NCBI GenBank assembly: GCA_964560005.1
Contig: CAZLKB010000001.1
Coordinates: 221,216-285,215, forward strand
Origin: an uncultured Gammaproteobacteria bacterium
GTDB lineage: Bacteria; Patescibacteriota; Patescibacteriia; Patescibacteriales; GWC2-42-12
Reading direction: 5' to 3'
DNA: 64,000 nt
Shown here: piece by piece, positions 1 to 64,000 of the stretch
Layout: each line of letters opens with the position of its first letter
Numbering within the stretch: position 1 is the first letter of the stretch
Made by a program: the position numbers and the translations under genes
Notes under the pieces: generated by a model
What the model was told of the DNA's origin: nothing
Seen by the model: the letters and a program-made list of their open reading frames with translations, nothing else
The model's database searches: none

Positions 1-360
1 AAAATAATCGGAAAAAATCAGCGGGCGGGGAACGGTCAAATCGCTTTGGCCGAATCCCAGCCGCCATAAAAACGACAAAGCGGCGAAAGAATCTTCTCTG
101 GGTTCGCTGGAATGAGCCGTGCAGTAGATCGGCAGTTCAACCGTTTGCCCGTCACCAGCCGAAAAAGTAGTCGCGAACCTTATAACTACATGGTAGGTCG
201 GCGCCCAGGTTTCATCGGGTCTGGGCGACCAGACCTGTTTTTTCATCGGAATAATTTTTATTTTTTTTATCTTCTTAAAGCCGGGGTAGAGCGGCAAAAT
301 TTCCCGGTTAAACAGATTCATTACATAAGCTTGATCAAACAGATTTAGTATTTTATTCAT
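1..360 (-). CDS. hypothetical protein, N-terminal 120 codons (ORF continues past left edge)
   Basis: Hand translation of the minus strand from ATG at 360-358 gives MNKILNLFDQAYVMNLFNREILPLYPGFKKIKKIKIIPMKKQVWSPRPDETWAPTYHVVIRF..., open to position 1. It starts 6 nt after the upstream GH57-like stop. It is absent from the ORF track because no stop lies in the window. Confidence 0.45.
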   Translation of the reverse strand, partial: MNKILNLFDQAYVMNLFNREILPLYPGFKKIKKIKIIPMKKQVWSPRPDETWAPTYHVVIRFATTFSAGDGQTVELPIYCTAHSSEPREDSFAALSFLWRLGFGQSDLTVPRPLIFSDYF

Positions 361-366
361 ACGGTT

Positions 367-1569
367 TTATTTTTTCCAGTAGTGATTCCAATGCTCATGC
401 CAAATTAACTGTTTAATTTTTAGGTAAAGTTTTTCAGCCGCCATTTTAGCCTGTTTAGTGTCTAGTCCGGCTAAAGAGCGGATACTTTTGATTAATTCGT
501 TAGTACCCCGCTCAATTTCATCAGGATTCCAAGAAATGGAGCTGAACAGTTTAAAATCGCGCGCTGAAGCCCACCAAAAAGTACAGCTGGCCAAGCCCCT
601 GTCCAGATGATGCCTGGCCCAGGAATAATTTGCGTCGTCTTGGTGCCGGTTAACCGTAGCTATGGCCAGATGGGCCAGTTGCCAGAGTTTTTTTTGAATT
701 TTATTTTTGTTATTCTGCCAAAGGATGAAAGGCTTGCCCCGTTTTAATTCATTGGCCGTGGACTCCCAAGAAGAGGCGAGCGGTTTTAATTCAACTTTTT
801 CTTTTAAGCCTGATAGAAATTCACTTACCGTTAAGGTTTCTAGGCGATGGGACTTAAGCAATTTTTCGAAATCAGAGGCAAAATCATGATGCCTTAGGCC
901 GTAGAGTTCGGCGTCAGTGATGGTTGGGGCAACGCCGTGGTAGTTCCGGCCGATTAAATCCGCCATCGCCCTGGGCACATAGCTTCTTGACCATAATCTT
1001 TTGCGGAAGAAAATTTTAAGACCGGATTTTTTGTCCAAGTATAATTTATTTAAATCTAATTTATTCAGCTTGCCATAGGCTGAAATTTCGTCCAAAGCAA
1101 TCCATTTATAGCCAAAATCGGCTATTATTTTAGCGGCCAGAGCGTTATAGGCCAATTCCGGCATGAAGAATCCTTGAGTTTTTAAATTTTTTCCAAAATA
1201 TTTTTTCAATATTGTCTGGTTTATTTTTATATTTCTAATTACTTCTTTTTTCGGTATGAGAGGCAGAATTTGATGGAAAGCCGCAGTGCCGGTAATTTCA
1301 ATTTGCTTCTTGCGCTCCAGCGATTTTATGTCAGCTATTAAATTATGATAGCCAAACTGGTTTAGTTTTTCCAGAAGGCAGCCGGCTAAGTTAAAAGTAA
1401 ATTTAATATGAGGATTTTTTTTCAGAGCGCGGATAATTCTTTTGTAGCTCATCTCCACCGCCTCAATCACCGTTTCCTTATCGGCTGTCGGCGGTTGGTA
1501 AAAATGCATCAGGTTGACCCAGGTTATTCGGTTATTTTTGCTTGGTGTTTGCTTGGTGTTTGGTTTCAT
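367..1569 (-). CDS. glycoside hydrolase family 57-like protein (alpha-glucan metabolism)
   Basis: 400-aa ORF with an N-terminal ..WVNLMHFYQPP.. (HxxQP-type) motif typical of GH57. It lies immediately downstream of glgA on the same strand. Confidence 0.6.
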   Translation of the reverse strand: MKPNTKQTPSKNNRITWVNLMHFYQPPTADKETVIEAVEMSYKRIIRALKKNPHIKFTFNLAGCLLEKLNQFGYHNLIADIKSLERKKQIEITGTAAFHQILPLIPKKEVIRNIKINQTILKKYFGKNLKTQGFFMPELAYNALAAKIIADFGYKWIALDEISAYGKLNKLDLNKLYLDKKSGLKIFFRKRLWSRSYVPRAMADLIGRNYHGVAPTITDAELYGLRHHDFASDFEKLLKSHRLETLTVSEFLSGLKEKVELKPLASSWESTANELKRGKPFILWQNNKNKIQKKLWQLAHLAIATVNRHQDDANYSWARHHLDRGLASCTFWWASARDFKLFSSISWNPDEIERGTNELIKSIRSLAGLDTKQAKMAAEKLYLKIKQLIWHEHWNHYWKK

Positions 1570-1574
1570 AAAAA

Positions 1575-3044
1575 TTATTTATTTTCCTTTATGGCTTTTC
1601 GGTACAGCGCCACATATTTCTTCGCCGGTATCTCCCAGTTGTTTGATTCTTTCATCGCCTTAACTATAAGCTGGTTCCAAGAAATTTCATGTCGGTAGTT
1701 TTCCAAGGCTCTAACAATCGTAGCAAATAATGAATAATGGTTAAAAGCGGAGAAGCTAAAACCATTGCCCCTGGCAGTCTTGGGATTATAGTTTGTGACC
1801 GTGTCCTGGAGCCCGCCGACCCGCCGGACAATCGGAATGCAACCGTAGCGCATGGCAATCAGCTGGTTGATGCCGCAAGGCTCGTGATATGATGGCAGCA
1901 GAAATATATCCGCGCCGGCATAAAGCAAGGTTTCCATTTTCTGGTTTTCATTAAAAGACAGCCATGATATTTTTTTAGGATAACGCTTGGCGAATTTTTT
2001 AATTTCATTGATATATTGTTTATCGCCGTCGCCCATAAGAATCAATTCTAAATCAAGATGCAGCAGAGGCTCAAGAATTTTTATAATCAACTCAAATCCC
2101 TTCTGAAAAGTTACCCGGGAAGTCAAGGCAATAACCGGCAAATCGCGGTCAACTTTTAATTTCAGTAATTTTTGCAGGTGTTCCTTGTTTAATATTTTAT
2201 TGCTGATTTTACCGAAGTCATAATTTTTGAATAAACCCGGGTCATTTTGCGGGTTATAGGTGGCGTAATCAATGCCGTTAATTATGCCGAATAGTTTGTT
2301 TTCCCGGTTTCTAAGAATTAAGTGCAAGTCTTGTCCGAACTTTGTGGTCATTATTTCTTCGCGGTATTGTTCGCTGACCGTATTAATAATATCGGCGTTC
2401 ATAATCGCCCGTTTAGCGAAATTTACATATTCAATATCAGGATCGGTAATATGCGGCAGTCTGTTTTTTCCATAATCCTTTTTTTCTAAAGGCACGCCCC
2501 ACCAATCGTGGCCCAGTTGAAAGGCTAAATTATGAATAGTGAAAATAGTTTTGGCTTTGCGCAAGGTTTCCGAATATTTAAAATCGGTTTTTAGGTAATA
2601 AGGTATCAGGCCGGTATGCCAGTCGTGGCAATGAACGATGTCAGCCTCATATTTTAAAAGCGAAATTAATTTTAGCGCCGCCACATTAAAGACCAGAAAA
2701 CGCACATTTTCCTGGGTTGAACCGTAGAGGTTTTTATGGGCGGAAAAATATTTTTTATTTTCAATAAAATAAATCGGCAAATCTTTTATTAAATAACCTT
2801 GCCAGACACTAATCAGCACTTTATCAACGGAATTTAAGCTTACTTCAATATTTTCGTAAATTAATTTCAAATTATGCTCTTTAGTATCAATCGTCTGCCC
2901 GTAGAGCGGAGTAATTACAATGACTTCATGCCCCAGCCTCTTTAAGGCTTTGGGCAGGCTTTTGGCCACATCCGCCAAGCCGCCGGTCTTAGAAAACGGA
3001 GCCACTTCGGCGGCGATGGAAACAATTTTTAATTTTTTAGCCAT
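1575..3044 (-). CDS. glgA: glycogen/starch synthase
   Basis: The N-terminus KIVSIAAEVAPFSKTGGLADVAKSLPKAL is the classic GlgA KTGGL motif. Length is 489 aa. Confidence 0.9.
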   Translation of the reverse strand: MAKKLKIVSIAAEVAPFSKTGGLADVAKSLPKALKRLGHEVIVITPLYGQTIDTKEHNLKLIYENIEVSLNSVDKVLISVWQGYLIKDLPIYFIENKKYFSAHKNLYGSTQENVRFLVFNVAALKLISLLKYEADIVHCHDWHTGLIPYYLKTDFKYSETLRKAKTIFTIHNLAFQLGHDWWGVPLEKKDYGKNRLPHITDPDIEYVNFAKRAIMNADIINTVSEQYREEIMTTKFGQDLHLILRNRENKLFGIINGIDYATYNPQNDPGLFKNYDFGKISNKILNKEHLQKLLKLKVDRDLPVIALTSRVTFQKGFELIIKILEPLLHLDLELILMGDGDKQYINEIKKFAKRYPKKISWLSFNENQKMETLLYAGADIFLLPSYHEPCGINQLIAMRYGCIPIVRRVGGLQDTVTNYNPKTARGNGFSFSAFNHYSLFATIVRALENYRHEISWNQLIVKAMKESNNWEIPAKKYVALYRKAIKENK

Positions 3045-3198
3045 AGTATTTAATAAACTCTAAATTCAAAATCCTAAATTCTAAACAAATTCAAAATTTA
3101 AATATTCCAAACAAGATGCGTTGGCATTCGCTTTGAATTTAGAATTTTAATCATTTGGATTTGTTTAGGATTTACCTGCCTGCCGGTCGGCAGAGATA

Positions 3199-3699
3199 TT
3201 AGAATTTAGGATTTATCAGGCTGTTGACGGCACAGATTGCGATAGCCAGGGCATCGGCCGCATCATCGGGTTTCGGCAACTCTTTTAGATTTAAAATCAG
3301 CTTAACCATTTTTTGTACTTGGTTCTTGTCCGCGTGGCCATAGGCCGAAACCGCCTGTTTAACCTGATAGGGGGTGAATTCTACGCTGTTAATTTTATTG
3401 AGTTTAGCCGTTAGCACCACCACGCCTCTGGCTTGGCCGACGATTAGCGCGGTTTTAGCGTTATTGCAGAAAAACAACTCTTCAATGGCAATCAGATCCG
3501 GTTTGTATTTTTTGATGAGCGCGGCAAGTTTTAGATTGATAATTTCCAGGCGGTCGCCCAGCTCGGTTTTAGCCGAAGTTTTTATTGAGCCGTAAGTTAG
3601 GCAGGTTAATTTATTATTCTCAATTCTAATCAGACCGTAGCCGGTATCGGCGATTCCCGGATCAATTCCGAGGATGAGGTTGGAAGTTTTTTTTGTCAT
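3199..3699 (-). CDS. ruvC: crossover junction endodeoxyribonuclease RuvC
   Basis: ILGIDPGIADTGYGLI N-terminus, IAIEELFF and DAADALAIA motifs; 166 aa. Confidence 0.9.
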   Translation of the reverse strand: MTKKTSNLILGIDPGIADTGYGLIRIENNKLTCLTYGSIKTSAKTELGDRLEIINLKLAALIKKYKPDLIAIEELFFCNNAKTALIVGQARGVVVLTAKLNKINSVEFTPYQVKQAVSAYGHADKNQVQKMVKLILNLKELPKPDDAADALAIAICAVNSLINPKF

Positions 3700-3716
3700 T
3701 TATGATCATCTAGTTC

Positions 3717-3902
3717 GGCTGAACAAGAATTTTAATTTTTCCACCCGCTTTCGCGAGTGCTAAAGGCCGACGAAATTTGGGTATTTTTTCTTAAAATTAT
3801 TCAATTAGGTAAAGACCGAAATAGCTAATGGTGAAATTGAATAATTTAAGAAAAAATTACTACAATTTCGCATGTGCTCAAAACTAAAATTCTTGTTCAG
3901 CC
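3717..3902. repeat. family-A long hairpin element, copy 1
   Basis: Outer 18-bp inverted repeat ggctgaacaagaatttta / taaaattcttgttcagcc. The core (gacgaaatttgggtattttttcttaaaattattcaattaggtaaagaccgaa ... caatttcg..gctcaaaac) is shared with 39278-39474 and 43841-43954. Confidence 0.8.
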
Positions 3903-3922
3903 AAAAAGTGCGTTTAAAGTGT

Positions 3923-4648
3923 TTATAGGCTTATATTAGTATAATAATCCGTGATATCTTCGTTACTATCCAGCGTATCTATAAATTTTTGAAATTTTTC
4001 TTTTTCCTCATCTTTCAATTGGCTGTGCTCTTTGGCGACATGTTCAATGTCGGCTGATTCGGTCTTTAGGCTCTTGCTCTCTATGAATTGTTTAACTTTT
4101 TGCAGGTCTTCAGGCTTGGTGTAGATCGTGGCGCCGTCGCTTTCTTTTTTAACATCTTGGGCGCCGGCATCAATTAATTCCAGTTCAAAATCATCGTTGT
4201 TAATCAAGCCTTTGCTTTGAAGTTCTTCGGCGGTTATTAAAATCACACCCTTTAGTTCGAAGTTCCACATAACTGATCCCAGAGAGCCGCCGGCATCGGC
4301 GAAGAGATGCCTAATTTCCGCCGCCGTCCGGTTTTTATTATCGGTTAAGCACTTAACAATAAACTGCGATTTAGCCGGGCCGATGCCTTCATAAGTTAAT
4401 TCCTCGATTTGCGCCCCGGCCAGTTCGCCGGTGCCGCGCTTAATGGCTCGTTCAATATTTTCTTTAGGCATGTTGGCCTCTCTAGCCTTCTCCATAGCCA
4501 TGCGCAGACTAAAATTGGTCGTCGGATCGCCGCCTTTCTTAGCCGCAATAGTAATCAAATTGCCGTATTTGGTAAAAATAGCTCCTTTCTTAGCGTCAAC
4601 GATGGCTTTTGATCTCTTGGTTGTGGCCCACTTGGAGTGTCCTGACAT
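3923..4648 (-). CDS. YebC/PmpR family DNA-binding transcriptional regulator
   Basis: MSGHSKWATTKRSKAIVDAKKG is the canonical YebC start. ATG at 4648 is preferred over the upstream ORF-track start. Confidence 0.9.
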   Translation of the reverse strand: MSGHSKWATTKRSKAIVDAKKGAIFTKYGNLITIAAKKGGDPTTNFSLRMAMEKAREANMPKENIERAIKRGTGELAGAQIEELTYEGIGPAKSQFIVKCLTDNKNRTAAEIRHLFADAGGSLGSVMWNFELKGVILITAEELQSKGLINNDDFELELIDAGAQDVKKESDGATIYTKPEDLQKVKQFIESKSLKTESADIEHVAKEHSQLKDEEKEKFQKFIDTLDSNEDITDYYTNISL

Positions 4649-4871
4649 AATAAAAATCTCAAACCTCAAATGTCAAACTTATAATTTTTTAACTTAAGTT
4701 TTTAGCTAAATTATTGAGATTTGAGCTTTGACTTTATAGTTAATTATATGATTAGAATAGCATAAAAGGCTATTAAAAATCAAGCCTTTGTTTTATTAAA
4801 ATAATTCAGCGCCAGTCTATTTATAAGACCGGAAAAAATGTGCTATAATTAAAGTATAATTTAAAATAACA

Positions 4872-5957
4872 GTGAATATGATTAATAATTTAGATGAGCA
4901 AAAAGTATATAAAAAGTTTGACACGAACAAGGTTGCCGAGTCGATAGAGTCTTTGGCTTCGCAGATGGAGCAGGTTTTAGAACAAGCGAATTCAATAAAA
5001 TTACCCAAAGAATTCAGCTCGGCGACTCAGGTCGTGGTTAATGGCATGGGCGGTTCAAATATCGGCATTGGTTTAATTAAGGCGGCCTTAAGCGATCAGA
5101 TTAAGGTGCCGATCACAATTACTCCGGGCTATCAGGTTCCGGCCTCGGTTCAAAAAAATACTTTATATTTGCTGTCATCGTATTCGGGCAGCACCGAAGA
5201 AGTTCTTAGCGTCTACGCGGAAATTAAAAAGCGCGGCGCTAAAATTATGGCGATCTGCGAGGCCGGGGATAATCAGCTGGCGCGGCTGATGAAGCGAGAG
5301 AATATCCCGGGCTTTAATTTTAAGCCGGATAATAATCCCAGCGGCCAGCCCAGACTGGGTCTCGGGTATTCGGTTTTAGGCGTTGCCATGCTGCTGGCTC
5401 GGGCTGGCTTAGTGGAAATTAAGTCAGGAGAGATAGAAAAAATAATCACTAATTTAGCGACTTGGGGAGCAGAACTGTTACCGGTTAAATCAGCTAAGAC
5501 GAACCAGGCCAAGCAAGTAGCGCTAAAACTATATAATAAGATACCGGTGATCGTGGGCGCGGAATTTCTAGCCGGCAATATAAAAGTTTTAAGAAATCAG
5601 TTTAATGAAACCAGTAAGAACTTCTCCTGTTTTTTGGAATTACCTGATTTGAACCACTTTGCTTTGGAAAGCTTAACTAATCCAAAGAGTAATAAGGTTA
5701 ATTTGATTTTCTTTTTTATTGATTCGGGGTTTTATCATCCGCGGGTTCAAAAACGATCCGACCTGACCAAGCAAATTGTCAAGAAAAATAAGATTAATTA
5801 TGTTGAGTATAGCTTAATCGGCGGTTCTAAGTTTGAACAAGCTTTTGAGATGCTTCAGTTCGGTTCCTGGGTGACATATTATCTGGCCATGTTGAACCGG
5901 GTGAATCCGGTTAAAATTCCCTGGGTAGAGTGGTTTAAGAAGGAGTTAGGGGGTTAA
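4872..5957 (+). CDS. bifunctional phosphoglucose/phosphomannose isomerase (SIS domain)
   Basis: 361 aa with the SIS-type pattern VVVNGMGGSNIG ... LLSSYSGSTEE. Size and layout match archaeal/bacterial PGI-PMI. Confidence 0.7.
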   Translation: MNMINNLDEQKVYKKFDTNKVAESIESLASQMEQVLEQANSIKLPKEFSSATQVVVNGMGGSNIGIGLIKAALSDQIKVPITITPGYQVPASVQKNTLYLLSSYSGSTEEVLSVYAEIKKRGAKIMAICEAGDNQLARLMKRENIPGFNFKPDNNPSGQPRLGLGYSVLGVAMLLARAGLVEIKSGEIEKIITNLATWGAELLPVKSAKTNQAKQVALKLYNKIPVIVGAEFLAGNIKVLRNQFNETSKNFSCFLELPDLNHFALESLTNPKSNKVNLIFFFIDSGFYHPRVQKRSDLTKQIVKKNKINYVEYSLIGGSKFEQAFEMLQFGSWVTYYLAMLNRVNPVKIPWVEWFKKELGG

Positions 5958-6076
5958 TTCGCTACTAGCTGAGATTCAGGGGAAAAGAAAGAGAGGTACT
6001 AATAAATAATTAGCGTTAATATTATAAAACTCGGCCATCTCTTGGCCGAGTTTTTTGTTCTAAAATAAAAGGCTAT

Positions 6077-6775
6077 TTACTTAAAGGCTTTAAATATCGG
6101 GCCGTACATATCTTCTTTAATATTTATCTTGAGCTCGTTTTTGTATATTTTATGGCAATACTCAACCGGGGCTTCAGAAATTATGGCCAGGGGTTGTTTT
6201 TCATCGCCTTCTCCCATCAGAAGAACCGCGGCCGTGGCTAAACTGTCCGCCACATCAACCCGGGAATATTTAAACGGCCGTCCGAAAATGTCCAGTTGGC
6301 GCCGGTATTCTTTTAACCCCTTAAAGCCGGCGTAACCCAAGGCCAGGCCGGTAATGCCGGCGCGCAAAGGCAGGCAGCGGCTATCGGTGATGATGACGCC
6401 AAAGTTTTTTAGATTATGTTTTTTCCTAAAGTAGTTTCTTATTTTTGCGGCCGCCTCAAAACTGTTTTTCGGCAGTAAAATAAGCTTGCCGTCGGCGTTC
6501 GATTCGTCAATTCCGGCGTTAGCTAAGATCTGACCGTCTTTGATAGTTAAGTAAACGAATTTAGAGGGTAAGACAAAATCACTTTCCCGCTTGATAATTT
6601 TATATTTGTTTTTTTCGTTCACTTTGGCTCTGAGGCGGCCTTCGGCTAAAGCCACTATTTTTGAAGTTACAACTAAAATGGTTTTTTCTTTAATTCTTGG
6701 CAGATAGCCGGCAATGAACCGCAATAGATTTTCTTTAGGACGGAAGATCCTGGTTTTTATGGCTTGGATTTTCAT
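6077..6775 (-). CDS. CofE-like protein (F420-0:gamma-glutamyl ligase family), backbone-composition paralog
   Basis: VVTSKIVALAEGRL, NAGIDESN, VIITDS and ATAAVLLMGEGDE motifs resemble the CofE/FbiB N-domain family. A second, GC-rich paralog lies at 23494-24243. Confidence 0.7.
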   Translation of the reverse strand: MKIQAIKTRIFRPKENLLRFIAGYLPRIKEKTILVVTSKIVALAEGRLRAKVNEKNKYKIIKRESDFVLPSKFVYLTIKDGQILANAGIDESNADGKLILLPKNSFEAAAKIRNYFRKKHNLKNFGVIITDSRCLPLRAGITGLALGYAGFKGLKEYRRQLDIFGRPFKYSRVDVADSLATAAVLLMGEGDEKQPLAIISEAPVEYCHKIYKNELKINIKEDMYGPIFKAFK

Positions 6776-7397
6776 GTTGAAGTAAATATATTCCTATGTA
6801 AGACAGGGGAGTATAGATTAAGCCCATGGCGACTTTATACAACCACCAGGGCAGGCTGATTAAAAGTATGGTTTTGACCGGATAAATGCCGAGAAAGGCG
6901 ACAAACATAAAGATTAAGGAATCAAACAACTGCGACCATAAATTGGACAGATTTGACCTTAGCCAGAAGGCTTTAATCTTCAATCTGTTTCTGAAAAAGA
7001 AAAAAGAAATAACATCTTGGTATTCGGCGATAATATAGGCTAAGAGTGAAGCGATTGACATGCGGAAAGAAACGCCAAAGATGGTGTTGAACGGTTCTTT
7101 AGCCCAGAGTCCGTCCTTAGACCAAGGCAGGGCTATGGCAATTATTGAATAAATTATAAATAGCAAGATGGCTATAAAGCCGGCCCAAACGAAATTCTTA
7201 GCCATTGGCCTGCCGTAGACCTGCCCGATCACATCGGTGGTTAGAAAAACAAAGGGAAAGAAAAAGACCGCCACTGATAAATGGGTGCCGAAGAGAAATG
7301 GCATGAGTTTCAAGCCCAGTGTATTGGAGGCGAACAAGGAAACTAGATAGAGGGTCAGAGCGATGATGATTTTGAAATCTATTTTTACATTTAACAT
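6735..7397 (-). CDS. queuosine-precursor transporter (YhhQ/VUT family) membrane protein
   Basis: Multi-pass membrane protein with FFFPFVFLTTDVIGQVYG, typical of YhhQ/DUF165. ATG at 7397 is preferred because the track start at 7412 is TTG. Confidence 0.7.
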   Translation of the reverse strand: MLNVKIDFKIIIALTLYLVSLFASNTLGLKLMPFLFGTHLSVAVFFFPFVFLTTDVIGQVYGRPMAKNFVWAGFIAILLFIIYSIIAIALPWSKDGLWAKEPFNTIFGVSFRMSIASLLAYIIAEYQDVISFFFFRNRLKIKAFWLRSNLSNLWSQLFDSLIFMFVAFLGIYPVKTILLISLPWWLYKVAMGLIYTPLSYIGIYLLQHENPSHKNQDLPS

Positions 7398-7468
7398 ATT
7401 ACTATAATCCAAGTTTTTAAATAAAAAAAATTTTAAATTCGGTCAGCAACATTTCGTTTAACCTGGTG

Positions 7469-9337
7469 TTATTCCGCGAAATCAAACGGGGAAATCAGTT
7501 GGCCCTTGGCTTCTTGGGCATCCAGCAAACGGCGGCGCTGTTCATGTAAATGGTCAAACAAATTGCGCGGCACGCCGGTTTCCTTATTATAAACCGCTTC
7601 CACGCGCTTTAACCGATCTAGCAGGGCGGCCGTGCGCAGAGAAAAGCCTTTAATATATTCATCTCTTGAGTAATCGCGGGAAAATATTTGCCAAAACAGG
7701 TCACGCAAATCATTATATTTCGGAATAAAGCCGATCGGCGTTTCTAAGGCGGTATAATCGCCGTGAATTCTTCCTTCCATCCATAAGAGCCAGACCTTTT
7801 TATCTACTTTTTGATTTAAAAATCGGCCGTTGTCTTTTAAAAAGTAGTTAGTGGCGAAAATTTTCGGCTGTTTAGCCAGTTTGTCGCCGAATTTTAAATG
7901 GTTTTCCAAATAAGTTCCCAGCGGCACAACCATAAAATCAATATTAGCCATGGGATTATGAGCCATCTCTCCCACCGATCCGACTACCGCGCCGGTCGTG
8001 ACTGATTCTAAAATCGCTCCGATAAAAACTCCGTGCGCCCAAGAGAGCGCTTCAACTACCGGTGGAGAAACATCATAATCCCGGCCGCCGTAAATTATGC
8101 CGGACAATGGCACGCCTTCGGGGTTATCTAAATTAGGATCAACATTGGCTAAATCCTTAATCCGAATAGTATAGCGGGCATTAACATGCGCCGGTTTTAT
8201 TTCTACCCCGTTAGCATCGGTTTGGCCTAGCCGCCATTCGCCGGTGTAATTAACCCCGGACTCGGGTAAATTTCGCCCCATACCCAGCCAGAAAGGCGCG
8301 TCATGGTTGACCAAAATATTGGAAAAGATCACTTCTCTCGGCGTAGTCAGGGTCTGGTATATGAGCGGGTCATCGATTGGATTCACATCCTCAATAATGC
8401 CGAAGATGCCCTGCTCCACATTAGCCGCGTAGGCCAGCCCATCAGCGCCGATTTTCAAATAAGCGATATCGTCGCCGATAATGGTTTGCCCCGGGATCAT
8501 GGCGGTTGAAGTTTTTCCGCAGGCCGAGGGGAAAGCGCCGGTAAAATAAGTGGTGCGATTTTTACCTTCAGTTTTAACGCCCATAACGAACATATGTTCG
8601 CACAGCCAGTCTTCGGCGTGTGATTTTTTTATAGCCAGCCGCAGAGCCAATTTTTTTAAACCTAGCGAGTTGCCGGCGTATTGGGTATTAACGGAAAAAA
8701 CGCGATTAGCTTCCAGATCTATATAGATTCGTTTGGCCGCGGTATTAATTGAGGTTTTGTTTTCGCTTAGCTCTCCGGCCGAATGGATAAAGTGGAAAAA
8801 ATTATTTGCCAGTTTGGCTGACTTAAATTGTTGATAACCATTGCGATAAAGAATAGTTTCAGAGTGAATAACATAGGCTGAATCGGAGAGCTGCATGGCG
8901 CCGATGGCGAAACGGGAATTAACCGGACCAAGCGTAAAAAAAGCCACGAACATTTCCTTGCCCGCCATAATATTTTTAAGTTTTTCCCTGATTTCTAATA
9001 AGCATTCTTCTCGCTCGCCGGTATTAATATGCTGACCCAGGCGCTGACCTTTGGGCAGTAAGACTTTGGTTACCGCTTTGTCGCGTCCCTGGTCGGCTGG
9101 ACCGTCAAAATGATAAGTGTGACCCGGTGTGGCCAGCGGCGTTTCTTCGCCGTTTAATAAAGACTGCTTTTTAACATAGGCTAGGTCATCAGCCGAACCG
9201 TCTATGACAGTAATTTTCGCCGGCCGACAGAGTACGCTATACTCGGCCACAATATCTAAGACAGCCTGGTTATTAAGAGCGGTTAATTTGGCCAGGTTGG
9301 TTTCGTCAATTAAATTGCTGGGGATGTTGTTTTTCAT
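7469..9337 (-). CDS. pckG: phosphoenolpyruvate carboxykinase (GTP)
   Basis: The GAFPSACGKTS kinase-1a motif and overall length match GTP-PEPCK. ATG at 9337 is preferred because the track start at 9379 is TTG and lies inside an inverted-repeat element. Confidence 0.9.
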   Translation of the reverse strand: MKNNIPSNLIDETNLAKLTALNNQAVLDIVAEYSVLCRPAKITVIDGSADDLAYVKKQSLLNGEETPLATPGHTYHFDGPADQGRDKAVTKVLLPKGQRLGQHINTGEREECLLEIREKLKNIMAGKEMFVAFFTLGPVNSRFAIGAMQLSDSAYVIHSETILYRNGYQQFKSAKLANNFFHFIHSAGELSENKTSINTAAKRIYIDLEANRVFSVNTQYAGNSLGLKKLALRLAIKKSHAEDWLCEHMFVMGVKTEGKNRTTYFTGAFPSACGKTSTAMIPGQTIIGDDIAYLKIGADGLAYAANVEQGIFGIIEDVNPIDDPLIYQTLTTPREVIFSNILVNHDAPFWLGMGRNLPESGVNYTGEWRLGQTDANGVEIKPAHVNARYTIRIKDLANVDPNLDNPEGVPLSGIIYGGRDYDVSPPVVEALSWAHGVFIGAILESVTTGAVVGSVGEMAHNPMANIDFMVVPLGTYLENHLKFGDKLAKQPKIFATNYFLKDNGRFLNQKVDKKVWLLWMEGRIHGDYTALETPIGFIPKYNDLRDLFWQIFSRDYSRDEYIKGFSLRTAALLDRLKRVEAVYNKETGVPRNLFDHLHEQRRRLLDAQEAKGQLISPFDFAE

Positions 9338-9375
9338 CAGATTTACGTGCTTAGTAATATTTGATAAAGCAATTA

Positions 9376-9526
9376 GCAAAAATTAGTAATTTTTTCGTTG
9401 CGGAACTCGCTTTTGGTAAGCTATTATAGAACTATTTATCCCTTCTTACGCTTTGTTTTGATGTGAATACCATGAGCTGGCGGTGGCTCAGACAGTCCTC
9501 ACTTCAAAAATTACTAATTTTTGCTA
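9376..9526. repeat. inverted-repeat-bounded intergenic module
   Basis: aaaaattagtaattttt (about 9377-9393) and aaaaattactaattttt (about 9508-9524) are exact reverse complements that enclose about 115 nt between pckG and the aminotransferase gene. Confidence 0.6.
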
Positions 9527-9530
9527 ATTG

Positions 9531-10901
9531 CTAATCAAGCGCGCGGATATTTTTTAATGGTTGCAATTTATTGATTTCCAGACAAGCGGAATAGATATTT
9601 TCTATTAATTTAGGGATGTTTTTTACGGCCACGGAAGAAAAAGCCAGGCGCAATAGGTTACCGGGCAGGGCGATAACGCCGGTATCGTATTTTTCTAAAA
9701 GTTTTCGCCGTACTTTTTCCGCGTCTAAACCGTGAGCCAACTGTAAACACATAAAATAGCCGGAGTTAAACGGCAAGGCGGTGAAGGCCGGGGTGTATTT
9801 TGGATCGGTTAAGGCTTTTTTAACGGCTAAATAGCGGGATTTAAGTAAATCAAATTTTTTTTGTTTTTCTTCCGCGTAGCCGGGCGAATTCAGGCAGGCT
9901 AAGATTAAGGACTGTGATAAATGCGACACGTTGGAGATTTGGCCGCGGATAATGCCGGCGGTTTTTGCTTCCAGGGCCTGATATAGTTCATTGTTTCCGC
10001 CTCTCACGCCATAAGTCAAAAAGCCAACCCTTAATCCCCAGGCATATTCTTCCTTGCTGACACCATCAATTTTAACGGCTAAGACGCGTTCATCTAAATT
10101 CGCCAGTTTACTGAAGAGTGATTCTCTAATAATACCCTCTTCATAAACCAAGCCGAAATAGGCGTCATCCAACAAAACTACTAATTCATCTCCGGCTTTG
10201 GCGCGTTCGCCGATAACCGCGACGATTTGCTCTACCTCCGTAGTTGTCGGAGTATAACCGGATGGATTATTGGGAAAATTCAGTAAAATTATTTTTTTAT
10301 TCGCCCCGTTATCGCGGTGGTTTGCCTTTTCGGCCAGCTTGGCTTTAAAGCTCTCTATATCAAACCTTTGATTATTAAAAGTATTAAACGGGTCCAGTAT
10401 CCCGCCGGAGCCGAGTTCAAAAATAAGGCGATAATTACCCCAGAGTTTATCGGCAATAATTATTTTGTCGCCAGGGTTAACGAATAGGGTTGCGCACACG
10501 GTCAAGCCATGGGTTAGGGCATTGGTAACGACCGGCAGGCTCAACGGCGAATTGAGTGAAGGGTTTTTTAGCTTAATTAGTTCTTGCCATTTTTTACGCA
10601 GTTCGGGTTTACCGTAGCTGGGCGCGTAAGGAAAAATTTCCTTGGGTTCTAATTTAATTAAATCAGCCAAGCCAGCAAGCCTGACTGGCGAACCATTGTC
10701 TTCGGTGGCTATGCCAATGGTGGCGTTTATGGTTTTGCCCTTGGCTTCGGCCGATTGTCCTAAAATGCCGGTTTTAGGAAAATAAAAAGCCAGTCCGCTC
10801 TCGGATAAGAGGCGAAGAATAACCGAGTTATTTTGGCCAATGATGGCGTTTAATTCTGTAGCCAAAGGGTTCAATTGTTGTGGTCGATGATTAAGTGTCA
10901 T
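9531..10901 (-). CDS. PLP-dependent aminotransferase, class I/II
   Basis: 456 aa with LNFPNNPSGYTPT and the DDAYFGLVYE pattern of class I/II aminotransferases. Confidence 0.8.
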   Translation of the reverse strand: MTLNHRPQQLNPLATELNAIIGQNNSVILRLLSESGLAFYFPKTGILGQSAEAKGKTINATIGIATEDNGSPVRLAGLADLIKLEPKEIFPYAPSYGKPELRKKWQELIKLKNPSLNSPLSLPVVTNALTHGLTVCATLFVNPGDKIIIADKLWGNYRLIFELGSGGILDPFNTFNNQRFDIESFKAKLAEKANHRDNGANKKIILLNFPNNPSGYTPTTTEVEQIVAVIGERAKAGDELVVLLDDAYFGLVYEEGIIRESLFSKLANLDERVLAVKIDGVSKEEYAWGLRVGFLTYGVRGGNNELYQALEAKTAGIIRGQISNVSHLSQSLILACLNSPGYAEEKQKKFDLLKSRYLAVKKALTDPKYTPAFTALPFNSGYFMCLQLAHGLDAEKVRRKLLEKYDTGVIALPGNLLRLAFSSVAVKNIPKLIENIYSACLEINKLQPLKNIRALD

Positions 10902-11021
10902 TTTTAAGTTAGATTAGCCCGTTTATGCTGTTTTTATATTATACTATTCAGCCGGTAATTTCAATGGCTTGTTTATTTATTTTAAAAAATATATAATTTA
11001 AGGATTAAAACTTGGTCATAA

Positions 11022-11354
11022 ATGAAAATAGGTAAAGCTATGATGCAAAAAAAATTTCAACGCACAAAGGAAGATTTCGTTTGCGAAAGATGCGGTTTTT
11101 TTGTGCGCGGGAGCGGCTACACCAATCACTGTCCGCAATGCCTTTACAGCAAGCATGTTGACATTAATCCCGGCGACCGCCGGGAAGTTTGCCGCGGGCT
11201 AATGGAGCCAGTCGGCGTGGAGCTTAAAGGCAGTGAATATATCATATCGCATCGTTGCCTCTCCTGCGGCTTTAAAAAAAAGAATAAGGCATCGGCGGAT
11301 GATAATTTTGACGCCATACTCCAGCTTTCAGGCCGTCCGGCGCCTATAAAGTAA
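11022..11354 (+). CDS. RNHCP domain-containing zinc-ribbon protein
   Basis: CERCG...GYTNHCPQCLYSKHVD...CLSCG cysteine pattern, matching the RNHCP motif. Confidence 0.6.
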   Translation: MKIGKAMMQKKFQRTKEDFVCERCGFFVRGSGYTNHCPQCLYSKHVDINPGDRREVCRGLMEPVGVELKGSEYIISHRCLSCGFKKKNKASADDNFDAILQLSGRPAPIK

Positions 11355-11461
11355 TGGATATTTGTTTAGCTAGTACCAGCCCTTGATAACAATTAAAAAA
11401 GCTGTTATCCTGGTTTTGTGGGCATTATATCATTGTGATCATGCCTTTTATTATATCTTTT

Positions 11462-11536
11462 GCCGCTATCGTCTAGTGGTTAGGACACCAGGTTTTCATC
11501 CTGGTAACAGGGGTCCGATTCCCCTTAGCGGTACCA
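11462..11536 (+). tRNA. tRNA-Glu(TTC), CCA encoded
   Basis: Hand-folded cloverleaf: acceptor GCCGCTA/TAGCGGT, anticodon arm CCAGG-TTTTCAT-CCTGG (anticodon TTC), T arm AGGGG-TCCGATT-CCCCT, then ACCA. Confidence 0.9.
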
Positions 11537-11544
11537 ATTTTGAG

Positions 11545-11568
11545 ACAGGCTGAAAGGCCTGTTTTTTT
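11545..11568 (+). terminator. rho-independent terminator after tRNA-Glu
   Basis: acaggc-tgaaag-gcctgt followed by ttttttt. Confidence 0.7.
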
Positions 11569-11817
11569 ATTTTGAAGGCCGTTTAATATACATTAAACTC
11601 AAACAAAATCGTGGAGCGTGTCTTAGCGGAGAAGATGAGATACATAGGTAACACCTCTAAATCACCTTAGTTGACGGCTTAGATGTAATATATTAGGATA
11701 TTATGATTGTTGTTCATTTAAAACTTATGGGTTGGCTGCGTCTTTTAGGGCGTTTTGCGCTTTAAAAGATGCGGCCAACAACAGAGCTGCAGAAAACAAA
11801 AAGAAAGATTATAACTT

Positions 11818-13074
11818 ATGCCAACACCTAAAGCATCACTGGCTCGTATTGAACGGGCATTGCCGGTAATTCTGAACACCTATGGGACGCCTTGCTACCT
11901 TTATGACGAGCAGGGAATCCTGGAGAGAGGCTTGGAACTTAAGCGCGCCATGCGCGATGTTCCGGGCTTTCAGCAATTCTACGCCGTTAAGGCCTGGAAC
12001 AATCCGGAGAACTTGAGGCTCCAAAAGCAGATGGGCTTCGGGTTTGATTGCTCGTCTCCTTACGAGATGGATTTAATGGAGTGGATCGGCGCTCAAGGTC
12101 GGTTTATTCTAACTTCCAACAACAGCCGGCCGGAATGGTTTGAACAAGCCAATCGCCTGGGCGGCATCATTAACCTGGATGATGTTAGCCTAATTAAGAA
12201 GGTTCGGGATTTTCCCGAATTGATTTGTTTCCGGCTAAATCCGGGCAAGCGACGGACCGGTTCAAGTATCATCGGCACACCCACGGAAGCCAAATATGGC
12301 ATCATGTGGGAGGAGATGGTGAGCGCTTACCAGCAAGCCTGGTACCGCGGAGCCAGACGTTTCGGCATGCACACCATGATCTGCTCAAACTGTCGCGACG
12401 AGGAATATCTGGTCGCAACGGTCGCGATGCTACTTAAGGCTATTGAAAAAGTTACGCGGGCGACCGGGGTTACCTTTGAGTTTATCAATATGGGCGGCGG
12501 ATTTGGCATTCCTTACAAGCTGATCGATAAGGTATTAAACATCAACCGTATCGGTGAACGAATCGCCGAATTGATCCATGATTTCGAAAGAAGTCATGGC
12601 TACGCCCCCAAGCTCTACACCGAGATGGGGCGCTGGATGACCGGTCCCTATGGGGTTCTGGTGACTAAGGTGATCAACCGCAAGGAGATTTATCAGACTC
12701 ATGTGGGCGTGGATGTGGGTATGAACGGACTGATGCGTCATGCTATCTACGGTGCTTATCATCATATCACCGTACCTGGTGTAAGCGCGCGGCGCAGGAA
12801 AGAACGGGTCAATGTGGTCGGTCAGATTTGCGAAAACCGCGATCGCTTGGCAACCCAACGCTTACTGCCCAAGACCGAAGAAGGCGACATTCTCCTGGTT
12901 CAGGACGCGGGGGCTCATGGCTGGGTTATGTGCTTCAACTATAACGGCACCACGCGCGTTCAGGAAGTCATGTTGCGTAAAGATGGCCAGGCGGAATTGA
13001 TTCGCCGGGCCGAGACGCACCACGACTTGAATGCCACACTCGAGTTCAAGCCCAAAACAGCACAGGCGTATTAA
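11818..13074 (+). CDS. PLP-dependent decarboxylase, diaminopimelate decarboxylase-like (Orn/DAP/Arg decarboxylase fold)
   Basis: GTPCYLYDEQ...FYAVKAWNNPENLRL...GFGFDCSSPYEM matches the LysA-type N-terminal barrel pattern. The gene is GC-rich relative to its flanks. Confidence 0.75.
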   Translation: MPTPKASLARIERALPVILNTYGTPCYLYDEQGILERGLELKRAMRDVPGFQQFYAVKAWNNPENLRLQKQMGFGFDCSSPYEMDLMEWIGAQGRFILTSNNSRPEWFEQANRLGGIINLDDVSLIKKVRDFPELICFRLNPGKRRTGSSIIGTPTEAKYGIMWEEMVSAYQQAWYRGARRFGMHTMICSNCRDEEYLVATVAMLLKAIEKVTRATGVTFEFINMGGGFGIPYKLIDKVLNINRIGERIAELIHDFERSHGYAPKLYTEMGRWMTGPYGVLVTKVINRKEIYQTHVGVDVGMNGLMRHAIYGAYHHITVPGVSARRRKERVNVVGQICENRDRLATQRLLPKTEEGDILLVQDAGAHGWVMCFNYNGTTRVQEVMLRKDGQAELIRRAETHHDLNATLEFKPKTAQAY

Positions 13075-13131
13075 CAAAACCATCCGCCTACGCTTTAAGC
13101 TTGGGCGGATAAAAAAAGAAAGACAAAAACA

Positions 13132-14544
13132 ATGAATAAAGAAAATATAACAGTTGATTCAGCGGAACAGCGTTTGATAGATAGTTACGTTGAGCCGGAA
13201 CGGTACTGGCGAAGTATGTTTAGCCCGCAAGTCGGCGGAGTCAAGTTTGACGCTCCGGGCGGAGGCTACTCTTTTCAAATGACTGTTGACGATGAGCGTG
13301 AGAAGGAAAAGGCAAATCGCACTGGCGATCCAGCATCGGCTCTGCTTAAGCTCTCGGTGGCTGACCCGACCTGGAAGATGCCAGAGGGAGCAATGGATGC
13401 CGCGCGCGATTACTTCAATCTGGCCTGGGACGCCAGCCGGTATACGGACACCACTGGCGCTCGCCGGACGGCGTGCACGATAATGACTCGTGATACCAAC
13501 GAGATGCTGGCCGAACTGGTTCAGCGTCTGCGCGGCGCGGCAACCCAGAACGGGAAAGGACTGACGGCCGATTGGGTGCAATACTCGCCGGGCGCGATTA
13601 AGCGGGCACTGGCCGAGTCTATACCGACATTACTGTTTGACCAAAATACAGAGCTCATCTTTCCGACCCCGAGCTACCAGGTGATCACCAGCCCGATGAA
13701 TAGCCGCGGGGTGCCGATTGTTTACTTCCCGCTGGTTTATTGGGGAGGAAAGTGGGCGTTCAAAGTGTTGGAGTTAACCGATTGGGTGACCGCAGCCCAT
13801 AACCGGTCCAAGAAGATCGTGATGTACCTTAATGTGCCTCACAACCCTACGGGCATGGGGTTCACTCTGATAGACTGGCGGATGATCATCGCTTGGGCTA
13901 ACTCTAACAAGGTTACCCTGGTGGTTGACGAGGCCTACATTGACCTCTGCTACCGCGACGGGGTGGTCTCGGTTCTCCAGGTACCGGGCTGGGAAAAGTG
14001 CTGCATCGTGCTCCAGAGCGTGAGCAAGGGCTGGAACGCCACGGGTTTAAGGTTCGGCTGGGTCGTGGCGCACCCTACGGTCATCCAAGCGCTACGCAAG
14101 GTTATGGATGTGAAAGATTCGGGCATGTTCGGCCTGAGCATCGTGGCCGGACTCTACTGCTTGCTTCATCCGGAAGTGGCCCAGGAAACGGTTAAGAAGT
14201 ACCGGATGCTTCATCAGAAACTGGCCGATGGTTTAAAGGCCGCGGGATTTAAAGGCGGCATGCCTGACGCCGGACTCTGCCAGTTCACGCCGGCGCCGAA
14301 AGCGGTGAAGATAGGTCATCTAGGCTTTGACGATGTTCTCAAACCTTTTAAAGATGCGGCCGATTGCGCCAAATGGTTTCGCGAGACATTGCGTATCTCG
14401 GTGATGCACGCAGAAGCCGCGGGCGGTCAATGGCTTCGCTGGGCCGTCACGCTTCAGCCAGTACCCGAATGCGGACTACCGACCGGAGAGTCAATTATTA
14501 ACGAGGTGGTACGGCGCCTCCAGTCTGTGAAATTCACATTCTAA
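13132..14544 (+). CDS. class I/II aminotransferase (DapL-like is only an inference)
   Basis: LNVPHNPTGMGF, VVDEAYIDLCY and SVSKGWNATGLRFGW (PLP-lysine motif). It is GC-rich and follows the decarboxylase by 57 nt. Confidence 0.7.
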   Translation: MNKENITVDSAEQRLIDSYVEPERYWRSMFSPQVGGVKFDAPGGGYSFQMTVDDEREKEKANRTGDPASALLKLSVADPTWKMPEGAMDAARDYFNLAWDASRYTDTTGARRTACTIMTRDTNEMLAELVQRLRGAATQNGKGLTADWVQYSPGAIKRALAESIPTLLFDQNTELIFPTPSYQVITSPMNSRGVPIVYFPLVYWGGKWAFKVLELTDWVTAAHNRSKKIVMYLNVPHNPTGMGFTLIDWRMIIAWANSNKVTLVVDEAYIDLCYRDGVVSVLQVPGWEKCCIVLQSVSKGWNATGLRFGWVVAHPTVIQALRKVMDVKDSGMFGLSIVAGLYCLLHPEVAQETVKKYRMLHQKLADGLKAAGFKGGMPDAGLCQFTPAPKAVKIGHLGFDDVLKPFKDAADCAKWFRETLRISVMHAEAAGGQWLRWAVTLQPVPECGLPTGESIINEVVRRLQSVKFTF

Positions 14545-14693
14545 ACAATGTTCCTTAATATAAGTTGTCGGCGAGCAAGGCCGGCAATTCCAGCGGTTGA
14601 AGACTCACTTCAGCCGCTTTTTTTATATTTTATTAATTCATTTAATAAAAAACACCCGGGAAAAATTAAACCCGGGTGCCTATTTAAAAAATA

Positions 14694-15290
14694 TTATGCC
14701 TTATACCTCTTCATTGACAGTGAATTCAGGACTACGCTGACCGAGGAGAAGGCCATGGCGGCAGCGGCTACGGCCGGGTTTAACAGCCAGCCGGTTAGCG
14801 GGTATAAAACCCCGGCGGCCACGGGAATGCCGATTAGATTATAGAAAAAGGCCCAGAATAAATTCTGCTTGATTTTTTTTAGGGTATAGGCGCTTAAATT
14901 TATAGCCGAGACAACATCACGCAGATCATCTTTAATTAAAACTATCTCGCCGGTTTCCATGGCCACATCCGTGCCCGAGCCCAGGGCGATGCCTAAGTCG
15001 GCTTGGGCCAGAGCTGGCGCGTCGTTGATGCCGTCGCCGATCATGGCGACCACGGGATTTTCGATTGACGATTTTCCCCCCTTCGCTGGCGCTTCGGGGG
15101 ACAAGCGATTTTCGATTTTTTCTCCTGACTGGATTTTTCTGATAAGCTCGGTTTTTTCCTGCGGCAAGACTTCGGCGAAAACCAGATCATAATGCAATAA
15201 ACATCAGCTTCCAGCATGGCGATGATTTTTTCCATTAAGCCCTTGGTTTTTTTAAAACTGATCAAGGCTGCGGTTTTTTATGGAGTCATA
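14694..15290 (-). pseudogene. heavy-metal P-type ATPase (CopA-like) C-terminal remnant, truncated and frameshifted
   Basis: Only the last roughly 170 aa are present (FAEVLPQEK...[34 protein letters not shown]... plus 2 TM helices). An upstream piece (KKTKGLMEKIIAML) is in another frame. The N-terminal roughly 500 aa are absent, and a repeat element sits in frame at 15070-15114. Confidence 0.75.
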
Positions 15291-15487
15291 GTTTTAATTA
15301 AAAATAATTATAGTTATTGATTGTGTCAATTAGTTGCGTTATAGTTTTGGTTGAATTTATTTTAAGCCTTAGATTAATGAGCGGGGATCTGATATACCTA
15401 TACCTAGGGTGGGGGTATAATTAGATAATATCATTTTCTATATTTTTGTCACTAGACTTGTTTTTTTGGTAATTTTAGGGTAGAATA

Positions 15488-16627
15488 ATGATTATGATTA
15501 TTTTAGGCATTGAAACTTCTTGCGATGAAACCGCGGTTGCAGTGGTACGCGGCAGCGGCGAAAAAATTGAAGTGTTATCTAATGTAGTGTCGTCGCAAAT
15601 AGAGATTCACAAAAAATACGGCGGCGTGGTGCCGGAAGTGGCGGCGCGCGAGCATGTTTTAAATATTCTGCCGGTGATTAATGAAGCGCTCGAAGGCGTC
15701 AAGAAAATTGACGCAATCGCGGTGACGACCGGACCAGGGCTGGTTACTTCACTACTCGTGGGAGTGGAAACCGCTAAGACCTTAGCTTACGCTTGGAAAT
15801 TACCGGTGGCGGCGGTTAATCATATTGAAGGACATATATACGCGAATTGGCTACCGCCAATTCGCAATGACAAATGTCAAATGTCAAATGTCAAAAATAA
15901 AATAAAATTTCCGGCCGTGGTTTTGACTGTTTCGGGCGGGCATACGATGTTAGTGTTGATGAAAGGCCATGGCAAATATAAAATACTCGGGGAAACGCGC
16001 GACGACGCGGCCGGTGAAGCTTTTGATAAAGCGGCGCAGCTCTTGGAAATCGGCTATCCGGGCGGACCGGCGATTGCGGCAGAGGCCGCAAAATTTTCAA
16101 TTTTCCCCCCTTCGGCAAACCTTCGGAGGACAAGCAATTTTCCCCCATCCGGGGACAAGCAATTTTCAAATAAATCAAAAATTCAAAATTCAAAATTTAA
16201 AATTTCATTACCTCGTCCCATGATAAGAGATAAAAATTTTGATTTTTCTTTCTCCGGGCTGAAAACCTCGCTATTATACGCTTTGCAAAAAGACCAGAGC
16301 TGGAAAAAGAGGATTCCCGAATACGCGGCCGAGTTTCAACAAGCCGTGATAGATGTGCTGGTGAAAAAAACCATCAGAGCGGCCGAGACGGAAAATTGTA
16401 AAAACATCATGCTCTCCGGCGGCGTGGCCGCGAACATAGAATTAAGGCGCCAGCTAAAGGCCGCGGTTGAAACCAAGCTGAACGGCGCTAAACCGATTAT
16501 TCCGGATTTAAAATACTGTACCGATAACGCGGCCATGATCGCGGCCGCCGGCTATTTTCGCGCCAAGAAAAAAGATTTTATGGCCTGGCAGAAGCTGAAA
16601 ACCGATGCCAATTTGGAATTGAAATAA
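15488..16627 (+). CDS. tsaD: tRNA N6-adenosine threonylcarbamoyltransferase TsaD, with two repeat-derived in-frame insertions
   Basis: [28 protein letters not shown] and FSFSGLKT motifs. Insertions are at about 15871-15897 and about 16093-16209. Confidence 0.9.
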
Positions 16628-16712
16628 CCCACAAATCTACAAATCAACCACAAATAACGAATAAATGTAATTTAATTACTGCGAAAATTAATTTTTATAT
16701 TTGCTAATTTAG

Positions 16713-16771
16713 ATTCCCCGTCCAAGCCGCCTTCCCTCGGCAAGCTCGGGACAGGTCGCGGGAATGACAGT
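16713..16771. repeat. REP-like palindromic element (gggaatgaca family)
   Basis: agattccccgtcc...ggtcgcgggaatgacag. Related copies are at 40749, 45790, 47081, 54979 and 57797. Confidence 0.7.
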
Positions 16772-16796
16772 AAGAAGAATGAGTTAAAAAAAAAGA

Positions 16797-16830
16797 AGGC
16801 TGGGTCTTAGGTTATAAGACGCAGCCTTTG
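16797..16830 (-). terminator. rho-independent terminator of the purF-like gene
   Basis: The minus strand reads ggctgcgtcttataacctaagacccagcc followed by ttcttttttttt. Confidence 0.65.
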
Positions 16831-16834
16831 AGTT

Positions 16835-18154
16835 TTATTGGGGGAATTTTCCAGTGAAACAACCTAGACAAAGCTGTTCCTCGGGCAGCCCGATGGCGGC
16901 CACTAGATTGTCTAAACAGTTGAACTTAAGAGTATCGGCTCCGATAATTCTGCGAATTTCTTCTTCCGAATGCCGGCTGCCGATCAGTTCTTCACCGGTA
17001 CGAGTGGAAGTGCCATAACGGCAGGGCGCTATGAGCCGCGGCACGCCCACGCGAATGTGGATTTCCTTGGCGCCGGCGGCGCGCAAGCGCTTGATCAAGC
17101 GGCTTATTTGGAGCCCTTGGACGATACAATCTTCAACCAGGACAATTCTCTTACCTCGGATCGCTCCTGGAATCGGAGAGTGTTTTTCCGTCGCAGTATT
17201 ATCGCGGTCTGCTCGCAGCAAACGAAGATTGCTTCTGCCGGCGAATTGATTATAAATAATCGCACTCCGGTAGGTAATACCCGAGATTGCGTGGAAACCC
17301 TCGGCATAGCCGATGCCCGACATTGGTATGGGCGCTACTAAATCAGCTTCTACGCTATCGCCTTCGGCCAATTTTTCTCCCAGGGCAAAGCGAACCTGAT
17401 CTACCGCAATGCCATCAATTACCGAATCACGGCGAGCGAAATAAGTCAATTCAATGGCGCAATGAGCCTTCCGCTGGCCGTGGACTTGACCGACCGAATA
17501 CGCGTTCTGTTTTTCCAGGAAGATTATTTCTCCCGGACTTACATTCCTGACTATATTCCCGCCTATTTCCGTTATAGCCGGAGATTCAGAGACCACGGCT
17601 ATCCCATCCGTTGTCTGGCCGATAATTAAAGGCTTAAAGCCGAAGGGATCGCGCATAATGTAAATGCCGGCTTCGGTTAAGAGAGCTAAAGCATACGAGC
17701 CTTTAGCTTGTTCGGCCATGATCTTAAGCCCTTCAATCGGGTCGCTGGATTGGCAGATTAACCTGGCCAACACCTCCGCTTGGTTTTTGGAAGTAAACGG
17801 CTGACCCCTCTGCTTAAATCGCTGCTTAATGGCTTCGGCGTTAAAAATATTGCCGCTAAAAGCCAGGCAGATCGGGCCAATTTGGGTGTGAGCGAAATAT
17901 GGCTGGGGTTCATTTAGGCTGACATGGCCGATGGCCGAGCTGCCTTTCGCTTTCTGAAAGAGCTCTCGGTTTTGCTTAACCAATCCCAGGGCTAGATCAT
18001 GGCTGATTCCACCATCTTTTTGCTTGACGGCAAAACCGACTGAATCCTGACCTCGGTGCTGGAGACAGGATAAGCTATCGCAGAGCTTGGGCATAGCATT
18101 GCAATTCAGGCAAAAGGCGGCGACGCCGCAATTATCTTGGAGCATTTTGGGCAT
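16835..18154 (-). CDS. purF: amidophosphoribosyltransferase-like protein (PurF family)
   Basis: N-terminal CGVAAF nucleophile context, LQHRGQDSVGF, and a C-terminal PRTase-type VLVEDCIVQG motif. GC-rich single-gene islet. Confidence 0.75.
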   Translation of the reverse strand: MPKMLQDNCGVAAFCLNCNAMPKLCDSLSCLQHRGQDSVGFAVKQKDGGISHDLALGLVKQNRELFQKAKGSSAIGHVSLNEPQPYFAHTQIGPICLAFSGNIFNAEAIKQRFKQRGQPFTSKNQAEVLARLICQSSDPIEGLKIMAEQAKGSYALALLTEAGIYIMRDPFGFKPLIIGQTTDGIAVVSESPAITEIGGNIVRNVSPGEIIFLEKQNAYSVGQVHGQRKAHCAIELTYFARRDSVIDGIAVDQVRFALGEKLAEGDSVEADLVAPIPMSGIGYAEGFHAISGITYRSAIIYNQFAGRSNLRLLRADRDNTATEKHSPIPGAIRGKRIVLVEDCIVQGLQISRLIKRLRAAGAKEIHIRVGVPRLIAPCRYGTSTRTGEELIGSRHSEEEIRRIIGADTLKFNCLDNLVAAIGLPEEQLCLGCFTGKFPQ

Positions 18155-18356
18155 ATGAACTATTTCTTTCTTGATTGATGGTTTTATTTGGTTTACAAAG
18201 AACGAATAAGGTTAATTTTAATCTCGGAATGTTATATTTTAGCATCCATTTCTTTTCAAAGCAAGGCCGGCGGCTTTGAATCAATGGCTTTAATAAAAAA
18301 ACCGCCGAGCCTCAAGCCGGTGGTTTTTTTATTTATAGCTATAAATTATATTTAAC

Positions 18357-18446
18357 TTAACTTTGTCCCGGCAATTCCAAAAAGAAAGTAGAACCTTTAT
18401 CTTTGCCTTTAAATAATATTGCGTCAATATTATTAAGTTTGTTCAT
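18357..18446 (-). pseudogene. 29-codon fragment equal to the C-terminus of a histidine kinase (duplicate of the 25096 gene's 3' end)
   Basis: Translates to MNKLNNIDAILFKGKDKGSTFFLELPGQS*, compared with ...GKDKGSTFYIELPGQS* at 25096. The downstream terminator (18297-18332) is also duplicated from 25038-25070. Confidence 0.7.
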
Positions 18447-18467
18447 ATCAATTATACTAAAATCAAA

Positions 18468-19139
18468 TTAAAAAATGTTTAAATTAACTTCTTTAAAGCA
18501 ATCTTTTTTACCGTTAATTATTATAGAATCGTGACCAGGAATTATTATCGAAAAATGTTTTTTAATATACTGCCTTGTTTTTCTCATCTGTTTTTGATTT
18601 TCTGCCGAAGCATCGATTTTTTTTATCACGGAAATAAAGTCGATGTAAGTTTTTAAGGCATCGCCAGCGACTATTAATGGCTGGCCTAAACCTTTTACGA
18701 CCAAAGAAGAATGACCGGAAGTATGCCCCGGAGTCTCGATGACGGATACATGAGGCGATAATAAAAATCCTTTTCTAAAAAAAGTTAAATATTTACTATC
18801 AAGAATATTGTTAAAATAATAGAAAGTATAAAAATCTTCACTCTTTCGATGTTTCAAGCGTTTAATTTCCTTTTCGTGCACATATATTTTAATTCCATTC
18901 TTAGCAAACAGATCAGCATTAAGACAGTGATCAAAATGTAGGTGGGATAAAAATAATGTGTTAATTCGATATCGTCGAATATATTCTGCTATTGATCCAC
19001 GGACACTGTAGTGGCCAGTATCAAATAGTATGCGACGGCTACCATCAATAATCAGGGTTATGCTACAATATCCTATTCCACCAAAGTGCGTTTTAAGAGG
19101 AATTCCAGGTATCAAAATTTTAACGATCGGTTTTTTCAT
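18468..19139 (-). CDS. MBL-fold metallo-hydrolase
   Basis: LFLSHLHFDHCLN (HxHxDH motif) ... PGHTSGH ... GHD. Confidence 0.75.
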   Translation of the reverse strand: MKKPIVKILIPGIPLKTHFGGIGYCSITLIIDGSRRILFDTGHYSVRGSIAEYIRRYRINTLFLSHLHFDHCLNADLFAKNGIKIYVHEKEIKRLKHRKSEDFYTFYYFNNILDSKYLTFFRKGFLLSPHVSVIETPGHTSGHSSLVVKGLGQPLIVAGDALKTYIDFISVIKKIDASAENQKQMRKTRQYIKKHFSIIIPGHDSIIINGKKDCFKEVNLNIF

Positions 19140-19166
19140 TTTTAAGTTTTAATATTTAAATTTTGC

Positions 19167-28261: not shown

Positions 28262-29551
28262 TTAAATCCACCCCCATTTTTTCAATGACTCGAAATCGCT
28301 GTTCATAAATTTTACCCCGATATCCGTCCGATAAAACATTTTAGGAATAACTACTTTGTTGATTAAGCCGTAGACATTTTTTCTAGCCTTTTCAATATTT
28401 TTGCCAATACCAGTTATAAATAAAATAGATCCATTATGACCGCTAATAAAATATTTACCAGATTCTTTATTAAAAGAAGCTTCTTCAAAGTGTACTCTGC
28501 TTAGTTCATCTTTGGTTAAGTTGTTTTTAAAGGATATCTCCACTCCTTTGAGGTAGCCATTATAATCATCTACCTTATAGGGAAATGGTGGCGTAACTAG
28601 ACAGACTACAATTCCCATTCCCTTTTTGTATTTTAAATCAAATTTTTCTCCCCTAGCTATTGAGAGAAGAAAATCTTTCCATTTTGAAATATGCAATTCG
28701 TCTTGAAGGTGAAAGGCAGGCGAACCTAGGCGCATAGTTAGCTCAAGCGGGTTGGCCTTATTTTCGTTAACAATAAAATTTATATCAACATCCCCCTTGA
28801 AACCAATTTTTTTTAATAATGGCTTAAGTTTTTCCAAGTTTTCTTTAAATAAGCGAAAACTATCATCAGCTTCATACCAAATTATCGTGCCCATTTCTCC
28901 TGTTTTCGGCCCGATATCATCATTAAACAGACTTTTGTGCTCTATATTAATTTCTACTGGGCCGACCCAGTCGCTACCGTTAAAATATCGAGCCGTGCCT
29001 ATTTCTATCCCATCCACTCTTTCTTGCAGATTGATGGAATGTAATTCTTTGATGTTTTTGTAACTTTTCAGCAAGCTGATCACATCTTCTCCGTTATCCA
29101 GCTCGCCGACATAATTTATTATATTAATATGGTCGTTTTGCTTTAAAACCCATTTTTTTGGATTTTTTTTCACAAAGTTGATCGCTTCGTCTAATGAATT
29201 AAAATTTTTGGAAAATAATGTCTCGATGCCGTATTCAGCTAATATTTTCTGCCCAAACTCCCTGTCTTTTTCCAGCTTATCTCCGATTTCGCTCCCGCCA
29301 AAAACCAGATAGCCTTGTTTTCTTAAATCATCTTGCTCTTTTCCGTAACCCACATCATCGAAGACAATCAGGCCGTCTTTGCCGACCCAGTCGAGTTCCT
29401 GGCGCCAGTCGTCGGTTTTTTCTACCATATTCTCAAAACTATCTTTTCTGCTCTCATCTTTAATAAATAGCTTAACTTCGCAACCCTCCTGTTTTAGCCG
29501 ATAGGCTAAGTCTCCCGCGATCAATTCTCCGGAAACAAATAATACTCGCAT
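28262..29551 (-). CDS. ATP-grasp enzyme, phosphoribosylamine-glycine ligase (PurD)-like
   Basis: 429 aa with PurD-like N/ATP-grasp/C layout (MRVLFVSG..., KDREFGQKILAEYGI). It is divergent and lacks the canonical GGREHA. Confidence 0.55.
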   Translation of the reverse strand: MRVLFVSGELIAGDLAYRLKQEGCEVKLFIKDESRKDSFENMVEKTDDWRQELDWVGKDGLIVFDDVGYGKEQDDLRKQGYLVFGGSEIGDKLEKDREFGQKILAEYGIETLFSKNFNSLDEAINFVKKNPKKWVLKQNDHINIINYVGELDNGEDVISLLKSYKNIKELHSINLQERVDGIEIGTARYFNGSDWVGPVEINIEHKSLFNDDIGPKTGEMGTIIWYEADDSFRLFKENLEKLKPLLKKIGFKGDVDINFIVNENKANPLELTMRLGSPAFHLQDELHISKWKDFLLSIARGEKFDLKYKKGMGIVVCLVTPPFPYKVDDYNGYLKGVEISFKNNLTKDELSRVHFEEASFNKESGKYFISGHNGSILFITGIGKNIEKARKNVYGLINKVVIPKMFYRTDIGVKFMNSDFESLKKWGWI

Positions 29552-29572
29552 AATAAATATTAATTAAATAGA

Positions 29573-30082
29573 CTAATTAATAACTTCAAAATTGTCTGGC
29601 GCCAGGCTTTCGCTATCAATATTTTCTTGGTCGCTTACTTCGCCAGGGCAATTTTCATCTCCCGTTATGCATTCGCTGCTTTTTCCAGATTCTTTTTGAT
29701 TTTTTAAATATTCTGACGGGTCGCTGCACTGTTCGTCTTCAGTTTTAGTTGCTTCATCACATAGCGTTTCCGTGCAATCTTCTCCTGCTTGGCAAATAAG
29801 CGGCGGGCAGTCTGATCCGTTAGGGTCACATACGGGAATAGCGCTAGCCTTTTTTTCTATAAATTTATAATAACTGATCCGTTCATCCGGATTTTCCGGA
29901 CATTCGCTATCGTCAACCGGGTCGCACTCATAGATAAAACATTTTTCCGTTGCCGGGTCGCAGTCTGCCTCTGACATAATATAATAATCTTTCAGTATGT
30001 AAAATTTATAAAAAGAGAAGACGGCTACGATAAAAATAATAGAAAAAAGGACTGAAAAAAATATTTTTGATTTTTTATCCAT
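29573..30082 (-). CDS. membrane-anchored acidic Cys-rich protein, unknown function
   Basis: An N-terminal TM helix, then an acidic ectodomain with 13 Cys (CDPATEKCFIYECDP...). Confidence 0.5.
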   Translation of the reverse strand: MDKKSKIFFSVLFSIIFIVAVFSFYKFYILKDYYIMSEADCDPATEKCFIYECDPVDDSECPENPDERISYYKFIEKKASAIPVCDPNGSDCPPLICQAGEDCTETLCDEATKTEDEQCSDPSEYLKNQKESGKSSECITGDENCPGEVSDQENIDSESLAPDNFEVIN

Positions 30083-30437
30083 ATTTATTAGATTATATTT
30101 TTCTAAAATTAAAGCAAATAGGATTGTAAAGAATACATTTAAAAATGGCTCTTCTAGGGAGTACCTATTAAGAGTTTAACATTTTATCGGGAAGAAATCC
30201 AGTGCATACAATAGTCAAGGATTATAAATGCTCGGGTTTATAATGAATTTATATCAACCCTCTACCATCTTCCCCGGAAGAGTGATATAAATAATAGTAA
30301 ATGGAGGAAAATTGACCCTGATGTTTTAAATTCGCTCGAACCGCGCCGGTTTTAATTAAACCCGGCGTCTCCGGCTCGCTTAAAACAAAGGGGAGTTCTT
30401 TCAAAATGTTTTAATTTAGTAAGAGAAAGAATCGAAT

Positions 30438-31934
30438 ATGAATGTACTATTACTTTACGCCAAGTTTCCGGATACTTTCTGGAGCTTTATACATGCGTTG
30501 AAATTCGTTAGCAAGAAAGCATCGTTGCCGCCTATGGGTCTCGCCACCGTGGCAGCAATGCTGCCCCGGGAGTGGGGGAAACGGCTGGTGGATGTAAATG
30601 TGCGGGAACTGCGCGATGATGATCTGGCTTGGGCTGACTGCGTTTTCATCAGTGCCATGAATGCCCAGTTAGATTCGGTGCGCAAGCTGATCGCGCGATG
30701 CCGCGCGGTAGGTAAAATCATCGTAGCCGGCGGGCCGCTTTTCACGCTTGAGCATGAGCAGTTTCCCGAAGTGAATCACTTCATCCTTAATGAGGCGGAA
30801 GTGACTTTGCCGAAGTTTTTACGGGATTTCGCCAGTGGTAATGCGAAACGTTTGTATACTTCAAGCGAATTTGCCGATATTCATCAGACGCCACCGCCGC
30901 TCTGGGAGTTGGTGAACTTTAAACAGTATGCATCAATGAGCCTGCAATTCTCGCGTGGCTGTCCGCATGGCTGCGACTTCTGCAGTGTTACCGCAATGTT
31001 AGGACATCGTCCCCGCACTAAGACCACCGCCCAGGTTATCGCCGAGTTGGATATCCTGCATCGGCTAGGTTGGCGCAAAGCAGTTTTCTTCGTGGACGAC
31101 AACTTCATTGGCAAAAAACAATTCCTCAAAACCGAGCTCTTGCCAGCGCTAATAGCCTGGCAAAAGAAAAACGGCTACAGTACGCCCTTCTTCACCGAAG
31201 CATCCATCGACCTGGCTGATGACGATGAATTAATGCGGTTAATGGTAGAGGCCGGATTCAATCAGGTATTCATCGGCATCGAGACGCCTAACGAGGCGAG
31301 TTTAAAAGAGTGCAATAAACGCCAAAACCTAAAACGCAATTTGGTCGAGGCTGTAAAGCACATTCAAAGCATGGGGCTGGAGGTGCAGGCTGGGTTCATC
31401 ATTGGATTTGATCATGACGACGAGACAATCTTTCAACGTATGATTGATTTCATCCAACGAAGCGGTATTGTTACGGCTATGGTTGGTCTGCTACAGGCCA
31501 TTCCGGGTACGCCGCTTTATGAGCGGCTGAAAAAAGAGCATCGTCTGACCGGAGACACCTCCGGCAATAACACGGATGCGACTACCAACTTCCTCACGAA
31601 GATGAATCCGGAGACATTGCGACAGGGATACCGGGACTTGATTAAATACATCTATTCACCCGGTCCGTATTACGCGAGAATTCGCAGATTCCTGCGTGAA
31701 TACCATCGGCCGAAAGTCACGCGCGCGCTTAGCTGGAATAACTTCAGGGCGTTTATCCACGCCAATGTCCGCCTGGGCATTTTCGGCCGCGAACGGTTTC
31801 ATTACTGGAGCTTATTGGTCTTGACGGTTTTTCGCCGGCCTTTCCATTTTCCGCTGGCAGTTACCCTGTCTATCTACGGCCACCATTTTCGCAGGGTGGC
31901 CAAATCAGTTTTGGCTGTAGTCCGCGCTAAATAG
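30438..31934 (+). CDS. B12-binding-domain radical SAM protein with DUF4070-like C-terminal region
   Basis: The N-terminal Rossmann-like LLLYAKFP...GLATVAAMLP pattern matches B12-binding rSAM enzymes. The SRGCPHGCDFCS motif is CxxxCxxC. GC-rich. Confidence 0.8.
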   Translation: MNVLLLYAKFPDTFWSFIHALKFVSKKASLPPMGLATVAAMLPREWGKRLVDVNVRELRDDDLAWADCVFISAMNAQLDSVRKLIARCRAVGKIIVAGGPLFTLEHEQFPEVNHFILNEAEVTLPKFLRDFASGNAKRLYTSSEFADIHQTPPPLWELVNFKQYASMSLQFSRGCPHGCDFCSVTAMLGHRPRTKTTAQVIAELDILHRLGWRKAVFFVDDNFIGKKQFLKTELLPALIAWQKKNGYSTPFFTEASIDLADDDELMRLMVEAGFNQVFIGIETPNEASLKECNKRQNLKRNLVEAVKHIQSMGLEVQAGFIIGFDHDDETIFQRMIDFIQRSGIVTAMVGLLQAIPGTPLYERLKKEHRLTGDTSGNNTDATTNFLTKMNPETLRQGYRDLIKYIYSPGPYYARIRRFLREYHRPKVTRALSWNNFRAFIHANVRLGIFGRERFHYWSLLVLTVFRRPFHFPLAVTLSIYGHHFRRVAKSVLAVVRAK

Positions 31935-32188
31935 CGCAGCCATCACCAAATTAAAACACCAAACCGTACGGTTTTCTCGCCTCGCTAAAGCGACAGCGAA
32001 GTAAGCCGTCCGGTTTTTTTTATTCGCTGTTTTAGAAGTAAAAAGCTATGATTAGCCGTAATTCTTGACAAAAACGAAAGATTCGTAGTAGGGTATAACG
32101 ATATGGAAAACCAAACGGGCATGGTTTTCCGTAAGTTCGTTGCAAAAAACAAAATGCCCAAAACAAAACAAAGAAATACAAAAAGTAA

Positions 32189-33775
32189 ATGAAACCGAAA
32201 TTAATGAAAGTGGCGGTGTTAACCGCCGCTCTGCAACAGATCGTATCTCGAGAAAAACAGGACAAATATCCACTTTTGCCAGTTCTACAATGGCTGGAGC
32301 TTGCCAAAAAAATCGGTTGCGACGGCATTGAACTCGCGGCCGCCCTGCATCCGCTCGACTCCTACGTGCCGGCTGAAGCCATGCTCGACCCGGTGGCGGA
32401 TCATCTGCCCTTAAGGCAAGAACTCTCGGATAGGGATGCCGGATTTATTATCGACTGGTCGAGAGTAACCGGGGTGAAGATCTACGACCTGGGCGTTTTC
32501 GAGAACCTGCTTCATCATGATCCGGCCATCCGCGCCAAGATCCACGCTCATGTGCTCAAGGCGGCCAGGGCGGCTGATAAATTGCGCTCGGCCGGCTGCC
32601 GGGGCGTGGCCGGCTTCATCGGCCGCGACATCACCGAGGACATGGACCAGCAACTGGCCCTGTTCGAGGAGCGGGTGATTCCACTGTTCAGGGAGTTCAA
32701 GAAGCTGGGGCTTACTTATTGGGTTGAACCCTGCCCCATGCCCGGCTGGAACACCACCGACACTTATATTAATAATGTCGCCTACTGCCCGGGCATGTGG
32801 ATCGCACTGTACAAGATTTGCGAAAAGCACAATGTGGAAGATGTTTTCCGCATCACCTACGACGAATCCCATGACATTCTCATGGGCACCTCGCATCATG
32901 GTTCGTTCTCCGCCATGACAGCTGCTGGCTTGCCATTCGTTGTCAGCCGTTTTCACGGCAAGGACCAGGTGGCCGATCAGGCAAAACTGGCTGTTTGGGG
33001 TTATCGCGGCCAAACCGTGCTTCGAGGCGATCGGCACGACGGCAAACCGGACCCGGACCCGAGGAAACAGTGCAACGCCTGGGGGGTCATGACAGCCAGC
33101 CATGGGCTTCCGGGTTTGGTCTTTTATAATCCGGCCAATATGGCCGCCCGGCGCCAAGTGGATTGGCTAGACCATCAGCTGGCGGCTAGGCGCGTACTGG
33201 GTTTGGACCCGGAAGAAACCGTGTTCATCATCGAGCACGAATGGGGTTCGGCCAGGAAACAGAATCTGGAAATGGTAACTGCCATCCTCTCCGCCTCGGT
33301 CGAGTTCATCAAAGGCATCGATCGAGCCGCGGCAGCTATGTATCAGGCCGAAACCGAAATCTGCCCGCAATTTAGTTTAGATCTGCCAAGCGACCTGGAC
33401 AATACCATGTATGATATTCTGGGGCTGGCGGAGGCCACGGCCCTGGACCCCTCGTCGGCGCTTCAAACTGCCGAACAGCCCGAGGCCGTAGAGCCGGCCG
33501 TTCCATTGCCTCCGTTCGCTGCCGTGCCGCCGGCCGAAGTCCCGGGCCTTAAGTCCGAACCGCCGGAAATCGTTGAGACGCCTCTTGCTCCGCCCCGCGA
33601 TCAGCTAGATAAGGGGATAGCGCCGCCCGGACCGGCCGCAACCGATGTGAACGAGTCAAAGCGCCGAGCCTCAGAAGCGGAACCGTTCGGGCCCAAAGCT
33701 GAGGCGGCGGCTGAACCGCCCTCGTCTGCGGTTGCGACTAACGAAGCAGAATATCCAGGCCGCGCCTGCGATTAA
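32189..33775 (+). CDS. xylose-isomerase-like TIM-barrel protein with about 130-aa Pro/Ala/Glu-rich tail
   Basis: GCDGIELAA... and the YWVEPCP pattern suggest the AP-endonuclease-2/sugar-phosphate-isomerase TIM barrel. The C-terminus is low complexity (PEAVEPAVPLPPFAAVPPAEVPG...). Confidence 0.55.
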   Translation: MKPKLMKVAVLTAALQQIVSREKQDKYPLLPVLQWLELAKKIGCDGIELAAALHPLDSYVPAEAMLDPVADHLPLRQELSDRDAGFIIDWSRVTGVKIYDLGVFENLLHHDPAIRAKIHAHVLKAARAADKLRSAGCRGVAGFIGRDITEDMDQQLALFEERVIPLFREFKKLGLTYWVEPCPMPGWNTTDTYINNVAYCPGMWIALYKICEKHNVEDVFRITYDESHDILMGTSHHGSFSAMTAAGLPFVVSRFHGKDQVADQAKLAVWGYRGQTVLRGDRHDGKPDPDPRKQCNAWGVMTASHGLPGLVFYNPANMAARRQVDWLDHQLAARRVLGLDPEETVFIIEHEWGSARKQNLEMVTAILSASVEFIKGIDRAAAAMYQAETEICPQFSLDLPSDLDNTMYDILGLAEATALDPSSALQTAEQPEAVEPAVPLPPFAAVPPAEVPGLKSEPPEIVETPLAPPRDQLDKGIAPPGPAATDVNESKRRASEAEPFGPKAEAAAEPPSSAVATNEAEYPGRACD

Positions 33776-33812
33776 ATCATGAGCGGGCGCACCCGCTCTT
33801 TAGTAAACATAA

Positions 33813-33848
33813 AGCCCCTCCAGATAATTCTGGAAGGGCTCTTTTTTT
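33813..33848 (+). terminator. rho-independent terminator
   Basis: agcccctccaga-taat-tctggaagggct followed by ctttttttt. Confidence 0.75.
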
Positions 33849-33928
33849 AATAATATAATACGAATACTACGAATACTCAATCAGCAATATTTGTAGTATT
33901 TGCGTACAATTTGTAGTATTCGGATATA

Positions 33929-35890
33929 TTATAGGTTAAAAAGCTCTAAGTGTATCTTTTTAGCTTCTTGGTCGGATAATTCTTTATATACCACCCTGAC
34001 CGTGTATCTTATTTTATCGGCCAGAGGATAAACATCGGCGACAGTTAAGCTCCAAAGATGGTTTTTATCCAGTTTTTTTTCCAGTTCGCCCAGGCGCTTA
34101 TAGATAGATTGGTTTTTAGGCAATTCAATATTGGCGTCCAAAGAAATTAATTTTTGCGTTATCTCAACCACCGGATTATTTATTGCCTCTTTGAGCAGGG
34201 AGGTAATCAGGGTTAAATTAATTTCGGCAAAATAAACATTTAATTTATTATCGTCCGGCGCCAGCTTATAGATTATGCCGGTAGATTTTTCGTTAACAAA
34301 AATGTCCCAGCAGGAGTCGGGGTTGGCGATCTTCGGTTTTACTTTAGAGCTAAAATATTTAATATCGGAAAAGCCGATTGAACGCAGTAAGGTTTCCAGA
34401 TTATTTTTAAATTGGCCGAGCGACTTATTTTTTTCGGCCGACAAGATGCCTAAAGATTCGTGTTCAAGATATTTTCCTCCCTGCTCCCCGAAAATTTTTC
34501 CGATTTCAAAAATTTGAATAAATTCCAGATTTTTTTTGAAGTATTCATTTAACTGAATTTTTAGGCCGGCCGCCATTGACTGCCTTAAATCAGGGAATAG
34601 GTCGTTGATTGAGTTTTGAGTGGTGATCGCCTTCCAGTCAAGATAATTAACCGAGTCTTTGCCTTCCGGTTTAGTCAGAGGCCAAGACAAAACTTCGTCA
34701 AAGCCTCGGGCGGTCAATATATCCCTGATAATTTCCGCCAGAACAATATTTTTCGGCGTGATATCCGGCACGACCTCAAGACTGGGAGCGGCGTCAGCAG
34801 GTATTTTATCATAGCCATAAATTCTGATAACCTCCTCAACCAAGTCTTCCGGCAATTCCAAATCCTGCCGGTAGGTCGGGGGCGTGATCAAGAATTTTTT
34901 ACCCGATTTTTTAACAATAAAATTTAGATCATTGAATATTTTGAGCGTCTTGACTTGTGGAATGTCTATGCCGGCTAATTTACTCGGCGATTCGGCTTCA
35001 AATTCTATGGTCGGAGAAATATACTTTTTAGGATAATAATCAAACAGCCGGCTGGCGACTCGGCCGCCGGCGTATTCTTCAATTAAAGCAACAAGCATTT
35101 CCAAAGCGGCCCGGGCGCCGTTCGGATCCAATTCTTTTTCCAGCCGATGGCTGGCTTCGGTTACGATATTCAACTGGCGCGAATTTTTTCTAATCACCGC
35201 GCGGTCGTAGATCGCTACCTCGGCGATAAGGTCGGTGGTTTTATTGTCAATTTCAGCCGCTTTGCCGCCCACGATGCCGGCCAGGGCGATAATATTTTTG
35301 TCGTCTCTGATGATAATTTCATTATCTTTTTTGAGCGCGACCGCGGTGCCGAACAAAGTGGTAACCTCGTTAAAATCATTATTGAGCGACCAGGCGAGAT
35401 TTCCCTGAATTTTGTTAAAATCAATCAAATGCGACGGATAGCCGGTTAGGAACATCACATAATTTGATAAATCTACCAGCAGGTTAACGCTATTCAGCCC
35501 CTGCAGTCCGATATATTCCTTAAGCCAGGCCGGCGATTCTTGATTTTTGAGGCCGGTCAATTTAACGGCGGTTATTCTTTTAACGAATTTACCAGCCTCA
35601 ACTTTAATTTCCAGCTTTTCCTGACCCGGAGTAATTTTTTTTATTAACGGCAGTCTTACTTTTAAGCCATAATAGGCGGCTGCTTCTCCGGCCAGTCCGA
35701 AAACCGACAGGCAGTCGGCGCGGTTTTGCCTAACCTCAAAACTCAAAAGATAATCCGAACGGTTTTTATATTTAACTTCGGTAAAACCGTCCATCATAAA
35801 ACCGGTCAAGGTCAGAGCCTGGCCGACTTCTCTAGCCCCGGCTTTAAGGCCGGGCGCTAATTCTTTAATTTGACTGTATAGTATTTTCAT
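33929..35890 (-). CDS. pheT: phenylalanine-tRNA ligase beta subunit
   Basis: MKILYSQIKELAPGL start, with B3/4 and B5-like regions. ATG at 35890 is preferred over the extended track start. Confidence 0.9.
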   Translation of the reverse strand: MKILYSQIKELAPGLKAGAREVGQALTLTGFMMDGFTEVKYKNRSDYLLSFEVRQNRADCLSVFGLAGEAAAYYGLKVRLPLIKKITPGQEKLEIKVEAGKFVKRITAVKLTGLKNQESPAWLKEYIGLQGLNSVNLLVDLSNYVMFLTGYPSHLIDFNKIQGNLAWSLNNDFNEVTTLFGTAVALKKDNEIIIRDDKNIIALAGIVGGKAAEIDNKTTDLIAEVAIYDRAVIRKNSRQLNIVTEASHRLEKELDPNGARAALEMLVALIEEYAGGRVASRLFDYYPKKYISPTIEFEAESPSKLAGIDIPQVKTLKIFNDLNFIVKKSGKKFLITPPTYRQDLELPEDLVEEVIRIYGYDKIPADAAPSLEVVPDITPKNIVLAEIIRDILTARGFDEVLSWPLTKPEGKDSVNYLDWKAITTQNSINDLFPDLRQSMAAGLKIQLNEYFKKNLEFIQIFEIGKIFGEQGGKYLEHESLGILSAEKNKSLGQFKNNLETLLRSIGFSDIKYFSSKVKPKIANPDSCWDIFVNEKSTGIIYKLAPDDNKLNVYFAEINLTLITSLLKEAINNPVVEITQKLISLDANIELPKNQSIYKRLGELEKKLDKNHLWSLTVADVYPLADKIRYTVRVVYKELSDQEAKKIHLELFNL

Positions 35891-36908
35891 TTTCGTAATA
35901 TTTATATCCCAGGTTTCCTCCCAGTAAAGTCCTGATATCGGTAATTTTGTATTTGGCCATGACCAGGCGGTCCAGCCCCAAACCGAAAGCAAAACCCAGC
36001 CATTTTTTAGAGTCAATCCCGGCCATTTTCATAACCTTGGGATGAATCATGCCGGCGCCGGCGATCTCCAGCCAGCCCACGCTTTTACAAACCGCGCAGC
36101 CCGCCCCCCGGCAGTTAAAGCATCGCAAATCAACGCCCAAGCCCGGCTCCACTTCAGGATAATATTTATTGCGGTAGCGGATGATCACATCAGATCCGTA
36201 TAGTTTTTTTAATAAAATATTCAGTATGCCGAATAAATCCTTTAAGCTGGTTTGTTTTAGCACAGCCACGGCTTGATATTGGTGGAAGATAAAATGATTG
36301 CTCTTATTTACATTTTCATTGCGGTAGACTCGGCCGGGAGAGACGATTTTAAAAGGCGGCTTATAATTTTTTAGCGCCCTAGCTTCAATTGAAGAAGTCT
36401 GCGTTCTTAAGAGAAAATTCGGTTCTTTAATATAGATAGAGTCCTGCATGTCCCTGGCCGGGTGGTCTTTGGGCACATTTAATCTTTGAAAGCAGTATTC
36501 GTCTTCTTCTATTTCCGGGCCGTCCATAATACTAAAGCCCAGGCCTAAAAATAGCCGGTTTATTTCCCTGATCGTCTTGGTGATGGGGTGAAGGTGGCCG
36601 ATTTTCGGAATATTGTAATTTAACTCTTCAGCTTCGGATTTTAATTTATCGGCCAGTTTATGGCTAGCCAAGGCGCTTTCTCGCGCCTTAAATATATCCA
36701 TGGCTTCAAGATACAGTTTTTGCATTAGCGGTGCCTTGGTTTTCTTTTCGGACGCGGGCAGGTTTTTTATTTCTTTTAGCGCCAGTTTAATTGAACCGGA
36801 ATCGCCCAAATACCGGCGCCAGATTTTTTCCGTATCCGCCGTAGCTTTGGCGGATAAGAGATCCGCCCTTAGGGTTGCTAGTAGAGTTTTTATTTTATTT
36901 TCAGGCAT
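35865..36908 (-). CDS. pheS: phenylalanine-tRNA ligase alpha subunit
   Basis: HPARDMQDSIYI, FRNE-like YRNENV and GFAFGLGLDRLVM class II motifs. ATG at 36908. Confidence 0.9.
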   Translation of the reverse strand: MPENKIKTLLATLRADLLSAKATADTEKIWRRYLGDSGSIKLALKEIKNLPASEKKTKAPLMQKLYLEAMDIFKARESALASHKLADKLKSEAEELNYNIPKIGHLHPITKTIREINRLFLGLGFSIMDGPEIEEDEYCFQRLNVPKDHPARDMQDSIYIKEPNFLLRTQTSSIEARALKNYKPPFKIVSPGRVYRNENVNKSNHFIFHQYQAVAVLKQTSLKDLFGILNILLKKLYGSDVIIRYRNKYYPEVEPGLGVDLRCFNCRGAGCAVCKSVGWLEIAGAGMIHPKVMKMAGIDSKKWLGFAFGLGLDRLVMAKYKITDIRTLLGGNLGYKYYENENTIQSN

Positions 36909-37135
36909 AATAAAGCGGCTCAAAACTAGATTTAGATGTAATCTAATCTTACTAAATTCAAAGGAAAATAGCAAATTAAATATGTATAAAATATTGACAA
37001 AAATTAGAAAATTATTTATTCTAATGTCTATGTTCTTATGGCTCTTTTGAAATTAAAATAAGAGGGGGTCGTAAGGATTGTCTGAAAACAAATCCCGCGC
37101 AAAAGGCGGGGCAAAAAATCAACAAAAAACTAACA

Positions 37136-37477
37136 ATGGCAAAATTATTACCCAGAGGAAGTATGTTTATGACCGTTCAAGAGACAGAGGGCGATAGGCT
37201 GAAGTTGCAGGCGCACCTGGAGCGCCAGGTGCGACATTTTATGTCGCGAAACGGCAAAGGCCGGCAAAAAGACAATAAAATTGTTAAACAATTTATCCAG
37301 CAAGGAGGCCAAGGCAGTAAGCGTGAGGTGCTCGCCGCCGTGCGCAACATTCGCCGAGGTGATCGGCTGGACTCCAAGGCGAGAATAAAGGCGGAGCATT
37401 CTGTCCCGTTTCCCGACATCCGCCGCAACCTCAATTACTTTGCCCGCTTGACGCAATGCCAACAAGGCGGTCGTTAA
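37136..37477 (+). CDS. small basic hypothetical protein (GC-rich)
   Basis: 113-aa ORF (start could be 37166/37172) with no recognisable motif, followed by a clean terminator. Confidence 0.4.
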   Translation: MAKLLPRGSMFMTVQETEGDRLKLQAHLERQVRHFMSRNGKGRQKDNKIVKQFIQQGGQGSKREVLAAVRNIRRGDRLDSKARIKAEHSVPFPDIRRNLNYFARLTQCQQGGR

Positions 37478-37491
37478 CCCGCTAATCTCAT

Positions 37492-37519
37492 GAGCCGTTA
37501 AGAAAACGGCTCTTTTTTT
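37492..37519 (+). terminator. rho-independent terminator
   Basis: gagccgtt-aagaa-aacggctc followed by ttttttt. Confidence 0.75.
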
Positions 37520-37599
37520 ACTGTTTTTTTGATTTTTAATTTTTCATTATATGTCAGATTTGCACTAAATTTATGTAAAATATTTTGCCAAACCGAGGC

Positions 37600-37628
37600 T
37601 TGACAGGTTGATTATAATAAAATATACT
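37600..37628 (+). promoter_or_regulatory. candidate sigma70-type promoter of the structured RNA unit
   Basis: TTGACA (37600-37605), a 17-nt spacer, then TATACT (37623-37628). Confidence 0.5.
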
Positions 37629-37634
37629 GTCTAT

Positions 37635-38044
37635 ACTTATTAGTTAACCGCACCTTGCAATTTTGGACAACCGGTAGGGTTACGAAGCACGAAAACAAGC
37701 CTCTTTTTGGTTTGAGGCCGACTTCGTTATGTGGCCGATAGTGGCGGTTCGGTTCCTCCGCCGACACTCCGTCTCGGCGTCCCGAGACGGCTTCTCGCCA
37801 CATCGGAGCGTGCTTGTGAGTCTCCGCCATGCTCATAGAGTTACCCGCTTATCGGTTGTCCATTTTTCCCCGCCAGAGAGAGGGGGTCCCGAAGGACCCG
37901 GTCCTTGAGTGTCACCATCGTTAGAGTGGTTGGCCGAATTCGTTCGGCCGAAAACCCAGATGGAGATCTCCCCCCTCTCTCCACATTTCCGAGCTACCGT
38001 CAGTGCCGCTAAAACAAAAAAGCGCCACCTCCGGTAGCTTTTTT
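37635..38044 (+). ncRNA. unclassified structured GC-rich RNA candidate (about 400 nt, two domains plus terminator)
   Basis: There is no credible ORF. Nested helices: GGACAACCG 37665-73 / CGGTTGTCC 37853-61; AAGCACG/CGTGCTT; ATGTGGC/GCCACAT; hairpins GGCGG..CCGCC and CCGTCTCGG-cgtc-CCGAGACGG. The second domain is closed by AGAGAGGGGG 37877-86 / CCCCCTCTCT 37971-80. Terminator GCTACCG...CGGTAGC plus T6 lies at 37993-38044. Confidence 0.5.
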
Positions 38045-38189
38045 ATTTGTCTCTCAAGATGTAAAGCGACGATTGGTTTTTTATCTAGCTTCCCAAGGCC
38101 TTTCTCTTAGATTCTTAGCCGGAGTATTAAGGCGGCCATGCCGATTATAACCCCTTTACAAGCCGGGTAATAAAATATAGAATAAAACC

Positions 38190-39248
38190 ATGGATTTAAA
38201 TAGGCAAAATAAAGACAATAACCTGCCTACGTTGAAGCTTCGGCAGGCAGGGAAAACTGTTTTTTCCGGGGTTCAGCCCTCGGGTGTTTTACATCTGGGC
38301 AATTATCTAGGCGCAATTTCCCAATGGGTGGAAATGCAAAATCAATATAATTGCATTTTTTGCGTGGTTGATTATCACGCCATTACGGTAAAGCAGGCGC
38401 CTAAAGAATTGTCTAGGCGTATTTTGGATGTGGTAAAAATTTATTTAGCTTCGGGTATAAATCCGGAAAAGTCAGTAATTTTCCAGCAGTCGGATATTAC
38501 CGCGCATACTGAATTAGCCTGGATTTTAAATTGCGCCGCCGCCCGCATGGCTGATTTAAATAAGATGACCCAGTTTAAAGAAAAGGCCTGCCTGTCCGGT
38601 AGGCAGGGCGCTAACAAAGCGTCGGTCAGCGTCGGCTTGTACGACTACCCGGTGTTAATGGCGGCCGACATTTTACTCTATAATACCGATTTAGTGCCGG
38701 TGGGCGAGGATCAGGTTCAGCATGTGGAATTAACCCGCACTCTGGCGGAAAGATTCAACCGCGATTATGGCCAAATCTTTAAAGTGCCGGCAGTGGCGGT
38801 AAGAAAGCAGGGCGCGCGCATTATGGGGCTGGATGATCCGACTAAAAAAATGAGCAAGAGCGCCGGTTCCCCGGCAAATTATATCGCCTTGGTCGATTCA
38901 CCCGAGATAGCAGCGAAGAAAATCAAGCGCGCGGTCACGGATTCGGGAAAAGAAATCATGTTTGACCGAGAGAATAAGCCGGCCATCGCCAATCTATTGG
39001 CTATTTATTCATTCCTATCAGGTATAAAAATTGAAGAATTGGTAAAAAATTATCAAGGCCGGGGCTACGGCGAGTTTAAAGACGATTTAGCCGAAGCGGT
39101 AAAAAAGTTTTTAATGGAATTTCAGCTAAAGTATCATAGTTTTAAAGACGATGAAGTCAGGCAAATTTTAAAAGCAGGCGCGGCTAAAGTCCGGCCGATC
39201 GCCGAAGATACATTGAGAAAAGTAAAAGACAAGTTAGGTATTATATAA
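38190..39248 (+). CDS. trpS: tryptophan-tRNA ligase, with two small hairpin-derived insertions
   Basis: SGVQPSGVLHLGNY (HIGH-type), KMSKS, MTQFKEK and YPVLMAADILLY motifs. Confidence 0.9.
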   Translation: MDLNRQNKDNNLPTLKLRQAGKTVFSGVQPSGVLHLGNYLGAISQWVEMQNQYNCIFCVVDYHAITVKQAPKELSRRILDVVKIYLASGINPEKSVIFQQSDITAHTELAWILNCAAARMADLNKMTQFKEKACLSGRQGANKASVSVGLYDYPVLMAADILLYNTDLVPVGEDQVQHVELTRTLAERFNRDYGQIFKVPAVAVRKQGARIMGLDDPTKKMSKSAGSPANYIALVDSPEIAAKKIKRAVTDSGKEIMFDRENKPAIANLLAIYSFLSGIKIEELVKNYQGRGYGEFKDDLAEAVKKFLMEFQLKYHSFKDDEVRQILKAGAAKVRPIAEDTLRKVKDKLGII

Positions 39249-39277
39249 TTTTTTTATTATTGCGAGACGAAGTCTGC

Positions 39278-39474
39278 CGGATGCGGATGTTTGTTTTTCG
39301 CTTAAGACGAAATTTGGGTATTTTTTTTAAAATTATTCAATTAGGTAAAGACCGAAGTAGCCAACAGAAAAAATTGAATAATTTTAAAAAAAATTACTAC
39401 AATTTCACTCTGATCAGTTGTTTTGGCTCCGAGGAAAGCACCGAGGCGCTGCTCAAAACAAACATCCGCATCCG
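39278..39474. repeat. family-A long hairpin element, copy 2
   Basis: Outer 20-bp inverted repeat cggatgcggatgtttgtttt / aaaacaaacatccgcatccg. The core is near-identical to copy 1. Confidence 0.8.
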
Positions 39475-39503
39475 ACAATTATTAATTAACAGCTAAAGTC
39501 TAT

Positions 39504-40742
39504 ATGGCGAATCAATTTAAAAGCGCGATCAACCAATTGAATAAAACCGCCGGTTTAATGGATATAAATTACGATGAGCTGGAAATTTTAAGAATGCCGG
39601 ACCGCATAATCCAGGTTTCTTTGCCGGTGCTGATGGATAATGGGCGGATTAAAGTTTTCACCGGTTACCGGGTGCAATATAATAATATCCGCGGACCGTA
39701 TAAGGGCGGCATCCGCTTTCATCCTCAAGTGAATTTGGACGAGGTAAAGACCCTGGCTTTTTGGATGACTATAAAGTGCGCGGTAGCCGACATTCCTTAC
39801 GGCGGCGGCAAGGGCGGGGTGGCGGTTGACATTAAATTATTAAGTCCGGGAGAGCTGGAGCGCTTAACGCGCGCTTACGCCAGGGGTTTTGCGGATTTCA
39901 TCGGGCCGAATATTGACATTCCGGCGCCTGATGTCTATACCAATGCCCAGACTATGGCTTGGCTGATGGATGAATACAGCCACATTAAAGGCGAGAATGT
40001 GCCGGCCGTAGTGACGGGTAAGCCGGTGGAGATCGGCGGTTCCGCGGGGCGCGAGACCGCCACCAGCTTGGGCGGATTTTATATTTTAGAGCAGGTTTTA
40101 GAGAAGTTTAAGAAGACTAAGAGCCAGTCCGGCATCGCGGTTCAGGGGTTCGGCAATGTGGGCATGAATTTCGCCTTGATCGCTTACCGGGCGGGTTATA
40201 AAATTGTGGCGGTTTCGGATTCTCGGGGCGGCGTTTATAATAGCAAGGGGTTGAATCTGGTAGAGCTTTTATCATATAAGCAGGCGACCGGCAGCGTGGT
40301 TAACTATAAAAAGGCCGAGAATATCAGCAATGAAAAATTATTGGAATTGCCGGCGGAAATTATGGTTCCGGCCGCCTTAGAAAATGTCATTACCGAAAAA
40401 AATGCCGGGCGCGTTAAAGCCAAAATTATTTTAGAACTGGCCAATGGCCCGGTCAATCCGGCGGCGGACGAAAAATTGATTAAAAAAGGCGTTATGGTCA
40501 TGCCGGATGTTTTAGCCAATGCCGGCGGAGTTATCGGTTCCTATTTTGAGTGGGTTCAGAATTTCAGGCAGTATTATTGGAATAAAGAACGGTTTGACAA
40601 CCGGCTCAAGAGCCAAGTCATTGACGCTTTTAAAAGCGTTTGGCAGACTATGGAAACCCGCGGCAATTGCCAAATGCGCGATGCTGCTTACATGGTGGCG
40701 GTGGAAAGATTGGTCAAGGCGTTAAGGATTCGGGGAATCTAA
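39504..40742 (+). CDS. gdhA: Glu/Leu/Phe/Val dehydrogenase family (glutamate dehydrogenase)
   Basis: The GPYKGGIRFHP and PYGGGKGG motifs, with a GFGNVG Rossmann motif. Confidence 0.9.
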   Translation: MANQFKSAINQLNKTAGLMDINYDELEILRMPDRIIQVSLPVLMDNGRIKVFTGYRVQYNNIRGPYKGGIRFHPQVNLDEVKTLAFWMTIKCAVADIPYGGGKGGVAVDIKLLSPGELERLTRAYARGFADFIGPNIDIPAPDVYTNAQTMAWLMDEYSHIKGENVPAVVTGKPVEIGGSAGRETATSLGGFYILEQVLEKFKKTKSQSGIAVQGFGNVGMNFALIAYRAGYKIVAVSDSRGGVYNSKGLNLVELLSYKQATGSVVNYKKAENISNEKLLELPAEIMVPAALENVITEKNAGRVKAKIILELANGPVNPAADEKLIKKGVMVMPDVLANAGGVIGSYFEWVQNFRQYYWNKERFDNRLKSQVIDAFKSVWQTMETRGNCQMRDAAYMVAVERLVKALRIRGI

Positions 40743-40748
40743 AAATAT

Positions 40749-40846
40749 TGTCATTCCGGCCTTTAAGCCGATCCGCCCGCCTAGGGCGGGAGGCGAGCCG
40801 CCCCGCAAAGTGCGGGGTGGATTGCGGGTCAAGCCCGCAATGACAG
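40749..40846. repeat. REP-like composite palindromic element (tgtcattcc...gcaatgaca)
   Basis: tgtcattccggcc...gcctagggcgggaggcgagcc...gattgcgggtcaagcccgcaatgaca. It is nearly the same composite as 57797-57918. Confidence 0.8.
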
Positions 40847-40855
40847 ATAAATTTT

Positions 40856-41152
40856 ATGGATCTGCAAGACTTATTGACTTCAGCCAAAACGCAATCTTTT
40901 GATAAGTTTGAGCAAAAATTGGATTCTTTTGTTAGGCATCATTATAGTTTTCAAAATTTGAACGAAGCTAATCGCCAGGTAGTCTTAGATATTATTAAAA
41001 AGCGCTTACCCAATATCCATAATGGCACTGGCATTTCCGACCTGGTGCTGCGGCAGGAAATGTATCATCTTTTTGAGCATAGAATTGAGCTTAATTTAAC
41101 CGAAGGAGATTTAAAAGACATTAAAGAAATATTGGAGTTGTTTAAAAAATAG
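40856..41152 (+). CDS. hypothetical protein (98 aa)
   Basis: Backbone-composition ORF followed by a bidirectional terminator at 41169-41195. No motif recognised. Confidence 0.45.
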   Translation: MDLQDLLTSAKTQSFDKFEQKLDSFVRHHYSFQNLNEANRQVVLDIIKKRLPNIHNGTGISDLVLRQEMYHLFEHRIELNLTEGDLKDIKEILELFKK

Positions 41153-41206
41153 AATATAAATAAAAAAACTGCCAGCTCGGTGCCGGCAGTTTTTTGATGC
41201 TGAATT

Positions 41207-42628
41207 TTAGTTTAAGCTTTCCACATTAACGCCAAAACTCCAATCAACTTCCTTATAGCTATGTAATAAATTTTTGAGATAATTTTTAAGTTTGTTATAT
41301 TTATCTTGCGTTAAAGCCTCAAATTTAACGGTTAGATATGGGCCGTTTTGCGAATAGCGGACAACGAACATAGAGTCATTCATATCCAGCCTGACGCCGT
41401 CGCCCGCCCGCTCATCGTCAATTACTTCGGCCTGCGGGTAATCGGTTCGCAATTTTTCAGAGATTTTTTTGATTAAACCAACTTTTACATCTTCGCCGCA
41501 GCCGATTTTAATTTCCGGGCTGGAAATATATTTTGGCAGCTGGTCAATCGCCTGGGCTAAGGTTTGGCCGGTTCTGGATAAATAGCGCAAGAGTCTTAGA
41601 CTGGAATAAAGGCCGTCGTCATGATTATAAAAGTCCGCGGAGAAAAAGAAATGGCCGGACAGTTCGCCGATAAAAGCGGCTTTCACTTCCTGATTTTTCT
41701 TTTTTAAAAATGAGTGTCCGGTGCGCCACATAAAAGGTATGCCGCCGTATTTTTTAATCGTGTCCGGTACTACCTTGGAGCATAAAGTATTAAACATAAT
41801 TTTCGCGCCCGGGTGGTCTTTTAAAACATCAACGGCGAATAACGCTACTAGACAATCGTTCCAAATAATCCGCCCGTTATTATCCACGATACCAATGCGG
41901 TCGCCATCGGAATCAAAAGAAAAACCCAGATCGGCTTTTTCAGCCGAGACTTTCTTGCTCAATCTTTCACCGACTTTAATTTCGGTAGGATCAGGCGCGC
42001 CCAGAGGGAAAGACGGATCCAACTGACAGTTGCTTTCGATAACTTCGCAGCCGGCTTTACGCAAAAGTTCCGGCGCAATTTGACCGGCTGTGGCATAGCC
42101 GGCATCAACCACCGCTTTAAACTTTTTTTTGAGCGGCAAGCATTTTAAAATATCGCTAAAGTAGGCTTGCCTGATATCTTGAGCTTGATTTTTCCCTAAA
42201 GTTTTACCCGGCTCGTAGTCTTCTTGCTCAATCATGAACCGTAATTTCTGAATACTGTCAGCCACTAAAGTTTCGGAGAAGTCTATGGCGATTTTAAAGC
42301 CATTATATTCGGCCGGGTTATGCGACCCGGTAATGAAAGCTCCGCCTTTTATCTTTAAATAATATTGCGCCCAATAGAATGTTCCCACTAGATTCAAACC
42401 AATATCAACCGTGTCAACTCCGGCCCAGTTAAAGCCTTTGATTAGGCTGGCAGAATATAGCGGACTAGTCAGCCGGGAGTCTCGGCCCACCAGAGCCTTA
42501 GTAATGTTATGCCGTTTTAGATAAGTGCCGTAAGCTCGACCCAGATGTTCAACGATCTCCGGCGTCAAGTCTTTACCGGCGATGCCTCTTAAATCGTAGC
42601 CGCGGAAAATATTCGGATTTACTTTCAT
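41207..42628 (-). CDS. phosphomannomutase/phosphoglucomutase
   Basis: FITGSHNPAEYNGFK active-site loop and FDSDGDR metal loop. Confidence 0.9.
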   Translation of the reverse strand: MKVNPNIFRGYDLRGIAGKDLTPEIVEHLGRAYGTYLKRHNITKALVGRDSRLTSPLYSASLIKGFNWAGVDTVDIGLNLVGTFYWAQYYLKIKGGAFITGSHNPAEYNGFKIAIDFSETLVADSIQKLRFMIEQEDYEPGKTLGKNQAQDIRQAYFSDILKCLPLKKKFKAVVDAGYATAGQIAPELLRKAGCEVIESNCQLDPSFPLGAPDPTEIKVGERLSKKVSAEKADLGFSFDSDGDRIGIVDNNGRIIWNDCLVALFAVDVLKDHPGAKIMFNTLCSKVVPDTIKKYGGIPFMWRTGHSFLKKKNQEVKAAFIGELSGHFFFSADFYNHDDGLYSSLRLLRYLSRTGQTLAQAIDQLPKYISSPEIKIGCGEDVKVGLIKKISEKLRTDYPQAEVIDDERAGDGVRLDMNDSMFVVRYSQNGPYLTVKFEALTQDKYNKLKNYLKNLLHSYKEVDWSFGVNVESLN

Positions 42629-42652
42629 AGAGTTTAAAGTTATAAATCAGAA

Positions 42653-43792
42653 TTATTTTTTTAGCGTCAGCTTCAGGGTTAAGAAAATTCCGCCCAAGCC
42701 CCAAAGCATGGCGAGAAGCGACATAATTCGGCCGATAAAAGGCGGGGCAAAAATCAAATGAAGCGCGATAATGCCGACTACCATGCCTAAAATCAGGGAA
42801 TCTTTTTGTTGGGGCATCAGCTTATTTAACAGCCAGCGGCCGGTTAAAATACCCACTAAAATTTTGCTTAAATATAGAGCGATCAGCCAGAGCGCCATGA
42901 TTATGAGCGAAAGCGGGATGCCGATAATGGTAATTAATAAAATAATCGCTATAATCGGAGTCAACAGTAAAACCAGGATTCCCCAGCCCAGCGAAGCGTT
43001 GGCTCGGGCCAGCATCAGGTCGGTAATTTTAATGATCGGCTCGCGCCAAAAATTAATCAGAACCATGCCGATGACCAAGGCCGAAAATATGGAGATCAAT
43101 TTGCCCCACCAAGAAAAATTGATATCAGTGGATTTTTTGGCGGCGATAATCGGCAAGCGATGATTGGTTTTGCCTTTAATTACCGCGCCGTCTTCAATGG
43201 TAGCGTTTTTTTCGGAGGTATAGTTGAGGTCGCCGTTTATTTCGGCTGTGCCGGCGATAGCTAGAGGTTTTTCATAACCATTTCGCGCGCCGAAATTAAG
43301 GTTTATGTTTTTGCCGACTTTTCCGGCCAGGCTGGCTTTGCCCACGCTGCCGTGCAAGTCGCGGCCGATATCGCCTCTTAATTCAAAAGCATTGCCCAAG
43401 ACGAATAAGTCCCAGCCTATGCTCGAACTGGCCGAGGTGACAATGGTGGCGCCGAATGCCATGGCGTTTCGAGCAACTTGGCCGGTAAAATTAATCGTGT
43501 TGCCGGCCAGGCGCAGATTACCGCCGACTTGGCCGTTAATGTTAATGGATTGTCCGGCGCAGATAACATCGCCGGCCACTTGGCCGTTAATGTTAATGGA
43601 TTGTCCGGCGCAGATAACATCGCCGGTGACTTTTCCCTCAATGTTCAAGTTTGAGCCTACGGCGTAGAGATTGCCCTCTATAGTTTCGCCTTTGGGCAGA
43701 TAAACCGAATCGCCTTTTTTAATAGCATAAGCCGAGACGGTCAGTGGCAGAAGCAAGGCAATAAAACATACTGCGAGAATTGATTTTTTCAT
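42653..43792 (-). CDS. bactofilin-like repeat protein with signal peptide and C-terminal multi-TM domain
   Basis: Repeated G(D/N)V/L..G.SI.I.G.V beta-helix-like units as in polymer-forming cytoskeletal (DUF583) proteins. It contains an exact 51-bp tandem duplication. Confidence 0.65.
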   Translation of the reverse strand: MKKSILAVCFIALLLPLTVSAYAIKKGDSVYLPKGETIEGNLYAVGSNLNIEGKVTGDVICAGQSININGQVAGDVICAGQSININGQVGGNLRLAGNTINFTGQVARNAMAFGATIVTSASSSIGWDLFVLGNAFELRGDIGRDLHGSVGKASLAGKVGKNINLNFGARNGYEKPLAIAGTAEINGDLNYTSEKNATIEDGAVIKGKTNHRLPIIAAKKSTDINFSWWGKLISIFSALVIGMVLINFWREPIIKITDLMLARANASLGWGILVLLLTPIIAIILLITIIGIPLSLIIMALWLIALYLSKILVGILTGRWLLNKLMPQQKDSLILGMVVGIIALHLIFAPPFIGRIMSLLAMLWGLGGIFLTLKLTLKK

Positions 43793-43840
43793 AGGTTTAT
43801 GGTTAAATTTAGATGTTTTTAATATCGTGTTTTGTCTATT

Positions 43841-43954
43841 GGTGTCGGACAGCTGTTTGAGTTTTTCACTTAAGATGAAATCTGGGCGATTTTTCTTAAG
43901 GAAAAATCGCTACGATTTCATATGCGCTCAAAACCCAAACAGCTGTCCGACACC
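43841..43954. repeat. family-A hairpin element, copy 3 (short form)
   Basis: Outer 19-bp inverted repeat ggtgtcggacagctgtttg / caaacagctgtccgacacc. The core cacttaagatgaaatctgggcgatttttcttaag...gatttcatatgcgctcaaaac is related to copies 1 and 2. Confidence 0.75.
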
Positions 43955-43962
43955 TATTCATT

Positions 43963-45675
43963 ATGCCAAATCGCCAAGGAAAAAACAACCGGATTAAAGC
44001 CATAAGTGAATTGTTGAAGAAAAAAATCAATTCGCGCTATGAGCTCATGGCTTTAAAAAGAAAGCTGTCAAAAAAATACGGTTTTGAGATTTTAGCAAAT
44101 TCGGAGATTTTAAGTGAGTATAAAAAGAGGTTGAATGGAGGGGCGAGTAAGCGTTCGCCCGCGCTGGAAAAGATTTTGCGCAAGCGAACCGTTAGAACTA
44201 TGTCCGGCATAGCGCCGGTGGCGGTGTTAACTAAGACCTACCCCTGTCCGGGCGAATGCGCTTATTGCCCGACTGAAAAAAATGTGCCCCAAAGCTATTT
44301 GTCAAACGAACCGGCGGTGATGCGCGCAATCCGTTGCGGTTTTGATCCGTATAAGCAGGTGCGGTATCGGCTCCAGGCGCTCATTACCAACGGGCATGAA
44401 CCCACTAAGATAGAATTAATCGTTATCGGCGGTACCTGGAGTGTGTTGCCAAAGGCTTATAAGTATTGGTACATAGCACAATGCTTTAAAGCGGCTAATG
44501 AATATGGGAGGAAAATCTCGAATTTCGAATTTCGAATTTCGAATGAATTTTTAAATTCTAATTCTGAAATTAAAAATTTTAAATTCAATCAAAATTCAGA
44601 ATTAAAAATTCAAAATTTAAGAAGAAAATTATTAGTTGAGCAAAAAAGAAATGAGAATGCCAAATATCGCATCATAGGCGTTACCCTGGAAACGCGGCCG
44701 GACTATGTCAACGAAGAAGAACTTTTAGAAATGAGGGAGCTCGGGTGCACCAGGGTGGAAATCGGCGTGCAGGCGATTGATGATGAGATTTTAAAACTGA
44801 ATAAGCGCGGGCATGGCGTTAAAGCGGTGGCCGAGGCGACTAAGCTATTAAAAGATTACGGTTTTAAAGTGACTTACCATATTATGCCCGGCCTGCCCGG
44901 CTCAACCGCGAGAAAAGATTTGGCCATGTTTAAAAAATTATTTAAAGACCGGCGCTTTCAGCCGGATCAGATAAAATTTTATCCCACCGTGGTAACGCGC
45001 GGCAGTCTATTATATAAATGGTGGCGAGCGGGAAAGTATAAGCCATACTCGGATAAGGTTTTACAAAATTTAATCGTGGCGTGTAAAAAAATCGTGCCGC
45101 CGTATGTGCGCATTATCAGATTAATCCGCGATATTCCCAAAGAATCCATCGTGGCCGGCAATGTCATCACTAATCTGCGCCAGATGATGAAAGATCGGGG
45201 AGTGAAATGCAATTGCATAAGATGCAGAGAAGCGAAAGAGAAGCCAGAAGTAAGAATTAAGAAGTTAGAATTAAGAATAATAAAATATCAAGCGTCTAAT
45301 GGGATGGAATATTTTTTGAGTTATGAATCTAAAGACAATAAAGCGCTTTTTGGGTTTTGCCGATTGAGGTTGGTAACGCATAGCGTACAACGCATAACGC
45401 ATAACATAAAATCCCCCCAACCCCCCTTTATTAAAGGGGGTAAGATGGCGTTGATTCGGGAGCTGCATGTTTATGGCGAATTAGTGCCCATGGGTTCTCA
45501 GAAGAAGGTTCAGCATGCCGGGCTGGGCAAAATGCTGATGAAGGCGGCGGAACGGATCGCCAAAGACAATGGTTGTAAAAAAATCGCGGTTATTTCCGGC
45601 GTTGGCGTCAGAGAATATTATCGTAAGTTGGGCTATAGATTGGAGCATAGTTATATGGTAAAAAATTTGCTATAG
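43963..45675 (+). CDS. Elp3-like radical SAM plus GNAT tRNA-modification enzyme, with two repeat-derived insertions
   Basis: CPGECAYCP radical-SAM cluster motif and a C-terminal GNAT region (HAGLGKMLMKAAERIA). Confidence 0.85.
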   Translation: MPNRQGKNNRIKAISELLKKKINSRYELMALKRKLSKKYGFEILANSEILSEYKKRLNGGASKRSPALEKILRKRTVRTMSGIAPVAVLTKTYPCPGECAYCPTEKNVPQSYLSNEPAVMRAIRCGFDPYKQVRYRLQALITNGHEPTKIELIVIGGTWSVLPKAYKYWYIAQCFKAANEYGRKISNFEFRISNEFLNSNSEIKNFKFNQNSELKIQNLRRKLLVEQKRNENAKYRIIGVTLETRPDYVNEEELLEMRELGCTRVEIGVQAIDDEILKLNKRGHGVKAVAEATKLLKDYGFKVTYHIMPGLPGSTARKDLAMFKKLFKDRRFQPDQIKFYPTVVTRGSLLYKWWRAGKYKPYSDKVLQNLIVACKKIVPPYVRIIRLIRDIPKESIVAGNVITNLRQMMKDRGVKCNCIRCREAKEKPEVRIKKLELRIIKYQASNGMEYFLSYESKDNKALFGFCRLRLVTHSVQRITHNIKSPQPPFIKGGKMALIRELHVYGELVPMGSQKKVQHAGLGKMLMKAAERIAKDNGCKKIAVISGVGVREYYRKLGYRLEHSYMVKNLL

Positions 45676-45824
45676 TAAGAGTATGGAATATCCTTTATGA
45701 AAATTAAAATAGGAGAAAAAAATGAACAACTAAGTTATCATTGCCGGAAATTCAAATCTGCTAACGCAATAAATAATAAATTAATATTCTGGATTCCCGC
45801 CTGCGCGGGATGACAAAAAAGTGT

Positions 45825-47072
45825 ATGTTTGACTATAAAAATATTTACGCCCAAGACCCCGAAGTTTTGGCCATTATAAAAAAAGAAATGAAGCGGCAAA
45901 GCGAGGAAATGGAGCTGATCGCTTCGGAAAATTATGTATCTAAAGCCGTGCTGGAAGCTATGGGTACGGTTCTAACCAATAAATACAGCGAAGGTTACCC
46001 GGGGCATCGCTATTACGGCGGCAATCAGGTGATTGATGAAGTGGAAACTATTGCCATTGAGCGCGCCAGGAAATTGTTTAACGCCGAGCATGTTAATGTC
46101 CAGCCTTTGTCCGGTTCTCCGGCTAACGCGGCGGTTTACTTCGCTTTCATAAAACCGGGCGATAAAGTTTTGGGCCTGAGGCTTGACCATGGCGGTCATT
46201 TGTCGCACGGCCATCCGATAAATTTTTCCGGCATGTTATATAATTTTACGCAATACGAGGTGGATATGGCGACCGGCAGAATTAATATGGACAAAGTCCG
46301 TGAAATCGCCTTACGAGAAAAACCGAAAATGATCGTGGCCGGTTACAGCGCCTATAGCCGTGAAATTGAATGGCAGAAATTCAAGGAGATTGCCGACGAG
46401 GTCGGGGCTTTCACCTTTGCCGATATCGCTCATACGGCAGGTTTAATCGCGGCCGGAGAAATGGCTAATCCGGTGCCGATTTTTGATGTGGTTACTACGA
46501 CTACTCATAAAACTTTACGCGGCCCCAGGGGCGCAATTATAATGTGCAAAGAAAAGTTCGCCAAGCAGGTTGACCGGGCGGTCTTTCCCGGCATGCAGGG
46601 CGGTCCTCACGAACATATTATCGCGGCCAAAGCCGTGGCATTCGGCGAAAACCTACGGCCGGAATTTAAGCAATACGCGAAACAAGTGATGGCCAACGCC
46701 AAAACTATGGCCGAGGAGTTTATAAAATCAGGCTACCCGGTAATTTCCGGCGGCACGGATAATCATTTAATGGTGGTGGACATGACGGCTAAGGGCATCT
46801 CGGGCAAAGAAGCGGAAAGTATTTTAGACCGGTGTGGCATTTCGGTTTCCCGCTCCACCATTCCGAACGACCCGAATCCGCCGATGAACCCGTCCGGCGT
46901 GCGTTTCGGCACCCCGGCGGTTACTACGCGCGGCCTAAAACAGGAAGAAATTAAAAAGCTGGTAGTTTGGATTAACGCCGCCATAGAACATAAGGACGAA
47001 ATTGAAATGTTGGATAAAATTAAGGAAGAAGTTAAAGTCATGTGCTTAAGTTTTCCGATCCCGAGTATATAA
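45825..47072 (+). CDS. glyA: serine hydroxymethyltransferase
   Basis: NKYSEGYPGHRYYGG and TTTTHKTLRGPRG motifs. The alternative ATG at 45810 lies inside a REP-like element. Confidence 0.9.
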   Translation: MFDYKNIYAQDPEVLAIIKKEMKRQSEEMELIASENYVSKAVLEAMGTVLTNKYSEGYPGHRYYGGNQVIDEVETIAIERARKLFNAEHVNVQPLSGSPANAAVYFAFIKPGDKVLGLRLDHGGHLSHGHPINFSGMLYNFTQYEVDMATGRINMDKVREIALREKPKMIVAGYSAYSREIEWQKFKEIADEVGAFTFADIAHTAGLIAAGEMANPVPIFDVVTTTTHKTLRGPRGAIIMCKEKFAKQVDRAVFPGMQGGPHEHIIAAKAVAFGENLRPEFKQYAKQVMANAKTMAEEFIKSGYPVISGGTDNHLMVVDMTAKGISGKEAESILDRCGISVSRSTIPNDPNPPMNPSGVRFGTPAVTTRGLKQEEIKKLVVWINAAIEHKDEIEMLDKIKEEVKVMCLSFPIPSI

Positions 47073-47189
47073 TTTTTTTCTGTCATTCCCGCGAAGGCGG
47101 CTTGCCCGCCTTGGGCAGAGAATCCAGGCAATATCACCAAGTAATTATTATTTCCACCTTTTTATATTAGATGCTTCATTCGTGACGCT

Positions 47190-47377
47190 TCGCTAGGAAT
47201 TTCGCTCCGCTAGGGGTTACTTTTTCTAGAAAAAGTAACCAAAAAGTCGCTCGCTAGAGAAAAATTTAGGGATTTGGCCTAAAATTTCCAACAAAATTTT
47301 CATCGAAAACGACAGAAAGAAAATGTTTGTAAGTAAATTTTAGGCCAAATCTGATCCTAAATTTTTCTATGCTCGCA
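47190..47377. repeat. family-B long hairpin element, copy 1
   Basis: The core gtcgctcgctagagaaaaatttagggatttggcctaaaattt...aaattttaggccaaatctgatcctaaatttttctatgctcgca is shared almost exactly with 51758-51896. Confidence 0.85.
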
Positions 47378-47478
47378 TTATAAAATTCTCAAACTTCGGC
47401 CGCTTAATTCGTCTCCCAATCCCCCTTGGTGATTCTAAAACATAAGCAACAATATAATCAAGGCAACAGATAATTTAT

Positions 47479-48342
47479 ATGAAAATTATTGACGGCAAAA
47501 AATTAGCGGAGAAAATTAAAGACAATATTGTCAAAGATATTATTAAAATTAACGATGGCCGCGCTGAGTTACCCTTAATTCGGCCGAATTTGGCGATTAT
47601 TTTAATCGGCGAAAGAGAAGATTCCCGAATTTATGTTTCCCGCAAGGAGCAAGCGGCAAAAGAGGTCGGTATTGATACGCATCTATATAAATGCAGTGAA
47701 GCGATCAGCGAGGGCGAACTTTTAGAAACGATTAGATGCTTGAACGAAGACGAAACGATTGACGCCATCTTGGTTCAACTGCCACTGCCGGAAAAGATTG
47801 ATACGGATACGATTATATTGTCGGTTGATCCGGTTAAAGATGTTGACGGCTTTCATCCGGATAATTTAGAGAAGCTGTTAAAAGGTTGCGATTTTAAGGG
47901 CTTCATGCCTCCGGTTTTTGCCACCGTGCTGGAAATGCTTAAAAGCATAGATTTTGAAATTAGAGATAAACAAGTCTGTATTATTTCCAACTCCGATATT
48001 TTCGGTAAGAGCTTAGCGCATATTTTAAAGTGCGGCGGAGCCAAAGTTGAAGTGCTCGGACCGGAAGATAAAAATTTGGTTAAGAAAACCGTCCGAGCCG
48101 ATGTTTTAATTACGGCCGTAGGCAAGCCGAGGTTTATTAAAAAAGAAATGATAAAAGATCAAGCGGTCATCATTGATGTCGGCATTACCAAGGAAGAGGA
48201 TAAAGTGTCGGGCGATGTGGATTTTGAAAATGTTAAGGAAAAGGCCGGCTATATTACCCCGGTGCCGGGCGGCGTCGGTCCTATGACCATCGCTTTGGCG
48301 CTAAAAAATACGCTGGAAATTTATAAAAAAAGGCACAAATAA
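47479..48342 (+). CDS. folD: bifunctional methylenetetrahydrofolate dehydrogenase/cyclohydrolase
   Basis: YVSRKEQAAKEVGI, ILVQLPLP and TPVPGGVGPMT motifs. Confidence 0.9.
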   Translation: MKIIDGKKLAEKIKDNIVKDIIKINDGRAELPLIRPNLAIILIGEREDSRIYVSRKEQAAKEVGIDTHLYKCSEAISEGELLETIRCLNEDETIDAILVQLPLPEKIDTDTIILSVDPVKDVDGFHPDNLEKLLKGCDFKGFMPPVFATVLEMLKSIDFEIRDKQVCIISNSDIFGKSLAHILKCGGAKVEVLGPEDKNLVKKTVRADVLITAVGKPRFIKKEMIKDQAVIIDVGITKEEDKVSGDVDFENVKEKAGYITPVPGGVGPMTIALALKNTLEIYKKRHK

Positions 48343-48348
48343 TGACCC

Positions 48349-48466
48349 CACAAATCTACAAATAGGCTACAAATATTACGAATAATTTCAATTCAAATAC
48401 TTCGTAAAATTGTAAATGTCGAAAATTATATTTGTAGTATTCGTAGCAGATTTGTAGATTTGTGGG
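48349..48466. repeat. family-D hairpin (cacaaatctacaaat / tacgaata type)
   Basis: cccacaaatctacaaat ... atttgtagatttgtggg inverted repeat. Related strings occur at 16628-16700, 33851-33928 and 56836-56888. Confidence 0.7.
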
Positions 48467-48525
48467 AGTATAAAAAAGAAGGCCGTCTAGTTAGACGACC
48501 TTTTGTGTTTATAAGCGCGCCTTTT

Positions 48526-49443
48526 TCAGGCGTGTTCTTTAATTATCTTTATGGCCTCGGCCGGTTCAAGCTTGCAGACCGTGCAAATACTGACGGCGTC
48601 GGCGCCGTTGCGGAAGTAATAATCGGCGTTGTATGAGCTCATAACCCCGCAGCCCATAATTAGCGGCGTGCCAGGAATCATTTCGCGCACGCGCTGGTTA
48701 TAATCAAGCGCCAGCTTAAAAGCCGGTCCGCCTGATACTCCGCCCCCGCCCACTGCCTGAAGCGGCGACGGCGGACCGTCCGGATAAACCAGGTCGTACG
48801 GAATGGTATTGATGGCGTGGATAATGTCCACGCCGGCCTTAACCAGATCTTGGGCGAATTCGTGCGGGTGCACGATGCTGATTTTGGCGATTAAGCAGAG
48901 TTCGGGATAGACTGCCAGAGTTGCCTTGACGCAGGCCAGGGCGTCTTTCATGTTTTTTCGAATTTCTTCCTCTGAATTCGGGCAGGAGAAATTAAATTCC
49001 AGCACCCGGAATTTTCCCCCCAGCCAGCAGCAGTAGATGGCGATCGCTTGGATAGTTTCTTGGATTGCCAGGGTTCGCCCTTTGGCGAATTGCGGGTAAA
49101 AGCTAGGGATAATGTTATAGCCTTTGTTAGTAGCTGACGCGATGGTTAAGGCATTCACCTCAACGCCGTGGTTGGTTAAACCATAGGCGTTCAGCATGCC
49201 CATGCCCTGGAGCCGTCTAATGTATTTCCAGGTAAAAGGGTTCCACCACCTGAAAAAACCCGTGTGCTTCATATAAGTTGACGACTTGGCGATCACGGTT
49301 GTGCCGGTTTGTAAAATAGCTCGCCTGACTGGCCAGAACGGGGGATAGAGGCCGAGCGGCATTTCACGGCCATTGCCCGAATGACCCATGATGGTTGAGA
49401 CTAAGAGTCTGGGTAATTCGAAACCTTTGATTTTTATTGACAT
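48526..49443 (-). CDS. dihydroorotate dehydrogenase-like TIM-barrel flavoenzyme (class 1 DHOD/DHPD family)
   Basis: EFNFSCPN (NxSCPN-type) and GGGGVSGGP motifs. GC-rich single-gene islet. Confidence 0.6.
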   Translation of the reverse strand: MSIKIKGFELPRLLVSTIMGHSGNGREMPLGLYPPFWPVRRAILQTGTTVIAKSSTYMKHTGFFRWWNPFTWKYIRRLQGMGMLNAYGLTNHGVEVNALTIASATNKGYNIIPSFYPQFAKGRTLAIQETIQAIAIYCCWLGGKFRVLEFNFSCPNSEEEIRKNMKDALACVKATLAVYPELCLIAKISIVHPHEFAQDLVKAGVDIIHAINTIPYDLVYPDGPPSPLQAVGGGGVSGGPAFKLALDYNQRVREMIPGTPLIMGCGVMSSYNADYYFRNGADAVSICTVCKLEPAEAIKIIKEHA

Positions 49444-49652
49444 GATGTTTCTCCTTATTTGTTGAATGTGCGGTTTTTATTGTTTATTTTTTGCTTGAAT
49501 TTTTCCGTTGTGTTAATCTTAAGTTAGTTTATTTGCCCTGTCAAATAATTTTTCTTTAAGAAAAATTAGCGCGAAGCGCTATTTGACAGGGTAAATCAAG
49601 TTAAGAGTATAAATTCCCCCTCACTTCCTTTGCTAAAGGGGGCAAGTGCAAT

Positions 49653-51719
49653 ATGGAAAACAAGAAACAACAACTTCTGGAACTTCTGAAAATCCACTAT
49701 GGCTTTGATTTTTTTCGGCCAGGGCAGGAAAAAGTCATTGATAATGTCTTAGCCGGTATTGACACGGTGGTAATTATGCCCACGGGCGGGGGCAAGTCTT
49801 TATGCTATCAATTGCCGGCCTTAGTCTTGGACGGCGTAACCCTGGTTATTTCTCCTTTAATCGCTTTAATGAAGGATCAGGTAGACGGGCTATTAAAAAT
49901 CGGCATCCCGGCCACTTTTATAAACTCCTCAATCAGCCAGGCCGAGACTTTGAGCCGGCTGGAAGCGGTGAAGCAAGGCCGGTACAAACTGCTCTACATC
50001 GCGCCGGAAAGATTTTATAGCGCCGAATTTATGGAAGCGCTCAAAAATATTAAAGTCAGCCTATTCGCTATTGACGAAGCCCATTGCATCAGCCAGTGGG
50101 GGCATGATTTCCGCCCCAGCTATTTAAGATTAAAAAAGGCCATTGAATTATTGGGCAACCCCGCCGTTTTAGCTTTAACCGCCACGGCCACGCTGGAAGT
50201 CAGAGAAGATATTATGAAACAGCTCGGCATCACCGGCGCTAATTTAGTGATTACCGGTTTTGCCAGACCGAATCTGCAATTTGGGGTGATTAATACCGTA
50301 GACGCGCGCAAACCGCAGTTTGTGCTAGACGCGATTTCCTCAGCGCCGGACGGCGCGGGTATTATTTATGTCGGCACCAGGGCGCGGGCCGATGATCTCC
50401 TGCAGGTTTTACTGGGCAATAATATTGAAGCCGTCAGCTATCACGCCGGCATGGACGCGACCGACAGAAAATGGGTTCAAGAAAATTTTATGAGCGGCAA
50501 GGCTAAAGTCATAATCGCCACTAACGCCTTCGGCTTAGGCATTGATAAGCGGGATATCAGGTTCGTCATCCACTACGATATGCCGGGCACGATTGAAGCC
50601 TATTATCAGGAGGCGGGACGCGCCGGCCGCGACGGCAAACAAAGTTTTTGCTTATTGTTATACAGTCCGCGCGACCGCTATCTCCAGGAATTCTTTATTA
50701 AAGGCGATAATCCGCCGCCAGAAATAATCTTGGAAATTTATGAAATTTTAAAAAATTATGAATCCGATATTGTGTTGGTTACTTACGCGGAAATTGCCGA
50801 AAAGCTCTCCGATAAGTTGCCGGAAATGGCCGTGGGCACCAGTTTAAAAATTTTAGAGCGAGAGGGTTATATCGCCCGTTCGCACGAACGCGTAGGACAG
50901 GCCTACGCAAAATTACGAATTACGAATTACGAATTACGAATTAAATATGCTGAAAAAAGAAAAAAGAGCACAGAAACTCTGGAAAAATTATTAGATAGAT
51001 ATGGCAAAGAGCTGGAGGCCGGCTGGTATTTTAATTTGGAAGAGATAGCGGAGATTTTAAAGATTAAGAAGGACTCGTTGGCTCGCTTAATTAAAAAGCT
51101 GGTTGATTTGAACTTGGCGGAATATGTACCGCCGTTTCGGGGCACGGAATTAAAAATTTTAAAACGAGTTGAGGGGAAAGAGGTTAAGCTGGATTTCGCG
51201 GCTTTAAAATACAAGCTGAAGCACGCCTATAAAAAATTAGACCTGATGGAAAATTATATTTATCATTTTAATTGCCGGCAGAAATATATTTTGGATTATT
51301 TCGGTGAGATTGAAGCCAAGATCTGCGCTAAATGCGACAACTGTTTGACTAAAAATATGGACGAGGTGGAAAAGGTGCAAGTTGAAACCAAGCACAAAAA
51401 AAAGACCAGCCAGTTGTCCACCAAGCTGACCCAGTTGGAAACTTTGGAATTGTTTAATAAGGGCATGAGCCTGGAAAAAATCGCCGAAGCGCGCGAGCTG
51501 GCGGTGACCACGATTGCCGGCCACCTGTGTTTTTTAGTGGAAAAAGGCTTGGGAGTTGATATTGATAAATTAGTCAGTCCGGCCAAGCAGAAAAAAATCA
51601 TGGAAGCGGTAAAAATTGTTGGCGCGGATAAATTAACGCCGATTAAGGAAAAATTGGGAGATGGTTTTAGTTGGGAGGAGATAAAGTTGACCCTGGCGAA
51701 AAGGAAGTCGCTCCGCTAG
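49653..51719 (+). CDS. recQ: ATP-dependent DNA helicase RecQ, with a heptamer-repeat insertion and a C-terminus that ends inside a repeat
   Basis: FRPGQEKVI, MPTGGGKSLCYQLP, DEAHCISQWGHDFRP and YYQEAGRAGRDG motifs. Confidence 0.9.
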   Translation: MENKKQQLLELLKIHYGFDFFRPGQEKVIDNVLAGIDTVVIMPTGGGKSLCYQLPALVLDGVTLVISPLIALMKDQVDGLLKIGIPATFINSSISQAETLSRLEAVKQGRYKLLYIAPERFYSAEFMEALKNIKVSLFAIDEAHCISQWGHDFRPSYLRLKKAIELLGNPAVLALTATATLEVREDIMKQLGITGANLVITGFARPNLQFGVINTVDARKPQFVLDAISSAPDGAGIIYVGTRARADDLLQVLLGNNIEAVSYHAGMDATDRKWVQENFMSGKAKVIIATNAFGLGIDKRDIRFVIHYDMPGTIEAYYQEAGRAGRDGKQSFCLLLYSPRDRYLQEFFIKGDNPPPEIILEIYEILKNYESDIVLVTYAEIAEKLSDKLPEMAVGTSLKILEREGYIARSHERVGQAYAKLRITNYELRIKYAEKRKKSTETLEKLLDRYGKELEAGWYFNLEEIAEILKIKKDSLARLIKKLVDLNLAEYVPPFRGTELKILKRVEGKEVKLDFAALKYKLKHAYKKLDLMENYIYHFNCRQKYILDYFGEIEAKICAKCDNCLTKNMDEVEKVQVETKHKKKTSQLSTKLTQLETLELFNKGMSLEKIAEARELAVTTIAGHLCFLVEKGLGVDIDKLVSPAKQKKIMEAVKIVGADKLTPIKEKLGDGFSWEEIKLTLAKRKSLR

Positions 51720-51896
51720 GTTTTTTCGCTCCGCTGGGGTTACCCCGCAAATGCGGGGTCGCTCGCTAGAGAAAAATTTAGGGATTTGGCCTAAAATTTT
51801 CAACAAAATTTTCAACTCGCCTAGACGGCTCAAACAGGAAAATGTTTGTAAGTAAATTTTAGGCCAAATCTGATCCTAAATTTTTCTATGCTCGCA
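51705..51896. repeat. family-B long hairpin element, copy 2
   Basis: Same core as 47246-47377. Its left part, tcgctccgctag, supplies the last codons and the stop of recQ. Confidence 0.85.
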
Positions 51897-52072
51897 CGAA
51901 GAAATAATAAAATAAATCAGTTTGACTTTTTATCATAAATTAGGTAAATTTTATGCAAATACAGCCGACCCCGAAAAAGGAGGTTGGTTTTTATTTGTCG
52001 GTCCTTGACAATTTAATTGAGAGAAATAAAAAAAACAAAACAAAAAAAACCAAAAGAAAGCGAGAGTAAAAA

Positions 52073-52759
52073 ATGAAAAGACCAAGAGTATTAGTGTTAG
52101 CGTCGGGAACGAAAGACGGCGGCGGCAGCGGTTTTCAGGAACTGGTGGAATTTTCCAGAACTGATCCGCCGGTACTGGACGCGGAAATAGTCGGCGTGGT
52201 TTCTAATATCCAGGGAGGCGGAGTAGAAAAACGAGCTAAAGCGCTGAAAATCCAATTCACCCACTGGTTTGGCTGTTTCGGAGCTGATGGCTACCGGCAC
52301 TTGGTGGAAAGCTTCCAGGCGGACTATGTCGTTTGTTCGGGCTGGCTTAAGTATGTGCGCGGGCTTGATCCTAGCAAGGTGGTAAATATTCATCCCGGGC
52401 CATTGCCTGAATTCGGCGGACTAGGAATGCACGGTCATTATGTACATGATGCCGTAATCAAAGCTTATAGTGAAGGTCGTATCACCCAAAGTGCTGTGAC
52501 CATGCACTTCGCCATCGAGAAAGGCCCGGAGGGCAGTAAGGATGGGTATGATAGAGGGCCGATATTTTTCCAGTTGCCGGTGTTAATTCGGCCGGACGAT
52601 ACGGCTGAAACTTTGGCCGCCCGGGTCAACGAGAAAGAACGAGCCTGGCAGGCTTATATTCTAAATCTGGTGGTTCACGGCTTAATCCATCTGGAAAAGG
52701 ACGACGAGAGCTGGAAAGTTGTCTACGAAAACGGTTTGGAAAACATTATCCCTCATTAG
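52073..52759 (+). CDS. purN: phosphoribosylglycinamide formyltransferase-like protein
   Basis: VLVLASGTKDGGGSGFQ, NIHPGPLPEFGG and PDDTAETLAARV follow the PurN/formyltransferase pattern. GC-rich. Confidence 0.7.
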   Translation: MKRPRVLVLASGTKDGGGSGFQELVEFSRTDPPVLDAEIVGVVSNIQGGGVEKRAKALKIQFTHWFGCFGADGYRHLVESFQADYVVCSGWLKYVRGLDPSKVVNIHPGPLPEFGGLGMHGHYVHDAVIKAYSEGRITQSAVTMHFAIEKGPEGSKDGYDRGPIFFQLPVLIRPDDTAETLAARVNEKERAWQAYILNLVVHGLIHLEKDDESWKVVYENGLENIIPH

Positions 52760-52778
52760 AGGGGAAAGAGAAAGAATT

Positions 52779-53075
52779 ATGAATAAGTTTCAAATAACCA
52801 TACACGTGTTTCGCAAGCCGGATTGTCTAAATCCGCAAGAACCAGTAACTCTGGGTGTGCTACATCGGCAGGGTTTCTTAGGTGTCGAAAGTATCCAAAT
52901 GGGTCAGTGTCTCGTGTTGACCATACGGGGCGATACTAAAGACGAAGCAATAAAGACAGCACAAGCAGCCTGCAAAGATAAATTATTGGTCAATGATGTC
53001 CCGGACTATTATGTAATCGCCGGCATCAAAGAATTGGACGGGTCAACATCAGCTCAATCCAGTATGACTGGTTAG
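52779..53075 (+). CDS. purS: PurS-like small protein
   Basis: 98 aa. FQITIHVFRKPDCLNPQEPVTLGVLHRQGFLGVESIQMGQCLVL resembles the PurS pattern (V.pK.gvlDPqG.av..aL..lGf..v..vr.GK). ATG at 52779 follows gggaaagagaaag. Confidence 0.55.
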   Translation: MNKFQITIHVFRKPDCLNPQEPVTLGVLHRQGFLGVESIQMGQCLVLTIRGDTKDEAIKTAQAACKDKLLVNDVPDYYVIAGIKELDGSTSAQSSMTG

Positions 53076-53123
53076 GAGGTTGTACTTTTTATTAATCATC
53101 AGCTTCTTGGCTCGTGATTACGC

Positions 53124-53155
53124 CCCCGCTAGCGACTAGTTAGCGGGGATTTTTT
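53124..53155 (+). terminator. rho-independent terminator
   Basis: ccccgcta-gcgactagt-tagcgggg followed by attttttt. Confidence 0.7.
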
Positions 53156-53271
53156 AAAATTTGATTTTTTATTACATATTGGATAAGATAGAACCAACAA
53201 ATAACCAAAGGAGGTCTGGCGGCATGTCGCTACCGGAGCTCTTTTAAAAACCAAAGAAAGAGAGCAATAAG

Positions 53272-54459
53272 ATGATGACATCAAAAAGCATATATGCACA
53301 GCTGGGTGTAGATGCCGGCAAGGAAAACGTGCGCCAGGCTTTCTCAAGAATCGTACAAAACGATTTTCCCGGCGCTTTCGTCAATGTCGTGCGCGATCCA
53401 GAAGTTCCCAATAAGGTCTTCACCATGCACACCTATGGCGACGGCAGCAAGTTCGTCCAAAGATTGCTTCATTATCGAGAAACCGGCGACGAGACAATCA
53501 TCCAGGGCGCGGTGGACGACGCCTTTGCCATGAATTTGAGCGATATCGCGACCAGCGGTTTCGTTTTCGGGCGCTGGGTAATCACCCAGATCATCGACAT
53601 TGGTCAGGACATGCCTAAGGAGCTGATTATGGAGCAGATCGCCAGGCGGGTGGAAAGCTTGCTTGAGTTGTACAAATCGTACGGTTTCAGACTAGTATTT
53701 TTTTTAGGCGGAGAAACCGCCGATCTGCCCGATCAGATTCAATCGGTTGTTTATAATGCCAATATCTACGCTGAAGCCAAAGAAACCGATCTAATCAGGG
53801 GTAATGTTGTGCCGGGCGATAAGATCTATGGCTTTGCCTCTAACGGCCAGGCCGCCTGGGAATCAATTCTCAATTCCGGCATGATGGCCAACGGGCTCAC
53901 CTTGGCGAGAATCTGCACTATGCGCGCGGACTATGGGGTTAAATACCCCTACCTTATCAGGCGAGGCGGCGCATACCGAGGTGCGTTTAAGGTAACGGAT
54001 AAGCCGGACATTCTCGCCGGCCAGACGGTAAGCCAGGCGGTATTGTCGCCGACCAGGCAATGGGCGATATTAATTCGCCTGTTGGTTGAACGACTGAAAG
54101 CCGCGGGTATTTTGAATATGCTGCACGGTATCAGCATCAACACGGGCGGAGGGGCGACCAAGATCGTTCATGTCGGCCGTGGCATCACCTATGAAAAAGC
54201 AATGCCAGCGCCACCGTCGATTTTTCGCTTGATCCAGCAGGAATCGGGCGAGAACTGGAGAAACATGTTCCAAACATTCAACTGCGGCGTGGGTGTTGAC
54301 ATCGTGGGGGTAGATGGCCCAAGATTTCGAGGGGTTCTGGAGGGGGTGAGCGAGACAACAAAAATCAAATTGTTTGATCTGGGACTTTGCCGTCGCAACA
54401 CGACCGATAAAAACCAAGTGGTCCTGCAAACTCCATATGGAGATTTTGGAGATTATTAA
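53272..54459 (+). CDS. AIR-synthase (PurM)-family protein, divergent
   Basis: YAQLGVDAGKEN..., HTYGDGSKF, DDAFAMNLSDIATSG and GGETADLP follow the PurM/AIRS N- and C-domain pattern but diverge from canonical PurM. Confidence 0.6.
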   Translation: MMTSKSIYAQLGVDAGKENVRQAFSRIVQNDFPGAFVNVVRDPEVPNKVFTMHTYGDGSKFVQRLLHYRETGDETIIQGAVDDAFAMNLSDIATSGFVFGRWVITQIIDIGQDMPKELIMEQIARRVESLLELYKSYGFRLVFFLGGETADLPDQIQSVVYNANIYAEAKETDLIRGNVVPGDKIYGFASNGQAAWESILNSGMMANGLTLARICTMRADYGVKYPYLIRRGGAYRGAFKVTDKPDILAGQTVSQAVLSPTRQWAILIRLLVERLKAAGILNMLHGISINTGGGATKIVHVGRGITYEKAMPAPPSIFRLIQQESGENWRNMFQTFNCGVGVDIVGVDGPRFRGVLEGVSETTKIKLFDLGLCRRNTTDKNQVVLQTPYGDFGDY

Positions 54460-54483
54460 TTACCCGAAATATGGGTATCATCG

Positions 54484-54514
54484 GGCGAAAGTAGTACACT
54501 CTCGCCTTTTTTTT
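54484..54514 (+). terminator. rho-independent terminator
   Basis: ggcga...tcgcc followed by tttttttt. Confidence 0.55.
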
Positions 54515-54619
54515 ATTTTAAAATAATAAGCCAATCTTCCCAGCCTTTTAATAAGGTTAATTTAAAAAAATAGGCTCAAACCCTTGACAAACTTTAAAAA
54601 GTATGCTATTGTGTTTATC

Positions 54620-54841
54620 ATGAAAGATGATCTGTATAAACATGAAATTGTCGACCTCGGCGAAGAAGATAGACGGGCGTTTATCAATCCGCCACCGGCT
54701 AAGAGCATATTAGATCCAGTGTCGCCCACCTGGCGGGAAATCTGCCCCAAAGGTTTTTGGGGTTGGTCAAAAGCCATCTTAGCCGTGTTGATAACAGGAG
54801 TATTGGGGTACATTATTCTTGTACTGGCTCTCGTCATGTAG
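54620..54841 (+). CDS. small C-terminally membrane-anchored hypothetical protein
   Basis: 73 aa ending with a TM helix (GFWGWSKAILAVLITGVLGYIILVLALVM). A possible TTGACA-N17-TATTGT promoter lies upstream. A competing antisense ORF exists. Confidence 0.35.
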   Translation: MKDDLYKHEIVDLGEEDRRAFINPPPAKSILDPVSPTWREICPKGFWGWSKAILAVLITGVLGYIILVLALVM

Positions 54842-54978
54842 GCGAGAACATCGGCGTGAACGCCTTCGCCCAATCGGGCGGCGGCGTCAGCCACAATTCA
54901 AAATCGGGCGCATCTTCGGATCGCCCTTTTCTTTTTGGCAAATAAATGGTAAAGAGAAAGAGGGAGAGAAAAAATTTC

Positions 54979-55018
54979 TGGATTCCGGCTCGCCTTCGGC
55001 TTTAAGGCCGGAATGACA
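54979..55018. repeat. REP-like palindromic element
   Basis: ggattccggctcgccttcggctttaaggccggaatgaca. Confidence 0.75.
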
Positions 55019-55028
55019 TATTTATTAT

Positions 55029-55724
55029 ATGCATAAAACAACACAGAAAAATTTATTGGATTTGGTTAGGCGCAATTACGATGAAATCGCCGGCGGTTTT
55101 AGCCAAACTAGAGCTAACCGATCCTGGCCGGAGTTGGTTAAATTAACCGCACCGGTAAGAGATGGCGACAGGGTTTTAGACGCCGGCTGCGGCAACGGCA
55201 GGCTATTAGAAATCCTATCCGATAAAACCGTAGAATATTTAGGCATGGATAATAGCCATGAGCTAGTGAAGATTGCCCAGGCCAAGTTTCCGAATAAGGC
55301 ATTTTTAGTCGGCGATATTTTGGAATTAAACAAGCTATCGGAAAAAGATTTTGATTATCTATTCTGCGTTGCCGTTCTGCATCATCTGCCGGGCCAGGAT
55401 TTAAGAGTTGAGGCCTTAAAACAAATGAAAGATAAGATAAAGCCAGACGGCAAAATAGTTATCACGGTCTGGAATTTATGGAGCCAGTTGAAATTTAGAA
55501 GATTGATTTGTAAATTTACGATTTTAAAAATAATGGGCAAGAATAAAATGGATTTCGGCGATATTCTGTTTAATTGGAAAAACAATCAAGGAGAGGGGAT
55601 TAGCCGGCGCTATTACCACGCTTTTACCAAGAATGAATTAAAAGTAATTGCCGATAGAGCCGGATTGAAATTGGAAAAGCTATATAAAGATAGATATAAT
55701 TATTACGCGATTTTAATTAAATAA
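55029..55724 (+). CDS. class I SAM-dependent methyltransferase
   Basis: VLDAGCGNGRL motif I, with the downstream pattern typical of Methyltransf_11/25. Confidence 0.8.
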   Translation: MHKTTQKNLLDLVRRNYDEIAGGFSQTRANRSWPELVKLTAPVRDGDRVLDAGCGNGRLLEILSDKTVEYLGMDNSHELVKIAQAKFPNKAFLVGDILELNKLSEKDFDYLFCVAVLHHLPGQDLRVEALKQMKDKIKPDGKIVITVWNLWSQLKFRRLICKFTILKIMGKNKMDFGDILFNWKNNQGEGISRRYYHAFTKNELKVIADRAGLKLEKLYKDRYNYYAILIK

Positions 55725-55842
55725 GCCTTGATTTATTAGGATTACTGTGGTATTTTAAAATAGAACTCCTAATTAAGGAGTTTTTTGCTATAATATAATC
55801 AGTTAGTTTTCCGCCCTTGTAGTGAAATGGATATGACGCGAT

Positions 55843-56086
55843 CCCGCACAAAGTGTATCCGTAGCTCAACTGGATAGAGCATCTGGCTCCCGCCCCGCGC
55901 CCGTGCCCCGGTAGCTCAATTGGATAGAGTGTGTGGCTTCGGACCACAAGGTTAGGGGTTCAAATCCTCTCCGGGGCACAGGCGTTGGCGGGCAAGTCGG
56001 ACTAAGAAGGTTGTTTCTGTTTTCTTTTTCAGCTCCGAGGTCAGCACTGAGGAGCTTCAAGTCCTGCCGGATACACTTTGTGCGGG
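55843..56086 (+). other. disrupted tRNA-Arg-like shell (5' part to position 33 and 3' part from position 39), bounded by a 19-bp perfect inverted repeat
   Basis: GTATCCGTAGCTCAACTGGATAGAGCATCTGGCT (55855-55888) and TCAGC-ACTGA-GGAGC-TTCAAGT-CCTGC-CGGATAC-A (56041-56075). cccgcacaaagtgtatccg 55843-61 is the exact reverse complement of 56068-86. The T stem has 2 mismatches. Confidence 0.5.
55905..55978 (+). tRNA. tRNA-Arg(TCG)
   Basis: Hand-folded: acceptor GCCCCGG/CCGGGGC, D arm GCTC-AATTGGATA-GAGT, anticodon arm TGTGG-CTTCGGA-CCACA, T arm AGGGG-TTCAAAT-CCTCT, discriminator A. Confidence 0.85.
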
Positions 56087-56279
56087 AAACATTTAAGCAA
56101 GCTCCGTTTTGAATTTTAGGCTCCGAGGAAAGCACCGCTCTGTTTTCTTTTTCGGCTTCGAGATCACCGCTCTCTTTTTCTGCGCCGAGGTCGGCACAGA
56201 GGAGCCACCGAGGAGCAGCTTCGAATCCTGGCGGGGGCACATAAATAGTTAAAAGTGTAAAAATCAAAATGTAAAATTA

Positions 56280-56356
56280 GGCTGGGTAGCTCAGTTGGCT
56301 AGAGCGTAGCACTCATAACGCTAAGGTCGAGAGTTCGAGCCTCTCCCCAGCCACCA
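56280..56356 (+). tRNA. tRNA-Met(CAT) (elongator Met or Ile2-type cannot be told apart), CCA encoded
   Basis: Acceptor GGCTGGG/CCCAGCC, anticodon loop CTCATAA, T arm GAGAG-TTCGAGC-CTCTC, then ACCA. Confidence 0.85.
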
Positions 56357-56360
56357 TTAG

Positions 56361-56433
56361 GCGCCGTTAACTCAGTTGGTAGAGTACCTGCCTCTTAAGC
56401 AGAGAGTCGCTGGTTCGAATCCAGCACGGCGCA
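56361..56433 (+). tRNA. tRNA-Lys(CTT)
   Basis: Acceptor GCGCCGT/ACGGCGC, anticodon loop CTCTTAA, T arm GCTGG-TTCGAAT-CCAGC. Confidence 0.85.
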
Positions 56434-56447
56434 CAAAAATAAAAAAA

Positions 56448-56474
56448 CAAGGCTCTGATCAGCCTTGTTTTTTT
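56448..56474. terminator. bidirectional terminator between the tRNA cluster and the HU gene
   Basis: aaaaaaa-caaggct-ctgatc-agccttg-ttttttt. Confidence 0.75.
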
Positions 56475-56490
56475 GCGATATCTTTAGGCT

Positions 56491-56772
56491 CTATTTTCCC
56501 TTGAGCGCGTCTTTTAAGGTCTTGCCGGTTTTAAATTTTGCCACTGTAACCTGCGGTATCTGGATTCTTTCGGTGGGTTTTTGCGGATTGACTCCGCCTC
56601 TGGCATGCCTGGTTTTTGCCATAAAAGTGCCGAAACCGGTGATGGTTACTTCATTGCCGACTTTAAGTTCGGAAATTATCGTGCCGACTAAAGTCTCAAT
56701 CATGTCTTCGGCTTGTTTTTTTGTGACCGCTACTTCAGCGGCGATTTTTTCAATTAAGCCTGCTTTGTTCAT
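56491..56772 (-). CDS. hup: HU-family DNA-binding protein
   Basis: MNKAGLIEKIA...TITGFGTF...RNPQT-like GVNPQKPTERIQIP arm; 93 aa. Confidence 0.9.
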   Translation of the reverse strand: MNKAGLIEKIAAEVAVTKKQAEDMIETLVGTIISELKVGNEVTITGFGTFMAKTRHARGGVNPQKPTERIQIPQVTVAKFKTGKTLKDALKGK

Positions 56773-56888
56773 AAAATTATAATTGGGAAGCAGAGTCTAT
56801 ATTTAGTCTCTACCACCCCATTTAGTTTATTATTTTATATTAAAAATATAATACGAATACTACGAATATGGTACAAATATTACAAAAA

Positions 56889-57686
56889 TTAATTAATTTC
56901 TACAAACCTGGTGATTGGCTTGATGGTCTTGGTTTTTTTCGTCTTGGGATCAATTGACAGTAACACCGCGTTGAAAATCGCTCGGCCGGTTTCGGGAATA
57001 ACATGCGGATATTTTATTTGCGTTAAAAAGGTTTTAAGAATGCCGTCTTTCTCTACTCCTAAGACTCCGTCAGCGAATCCGGTCTGGCCGACATCGGTTA
57101 TCAGCGCCGTACCGGCTTTAGAAATCTGCGCGTCAGCCGTCATAATATGAGTATGCGTGCCGAGAATGGCGCTGGCTCGGCCGTCTAAATAATGGAACAT
57201 CGCTATCTTTTCCGAAGTGGCTTCGGCGTGTATATCAACAATTATACCAGATATATTATTAATGGCAAGATTAGATAAAATTTTATCGGCTTCAGCAAAT
57301 GGATTATTAAAATCCATAGGCATAAAGACTTGGCCGATTAAGCTGATGAGCAATATTTTATGGCCATTTTTTTCAATAACCGTTTGCCCGCGTCCGGGCG
57401 CGGCTTCAGCGTAATTGGCCGGCCGAAGCAGGGGCAGGCCGCTATCGTAAAGGTTAAGATGCGCCGTATTGCCGAAGCAATGATCGCCGCCGGTAAAGCC
57501 GTCTACGCCGGCAGCCATCATTTCATTAATGGTGTCTTTGGAAATGCCGTTGCCATGAGCCAAGTTATCGGCGTTGGCGATAATCAAATCAGGCTTAAAT
57601 TCCCGCTTTAAATCGGGCAGAATTTTTTTTACGGCTAGGCGGCCGATTTTACCGTTGATTTCGCCGATGAAGAGGATAGAAAGCAT
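56889..57686 (-). CDS. YmdB-like (TIGR00282-type) metallophosphoesterase
   Basis: LFIGEINGKIGR, ANADNLAHGNG, GGDHCF and GTHTH motifs. Confidence 0.8.
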   Translation of the reverse strand: MLSILFIGEINGKIGRLAVKKILPDLKREFKPDLIIANADNLAHGNGISKDTINEMMAAGVDGFTGGDHCFGNTAHLNLYDSGLPLLRPANYAEAAPGRGQTVIEKNGHKILLISLIGQVFMPMDFNNPFAEADKILSNLAINNISGIIVDIHAEATSEKIAMFHYLDGRASAILGTHTHIMTADAQISKAGTALITDVGQTGFADGVLGVEKDGILKTFLTQIKYPHVIPETGRAIFNAVLLSIDPKTKKTKTIKPITRFVEIN

Positions 57687-57796
57687 AGTTTAAAGTTAAA
57701 ATCTCAAAATGTAAAATGACAGTTTAAAATGAAAAATTAAAATTTCTTTATTGTCATTGTGATCAACTAGAAGTAGCGAAGTAATCTCAGTCATCA

Positions 57797-57918
57797 GTCA
57801 TTCCGGCCTTAAAGCCGACCTGCCCGTCTAGGGCGGGAGGCGAGCCGGAATCCAGGGGTTATAAGTATATACGTATTTACTGCTCTCACCTAGATTGCGG
57901 GTCAAGCCCGCAATGACA
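57797..57918. repeat. REP-like composite palindromic element
   Basis: gtcattccggccttaaagccgacctgcccgtctagggcgggaggcgagccggaatcc...gattgcgggtcaagcccgcaatgaca. Confidence 0.8.
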
Positions 57919-57973
57919 GAAAGATTTTAAATTTTGCATTGTCATTTTTAACTTTGATTTTTGCATTTTACAT

Positions 57974-59491
57974 TTATCTTGCGTATTCGGTCACTCGCAT
58001 TTCTCTAATGACATTAACCTTGATTTCGCCCGGGTATTTTAATTCTTGTTCAATTTTTTTAGCGATTTCCTTAGCCACATTGATCGCCGCCAGATCGTCA
58101 AGCTTGTCCGGGGTAACGAAGACTCTGACTTCCCGGCCGGCCTGAATGGCGTAGGCTTTTTCAATGCCATCAAACGAAGTGGCGATTTTTTCCAGTTCTT
58201 CCAGGCGCTGGATATAGTTTTCGAAAGTGTCGCGGCGCGCGCCCGGACGGGCGGCCGAGATGGCGTCGGCCACTTTAACGATAACGGAAATCAAACCGTT
58301 AGGCCGGTCATCGTGGTGAGTTAAGATCGGGGCGATCAGCTCTTCGGTTAAGCCGAATTTCTTAGCGATATTGGCGCCGATTTCCGGATGAGTGCCTTGG
58401 ACTTCGTGGTCAACCGCCTTGCCGATATCGTGAAGCAGGCCGCCTTTCTTAGCCAAGGTGACATCGGTGCCCAACTCTTCCGCGATTAGGGCGGACAGAT
58501 GAGCCACTTCAACCGAATGCTTAAGGCAGTTTTGGCCGTAGCTGGTTCTGTATTTAAGGCGTCCGAGAATTTGCACTAATTTAGTATCCAGGCCGGCTAC
58601 TCCGACTTCGTAGATCGCTTCCTCGCCGGCCTTTTTAATATCCAAGGCCAATTCTTCCTTGGCCTGCTTGATGGCGTCTTCAATCTTGGTCGGGTGGATG
58701 CGGCCGTCTTTAATTAAATAATCAAGAGTTCTCTTGGCCACATGCCGCCTGATCGGCGAGAAGCCGGAAATAGTGATGGCATTAGGCGTATCATCAACGA
58801 TGATTTCCACGCCGGTCAGTTGTTCAATTACTTTAATATTTCTGCCTTCGCGGCCGATAATTCTTCCCTTCATCTCATCATTGGGCAGGTCCACGGTGGT
58901 AGTGGTTATTTCCGTGGCGAAAGTTGAGGCCAGGCGCTGCATGGCTCCGGCCATTAAATCGCGTGCTTTTTCGTCCAGGCTGTCCGAGGATTCTTTTTCC
59001 AATTTATTAATCCTGATAACCAAATCATCCTTAATTTCCCTTTCAATGTTTTTAAATAAAACCTGCTTGGCTTCTTCTTTTGACAGGCCGGCGATTTTTT
59101 CCAGCTTAGCCAGCTGTTCATCGTGGATTTTTTTTATTTTTTCCTTGACTTCCTCTACTTTATTGACTTTGTCGTATAAGAGCTGCTGCTTATCTTGCAA
59201 TTCCAAGAGTTTTTGGGAAAAGACGGTCTCTCTTTTCTCCAGCCTGATTTGCAGATTGTTGACTTCTTGGCGCCTTTTATCGTCCTCTCTTTTAGCCTCG
59301 TCAATGATTTTTAAGGCTTTATCCTGGGCGGCCAGGAGCAATTCTTTTTGCTTAGCCTTAGTCTCGGTTAAGATTTTTTCGGCGCGCGATTCAGCGCTTT
59401 GAACCATGGCCAGGCCTCTTTTTTTTCTGGTATAGTAGCCGACAAAAAAACCGCCGATTACGGCTAGAATTCCAATAATGATAATATCCAT
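57974..59491 (-). CDS. rny: ribonuclease Y
   Basis: N-terminal TM helix, coiled coil, a KH domain (GRIIGREGRNIK) and an HD domain (LLHDIGKA). Confidence 0.9.
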   Translation of the reverse strand: MDIIIIGILAVIGGFFVGYYTRKKRGLAMVQSAESRAEKILTETKAKQKELLLAAQDKALKIIDEAKREDDKRRQEVNNLQIRLEKRETVFSQKLLELQDKQQLLYDKVNKVEEVKEKIKKIHDEQLAKLEKIAGLSKEEAKQVLFKNIEREIKDDLVIRINKLEKESSDSLDEKARDLMAGAMQRLASTFATEITTTTVDLPNDEMKGRIIGREGRNIKVIEQLTGVEIIVDDTPNAITISGFSPIRRHVAKRTLDYLIKDGRIHPTKIEDAIKQAKEELALDIKKAGEEAIYEVGVAGLDTKLVQILGRLKYRTSYGQNCLKHSVEVAHLSALIAEELGTDVTLAKKGGLLHDIGKAVDHEVQGTHPEIGANIAKKFGLTEELIAPILTHHDDRPNGLISVIVKVADAISAARPGARRDTFENYIQRLEELEKIATSFDGIEKAYAIQAGREVRVFVTPDKLDDLAAINVAKEIAKKIEQELKYPGEIKVNVIREMRVTEYAR

Positions 59492-59932
59492 AGATTGGTA
59501 TTCCAGGGTCGGTGGTCAATATTATTCGGATGTGCCGCCCCGCATGTTGCGGGGTAGTGCGGCTCGCGAAGCGATAACAAAAACAAAACCAAATTTAATT
59601 TAGTTTGGGCAAATATTTTGAAGTGGTTTCAAGATTTTAGAGAAAATTTTAATTGCCACAAAATTGCTAATCTAAAGATAAAATTTGTTCTTGTCGCGTC
59701 TCGCTTTAATCTGATCGACCGCTGGAATTTATAATTAATTATTTACAATATTTACCTTAACATAAGGACGAGAGTTTGACAAGGGCGGAATATATTGACA
59801 GCAACCGGCATGAGGTGTTAAGTTTGGGTCATCACCAGTTCTTTTAAATAGCGGTTCGGCGGGTGGCTAACTGCCTTGAGCTTCTTTCATAGGGAGTTTA
59901 GGGCAGTTAACCAATCAATCTTTATTAAAATT

Positions 59933-60424
59933 ATGCCGACCGCCAATTATATTATCAGTTCGTTTTATAACATCAGCCCCATCAATACGGTTGAGGAGGG
60001 TATTAGTCGGGGGCGCTTCCAGGACCAAGACCCCTTTATTGACAATCAAACAGTGCCGCTCTGGCCAGCCGCGGGAGAAAAAACCGTCCATGTTGTTTGT
60101 TTTAATAAGGAAACCGGCAACTGCGAATACCCCGAGCTTTTATGGCAGATTAGAATGCGGCCTTGCCGCGATGCTCCGAACTATTTCTTAGGTTTAATGG
60201 CACAATGGCCGGAGGACCAGATGGCTTCAACGCAGTTAAGCAACACGCATATTGTCGCGGCCGAACCGGATGGGCTCGCCGCTTCCTTTTATAACAGTGA
60301 AGGCGATAACTGCTATCTATATGCTAACCGTCGCGGGTTGGTTCGCGGGCTCTTCCTTATGGATAAGGAAGGAGCCAAATGGCCAGAAAACTTTGGCTTT
60401 CTGGCGGAGGACCTGGCGCCCTAA
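59933..60424 (+). CDS. hypothetical protein (163 aa, GC-rich)
   Basis: ATG at 59933 is preferred because the track start at 59876 is TTG. No motif recognised. The leader carries a compact box A/box B-like string at 59874-59896. Confidence 0.45.
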   Translation: MPTANYIISSFYNISPINTVEEGISRGRFQDQDPFIDNQTVPLWPAAGEKTVHVVCFNKETGNCEYPELLWQIRMRPCRDAPNYFLGLMAQWPEDQMASTQLSNTHIVAAEPDGLAASFYNSEGDNCYLYANRRGLVRGLFLMDKEGAKWPENFGFLAEDLAP

Positions 60425-60528
60425 GCGCCTTAATTAGACTATTGAACCCTTGGTACTTATAGTATTTCGGGTTCTTTTTTTACGCGGATATTTTAGGTAT
60501 GATCAGCAGGCATTTTGAATAACAAAAA

Positions 60529-60823
60529 CCCCCGCTGGGCTATAGGTCGGAGGCAACGGAAGTTATACGAGCCAAGAAACAATAGTTAGAGGAGAGAGTT
60601 TTTTGAGAGCCTACCTCAAAAATAGCTTTAAGTCATTTTCAAGGATTTTTCCGGCGAAAAATTAGAAAATTGAGAAGTAATAGTGTTACTATTACGACGA
60701 AATTTTATAATTTTTTTAGCCGAAAAAGACTGAAAATGAGCCATAGATATTTTTGAGGTAGGCTCGAACGCTCATATTGTAGCCTGACTTGATTCTGTTG
60801 CGCGATCTATAGCCCGACGGGGG
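60529..60823 (-). ncRNA. about 295-nt nested palindrome, candidate hairpin RNA or MITE-like element
   Basis: Outer arms cccccgctgggctatag 60529-45 / ctatagcccgacggggg 60807-23 (15 of 17 bp). Inner arms gagcctacctcaaaaata 60607-24 / tatttttgaggtaggctc 60748-65 are a perfect 18 bp. On the minus strand it is preceded by TGCTATAAT and followed by TTTTTG. Confidence 0.45.
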
Positions 60824-60851
60824 CTTATTAATATTATAGCACTTTTATTTT

Positions 60852-60919
60852 CTCTATGAATCCACAATCCTTTAGAATTATGAACTCAAGTGAGAGGGTG
60901 AACGCCGCATCGTTCACCC
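60852..60919 (-). repeat. inter-ORF bipartite structured element, copy 1
   Basis: Minus sense: GGGTGAACGATGCGGCGTTCACCC TCTCACTTGAGTTCATAAT tctaaagga TTGTGGATTCATAGAG. Confidence 0.75.
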
Positions 60920-60962
60920 TATTTTAATAAAGTTTGGCATCATTGCGGAATGCCTTAGTAAA

Positions 60963-61187
60963 CTATCCGGCCGATTGCCGGTAGCTTTGGAATGCCCGGC
61001 ACACCCGGATTATCAGGTCCACCCCCCACCAGACCAAGGTTTCACGCCAGTCGGCGTGAGAATAGTCCAGCTGCCAGTCATTACCGCCAGCCGACACGCT
61101 GGCCAGCAGACTGGCTGGCTTGGTTCCTGGGGGCGGAACCAGGAAGACTCCGTCGAAAGATCCGCCGATACACTTTATTAATACCAT
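60963..61187 (-). CDS. small hypothetical protein, MxLIKCIGG family (74 aa)
   Basis: MVLIKCIGGSFDGV... is a paralog of 62734-63087. It starts 27 nt after element copy 2. Confidence 0.55.
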   Translation of the reverse strand: MVLIKCIGGSFDGVFLVPPPGTKPASLLASVSAGGNDWQLDYSHADWRETLVWWGVDLIIRVCRAFQSYRQSAG

Positions 61188-61214
61188 AACTTTTCGTATT
61201 TGGTTTTTTTCTAA

Positions 61215-61307
61215 CTCTATGAACCCACAATTTTTGCCTCTTCGGCCAAGAAGAGTTAAATTACGGACTCAAGTGAGGGGAGAAGCAACCGGTTGATCGC
61301 TCCTCCC
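61215..61307 (-). repeat. inter-ORF bipartite structured element, copy 2
   Basis: Minus sense: GGGAGGAGCGATCAACCGGTTGCTTCTCCCC TCACTTGAGTCCGTAAT [ctcttc-ttggcc-gaagag hairpin] TTGTGGGTTCATAGAG. Confidence 0.75.
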
Positions 61308-61326
61308 GGAAATGACCGACTGTCGG

Positions 61327-61791
61327 TTAGTCGGCGGCGGCCAGTTCGGCTTGGCGGGCGAGAACTGCTGCTCGCTCTATAGGCAGCCTATAAGGAGACA
61401 GGGCATTGAAAGCGACTTTAATCGCCTCAATCTCGGACTCCTTATAAAAGAGGCTATCTAAGTAGATTTCCTCGCCGTCGGCCGTTAAAAAGCCATGGCG
61501 AAGAAATTCGTTGTAAACTCCATGGGCCGACAATTTTGGCTTAATAGTGATGGTATAGACCCTGCGGCCTCCGAGGCTGGACCGCATCTCGCCGATGCGG
61601 TCGGCCAGGAAGACTATCAACGTTTCAAGTTGCGTCGCCATTTTTCTGGCCGCAACCTGTCGGCGCGCCTGTTCGGCGCGAATTTCTGGATCCTCCGGAG
61701 GCGCTACCGGGAGAGCCGACGTCTTTTTCCTGGCCAGGAGGCCAAGGATAAATAGGACTAATCCTCCGATTGCTTTGGTCATCTTTTTCAT
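61327..61791 (-). CDS. hypothetical N-terminally membrane-anchored protein (154 aa)
   Basis: MKKMTKAIGGLVLFILGLLA anchor. No motif recognised. Confidence 0.55.
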   Translation of the reverse strand: MKKMTKAIGGLVLFILGLLARKKTSALPVAPPEDPEIRAEQARRQVAARKMATQLETLIVFLADRIGEMRSSLGGRRVYTITIKPKLSAHGVYNEFLRHGFLTADGEEIYLDSLFYKESEIEAIKVAFNALSPYRLPIERAAVLARQAELAAAD

Positions 61792-61889
61792 GTTTTTTAT
61801 TTAAGCCTGTTTTTAGTCGGTTGACTCAACGACTTTTATTGTACTGGATTTCGGTTTGCTGCCAAGCTAACCTCTGTCCAGTTTTTTGA

Positions 61890-61978
61890 TCTCTATGAAT
61901 CCACGATTTCGCCTTTTGATTTTTTAGTATTGGCGGATAATTATGGACTCAATGAAGAGGAGATTTAAGGGCAATCTC
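61890..61978 (-). repeat. inter-ORF bipartite structured element, copy 3
   Basis: Minus sense: GGAGATTGCCCTTAAATCTCC TCTTCATTGAGTCCATAAT [variable 33 nt] TCGTGGATTCATAGAG. Confidence 0.75.
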
Positions 61979-62005
61979 CAAACCGAGAAATCAACAGGCA
62001 AAAGC

Positions 62006-62599
62006 CTAGTTAACTTTGACGAGATGCTCCCCGTTCTGTTCAAAAACAGGGACATACATCCCGTTGTCAGTGCCCATAAGGAAGGTTTTCCCTTCTTCCG
62101 GGCGAATCTTAAACCTTTCCCAGGGGATCACCTCAACCCCTTCTTTGCCTGTGTTGACGTATGTCACCTTAAAGGTCAGGAGCAAATTTGGAAGGTCCTG
62201 GGTTGAGCCCAGGGCTGTGCCAACCAGAGTATACTTCCGGCTGGTGTCGACCGATACTTCTCCGCTAATACCGGAGAATGAAACCGTTTTAACGATTTGT
62301 TTCCATTCGCCCTCCAGGCGTTTCCATTCCTTCTCGTCGGCGCGCCGTTCCGCGTGATTTAAATGGATTGCGTACAGATTGGGGCCTAGGACATACTCGG
62401 AAAAGTCCCGCTTGGGATAGATGATATACACGGCAGCCAGCTCCTGGGGCTTATCTACCTTGGCCATAAAGGCCTTACTGCTTCCCTCCTTCTGGAAGGT
62501 GATGAAGTTGCCCTGGACCGATACCGTGATTGGTGCCGCATTGACTGTTAAGGCCGTCAAAGCAAAGGTGGCCACGATTACAATAAGATTTTTTTTCAT
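62006..62599 (-). CDS. hypothetical secreted protein (197 aa)
   Basis: Signal-peptide-like MKKNLIVIVATFALTALTVNA|AP. No motif recognised. Confidence 0.6.
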   Translation of the reverse strand: MKKNLIVIVATFALTALTVNAAPITVSVQGNFITFQKEGSSKAFMAKVDKPQELAAVYIIYPKRDFSEYVLGPNLYAIHLNHAERRADEKEWKRLEGEWKQIVKTVSFSGISGEVSVDTSRKYTLVGTALGSTQDLPNLLLTFKVTYVNTGKEGVEVIPWERFKIRPEEGKTFLMGTDNGMYVPVFEQNGEHLVKVN

Positions 62600-62621
62600 T
62601 TTCTGTTTTTCTGTTTTTGTA

Positions 62622-62696
62622 TTTCTACCAATGAGCCTACAAGCAATCTTTCAGCTTATAAGTTCAAGAAGTAGGTGAACGCCGCATCGTTCACCT
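62622..62696 (-). repeat. inter-ORF bipartite structured element, degenerate copy
   Basis: Minus sense: AGGTGAACGATGCGGCGTTCACCT ACTTCTTGAACTTATAAG ctgaaagattgc TTGTAGGCTCATTGGTAGAA. Its hairpin core GTGAACGATGCGGCGTTCAC is identical to that of copy 1. Confidence 0.6.
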
Positions 62697-62733
62697 TATT
62701 GTTAAATTGTTTTGCGCTAAGCGGAGCGCAGTT

Positions 62734-63087
62734 CTATTCCGGCTGGACGATTTGTACCTCCAGCCCCTCCTCGTTGTCTCGGGCGACTTGGACATCATAC
62801 CTGGAGTCGACCAAGGCGTCTTCAAACGCCTGCAAGTCATTCTCCCGGGTGTATTCCACCCCGAGAAAGGACACCGAGCGGCCGTTTTTGACGGCGCGAT
62901 AAGCTCGCGCCATCAAATCCGCCCCGCCCCAGGCGATGGTTTCCTCCCGACTCGCCCGGGAGAAATCAATTTCCCAGCCCAACCCACTATTGACCAGGCT
63001 AAAAAGGTGGCCAATCGGTGGTTGCTGGAAGGAAGGTTCCCACACCTCGCCACTATTAGGTCCACCAATACATTTAATCAGTATCAT
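62734..63087 (-). CDS. small hypothetical protein, MxLIKCIGG family (117 aa)
   Basis: MILIKCIGGPNSGEVW... ATG at 63087 follows aaagaaaggcaaaa. The longer track ORF would read through the upstream element. Confidence 0.55.
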   Translation of the reverse strand: MILIKCIGGPNSGEVWEPSFQQPPIGHLFSLVNSGLGWEIDFSRASREETIAWGGADLMARAYRAVKNGRSVSFLGVEYTRENDLQAFEDALVDSRYDVQVARDNEEGLEVQIVQPE

Positions 63088-63114
63088 TTTTGCCTTTCTT
63101 TTATATTGTTTAAA

Positions 63115-63209
63115 CTCTATGAACCCACCATTTGCCCTCGCGCCAACGCGCGCGCAAATCATGAGTTCAATTGAGAGGGGGAAGCAATTGACCAACAATT
63201 GCCTCCCCC
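63115..63209 (-). repeat. inter-ORF bipartite structured element, copy 4
   Basis: Minus sense: GGGGGAGGCAATTGTTGGTCAATTGCTTCCCCC TCTCAATTGAACTCATGAT [GC hairpin] TGGTGGGTTCATAGAG. Confidence 0.75.
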
Positions 63210-63480
63210 GAAAACCTTTGTGACTATTTTCGTTCGTCACCCGAACGGGGAGTCAGCCGTCCCACGCCTCCAGTGTGTCGGTTTGAGATGTTAGTGAGGA
63301 ACCGTGCCCTGAGATACATAAACTCACTTTTTATCGGTAATATTCAGGGTTGGTGTTAAGCCAACCCAGCGGGCTTCATGTATAAAACCCGAATTTTTCC
63401 ATCGGAAGATTCATTGTCTTCCTTTCTTTTGCCGCCTCTCTCCGCGGCCGAGGGAAGCCTTGTTTTGGAAACGCGTAATG

Positions 63481-64000: not shown

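Follow-up and report, generated by a model that had tools for sequence, protein, structure and literature searches.

The orphan GC-rich non-coding RNAs of AT-rich bacterial genomes (OLE, raiA, ROOL, and GOLLD) are what we take to be the closest kind to the RNA described here. Like these, our RNA is stand-alone, ORF-free, and multi-helical, it spans several hundred nucleotides, and it has its own promoter and terminator. It also forms a GC-rich, strongly folding intergenic island and carries unpaired conserved motifs in a helical scaffold. Unlike these, it has no match in Rfam 15, it is known so far from two genomes of one CPR lineage, and its interior is largely unconserved.

T-box riboswitches are characterized by the conserved AGGGUGGNACCGCG sequence, which forms an antiterminator with a UGGN bulge. 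Our RNA is similar to the T-box (RF00230) in lying 5′ of trpS on the same strand, in the region where the relatives have their T-box, and in ending in an intrinsic terminator. It differs in lacking the T-box sequence, an antiterminator with a UGGN bulge, the specifier-loop architecture, and a competing fold. Moreover, no co-directional gene follows its homologue, whose genome still has a T-box. The 6S and Ms1-type RNAs are independently transcribed, stable, structured, trans-acting molecules of 180–300 nt with poor sequence conservation. Independent transcription and a high degree of structure are shared by our RNA, which has two multi-branch domains instead of the long rod with a central open-promoter-like bubble seen in 6S RNA. 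With RNase P RNA and tmRNA it has a similar length and a multi-domain fold in common, but it contains neither the P4/CR motifs nor a tRNA-like domain formed by the termini nor a tag reading frame.

Members of the CPR/Patescibacteria have tiny genomes with little space for non-coding DNA. To our knowledge, almost nothing is known about their non-housekeeping RNAs. The window, by which we mean the whole 64-kb stretch of DNA that was analysed, comes from an organism that exact protein matches located in one sample only (SRR12133404). Its TrpS falls in the Candidatus Falkowbacteria/Parcubacteria part of the Patescibacteria, and the closest sequenced relatives show ~80% TrpS identity. The first-pass annotation had read a unit in front of trpS as an unclassified, ORF-free structured RNA with its own transcription. 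This core reading is supported and is now stronger. We judge with reasonable confidence that the unit is a stand-alone, ~410-nt structured ncRNA gene and one of two known members of a small, undescribed family in some Candidatus Falkowbacteria. No description of this RNA was found in the literature.

The transcription unit and its predicted fold

The RNA is an independent promoter-to-terminator unit. Its promoter, TTGACA-N17-TATACT at 37600–37628 (+), agrees with the consensus at 11 of 12 positions and is the top sigma-70-like match across the 20 kb from 28000 to 47999. Transcription of the RNA would start at ~37635. This promoter and the terminator hairpin with its T6 tract had both been described by the first-pass annotation, and they were found where it had placed them, together with all of the nested-helix elements that it had quoted. 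The features of the locus are as follows:

37136–37477 (+): 113-codon basic ORF (pI 11.4) outside the RNA unit, with a promoter at 36994–37022 and a terminator at 37492–37512
37600–37605 (+): −35 box TTGACA, followed by a 17-nt spacer and the −10 box
37623–37628 (+): −10 box TATACT, part of the promoter at 37600–37628
37636–37663 (+): 5′ tail, mostly unpaired and partly conserved (ACCGCACCUU vs. UCCGUACUUU)
37664–37862 (+): domain 1, closed by the 13-bp helix P1
37664–37676 (+): 5′ strand of P1, UGGACAACCGGUA, paired with 37850–37862 at a probability of 0.98
37682–37727 (+): P2 hairpin with the basal stem ACGAAG/CUUCGU and the invariant motif UGGUUUGAGG at 37708–37717
37729–37803 (+): P3, AUGUGGC/GCCACAU, enclosing the invariant motif GCGGUUCGGUUCCUC (37744–37758) and a GC-rich hairpin (37769–37790)
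37804–37849 (+): segment present only in the window copy, holding the 3′ strand of the AAGCACG/CGTGCTT helix
37850–37862 (+): 3′ strand of P1, UAUCGGUUGUCCA, containing UCGGUUGUCC, which is invariant between the copies
37863–37875 (+): interdomain linker UUUUUCC(N)GCC, conserved in both copies
37876–37981 (+): domain 2, closed by the 11-bp helix GAGAGAGGGGG/CCCCCUCUCUC (37876–37886/37971–37981, probability 1.0)
37915–37919/37959–37963 (+): inner helix of domain 2, CCAUC/GAUGG, kept in the RNAalifold consensus
37991–38045 (+): intrinsic terminator, a 50-nt hairpin (37991–38040) followed by a T6/U-tract to 38045
38155–38183 (+): promoter of trpS itself, TTTACA-17-TAGAAT, ending ~7 nt before the ATG at 38190

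The GC content of the ~410-nt unit is 55–59%, as compared with ~30% in the flanking intergenic DNA. The folding energies do not discriminate the strand of the unit. Thermodynamics alone being insufficient, the assignment to the (+) strand follows from the promoter and the T-tract.

The predicted (+)-strand fold of the ~410-nt unit has a minimum free energy of −165.6 kcal/mol, vs. −128.4 ± 5.9 kcal/mol for dinucleotide shuffles (z = −6.3). When the window was scanned in 200-nt segments, both domains yielded z values of −5 to −5.8, which places them among the best ~3% of 322 segments; they were outscored by several plain inverted repeats at other places in the window. The main helices have pair probabilities of 0.9–1.0, and the hairpins CCGUCUCGG-CGUC-CCGAGACGG and GGCCGAA-UUCG-UUCGGCC are both present. 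The inner helices listed in the first-pass annotation do occur in the sequence, but some of them compete with alternative pairings: GGGTCC/GGACCC with AAGGAC/GUCCUU, and ATGTGGC with GUGGCGG for the same 3′ strand, GCCACAU. RNAalifold also permits GAGG (37714–37717) to pair with CCUC (37755–37758). Inside domain 1 the pairing is ambiguous; near-duplicate strands and the extra segment at 37804–37849 occur in the window copy.

The first-pass annotation had also suggested that the RNA and the adjacent 113-codon ORF share an islet composition and may have arrived together. Neither proposal stood. The ORF has a GC content of 52%, which lies within the range of the genes of the window (37 to 58%; 44% for the window as a whole), and the idea of a GC islet or of horizontal transfer was dropped on the basis of the gene-by-gene GC content. 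The ORF is unique to this genome and is absent beside the second copy of the RNA. Its codon score is coding-like; among 5.8 billion proteins it matches only itself, and it has no match in Pfam, PHROG, NCBIfam, or PADLOC. As a partner protein of the RNA it was rejected for its lack of a family match, for its unusable AlphaFold model (pLDDT 46.7), and for its absence beside the homologue. Targeting of its 5′ UTR by the linker was discarded as well, since this pairing ranked 90 of 2106 segments, no better than the background. The best of the 2106 segments in the target-pairing scan was the pairing of the 5′ tail with the gdh coding sequence.

The second copy in Candidatus Falkowbacteria

Run against trpS-anchored and 80 pheS-anchored loci, the BLASTN and nhmmer searches that the first-pass annotation had proposed gave no significant match and no significant link between the two copies; the homologue surfaced through a covariance model and collinearity. 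A single-sequence covariance model of domain 1 produced a marginal match (E = 1.7) at 521–666 of L002, a locus in Candidatus Falkowbacteria GW2011_GWA2_41_14, and this match was collinear with two weak blastn matches. The full-length homologue spans L002 496–876, corresponding to about 26113–26493 of LCAP01000001.1 (minus strand), and was compared with 37636–38045 (+) of the window. The global alignment score was 114.5, vs. 24.9 ± 7.1 (maximum 57) for 500 dinucleotide shuffles (z = 12.6), and 241 of the 309 aligned columns were identical. This alignment was obtained by the Needleman–Wunsch method with manual adjustment and was not reproduced by MAFFT.

The two-domain architecture and the unpaired motifs are conserved across the two copies. 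L002 460–880 folds with z = −4.4 into two closed domains and a terminator like those of the window copy, and twelve conserved blocks follow each other in identical order. The TTGACA box at L002 461–466 is at the position equivalent to the −35 box of the window. Domain 1 is closed in both copies by GGACA(A)CCGG ... UCGGUUGUCC, and its inner blocks are, in order, CGAAG, UGGUUUGAGG, GCGGU(U)CGGUUCCUC, and CGCCAC. The linker UUUUUCC-GCC comes after domain 1, followed by GAGAGGGGGU ... CCCUCUC, which closes domain 2, and a second UUUCC is found downstream of domain 2. The terminator sequence is retained as GCUACCGU ... AGCGCCA ... CCGGURGCUU plus the U-tract. Among 1.7 Mb of related loci, the motif UGGUUUGAGG was present only in the two copies. 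The AAGCACG/CGTGCTT helix of the first-pass annotation has no counterpart in the homologue, and neither has the segment at 37804–37849; the interior of domain 2 proposed there is largely not conserved.

Base pairs were compared in six helices (P1, the P2 base, P3, the domain 2 closing helix, and the base and apex of the terminator) using our own script. Among 48 homologous pairs, 37 were identical, 4 had a change on one side, 6 had changes on both sides, and 1 was broken, counts that are biased towards structure by the choice of alignment and helices after viewing both sequences. P1 contributed 12 pairs with L002 521–532/654–666 (10 identical, 2 compensatory, none broken) and the P2 basal stem six with L002 538–543/572–579 (5 identical, 1 compensatory). 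In P3, 5 pairs were identical, 1 was compensatory, and 1 was broken. The domain 2 closing helix showed 8 identical pairs, 1 one-side change, and 2 compensatory changes with none broken, and the 12 terminator pairs comprised 9 identical ones and 3 one-side changes, again with none broken. RNAalifold applied to the same alignment gave 54 identical pairs, 5 one-side, and 7 both-side changes, with failures only at gaps; it kept P1, the domain 2 closing helix, CCAUC/GAUGG, and the terminator. These counts suggest that the structure has been kept through substitutions, at the level of two sequences and short of a statistical proof of covariation. The L002 copy is a homologue with compensatory changes, the absence of which the first-pass annotation would have held against its reading.

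Further members were sought in 80 pheS-anchored and about 20 trpS-anchored loci using nhmmer, two single-sequence covariance models, motif regular expressions, and a two-sequence profile HMM. L002 was the single match among them, and the RNA was absent from the 80 pheS-anchored loci. The domain 2 covariance model of the window copy retrieved only itself from 934 kb. No repeat or paralogue of the unit was found within the 64-kb window, and no copy beyond L002 in 1.7 Mb of related loci. Searches of the phage and plasmid collections using blastn gave no match, and translated-frame scans of genome, metagenome, and viral contigs yielded none among the candidates listed (600 at most), which makes them weak negatives. 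An 18-nt word taken from the internal loop of domain 2, a loop that is not conserved, was matched exactly six times in metagenomes, each time by chance; for three further words and two motif patterns, the viral contigs gave nothing but chance matches. The tsaD–trpS interval of at least three relatives (L004, L176, and L177) lacks the RNA, which indicates that it is dispensable. The distribution is patchy and narrow, with two members known, both in Candidatus Falkowbacteria-type genomes.

The gene order 3′ of trpS is conserved (gdh, a 98-residue ORF, and phosphoglucomutase), and the 5′ side is highly variable. Most relatives have a T-box leader there, then a small ORF rich in Cys and, in many cases, a TrpB-like gene; one has a DGR-like bAvd/RT pair. 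The L002 copy lies between tsaD, which directly precedes it, and a convergent GFO_IDH oxidoreductase gene, and GW2011_GWA2_41_14 keeps a T-box 2.5 kb downstream of it. The first-pass annotation had asked whether homologues always neighbour the small basic ORF or trpS; the L002 copy is beside neither. The distance from the RNA to tsaD, again on the upstream side, is 21 kb in the window. Since both copies are situated in the tsaD–trpS interval, vertical inheritance with local rearrangement fits better than mobility.

Alternative explanations

At the gathering thresholds of Rfam 15, the whole window yielded only four tRNAs, all outside the unit, and ARAGORN reported four tRNAs only and no tmRNA. 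At E ≤ 10, the region and the single domains matched noise only (9–18 bits, E = 0.3–9) from unrelated families (snoRNAs, an archaeal leader, and a viral stem-loop), and the L002 copy had no match at all. The cmscan run suggested by the first-pass annotation found, for either copy, nothing better than this noise, in agreement with its failure to match the unit to RNase P, tmRNA, SRP, 6S, T-box, or the common riboswitches. For the T-box (RF00230), there was no covariance match in the region at E ≤ 10, and the motif GGGTGGNACCNCG had no match with up to one mismatch in the whole window. This motif is plainly visible in the trpS-upstream regions of the relatives, and the genuine T-box of a relative scored 30.8 bits (E = 6e-5) with identical settings, the gathering threshold being 93. 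RNase P (RF00010/RF00011) was matched by neither copy at E ≤ 10, and inspection of the window copy revealed no P4/CR strings of the GAAAGUCCGG or ACAGAANCCGGCUUA-like type. There was no Rfam match to tmRNA (RF00023 and permuted forms), and no tRNA-like 3′ end was seen by inspection. The same search gave no match to 6S RNA (RF00013), and the predicted fold consists of two closed multi-branch domains. SRP RNA, group I/II introns, OLE, ROOL, GOLLD, raiA, HEARO, and the remaining Rfam 15 families produced no match near the gathering score. As regards omega RNA, the IS110 bridge RNA, and the retron msr-msd, no partner protein gene (IscB/TnpB, IS110 recombinase, or reverse transcriptase) was located within 2 kb of either copy; the window copy is neighboured by pheS, the 113-codon ORFan, and trpS, and the L002 copy by tsaD and the GFO_IDH gene.

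With the above results in hand, we can weigh the readings that compete with a new RNA gene. The unit could belong to a known family of housekeeping or large RNAs and have diverged so strongly that the Rfam models fail to recognise it in CPR; the candidates would be RNase P RNA, tmRNA, 6S, SRP, a group I/II intron, or an OLE/ROOL/raiA-type RNA. The ~400-nt length and the multi-domain fold are reminiscent of RNase P RNA or tmRNA, and CPR RNAs are often atypical, as shown by the T-boxes of the relatives scoring 30.8 bits against a threshold of 93. We regard this explanation as very improbable in view of the lack of any family match at E ≤ 10 for either copy or for single domains, the failure of ARAGORN to find a tmRNA, and the lack of P4/CR motifs and of a tRNA-like 3′ end on inspection. 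The RNA is also absent from several close relatives, genomes that were sampled locally only, and this is unexpected for a housekeeping RNA. An even more improbable reading, to which we give hardly any weight, is that the conservation reflects a small protein encoded on the opposite strand. The first-pass annotation had noted a single ORF in the unit and called it an antisense artefact; the non-coding interpretation holds, whereas the unit contains four short ORFs (74, 59, 47, and 42 codons), all with codon scores near 0. The 74-codon antisense ORF starts with ATG and has equal length in both copies, and the short peptide motifs EEP and VRL.KY are shared. These peptides are mere translations of conserved RNA motifs, and the mismatches between the copies fall about equally on the three codon positions of the antisense frame (14, 9, and 12 of about 46 each) with no third-position bias. 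The indels, of 1, 2, 4, 7, 14, and 20 nt, do not come in multiples of 3, the antisense ORF was not called as a gene in either genome, and HMMER found no homologue of it among 1.84 billion representative proteins. The sense-frame translation had no match among 5.8 billion proteins.

A role of the RNA in cis, as a trpS leader or attenuator that replaces the T-box and senses tRNA-Trp or tryptophan via terminator read-through, was suggested by the location of the unit on the same strand, with its terminator 150 nt upstream of the gene, in a region where relatives carry T-box leaders and in a window that has none. This is again very improbable. The trpS promoter CTTTACAA-N17-TATAGAAT directly before the ATG was conserved in 8/8 genomes compared, whatever lies upstream, so the RNA is not needed for the transcription of trpS. 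Refolding without the 3′ strand of the terminator left its 5′ strand essentially unpaired and the upstream domains unchanged, which reveals no antiterminator and no competing alternative fold, and neither the T-box sequence nor an Rfam T-box match at E ≤ 10 was detected. The L002 copy precedes a convergent gene and coexists with a T-box 2.5 kb on, so that the two are not substitutes. From this context, which includes the retained T-box and lacks the ORFan, it follows that the RNA is not a leader, that it did not replace the T-box, and that the 113-codon ORF is not its partner. The RNA is a stand-alone gene. Unlikely, but less so than the leader, is a non-functional or selfish element, i.e., a decaying insertion or a MITE-like palindrome with promoter- and terminator-like flanks that are fortuitous or came with the element; the helices would then mirror inverted repeats in the DNA. 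The patchy distribution, the different immediate neighbours of the two copies, the many other strongly folding inverted repeats in the window, and the genome-specific adjoining ORFan are consistent with such an element, and the trpS-upstream region is an insertion hotspot in the lineage (DGR, RAYT, ParB fragments, and MITE-like repeats). Against it, the unit is single-copy in the 64 kb with none else in the 1.7 Mb of related loci, and the 1.2-kb pheS–trpS spacer is surrounded by neither terminal inverted repeats nor target-site duplications. Conservation is concentrated in the helices and in specific loops, with six compensatory pairs vs. one broken pair, and the −35 box and the terminator have kept their positions. 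The shared tsaD–trpS interval is better explained by vertical inheritance.

Possible mode of action and significance

The unit is probably a real, new, and narrowly distributed RNA gene, and we think it fairly likely that it is a genuine, conserved gene for a structured RNA that acts in trans. The RNA would function as a folded scaffold, the helices of which hold a few invariant single strands in place. These strands are UGGUUUGAGG, GGUUCCUC, and the UUUUUCC after each domain, and they are pyrimidine-rich or similar to SD/anti-SD sequences. Judging from this motif composition alone, they may serve as contact sites for a protein partner or for purine-rich target RNAs, and the intramolecular GAGG:CCUC pairing could mask or organise the motifs. 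Although it is the likeliest mode of action that we can offer, we put it forward tentatively and consider it doubtful. The patchy distribution would point to an accessory rather than a housekeeping role.

The RNA may also belong to a Patescibacteria-specific class of large RNAs with a biochemical role of its own, as an RNP subunit or a ribozyme-like molecule and not as a base-pairing regulator. In that case, the active or binding site would consist of UGGUUUGAGG, GCGGUYGGUUCCUC, and UUUUUCC. We hold this to be unlikely.

A 400-nt RNA that has been kept, with its own promoter and terminator, in two diverged tiny genomes is likely to be functional. Though the finding is not highly surprising, the second member gives the RNA more support than most orphan ncRNA candidates have. 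The two sequences can serve as a seed for a covariance model to be run over the Patescibacteria genomes. The link between them was missed by nhmmer, blastn, pseudo-ORF searches, and word scans, and it was found by a structure-aware model combined with collinearity. Other apparently orphan CPR RNAs may likewise have hidden relatives.

Possible internal duplication and pairing potential of the RNA

The window copy of the RNA encoded upstream of trpS carries near-duplicate strands at 37729-37747 and 37796-37830. On the 5' side, GUGGC occurs twice, and the 3' side contains CGCCACAU and CCGCCAUG. Together with the three YCCGCC boxes of this copy, these strands make several mutually exclusive pairings possible, and they suggest that the window RNA is internally duplicated relative to the shorter homologue in L002 (the locus of Candidatus Falkowbacteria GW2011_GWA2_41_14).

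On the antisense strand, each of the two RNA copies contains an ORF that begins with ATG and is exactly 74 codons long. The way substitutions and indels are distributed between the copies ruled this ORF out as a conserved coding sequence.

Antisense ORF
Window 37612-37836 (-), 74-codon ORF
L002 487-711 (-), 74-codon ORF

The RNA has an unpaired tail at its 5' end (37642-37659), which can pair with 39813-39831, inside the coding sequence of gdh, two genes downstream. The predicted duplex has 16 bp and a single bulge (-26.7 kcal/mol). This duplex ranks first among 2106 window segments, without a clear gap to the next best (-23.8 kcal/mol).

The neighbouring ORF and the repeats of the window

The ORF next to the RNA (37136-37477; 113 codons, pI 11.4) has a promoter and a terminator of its own, and its codon score is coding-like. 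No homologues were found among 5.8 billion proteins. The predicted structure is all-helical, with low confidence.

A family of GC-rich palindromic repeats (GTCATTCC...GGAATGAC and GATTGCGGGTCAAGCCCGCAATGAC) recurs between genes in the window and in relatives; the repeats look like MITE- or REP-type elements.

GC-rich palindromic repeats
Window 40750-40856
Window 54993-55029
Window 57797-57929
L097 (locus of a relative) ~620-700
L004 (locus of a relative) ~2500-2530

Long near-perfect inverted repeats were observed at 43838-43957 and 60607-60765. Their fold z-scores, -12.8 and -10.9, are the strongest in the window and exceed that of the RNA studied here. Two direct repeats of ~150 nt (47246-47393 and 51758-51912; 91-98% identical) bound a 4.5-kb segment. 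An AT-rich palindromic element is present in two copies at 75-86% identity (3772-3870 and 39310-39406), the latter within the trpS-gdh spacer.

The trpS upstream region in relatives

Upstream of the trpB-like/trpS region, five relatives' loci (L002, L004, L097, L176, and L177) carry a T-box leader with the canonical antiterminator AGGGUGGNAYCACG and a terminator, but its Rfam score is only 30.8 bits, where the gathering threshold is 93. A small Cys-rich ORF lies 3' of the leader. Its zinc-ribbon matches in Pfam were all sub-threshold, and Pfam gave no Anti-TRAP match. The Bacillus anti-TRAP gene is T-box-controlled, and the layout in the relatives is reminiscent of it. The module is absent from the window.

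T-box/small-ORF modules
L002 3326-3555 and 3606-3827
L004 ~1740-1995 and 2040-2195
L097 ~440-565 and 759-944
L176 ~2660-2990 and 3010-3180
L177 ~8200-8520

The spacer that precedes trpS appears to be a hotspot for insertions. In one relative, the gene pair directly upstream of trpS is DGR-like (L007 2418-3863): one gene is bAvd-like, and the other encodes a reverse transcriptase. Upstream of trpS in L097 (979-1640), we observed pieces of a ParB-like ORF and an IS200/RAYT-like transposase (...GYVIMPNHLHLLL...), broken up by short tandem repeats.

The trpS promoter, CTTTACAA-N17-TATAGAAT, is near-invariant across eight genomes (the window, L002, L004, L007, L095, L097, L099, and L100).

trpS promoter to start region
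Window 38155-38192
Equivalent positions in seven relatives' loci

Because this almost invariant promoter ends ~7 nt before the ATG, the sequences suggest that the trpS mRNA is leaderless or near-leaderless in this lineage.

Follow-up and report, generated by a model that had tools for sequence, protein, structure and literature searches.

A two-hairpin RNA signal between the cistrons of hypervariable gene arrays in CPR bacteria

The minus-strand array and its repeated element

The window, a 64-kb stretch of DNA from a CPR bacterium (Patescibacteriota), carries towards its right edge an array of small ORFs on the minus strand, with copies of a repeated element between them. In the direction of transcription, the array enters the window with the 3′ part of a 239-aa ORF (63481–64000), which begins past the window edge and is preceded there by an element copy with a GCUCUUUAAAAAA box. 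It is followed by a 117-aa ORF of the MILIKCIGG family (62734–63087), which is a real gene with 16 homologues at 55–100% identity, and whose confidently predicted fold found no match in the PDB. Further downstream are a 197-aa ORF (62006–62599), with an N-terminus (MKKNLIVIVATFALTALTVNA) resembling a signal peptide, and a 154-aa ORF (61327–61791), with a hydrophobic stretch near its N-terminus (GGLVLFILGLLA) resembling a membrane anchor; neither matches a family. The final 74-aa ORF (60963–61187) is a truncated paralogue of the 117-aa ORF, and the two MxLIKCIGG ORFs, which an earlier reading made from the letters of the window (the sequence-only reading) had called paralogues, are 40% identical over 70 aa. 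A sigma-70-like TTGGCA-16-TACAAT on the minus strand between the third element copy and the 154-aa ORF (61838–61865) is among the few candidates for an internal promoter.

That reading had also described inter-ORF elements of one shared architecture, in which a hairpin (P1) is followed by two boxes, A and B, and our analysis bears this out. There are four strong copies and one degenerate copy on the minus strand of the window, and two more just past its edge. The box A pattern matches the minus strand four times (60877–60895, 61260–61278, 61940–61958 and 63158–63176) where 0.37 matches are expected, and none of 100 shuffles gave four or more. Box B (TTCATAGAG) lies at 60852, 61215, 61891 and 63115 on the same strand; two further exact matches in the window lie within ORFs or span a minus-strand ORF start, with no box A or P1 context. 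Repeat families D1–D3 also pick up both boxes. When a covariance model (R1) trained on copies from other loci was applied to the window, the four strong copies scored 47–56 bits (E 1e-9 to 2e-11) and the degenerate copy (62622–62698) 12.6 bits (E 0.14 in 8 kb), with strand and position as expected. Outside the array, the rest of the window has no copy; a compact look-alike proposed at 59874–59896 went undetected by the covariance model, even with filters off.

In RNA folds of all five copies, P1 is immediately followed by a long hairpin, P2, formed by box A with box B (z −3.2 to −9.9). Copy 5, directly after a 270-nt spacer, has a P1 with a 14-bp GC-rich stem of variable sequence (63177–63209) abutting a P2 (63115–63175) that pairs box A CUCAAUUGAACUCAU with box B GUGGGUUCAUAGAG below a long variable apical extension (R1 54.8 bits, E 2.9e-11); the fold of 63112–63209 reaches −58 kcal/mol (z −9.9). 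In the degenerate copy 4, P2 has drifted in sequence with its helix kept (−27 kcal/mol, z −5.0), and P1 (62673–62696) contains the core of copy 1's P1, as had been noted: the 22-nt hairpin GGTGAACGATGCGGCGTTCACC occurs letter for letter at 60897–60918 and 62674–62695 (D4/I6). The P1 of copy 3 (61959–61979), GGAGAUU...AAUCUCC followed by a U-rich tract, is the only one in the window to pass a simple terminator-scan rule, and its P2 (61891–61958; box A CUUCAUUGAGUCCAU, box B GUGGAUUCAUAGAG) has a 33-nt apical insert and scores 55.6 bits. Copy 2 combines a 13-bp P1 (61278–61307) with a P2 (61215–61277; box A CUCACUUGAGUCCGU, box B GUGGGUUCAUAGAG; 47.4 bits), together folding at −41 kcal/mol (z −4.4). 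Copy 1 has the shortest P2 (60851–60895; 55.6 bits) and a P1 (60896–60919; GGGUGAACGAUGCGGCGUUCACCC) that recurs in copy 4 and in the metagenome contig L015. From box B to the next start codon, the distances in the window are 24, 20, 96 and 24 nt.

Copy 1 is followed by a rod-shaped candidate ncRNA on the minus strand (60520–60826), first noticed as a 295-nt palindrome; the palindrome is real and consists of nested inverted repeats (I1–I3). The 3′ end of the candidate resembles a terminator. The candidate also contains a conserved CU-rich tract (AAAAACUCUCUCCUCUAA), and is conserved at four other loci (L024, L028, L048 and L010) after an element or a hammerhead ribozyme: an element precedes it in the window, L024 and L028, and a hammerhead in L010.

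Box A and box B as the two strands of one RNA helix

P2 is built from box A as one strand and box B as the other, and P1 adjoins it. A stem between the outer ends of the boxes had already been proposed, correctly but with understatement, since both boxes pair over their full length. In an alignment of 62 copies from Patescibacteria/CPR genomes and metagenomes (a 40-copy alignment was also used), 95.1% of P2 cells are paired, compared with 33–47% when the partners are slid, and 12 of the 17 pairs show compensatory changes. None of 500 shuffles reached the observed scores. In the divergent copies of L048 and L014, UUGAGUUCAU/GUGGAUUCA are swapped for wholly different yet complementary strands.

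P2 comprises at least 17 bp, is rich in G·U pairs (217 of 1035, 21%) and contains one bulged U, surrounded by a near-invariant core (UUGA/UCAUA); the helix ends read CUUUAU/AUAGAG in the alignments of both 40 and 62 copies. Its conserved bases are mostly paired and the helix is nearly regular. The direct repeat RTYCATRR, previously pointed out in both boxes, is present, but as a by-product of this G·U-rich helix. Of 61 copies, 55 have P1 (mean −15 kcal/mol) and 55 a gap of 0–1 nt between P1 and P2; the P1 tail has at least five U in 8 nt in 39 of 62. As sense RNA, the element folds at −16.8 kcal/mol versus −7.3 for the antisense, with the sense strand better in 61 of 62 copies, which marks it as an RNA-level element. 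Folds with DNA parameters are weak on either strand (−5.1 kcal/mol sense, −3.6 antisense).

A scan of the window against Rfam 15 at gathering thresholds returned four tRNAs and nothing else, and a scan of 60400–64000 at E ≤ 10 yielded only spurious matches, with pistol, hatchet, twister, twister-sister, RAGATH and 6S among the families covered. The hammerhead core CUGANGA/GAAA is absent from P2, and no Hammerhead match overlaps any element. The element is a real, previously undescribed two-hairpin RNA signal without a family in Rfam 15.

Chromosomal context and turnover of the arrays

Searches beyond the window recovered exact matches in 12 CPR genomes and 28 metagenome contigs. Each genome has a single locus; in 13 genomes, the exact matches lie within one stretch of at most 8 kb, at odds with REP/BIME-type dispersal. 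The lineages sampled with the element include Saccharibacteria, Taylorbacteria, Liptonbacteria, Falkowbacteria and others, and the element appears to be confined to CPR bacteria and is tied to a trmB/DUF1874 array. The arrays hold 2–6 copies, always on the ORF strand, with start codons 20–100 nt past box B. Two arrays picked through their DUF1874 gene instead of the motif (L102 and L103) have no copy, implying that the element is dispensable. Among the array genes are GNAT, HTH plus Panacea, small ORFs of no recognised family, and DUF1874/AcrIII-1-like and Csx3 genes, two families that include cyclic-oligoadenylate ring nucleases. The arrays occupy a conserved chromosomal slot with an RNase Y gene as a recurrent neighbour, and no true copy was found among 2.9 million viral contigs; the phage or satellite origin that had been considered finds no support in this.

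At ten loci, the array opens at a near-consensus sigma-70 promoter (TTGACA-17-TATACT) divergent from a TrmB-type regulator, and a DUF1874-like gene comes first in seven of these ten arrays. The internal genes have no promoters of their own, and the intergenic regions of the operon-like array are promoter-less: a sigma-70-like site lies downstream of 10 of 61 elements, in line with an 11% background, and overlaps the element in 5 of 61. TrmB is also the commonest family among the neighbours (10 of 145 ORFs), which would fit an element read as double-stranded DNA, as a promoter or operator, for example by that regulator. In copy 1 of the window, the TTCATA of box B is at the same time the −35 hexamer in a promoter (TTCATA-16-TATAAT) of the candidate ncRNA, and since three copies of the element overlap with a good promoter of this ncRNA, a DNA-level role is possible for some copies. 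As a general account, however, a double-stranded DNA site is highly improbable. A covarying insert lets the spacing between box A and box B range between 14 and 42 nt, whereas −35 and −10 elements of sigma-70 promoters stand 16–18 bp apart, and no conserved −10 element is seen; mismatches between the half-sites are exclusively wobble-compatible transitions, and the palindromes near the TrmB promoters (TTGTCA...TGACAA) are unrelated to the boxes.

The arrays are hypervariable, their content being fully replaced between close relatives while the leader modules are retained. L014 and L037 share no array ORFs beside flanking RuvB and T2SSE proteins that are 92–95% identical; DNA homology restarts exactly at box A and extends to the first codons, and L014 carries a hybrid element. 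The 117-aa gene likewise occurs in different array positions and neighbourhoods between loci. Same-strand, fast-turnover arrays of small ORFs with one structured site per ORF, cassette-like gene content and a hairpin that is imperfect, has a bulged base and varies at its centre all recall integron attC sites, and the sequence-only reading had raised a cassette recombination site; alternatively, the element could be a homology patch driving cassette exchange. The turnover is indeed cassette-like, but a DNA-level site of either kind is very unlikely. The elements have no RYYYAAC/GTTRRRY cores. No integrase and no other tyrosine or serine recombinase is in the top 25 families by number of matches to the 145 neighbouring ORFs, none is seen among the precomputed Pfam hits of five 20-kb loci, and the single integrase-type match is one rve/IS30-like ORF in L037. 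While attC folds from the bottom strand, the wobble pairs of P2 are on the coding strand, the opposite of that rule, and the element is stable as RNA only; it is also tied to a leader reaching the start codon. The hybrid element of L014 needs no more than ordinary homologous recombination between the repeated leaders.

The leader module and a proposed role in intercistronic RNA processing

In related arrays, the slot of P2 can be filled by a hammerhead. We detected 19 non-redundant canonical type III hammerheads on the array strand of 13 loci; a P1-like hairpin abuts 16 of them with a gap of 0–1 nt, and about 13 have GUUCUUU within ~10 nt downstream, followed by the same start-codon hairpins as those found with elements. 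In L037, the order is gene, hammerhead, gene, element, gene. The leader module of related arrays accordingly runs from P1 through a hammerhead or P2 and a boxA-like GUUCUUURAAA tract to a start-codon hairpin and the ORF, showing that P2 and the hammerhead are positionally equivalent. Downstream genes and ncRNAs are of the same types for both. In contrast to the hammerhead, P2 has neither the CUGAUGA/GAAA core nor a three-way junction, the Rfam Hammerhead models fail on it, and its cleavage is putative.

In its full-length form, seen in other genomes, P2 is followed by AGUUCUUURAAAA and a hairpin burying the start codon. Of 36 distinct instances of this tract, box C (consensus AnAGUUCUUU(G/A)AAAA), 32 sit −1 to +7 nt past box B; the two copies just past the window edge carry its core, GYUCUUU with an A-rich tail, as do 36 distinct copies elsewhere. 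All five copies inside the window have the minimal P1+P2 form, without box C and the start-codon hairpin, and may be functionally reduced.

Taking together the established structure, strand, distribution, position in promoter-less intergenic regions and positional equivalence with hammerheads, we favour the reading that the element is a cis-acting RNA processing or control module between the cistrons of a hypervariable accessory-gene array, to which we assign a probability of about one half. The signal most likely marks where a long transcript is cut or controlled. P1 would be the 3′-end, terminator-like hairpin of the upstream cistron and P2, 0–1 nt further on, would mark the 5′ limit of the leader of the next cistron; because a type III hammerhead fills the same slot in sister arrays, P2 may do the hammerhead's job of separating or punctuating cistrons at the P1/P2 junction. 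This would leave P1 at the 3′ end of the upstream mRNA and give the downstream mRNA a structured 5′ end. Here, cleavage, the factor acting in trans and any effect on expression are what we infer from context. Most likely, P2 would serve as substrate or guide for a ribonuclease of RNase III or RNase Y type, or for another conserved RNA-binding factor. Intercistronic processing hairpins have precedents in the RNase III sites of the T7 early region and in hairpin-guided RNase Y cleavage of the Staphylococcus aureus sae operon. The element resembles these as a long, irregular double-stranded hairpin between cistrons, with the RNase Y gene a recurrent neighbour of the arrays; it differs in a sequence conserved across CPR lineages, far beyond those examples, and in that its cleavage is presumed. 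RNase III as the sole reader would leave the strong sequence conservation of P2 without an obvious reason, and at ~18 bp the shortest P2 is barely long enough for RNase III. A leader with a cis-regulatory or RNA-processing role was among the proposals of the sequence-only reading and is supported by the covarying sense-only helix, the promoter-less intergenic slot and the hammerhead slot. The observation made in that reading is confirmed, and its interpretation partly supported.

The shared slot also admits a different reading, in which the hammerhead of the leader module is replaced by another self-cleaving ribozyme, of a new class, made up of P2 with or without its flanks. The exact match of position (P1 upstream, GUUCUUU box and start-codon hairpin downstream), the near-invariant core around the bulged U and the lack of a match to Rfam 15, pistol, hatchet, twister and twister-sister included, at E up to 10 all speak for it. 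Searches for motifs near hammerhead- and twister-associated genes reportedly led Weinberg et al. in 2015 to pistol, hatchet and twister-sister. The function of most RAGATH motifs is still unassigned (PMC11061315). Like RAGATH-type motifs, the element is a conserved structured RNA found through hammerhead-bearing arrays of small uncharacterised genes; unlike them, it has no RAGATH match in Rfam 15 at E up to 10 and seems restricted to a trmB/DUF1874 array of CPR bacteria. We nevertheless consider such a ribozyme rather unlikely: the conserved nucleotides are nearly all in standard or wobble pairs, which is unusual for a catalytic core, there is no evident pseudoknot or multi-helix junction, and divergent copies (L048) have replaced most of the helix sequence, which a catalytic core can rarely tolerate. 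Most RAGATH motifs are without demonstrated cleavage.

Box C raises the further question of processive antitermination of the rrn-leader or lambda nut type, in which RNA polymerase would acquire Nus factors or an N-like protein at P2 and the boxA-like tract, and could then read through P1 terminators and escape Rho in poorly translated leaders. The rrn leader has the same hairpin-then-boxA order, and two adjacent hairpins are reminiscent of HK022 put. In its full-length form, the element shares with such leaders a hairpin followed within a few nt by the boxA core GYUCUUU(A/G)A, and a 5′ leader location in transcription units holding terminator-like hairpins, here represented by P1 with its U-rich tail. 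Box C fits the core of the boxA consensus GYTCTTTAANA (PMC5725501; the comparison is with this consensus), some copies match the full consensus (GTTCTTTAAAAC, GCTCTTTAAAAAA and GTTCGTTAACAA), and boxA-dependent antitermination occurs beyond rRNA operons, in CRISPR arrays (PMC7665894). The tight placement of box C behind box B would also fit. This reading is nonetheless doubtful. None of the five copies inside the window has the box; it also follows hammerheads, indicating that it is independent of P2, and its sequence is similar to CUUYAUUGAG, the 5′ half of box A, so that the likeness to boxA may be coincidental. Nus complexes oppose Rho, not intrinsic terminators; and in contrast to rrn leaders and nut sites, the sequence of the element's hairpin is conserved in addition to boxA, and many copies occur per operon, each right after a terminator-like hairpin.

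Conceivably, P2 with its P1 junction is either a self-cleaving ribozyme of a class not recognised before or a site dedicated to a sequence-specific RNA endonuclease, interchangeable with hammerheads, by which CPR bacteria would cut hypervariable arrays containing ring-nuclease-family genes into individually controlled mRNAs. As the element sequences are short, self-cleavage could be assayed in vitro within days.

CPR/Patescibacteria probably account for a large part of bacterial diversity, yet few structured RNAs have been described from them and little is known of their gene regulation. Our analysis adds a strongly covarying RNA motif that is missing from Rfam and common to several CPR lineages, as part of a modular leader that punctuates a fast-evolving chromosomal array linked to a TrmB regulator and ring-nuclease-family genes. 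If P2 is a processing site or a ribozyme, it would offer a direct handle on the long-standing question of what hammerheads are for in bacterial gene arrays, and would reveal the way in which symbionts with reduced genomes express their accessory genes and exchange them.

Structure and copies of the inter-ORF element

A sequence-only reading had proposed that small minus-strand ORFs at 60852-63209 are separated by elements made of a GC-rich hairpin, a box A, a variable hairpin and a box B. Searching the window with the box A pattern returned four matches, all on the minus strand (0.37 expected) and each paired with a box B TTCATAGAG. Both boxes also emerged as four-copy families in repeat finder output, which contained, in addition, a 22-nt hairpin identical between copy 1 and the degenerate copy 4 (62622-62698). 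When folded as single sequences, all five copies form two adjacent hairpins, with z-scores of -3.2 to -9.9. Two extra exact matches to TTCATAGAG (4079 and 42624) were discarded, as they lie inside an ORF or across the start of a minus-strand ORF and lack a box A or P1 context, and a suggested look-alike at 59874-59896 was not detected by R1, our covariance model of the element. Logan contig L001, the reverse complement of the window end, adds ~1.85 kb and carries two more copies upstream (836-908 and 1508-1579), so that the array, whose start lies beyond the sequence covered, holds at least seven. The GC content of the array (~50% versus ~45% in its neighbourhood) is unremarkable.

In an alignment of 40 distinct copies, box A (CUUUA-U-UUGAGUUCAU) pairs with box B (GUGGAUUCAUAGAG) to form a single helix, P2, in which one U is bulged; the variable hairpin previously described between the boxes is the apical extension of this helix. 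In this structure 95% of cells are paired, compared with 34-47% when the partners are slid. The R1 model recovered further, more divergent copies; across its 62 matches, in an alignment (A2) that was fitted to R1 and is thus biased towards the structure, 12 of 17 pairs show compensatory double changes, and no shuffle reached the observed covariation. Single-sequence folds, which are independent of the model, and hand-checked divergent copies agree with the helix. Loci L048 and L014 retain the CUUUA...UAGAG base of the helix but have an entirely different inner sequence. Over the copies as a whole, about one helix pair in five is G.U. The variable hairpin P1 (mean -15 kcal/mol) precedes the helix with a gap of 0-1 nt in 55 of 61 copies, and about two thirds of the copies have a U-rich P1 tail.

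Folding as RNA gave -16.8 kcal/mol for the sense strand versus -7.3 kcal/mol for the antisense strand, and folds with DNA parameters were weak on either strand. Since the sense-strand RNA fold is far better and both DNA folds are weak, these data speak for an RNA that is transcribed in the same direction as the ORFs. Readings at the DNA level, with the element as an attC-like site, a promoter or an operator, failed their specific tests. Box A or box B as a -35 or -10 hexamer has the wrong spacing and consensus, and promoter-like sites follow elements at the background rate (10 of 61; background 11%). Palindromes next to the array promoter, considered as TrmB operators, are unrelated to the boxes, and an Frpo-like single-stranded-DNA promoter was rejected, since it is the sense strand that forms the stable hairpin and this strand cannot serve as the template for sense RNA. 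The gap between box B and the start codon can be as short as 20-24 nt, leaving no room for a promoter, so the elements must lie inside transcripts. The analysis establishes the element as a sense-strand, RNA-level, two-hairpin structure inside predicted polycistronic array transcripts.

A modular leader shared with hammerhead ribozymes

Copies in other genomes carry a third box, box C (consensus AnAGUUCUUU(G/A)AAAA), downstream of box B. Of 36 distinct instances, 32 have box C -1 to +7 nt after box B, and in three a hairpin insert of 42 nt comes between the two. Box C agrees with the core of the boxA consensus published as GYTCTTTAANA (PMC5725501). Another hairpin frequently follows box C, with the start codon within its 3' arm (GUAUUCAUAGCG...CGCUAUGAAUAC); such a buried start codon is found at many array genes (L014 1655-1712, L016, L023, L038, L040 and others), and its location inside a conserved hairpin arm means that unrelated ORFs share the N-terminus MNTK. 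Neither box C nor the start-codon hairpin is present at the five in-window copies; the two copies past the window edge carry box C as GUUCUUUAAAAG and GCUCUUUAAAAAA. Complementarity of box B (AUUCAUAG) to CUAUGAAU would also permit an alternative pairing. In L029 (1960-2040) and L032 (1185-1268), another conserved leader, GAGCUGUUUGGCGAAG...UUUGCCGYUUUCAGUGAAAAAAGCGGGAGGAG, sits between an element and the start codon and is possibly a separate cis-regulatory RNA.

Canonical hammerhead cores were noticed in L102, an array picked via its DUF1874 gene. Type III hammerheads were sought with a structural regular expression; the 26 detected all share the strand of the array and reduce to 19 non-redundant hammerheads in 13 loci once duplicate contigs are removed. 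Full canonical cores occur in Patescibacteria (CPR) arrays in L004, L006, L009, L010, L011, L013, L029, L037, L039, L042, L043 (for example at 8315-8362) and L102. The calls are based on the regular expression together with sub-threshold Rfam scores, as the Rfam-detected hammerheads score 23-41 bits against a Hammerhead_3 gathering score of 48.5, and standard annotation would therefore miss them. Within L102, two hammerheads ~300 nt apart (10403-10775) enclose a non-coding segment and are each followed by the same AGAAUGCUUU flank, an arrangement that could release a small RNA, perhaps circularised.

Hammerheads and elements occupy the same slot. In 16 of the 19 cases the hammerhead directly follows a P1-like hairpin (gap 0-1 nt), and in ~13 of 19 a GUUCUUU tract lies at most ~10 nt after it, followed by the same start-codon hairpins as with the element. 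The order in L037 is gene, hammerhead, gene, element, gene, and in L043 a hammerhead or an element occupies most of the gaps between genes that span 130 nt or more. A candidate ncRNA lies 3' of copy 1 in the window and 3' of a hammerhead in L010. Given this shared context of P1-like hairpin, GUUCUUU tract, start-codon hairpins and ncRNA, the modular leader has one slot that either P2 or the hammerhead can fill interchangeably, and the element is positionally equivalent to a self-cleaving ribozyme.

We infer that array transcripts would be punctuated at the P1/P2 junction, so that the upstream mRNA would have P1 as its cap and the downstream one would start with a structured leader. A ribonuclease, or some other conserved factor, would act there by recognising the nearly invariant UUGA/UCAUA sequence that surrounds the bulged U. 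Self-cleavage by P2 itself is a live, if rather unlikely, alternative. For the full module, Nus-type antitermination via box C is a plausible reading; it cannot account for the in-window copies, and box C occurs beside hammerheads too. Overall we judge it, likewise, rather unlikely. Known RNAs with which the element was compared include the rrn boxA of Firmicutes, HK022 put, RNase Y guide hairpins and T7 RNase III sites. As for what kind of thing the element is, RAGATH motifs were reportedly introduced by Weinberg et al. in 2015. The element is of this already known kind, a conserved structured RNA in hammerhead-associated arrays (PMC11061315), and it is unlikely to be categorically new in the sense of a new ribozyme or a dedicated RNase site.

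The ncRNA next to copy 1 (60520-60826, minus strand), picked out earlier as a 295-nt palindromic element, is a conserved rod-shaped candidate with relatives in L024, L028, L048 and L010, and is not in Rfam. The closing stem (GGCUAUAGGUCG/CGGCCUGUAGCC) and the U-tail terminator are common to the relatives, as is an invariant tract rich in C and U, AAAAACUCUCUCCUCUAAAC, which lies partly in an unpaired apical region of the RNAalifold structure (four sequences, 51 predicted pairs, 10 covarying). The window ncRNA has its own promoter, TTCATA-16-TATAAT, and could be an anti-Shine-Dalgarno-type sRNA. Its 15-nt core has 35 matches in viral contigs, about the chance expectation for a 15-mer by our own estimate.

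Distribution and novelty

Public collections of GTDB genomes, metagenome contigs and viral contigs were searched with the exact bipartite pattern, which matched 28 metagenome contigs and 13 GTDB genomes. Of these genomes, twelve belong to Patescibacteria (Saccharibacteria, Taylorbacteria, Liptonbacteria, Falkowbacteria, Parcubacteria, Paceibacterota and one unclassified MAG), and the remaining 'Gammaproteobacteria' match (L005) reaches only 19 bits and is probably due to chance. The strict pattern had no match in viral contigs, and none of 16 loose-pattern viral matches was confirmed by the covariance model; the best of these (L065) is without a P1 hairpin and appears to span a reverse-strand ORF start.

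Rfam scans at the gathering threshold (window and 38 loci) and by E-value (region and 8 loci) assigned no family to the element, yielding only sub-threshold Hammerhead_3 matches away from it. The element matches no Rfam 15 model, and literature searches for the sequence of the motif, for RNA motifs of CPR bacteria and for integrons in CPR returned nothing relevant. The T4SS-linked arrays of secreted proteins in Saccharibacteria (PMC7427843) differ from the element arrays. As far as we can tell, the motif, the modular leader and the CPR-specific trmB/DUF1874 array are undescribed.

Gene content and setting of the arrays

The ORFs following elements are small, mostly mutually unrelated and without family matches, and the window ORFs had no hits in Pfam, PHROGs or PADLOC. 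The 117-aa MILIKCIGG ORF (62734-63087, minus strand) is a real gene with 16 homologues, all of 117 aa, which lie at varied positions and in varied neighbourhoods within same-strand arrays of 5-15 small ORFs with interspersed elements; the 74-aa paralogue is a truncated version of it. Modelled with AlphaFold at very high confidence (pLDDT 91.6), the 117-aa protein had no Foldseek match in the PDB, and the predicted fold of this family may be undescribed. Between a 239-aa ORF and copy 5, 270 nt of the window (63210-63480, minus strand) contain no convincing ORF; two short pieces resemble L038 4725-4826 (85-96% over 24-41 nt).

Array contents turn over. Two genomes (L014 and L037) with flanking proteins 92-95% identical have no array ORFs in common, and DNA homology between them (L014 1539-1709, L037 8087-8256) restarts at box A and stops a few codons into the ORF. 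One L014 element looks as if it had been assembled from parts of three L037 elements, which suggests that the repeated leaders recombine.

Among 145 neighbouring ORFs, the commonest Pfam family is TrmB (10 members), and the 25 commonest families include no recombinases. The TrmB gene is divergent from the array in ten loci, and the shared intergenic region contains a near-consensus promoter, TTGACA-17-(TGc)TATACT. This conserved array head, with a divergent TrmB gene and a strong sigma-70 promoter, is seen in L043 (2937-4264) and also in L004, L029, L037, L038, L039, L045 and L102. The RNase Y gene rny lies near the array in the window (57974-59491), L007, L012, L039, L043, L102 and a JGI contig, at a distance of 0.5-6 kb in at least six independent loci from Saccharibacteria and other CPR lineages. 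This proximity points to a conserved chromosomal slot of trmB, array and rny-clpP-tig-nusA. By our estimate, which assumes a single-copy rny, it is far above chance; a functional connection or a conserved hotspot for insertion may lie behind it. Proximity to tRNA genes (five loci) is at about chance level and was dropped as an array feature.

Other array contents include a GNAT protein, an HTH-plus-Panacea protein and a HATPase-plus-DUF4325 protein. In seven loci, the first array gene encodes a conserved ~113-aa protein that is DUF1874/STIV_B116-like, an assignment based on weak direct Pfam and PDB matches together with precomputed PF08960 annotation on most of 181 homologues. Viral members of DUF1874 are AcrIII-1 ring nucleases (10.1101/778746, PMC8284326), and Csx3, another ring-nuclease family (PMC7371418), is encoded in one array (L048 5495-5839, E 1e-17). 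Together, the DUF1874-like gene at the array head and Csx3 suggest a role for the arrays in cyclic-oligoadenylate signalling or counter-defence.
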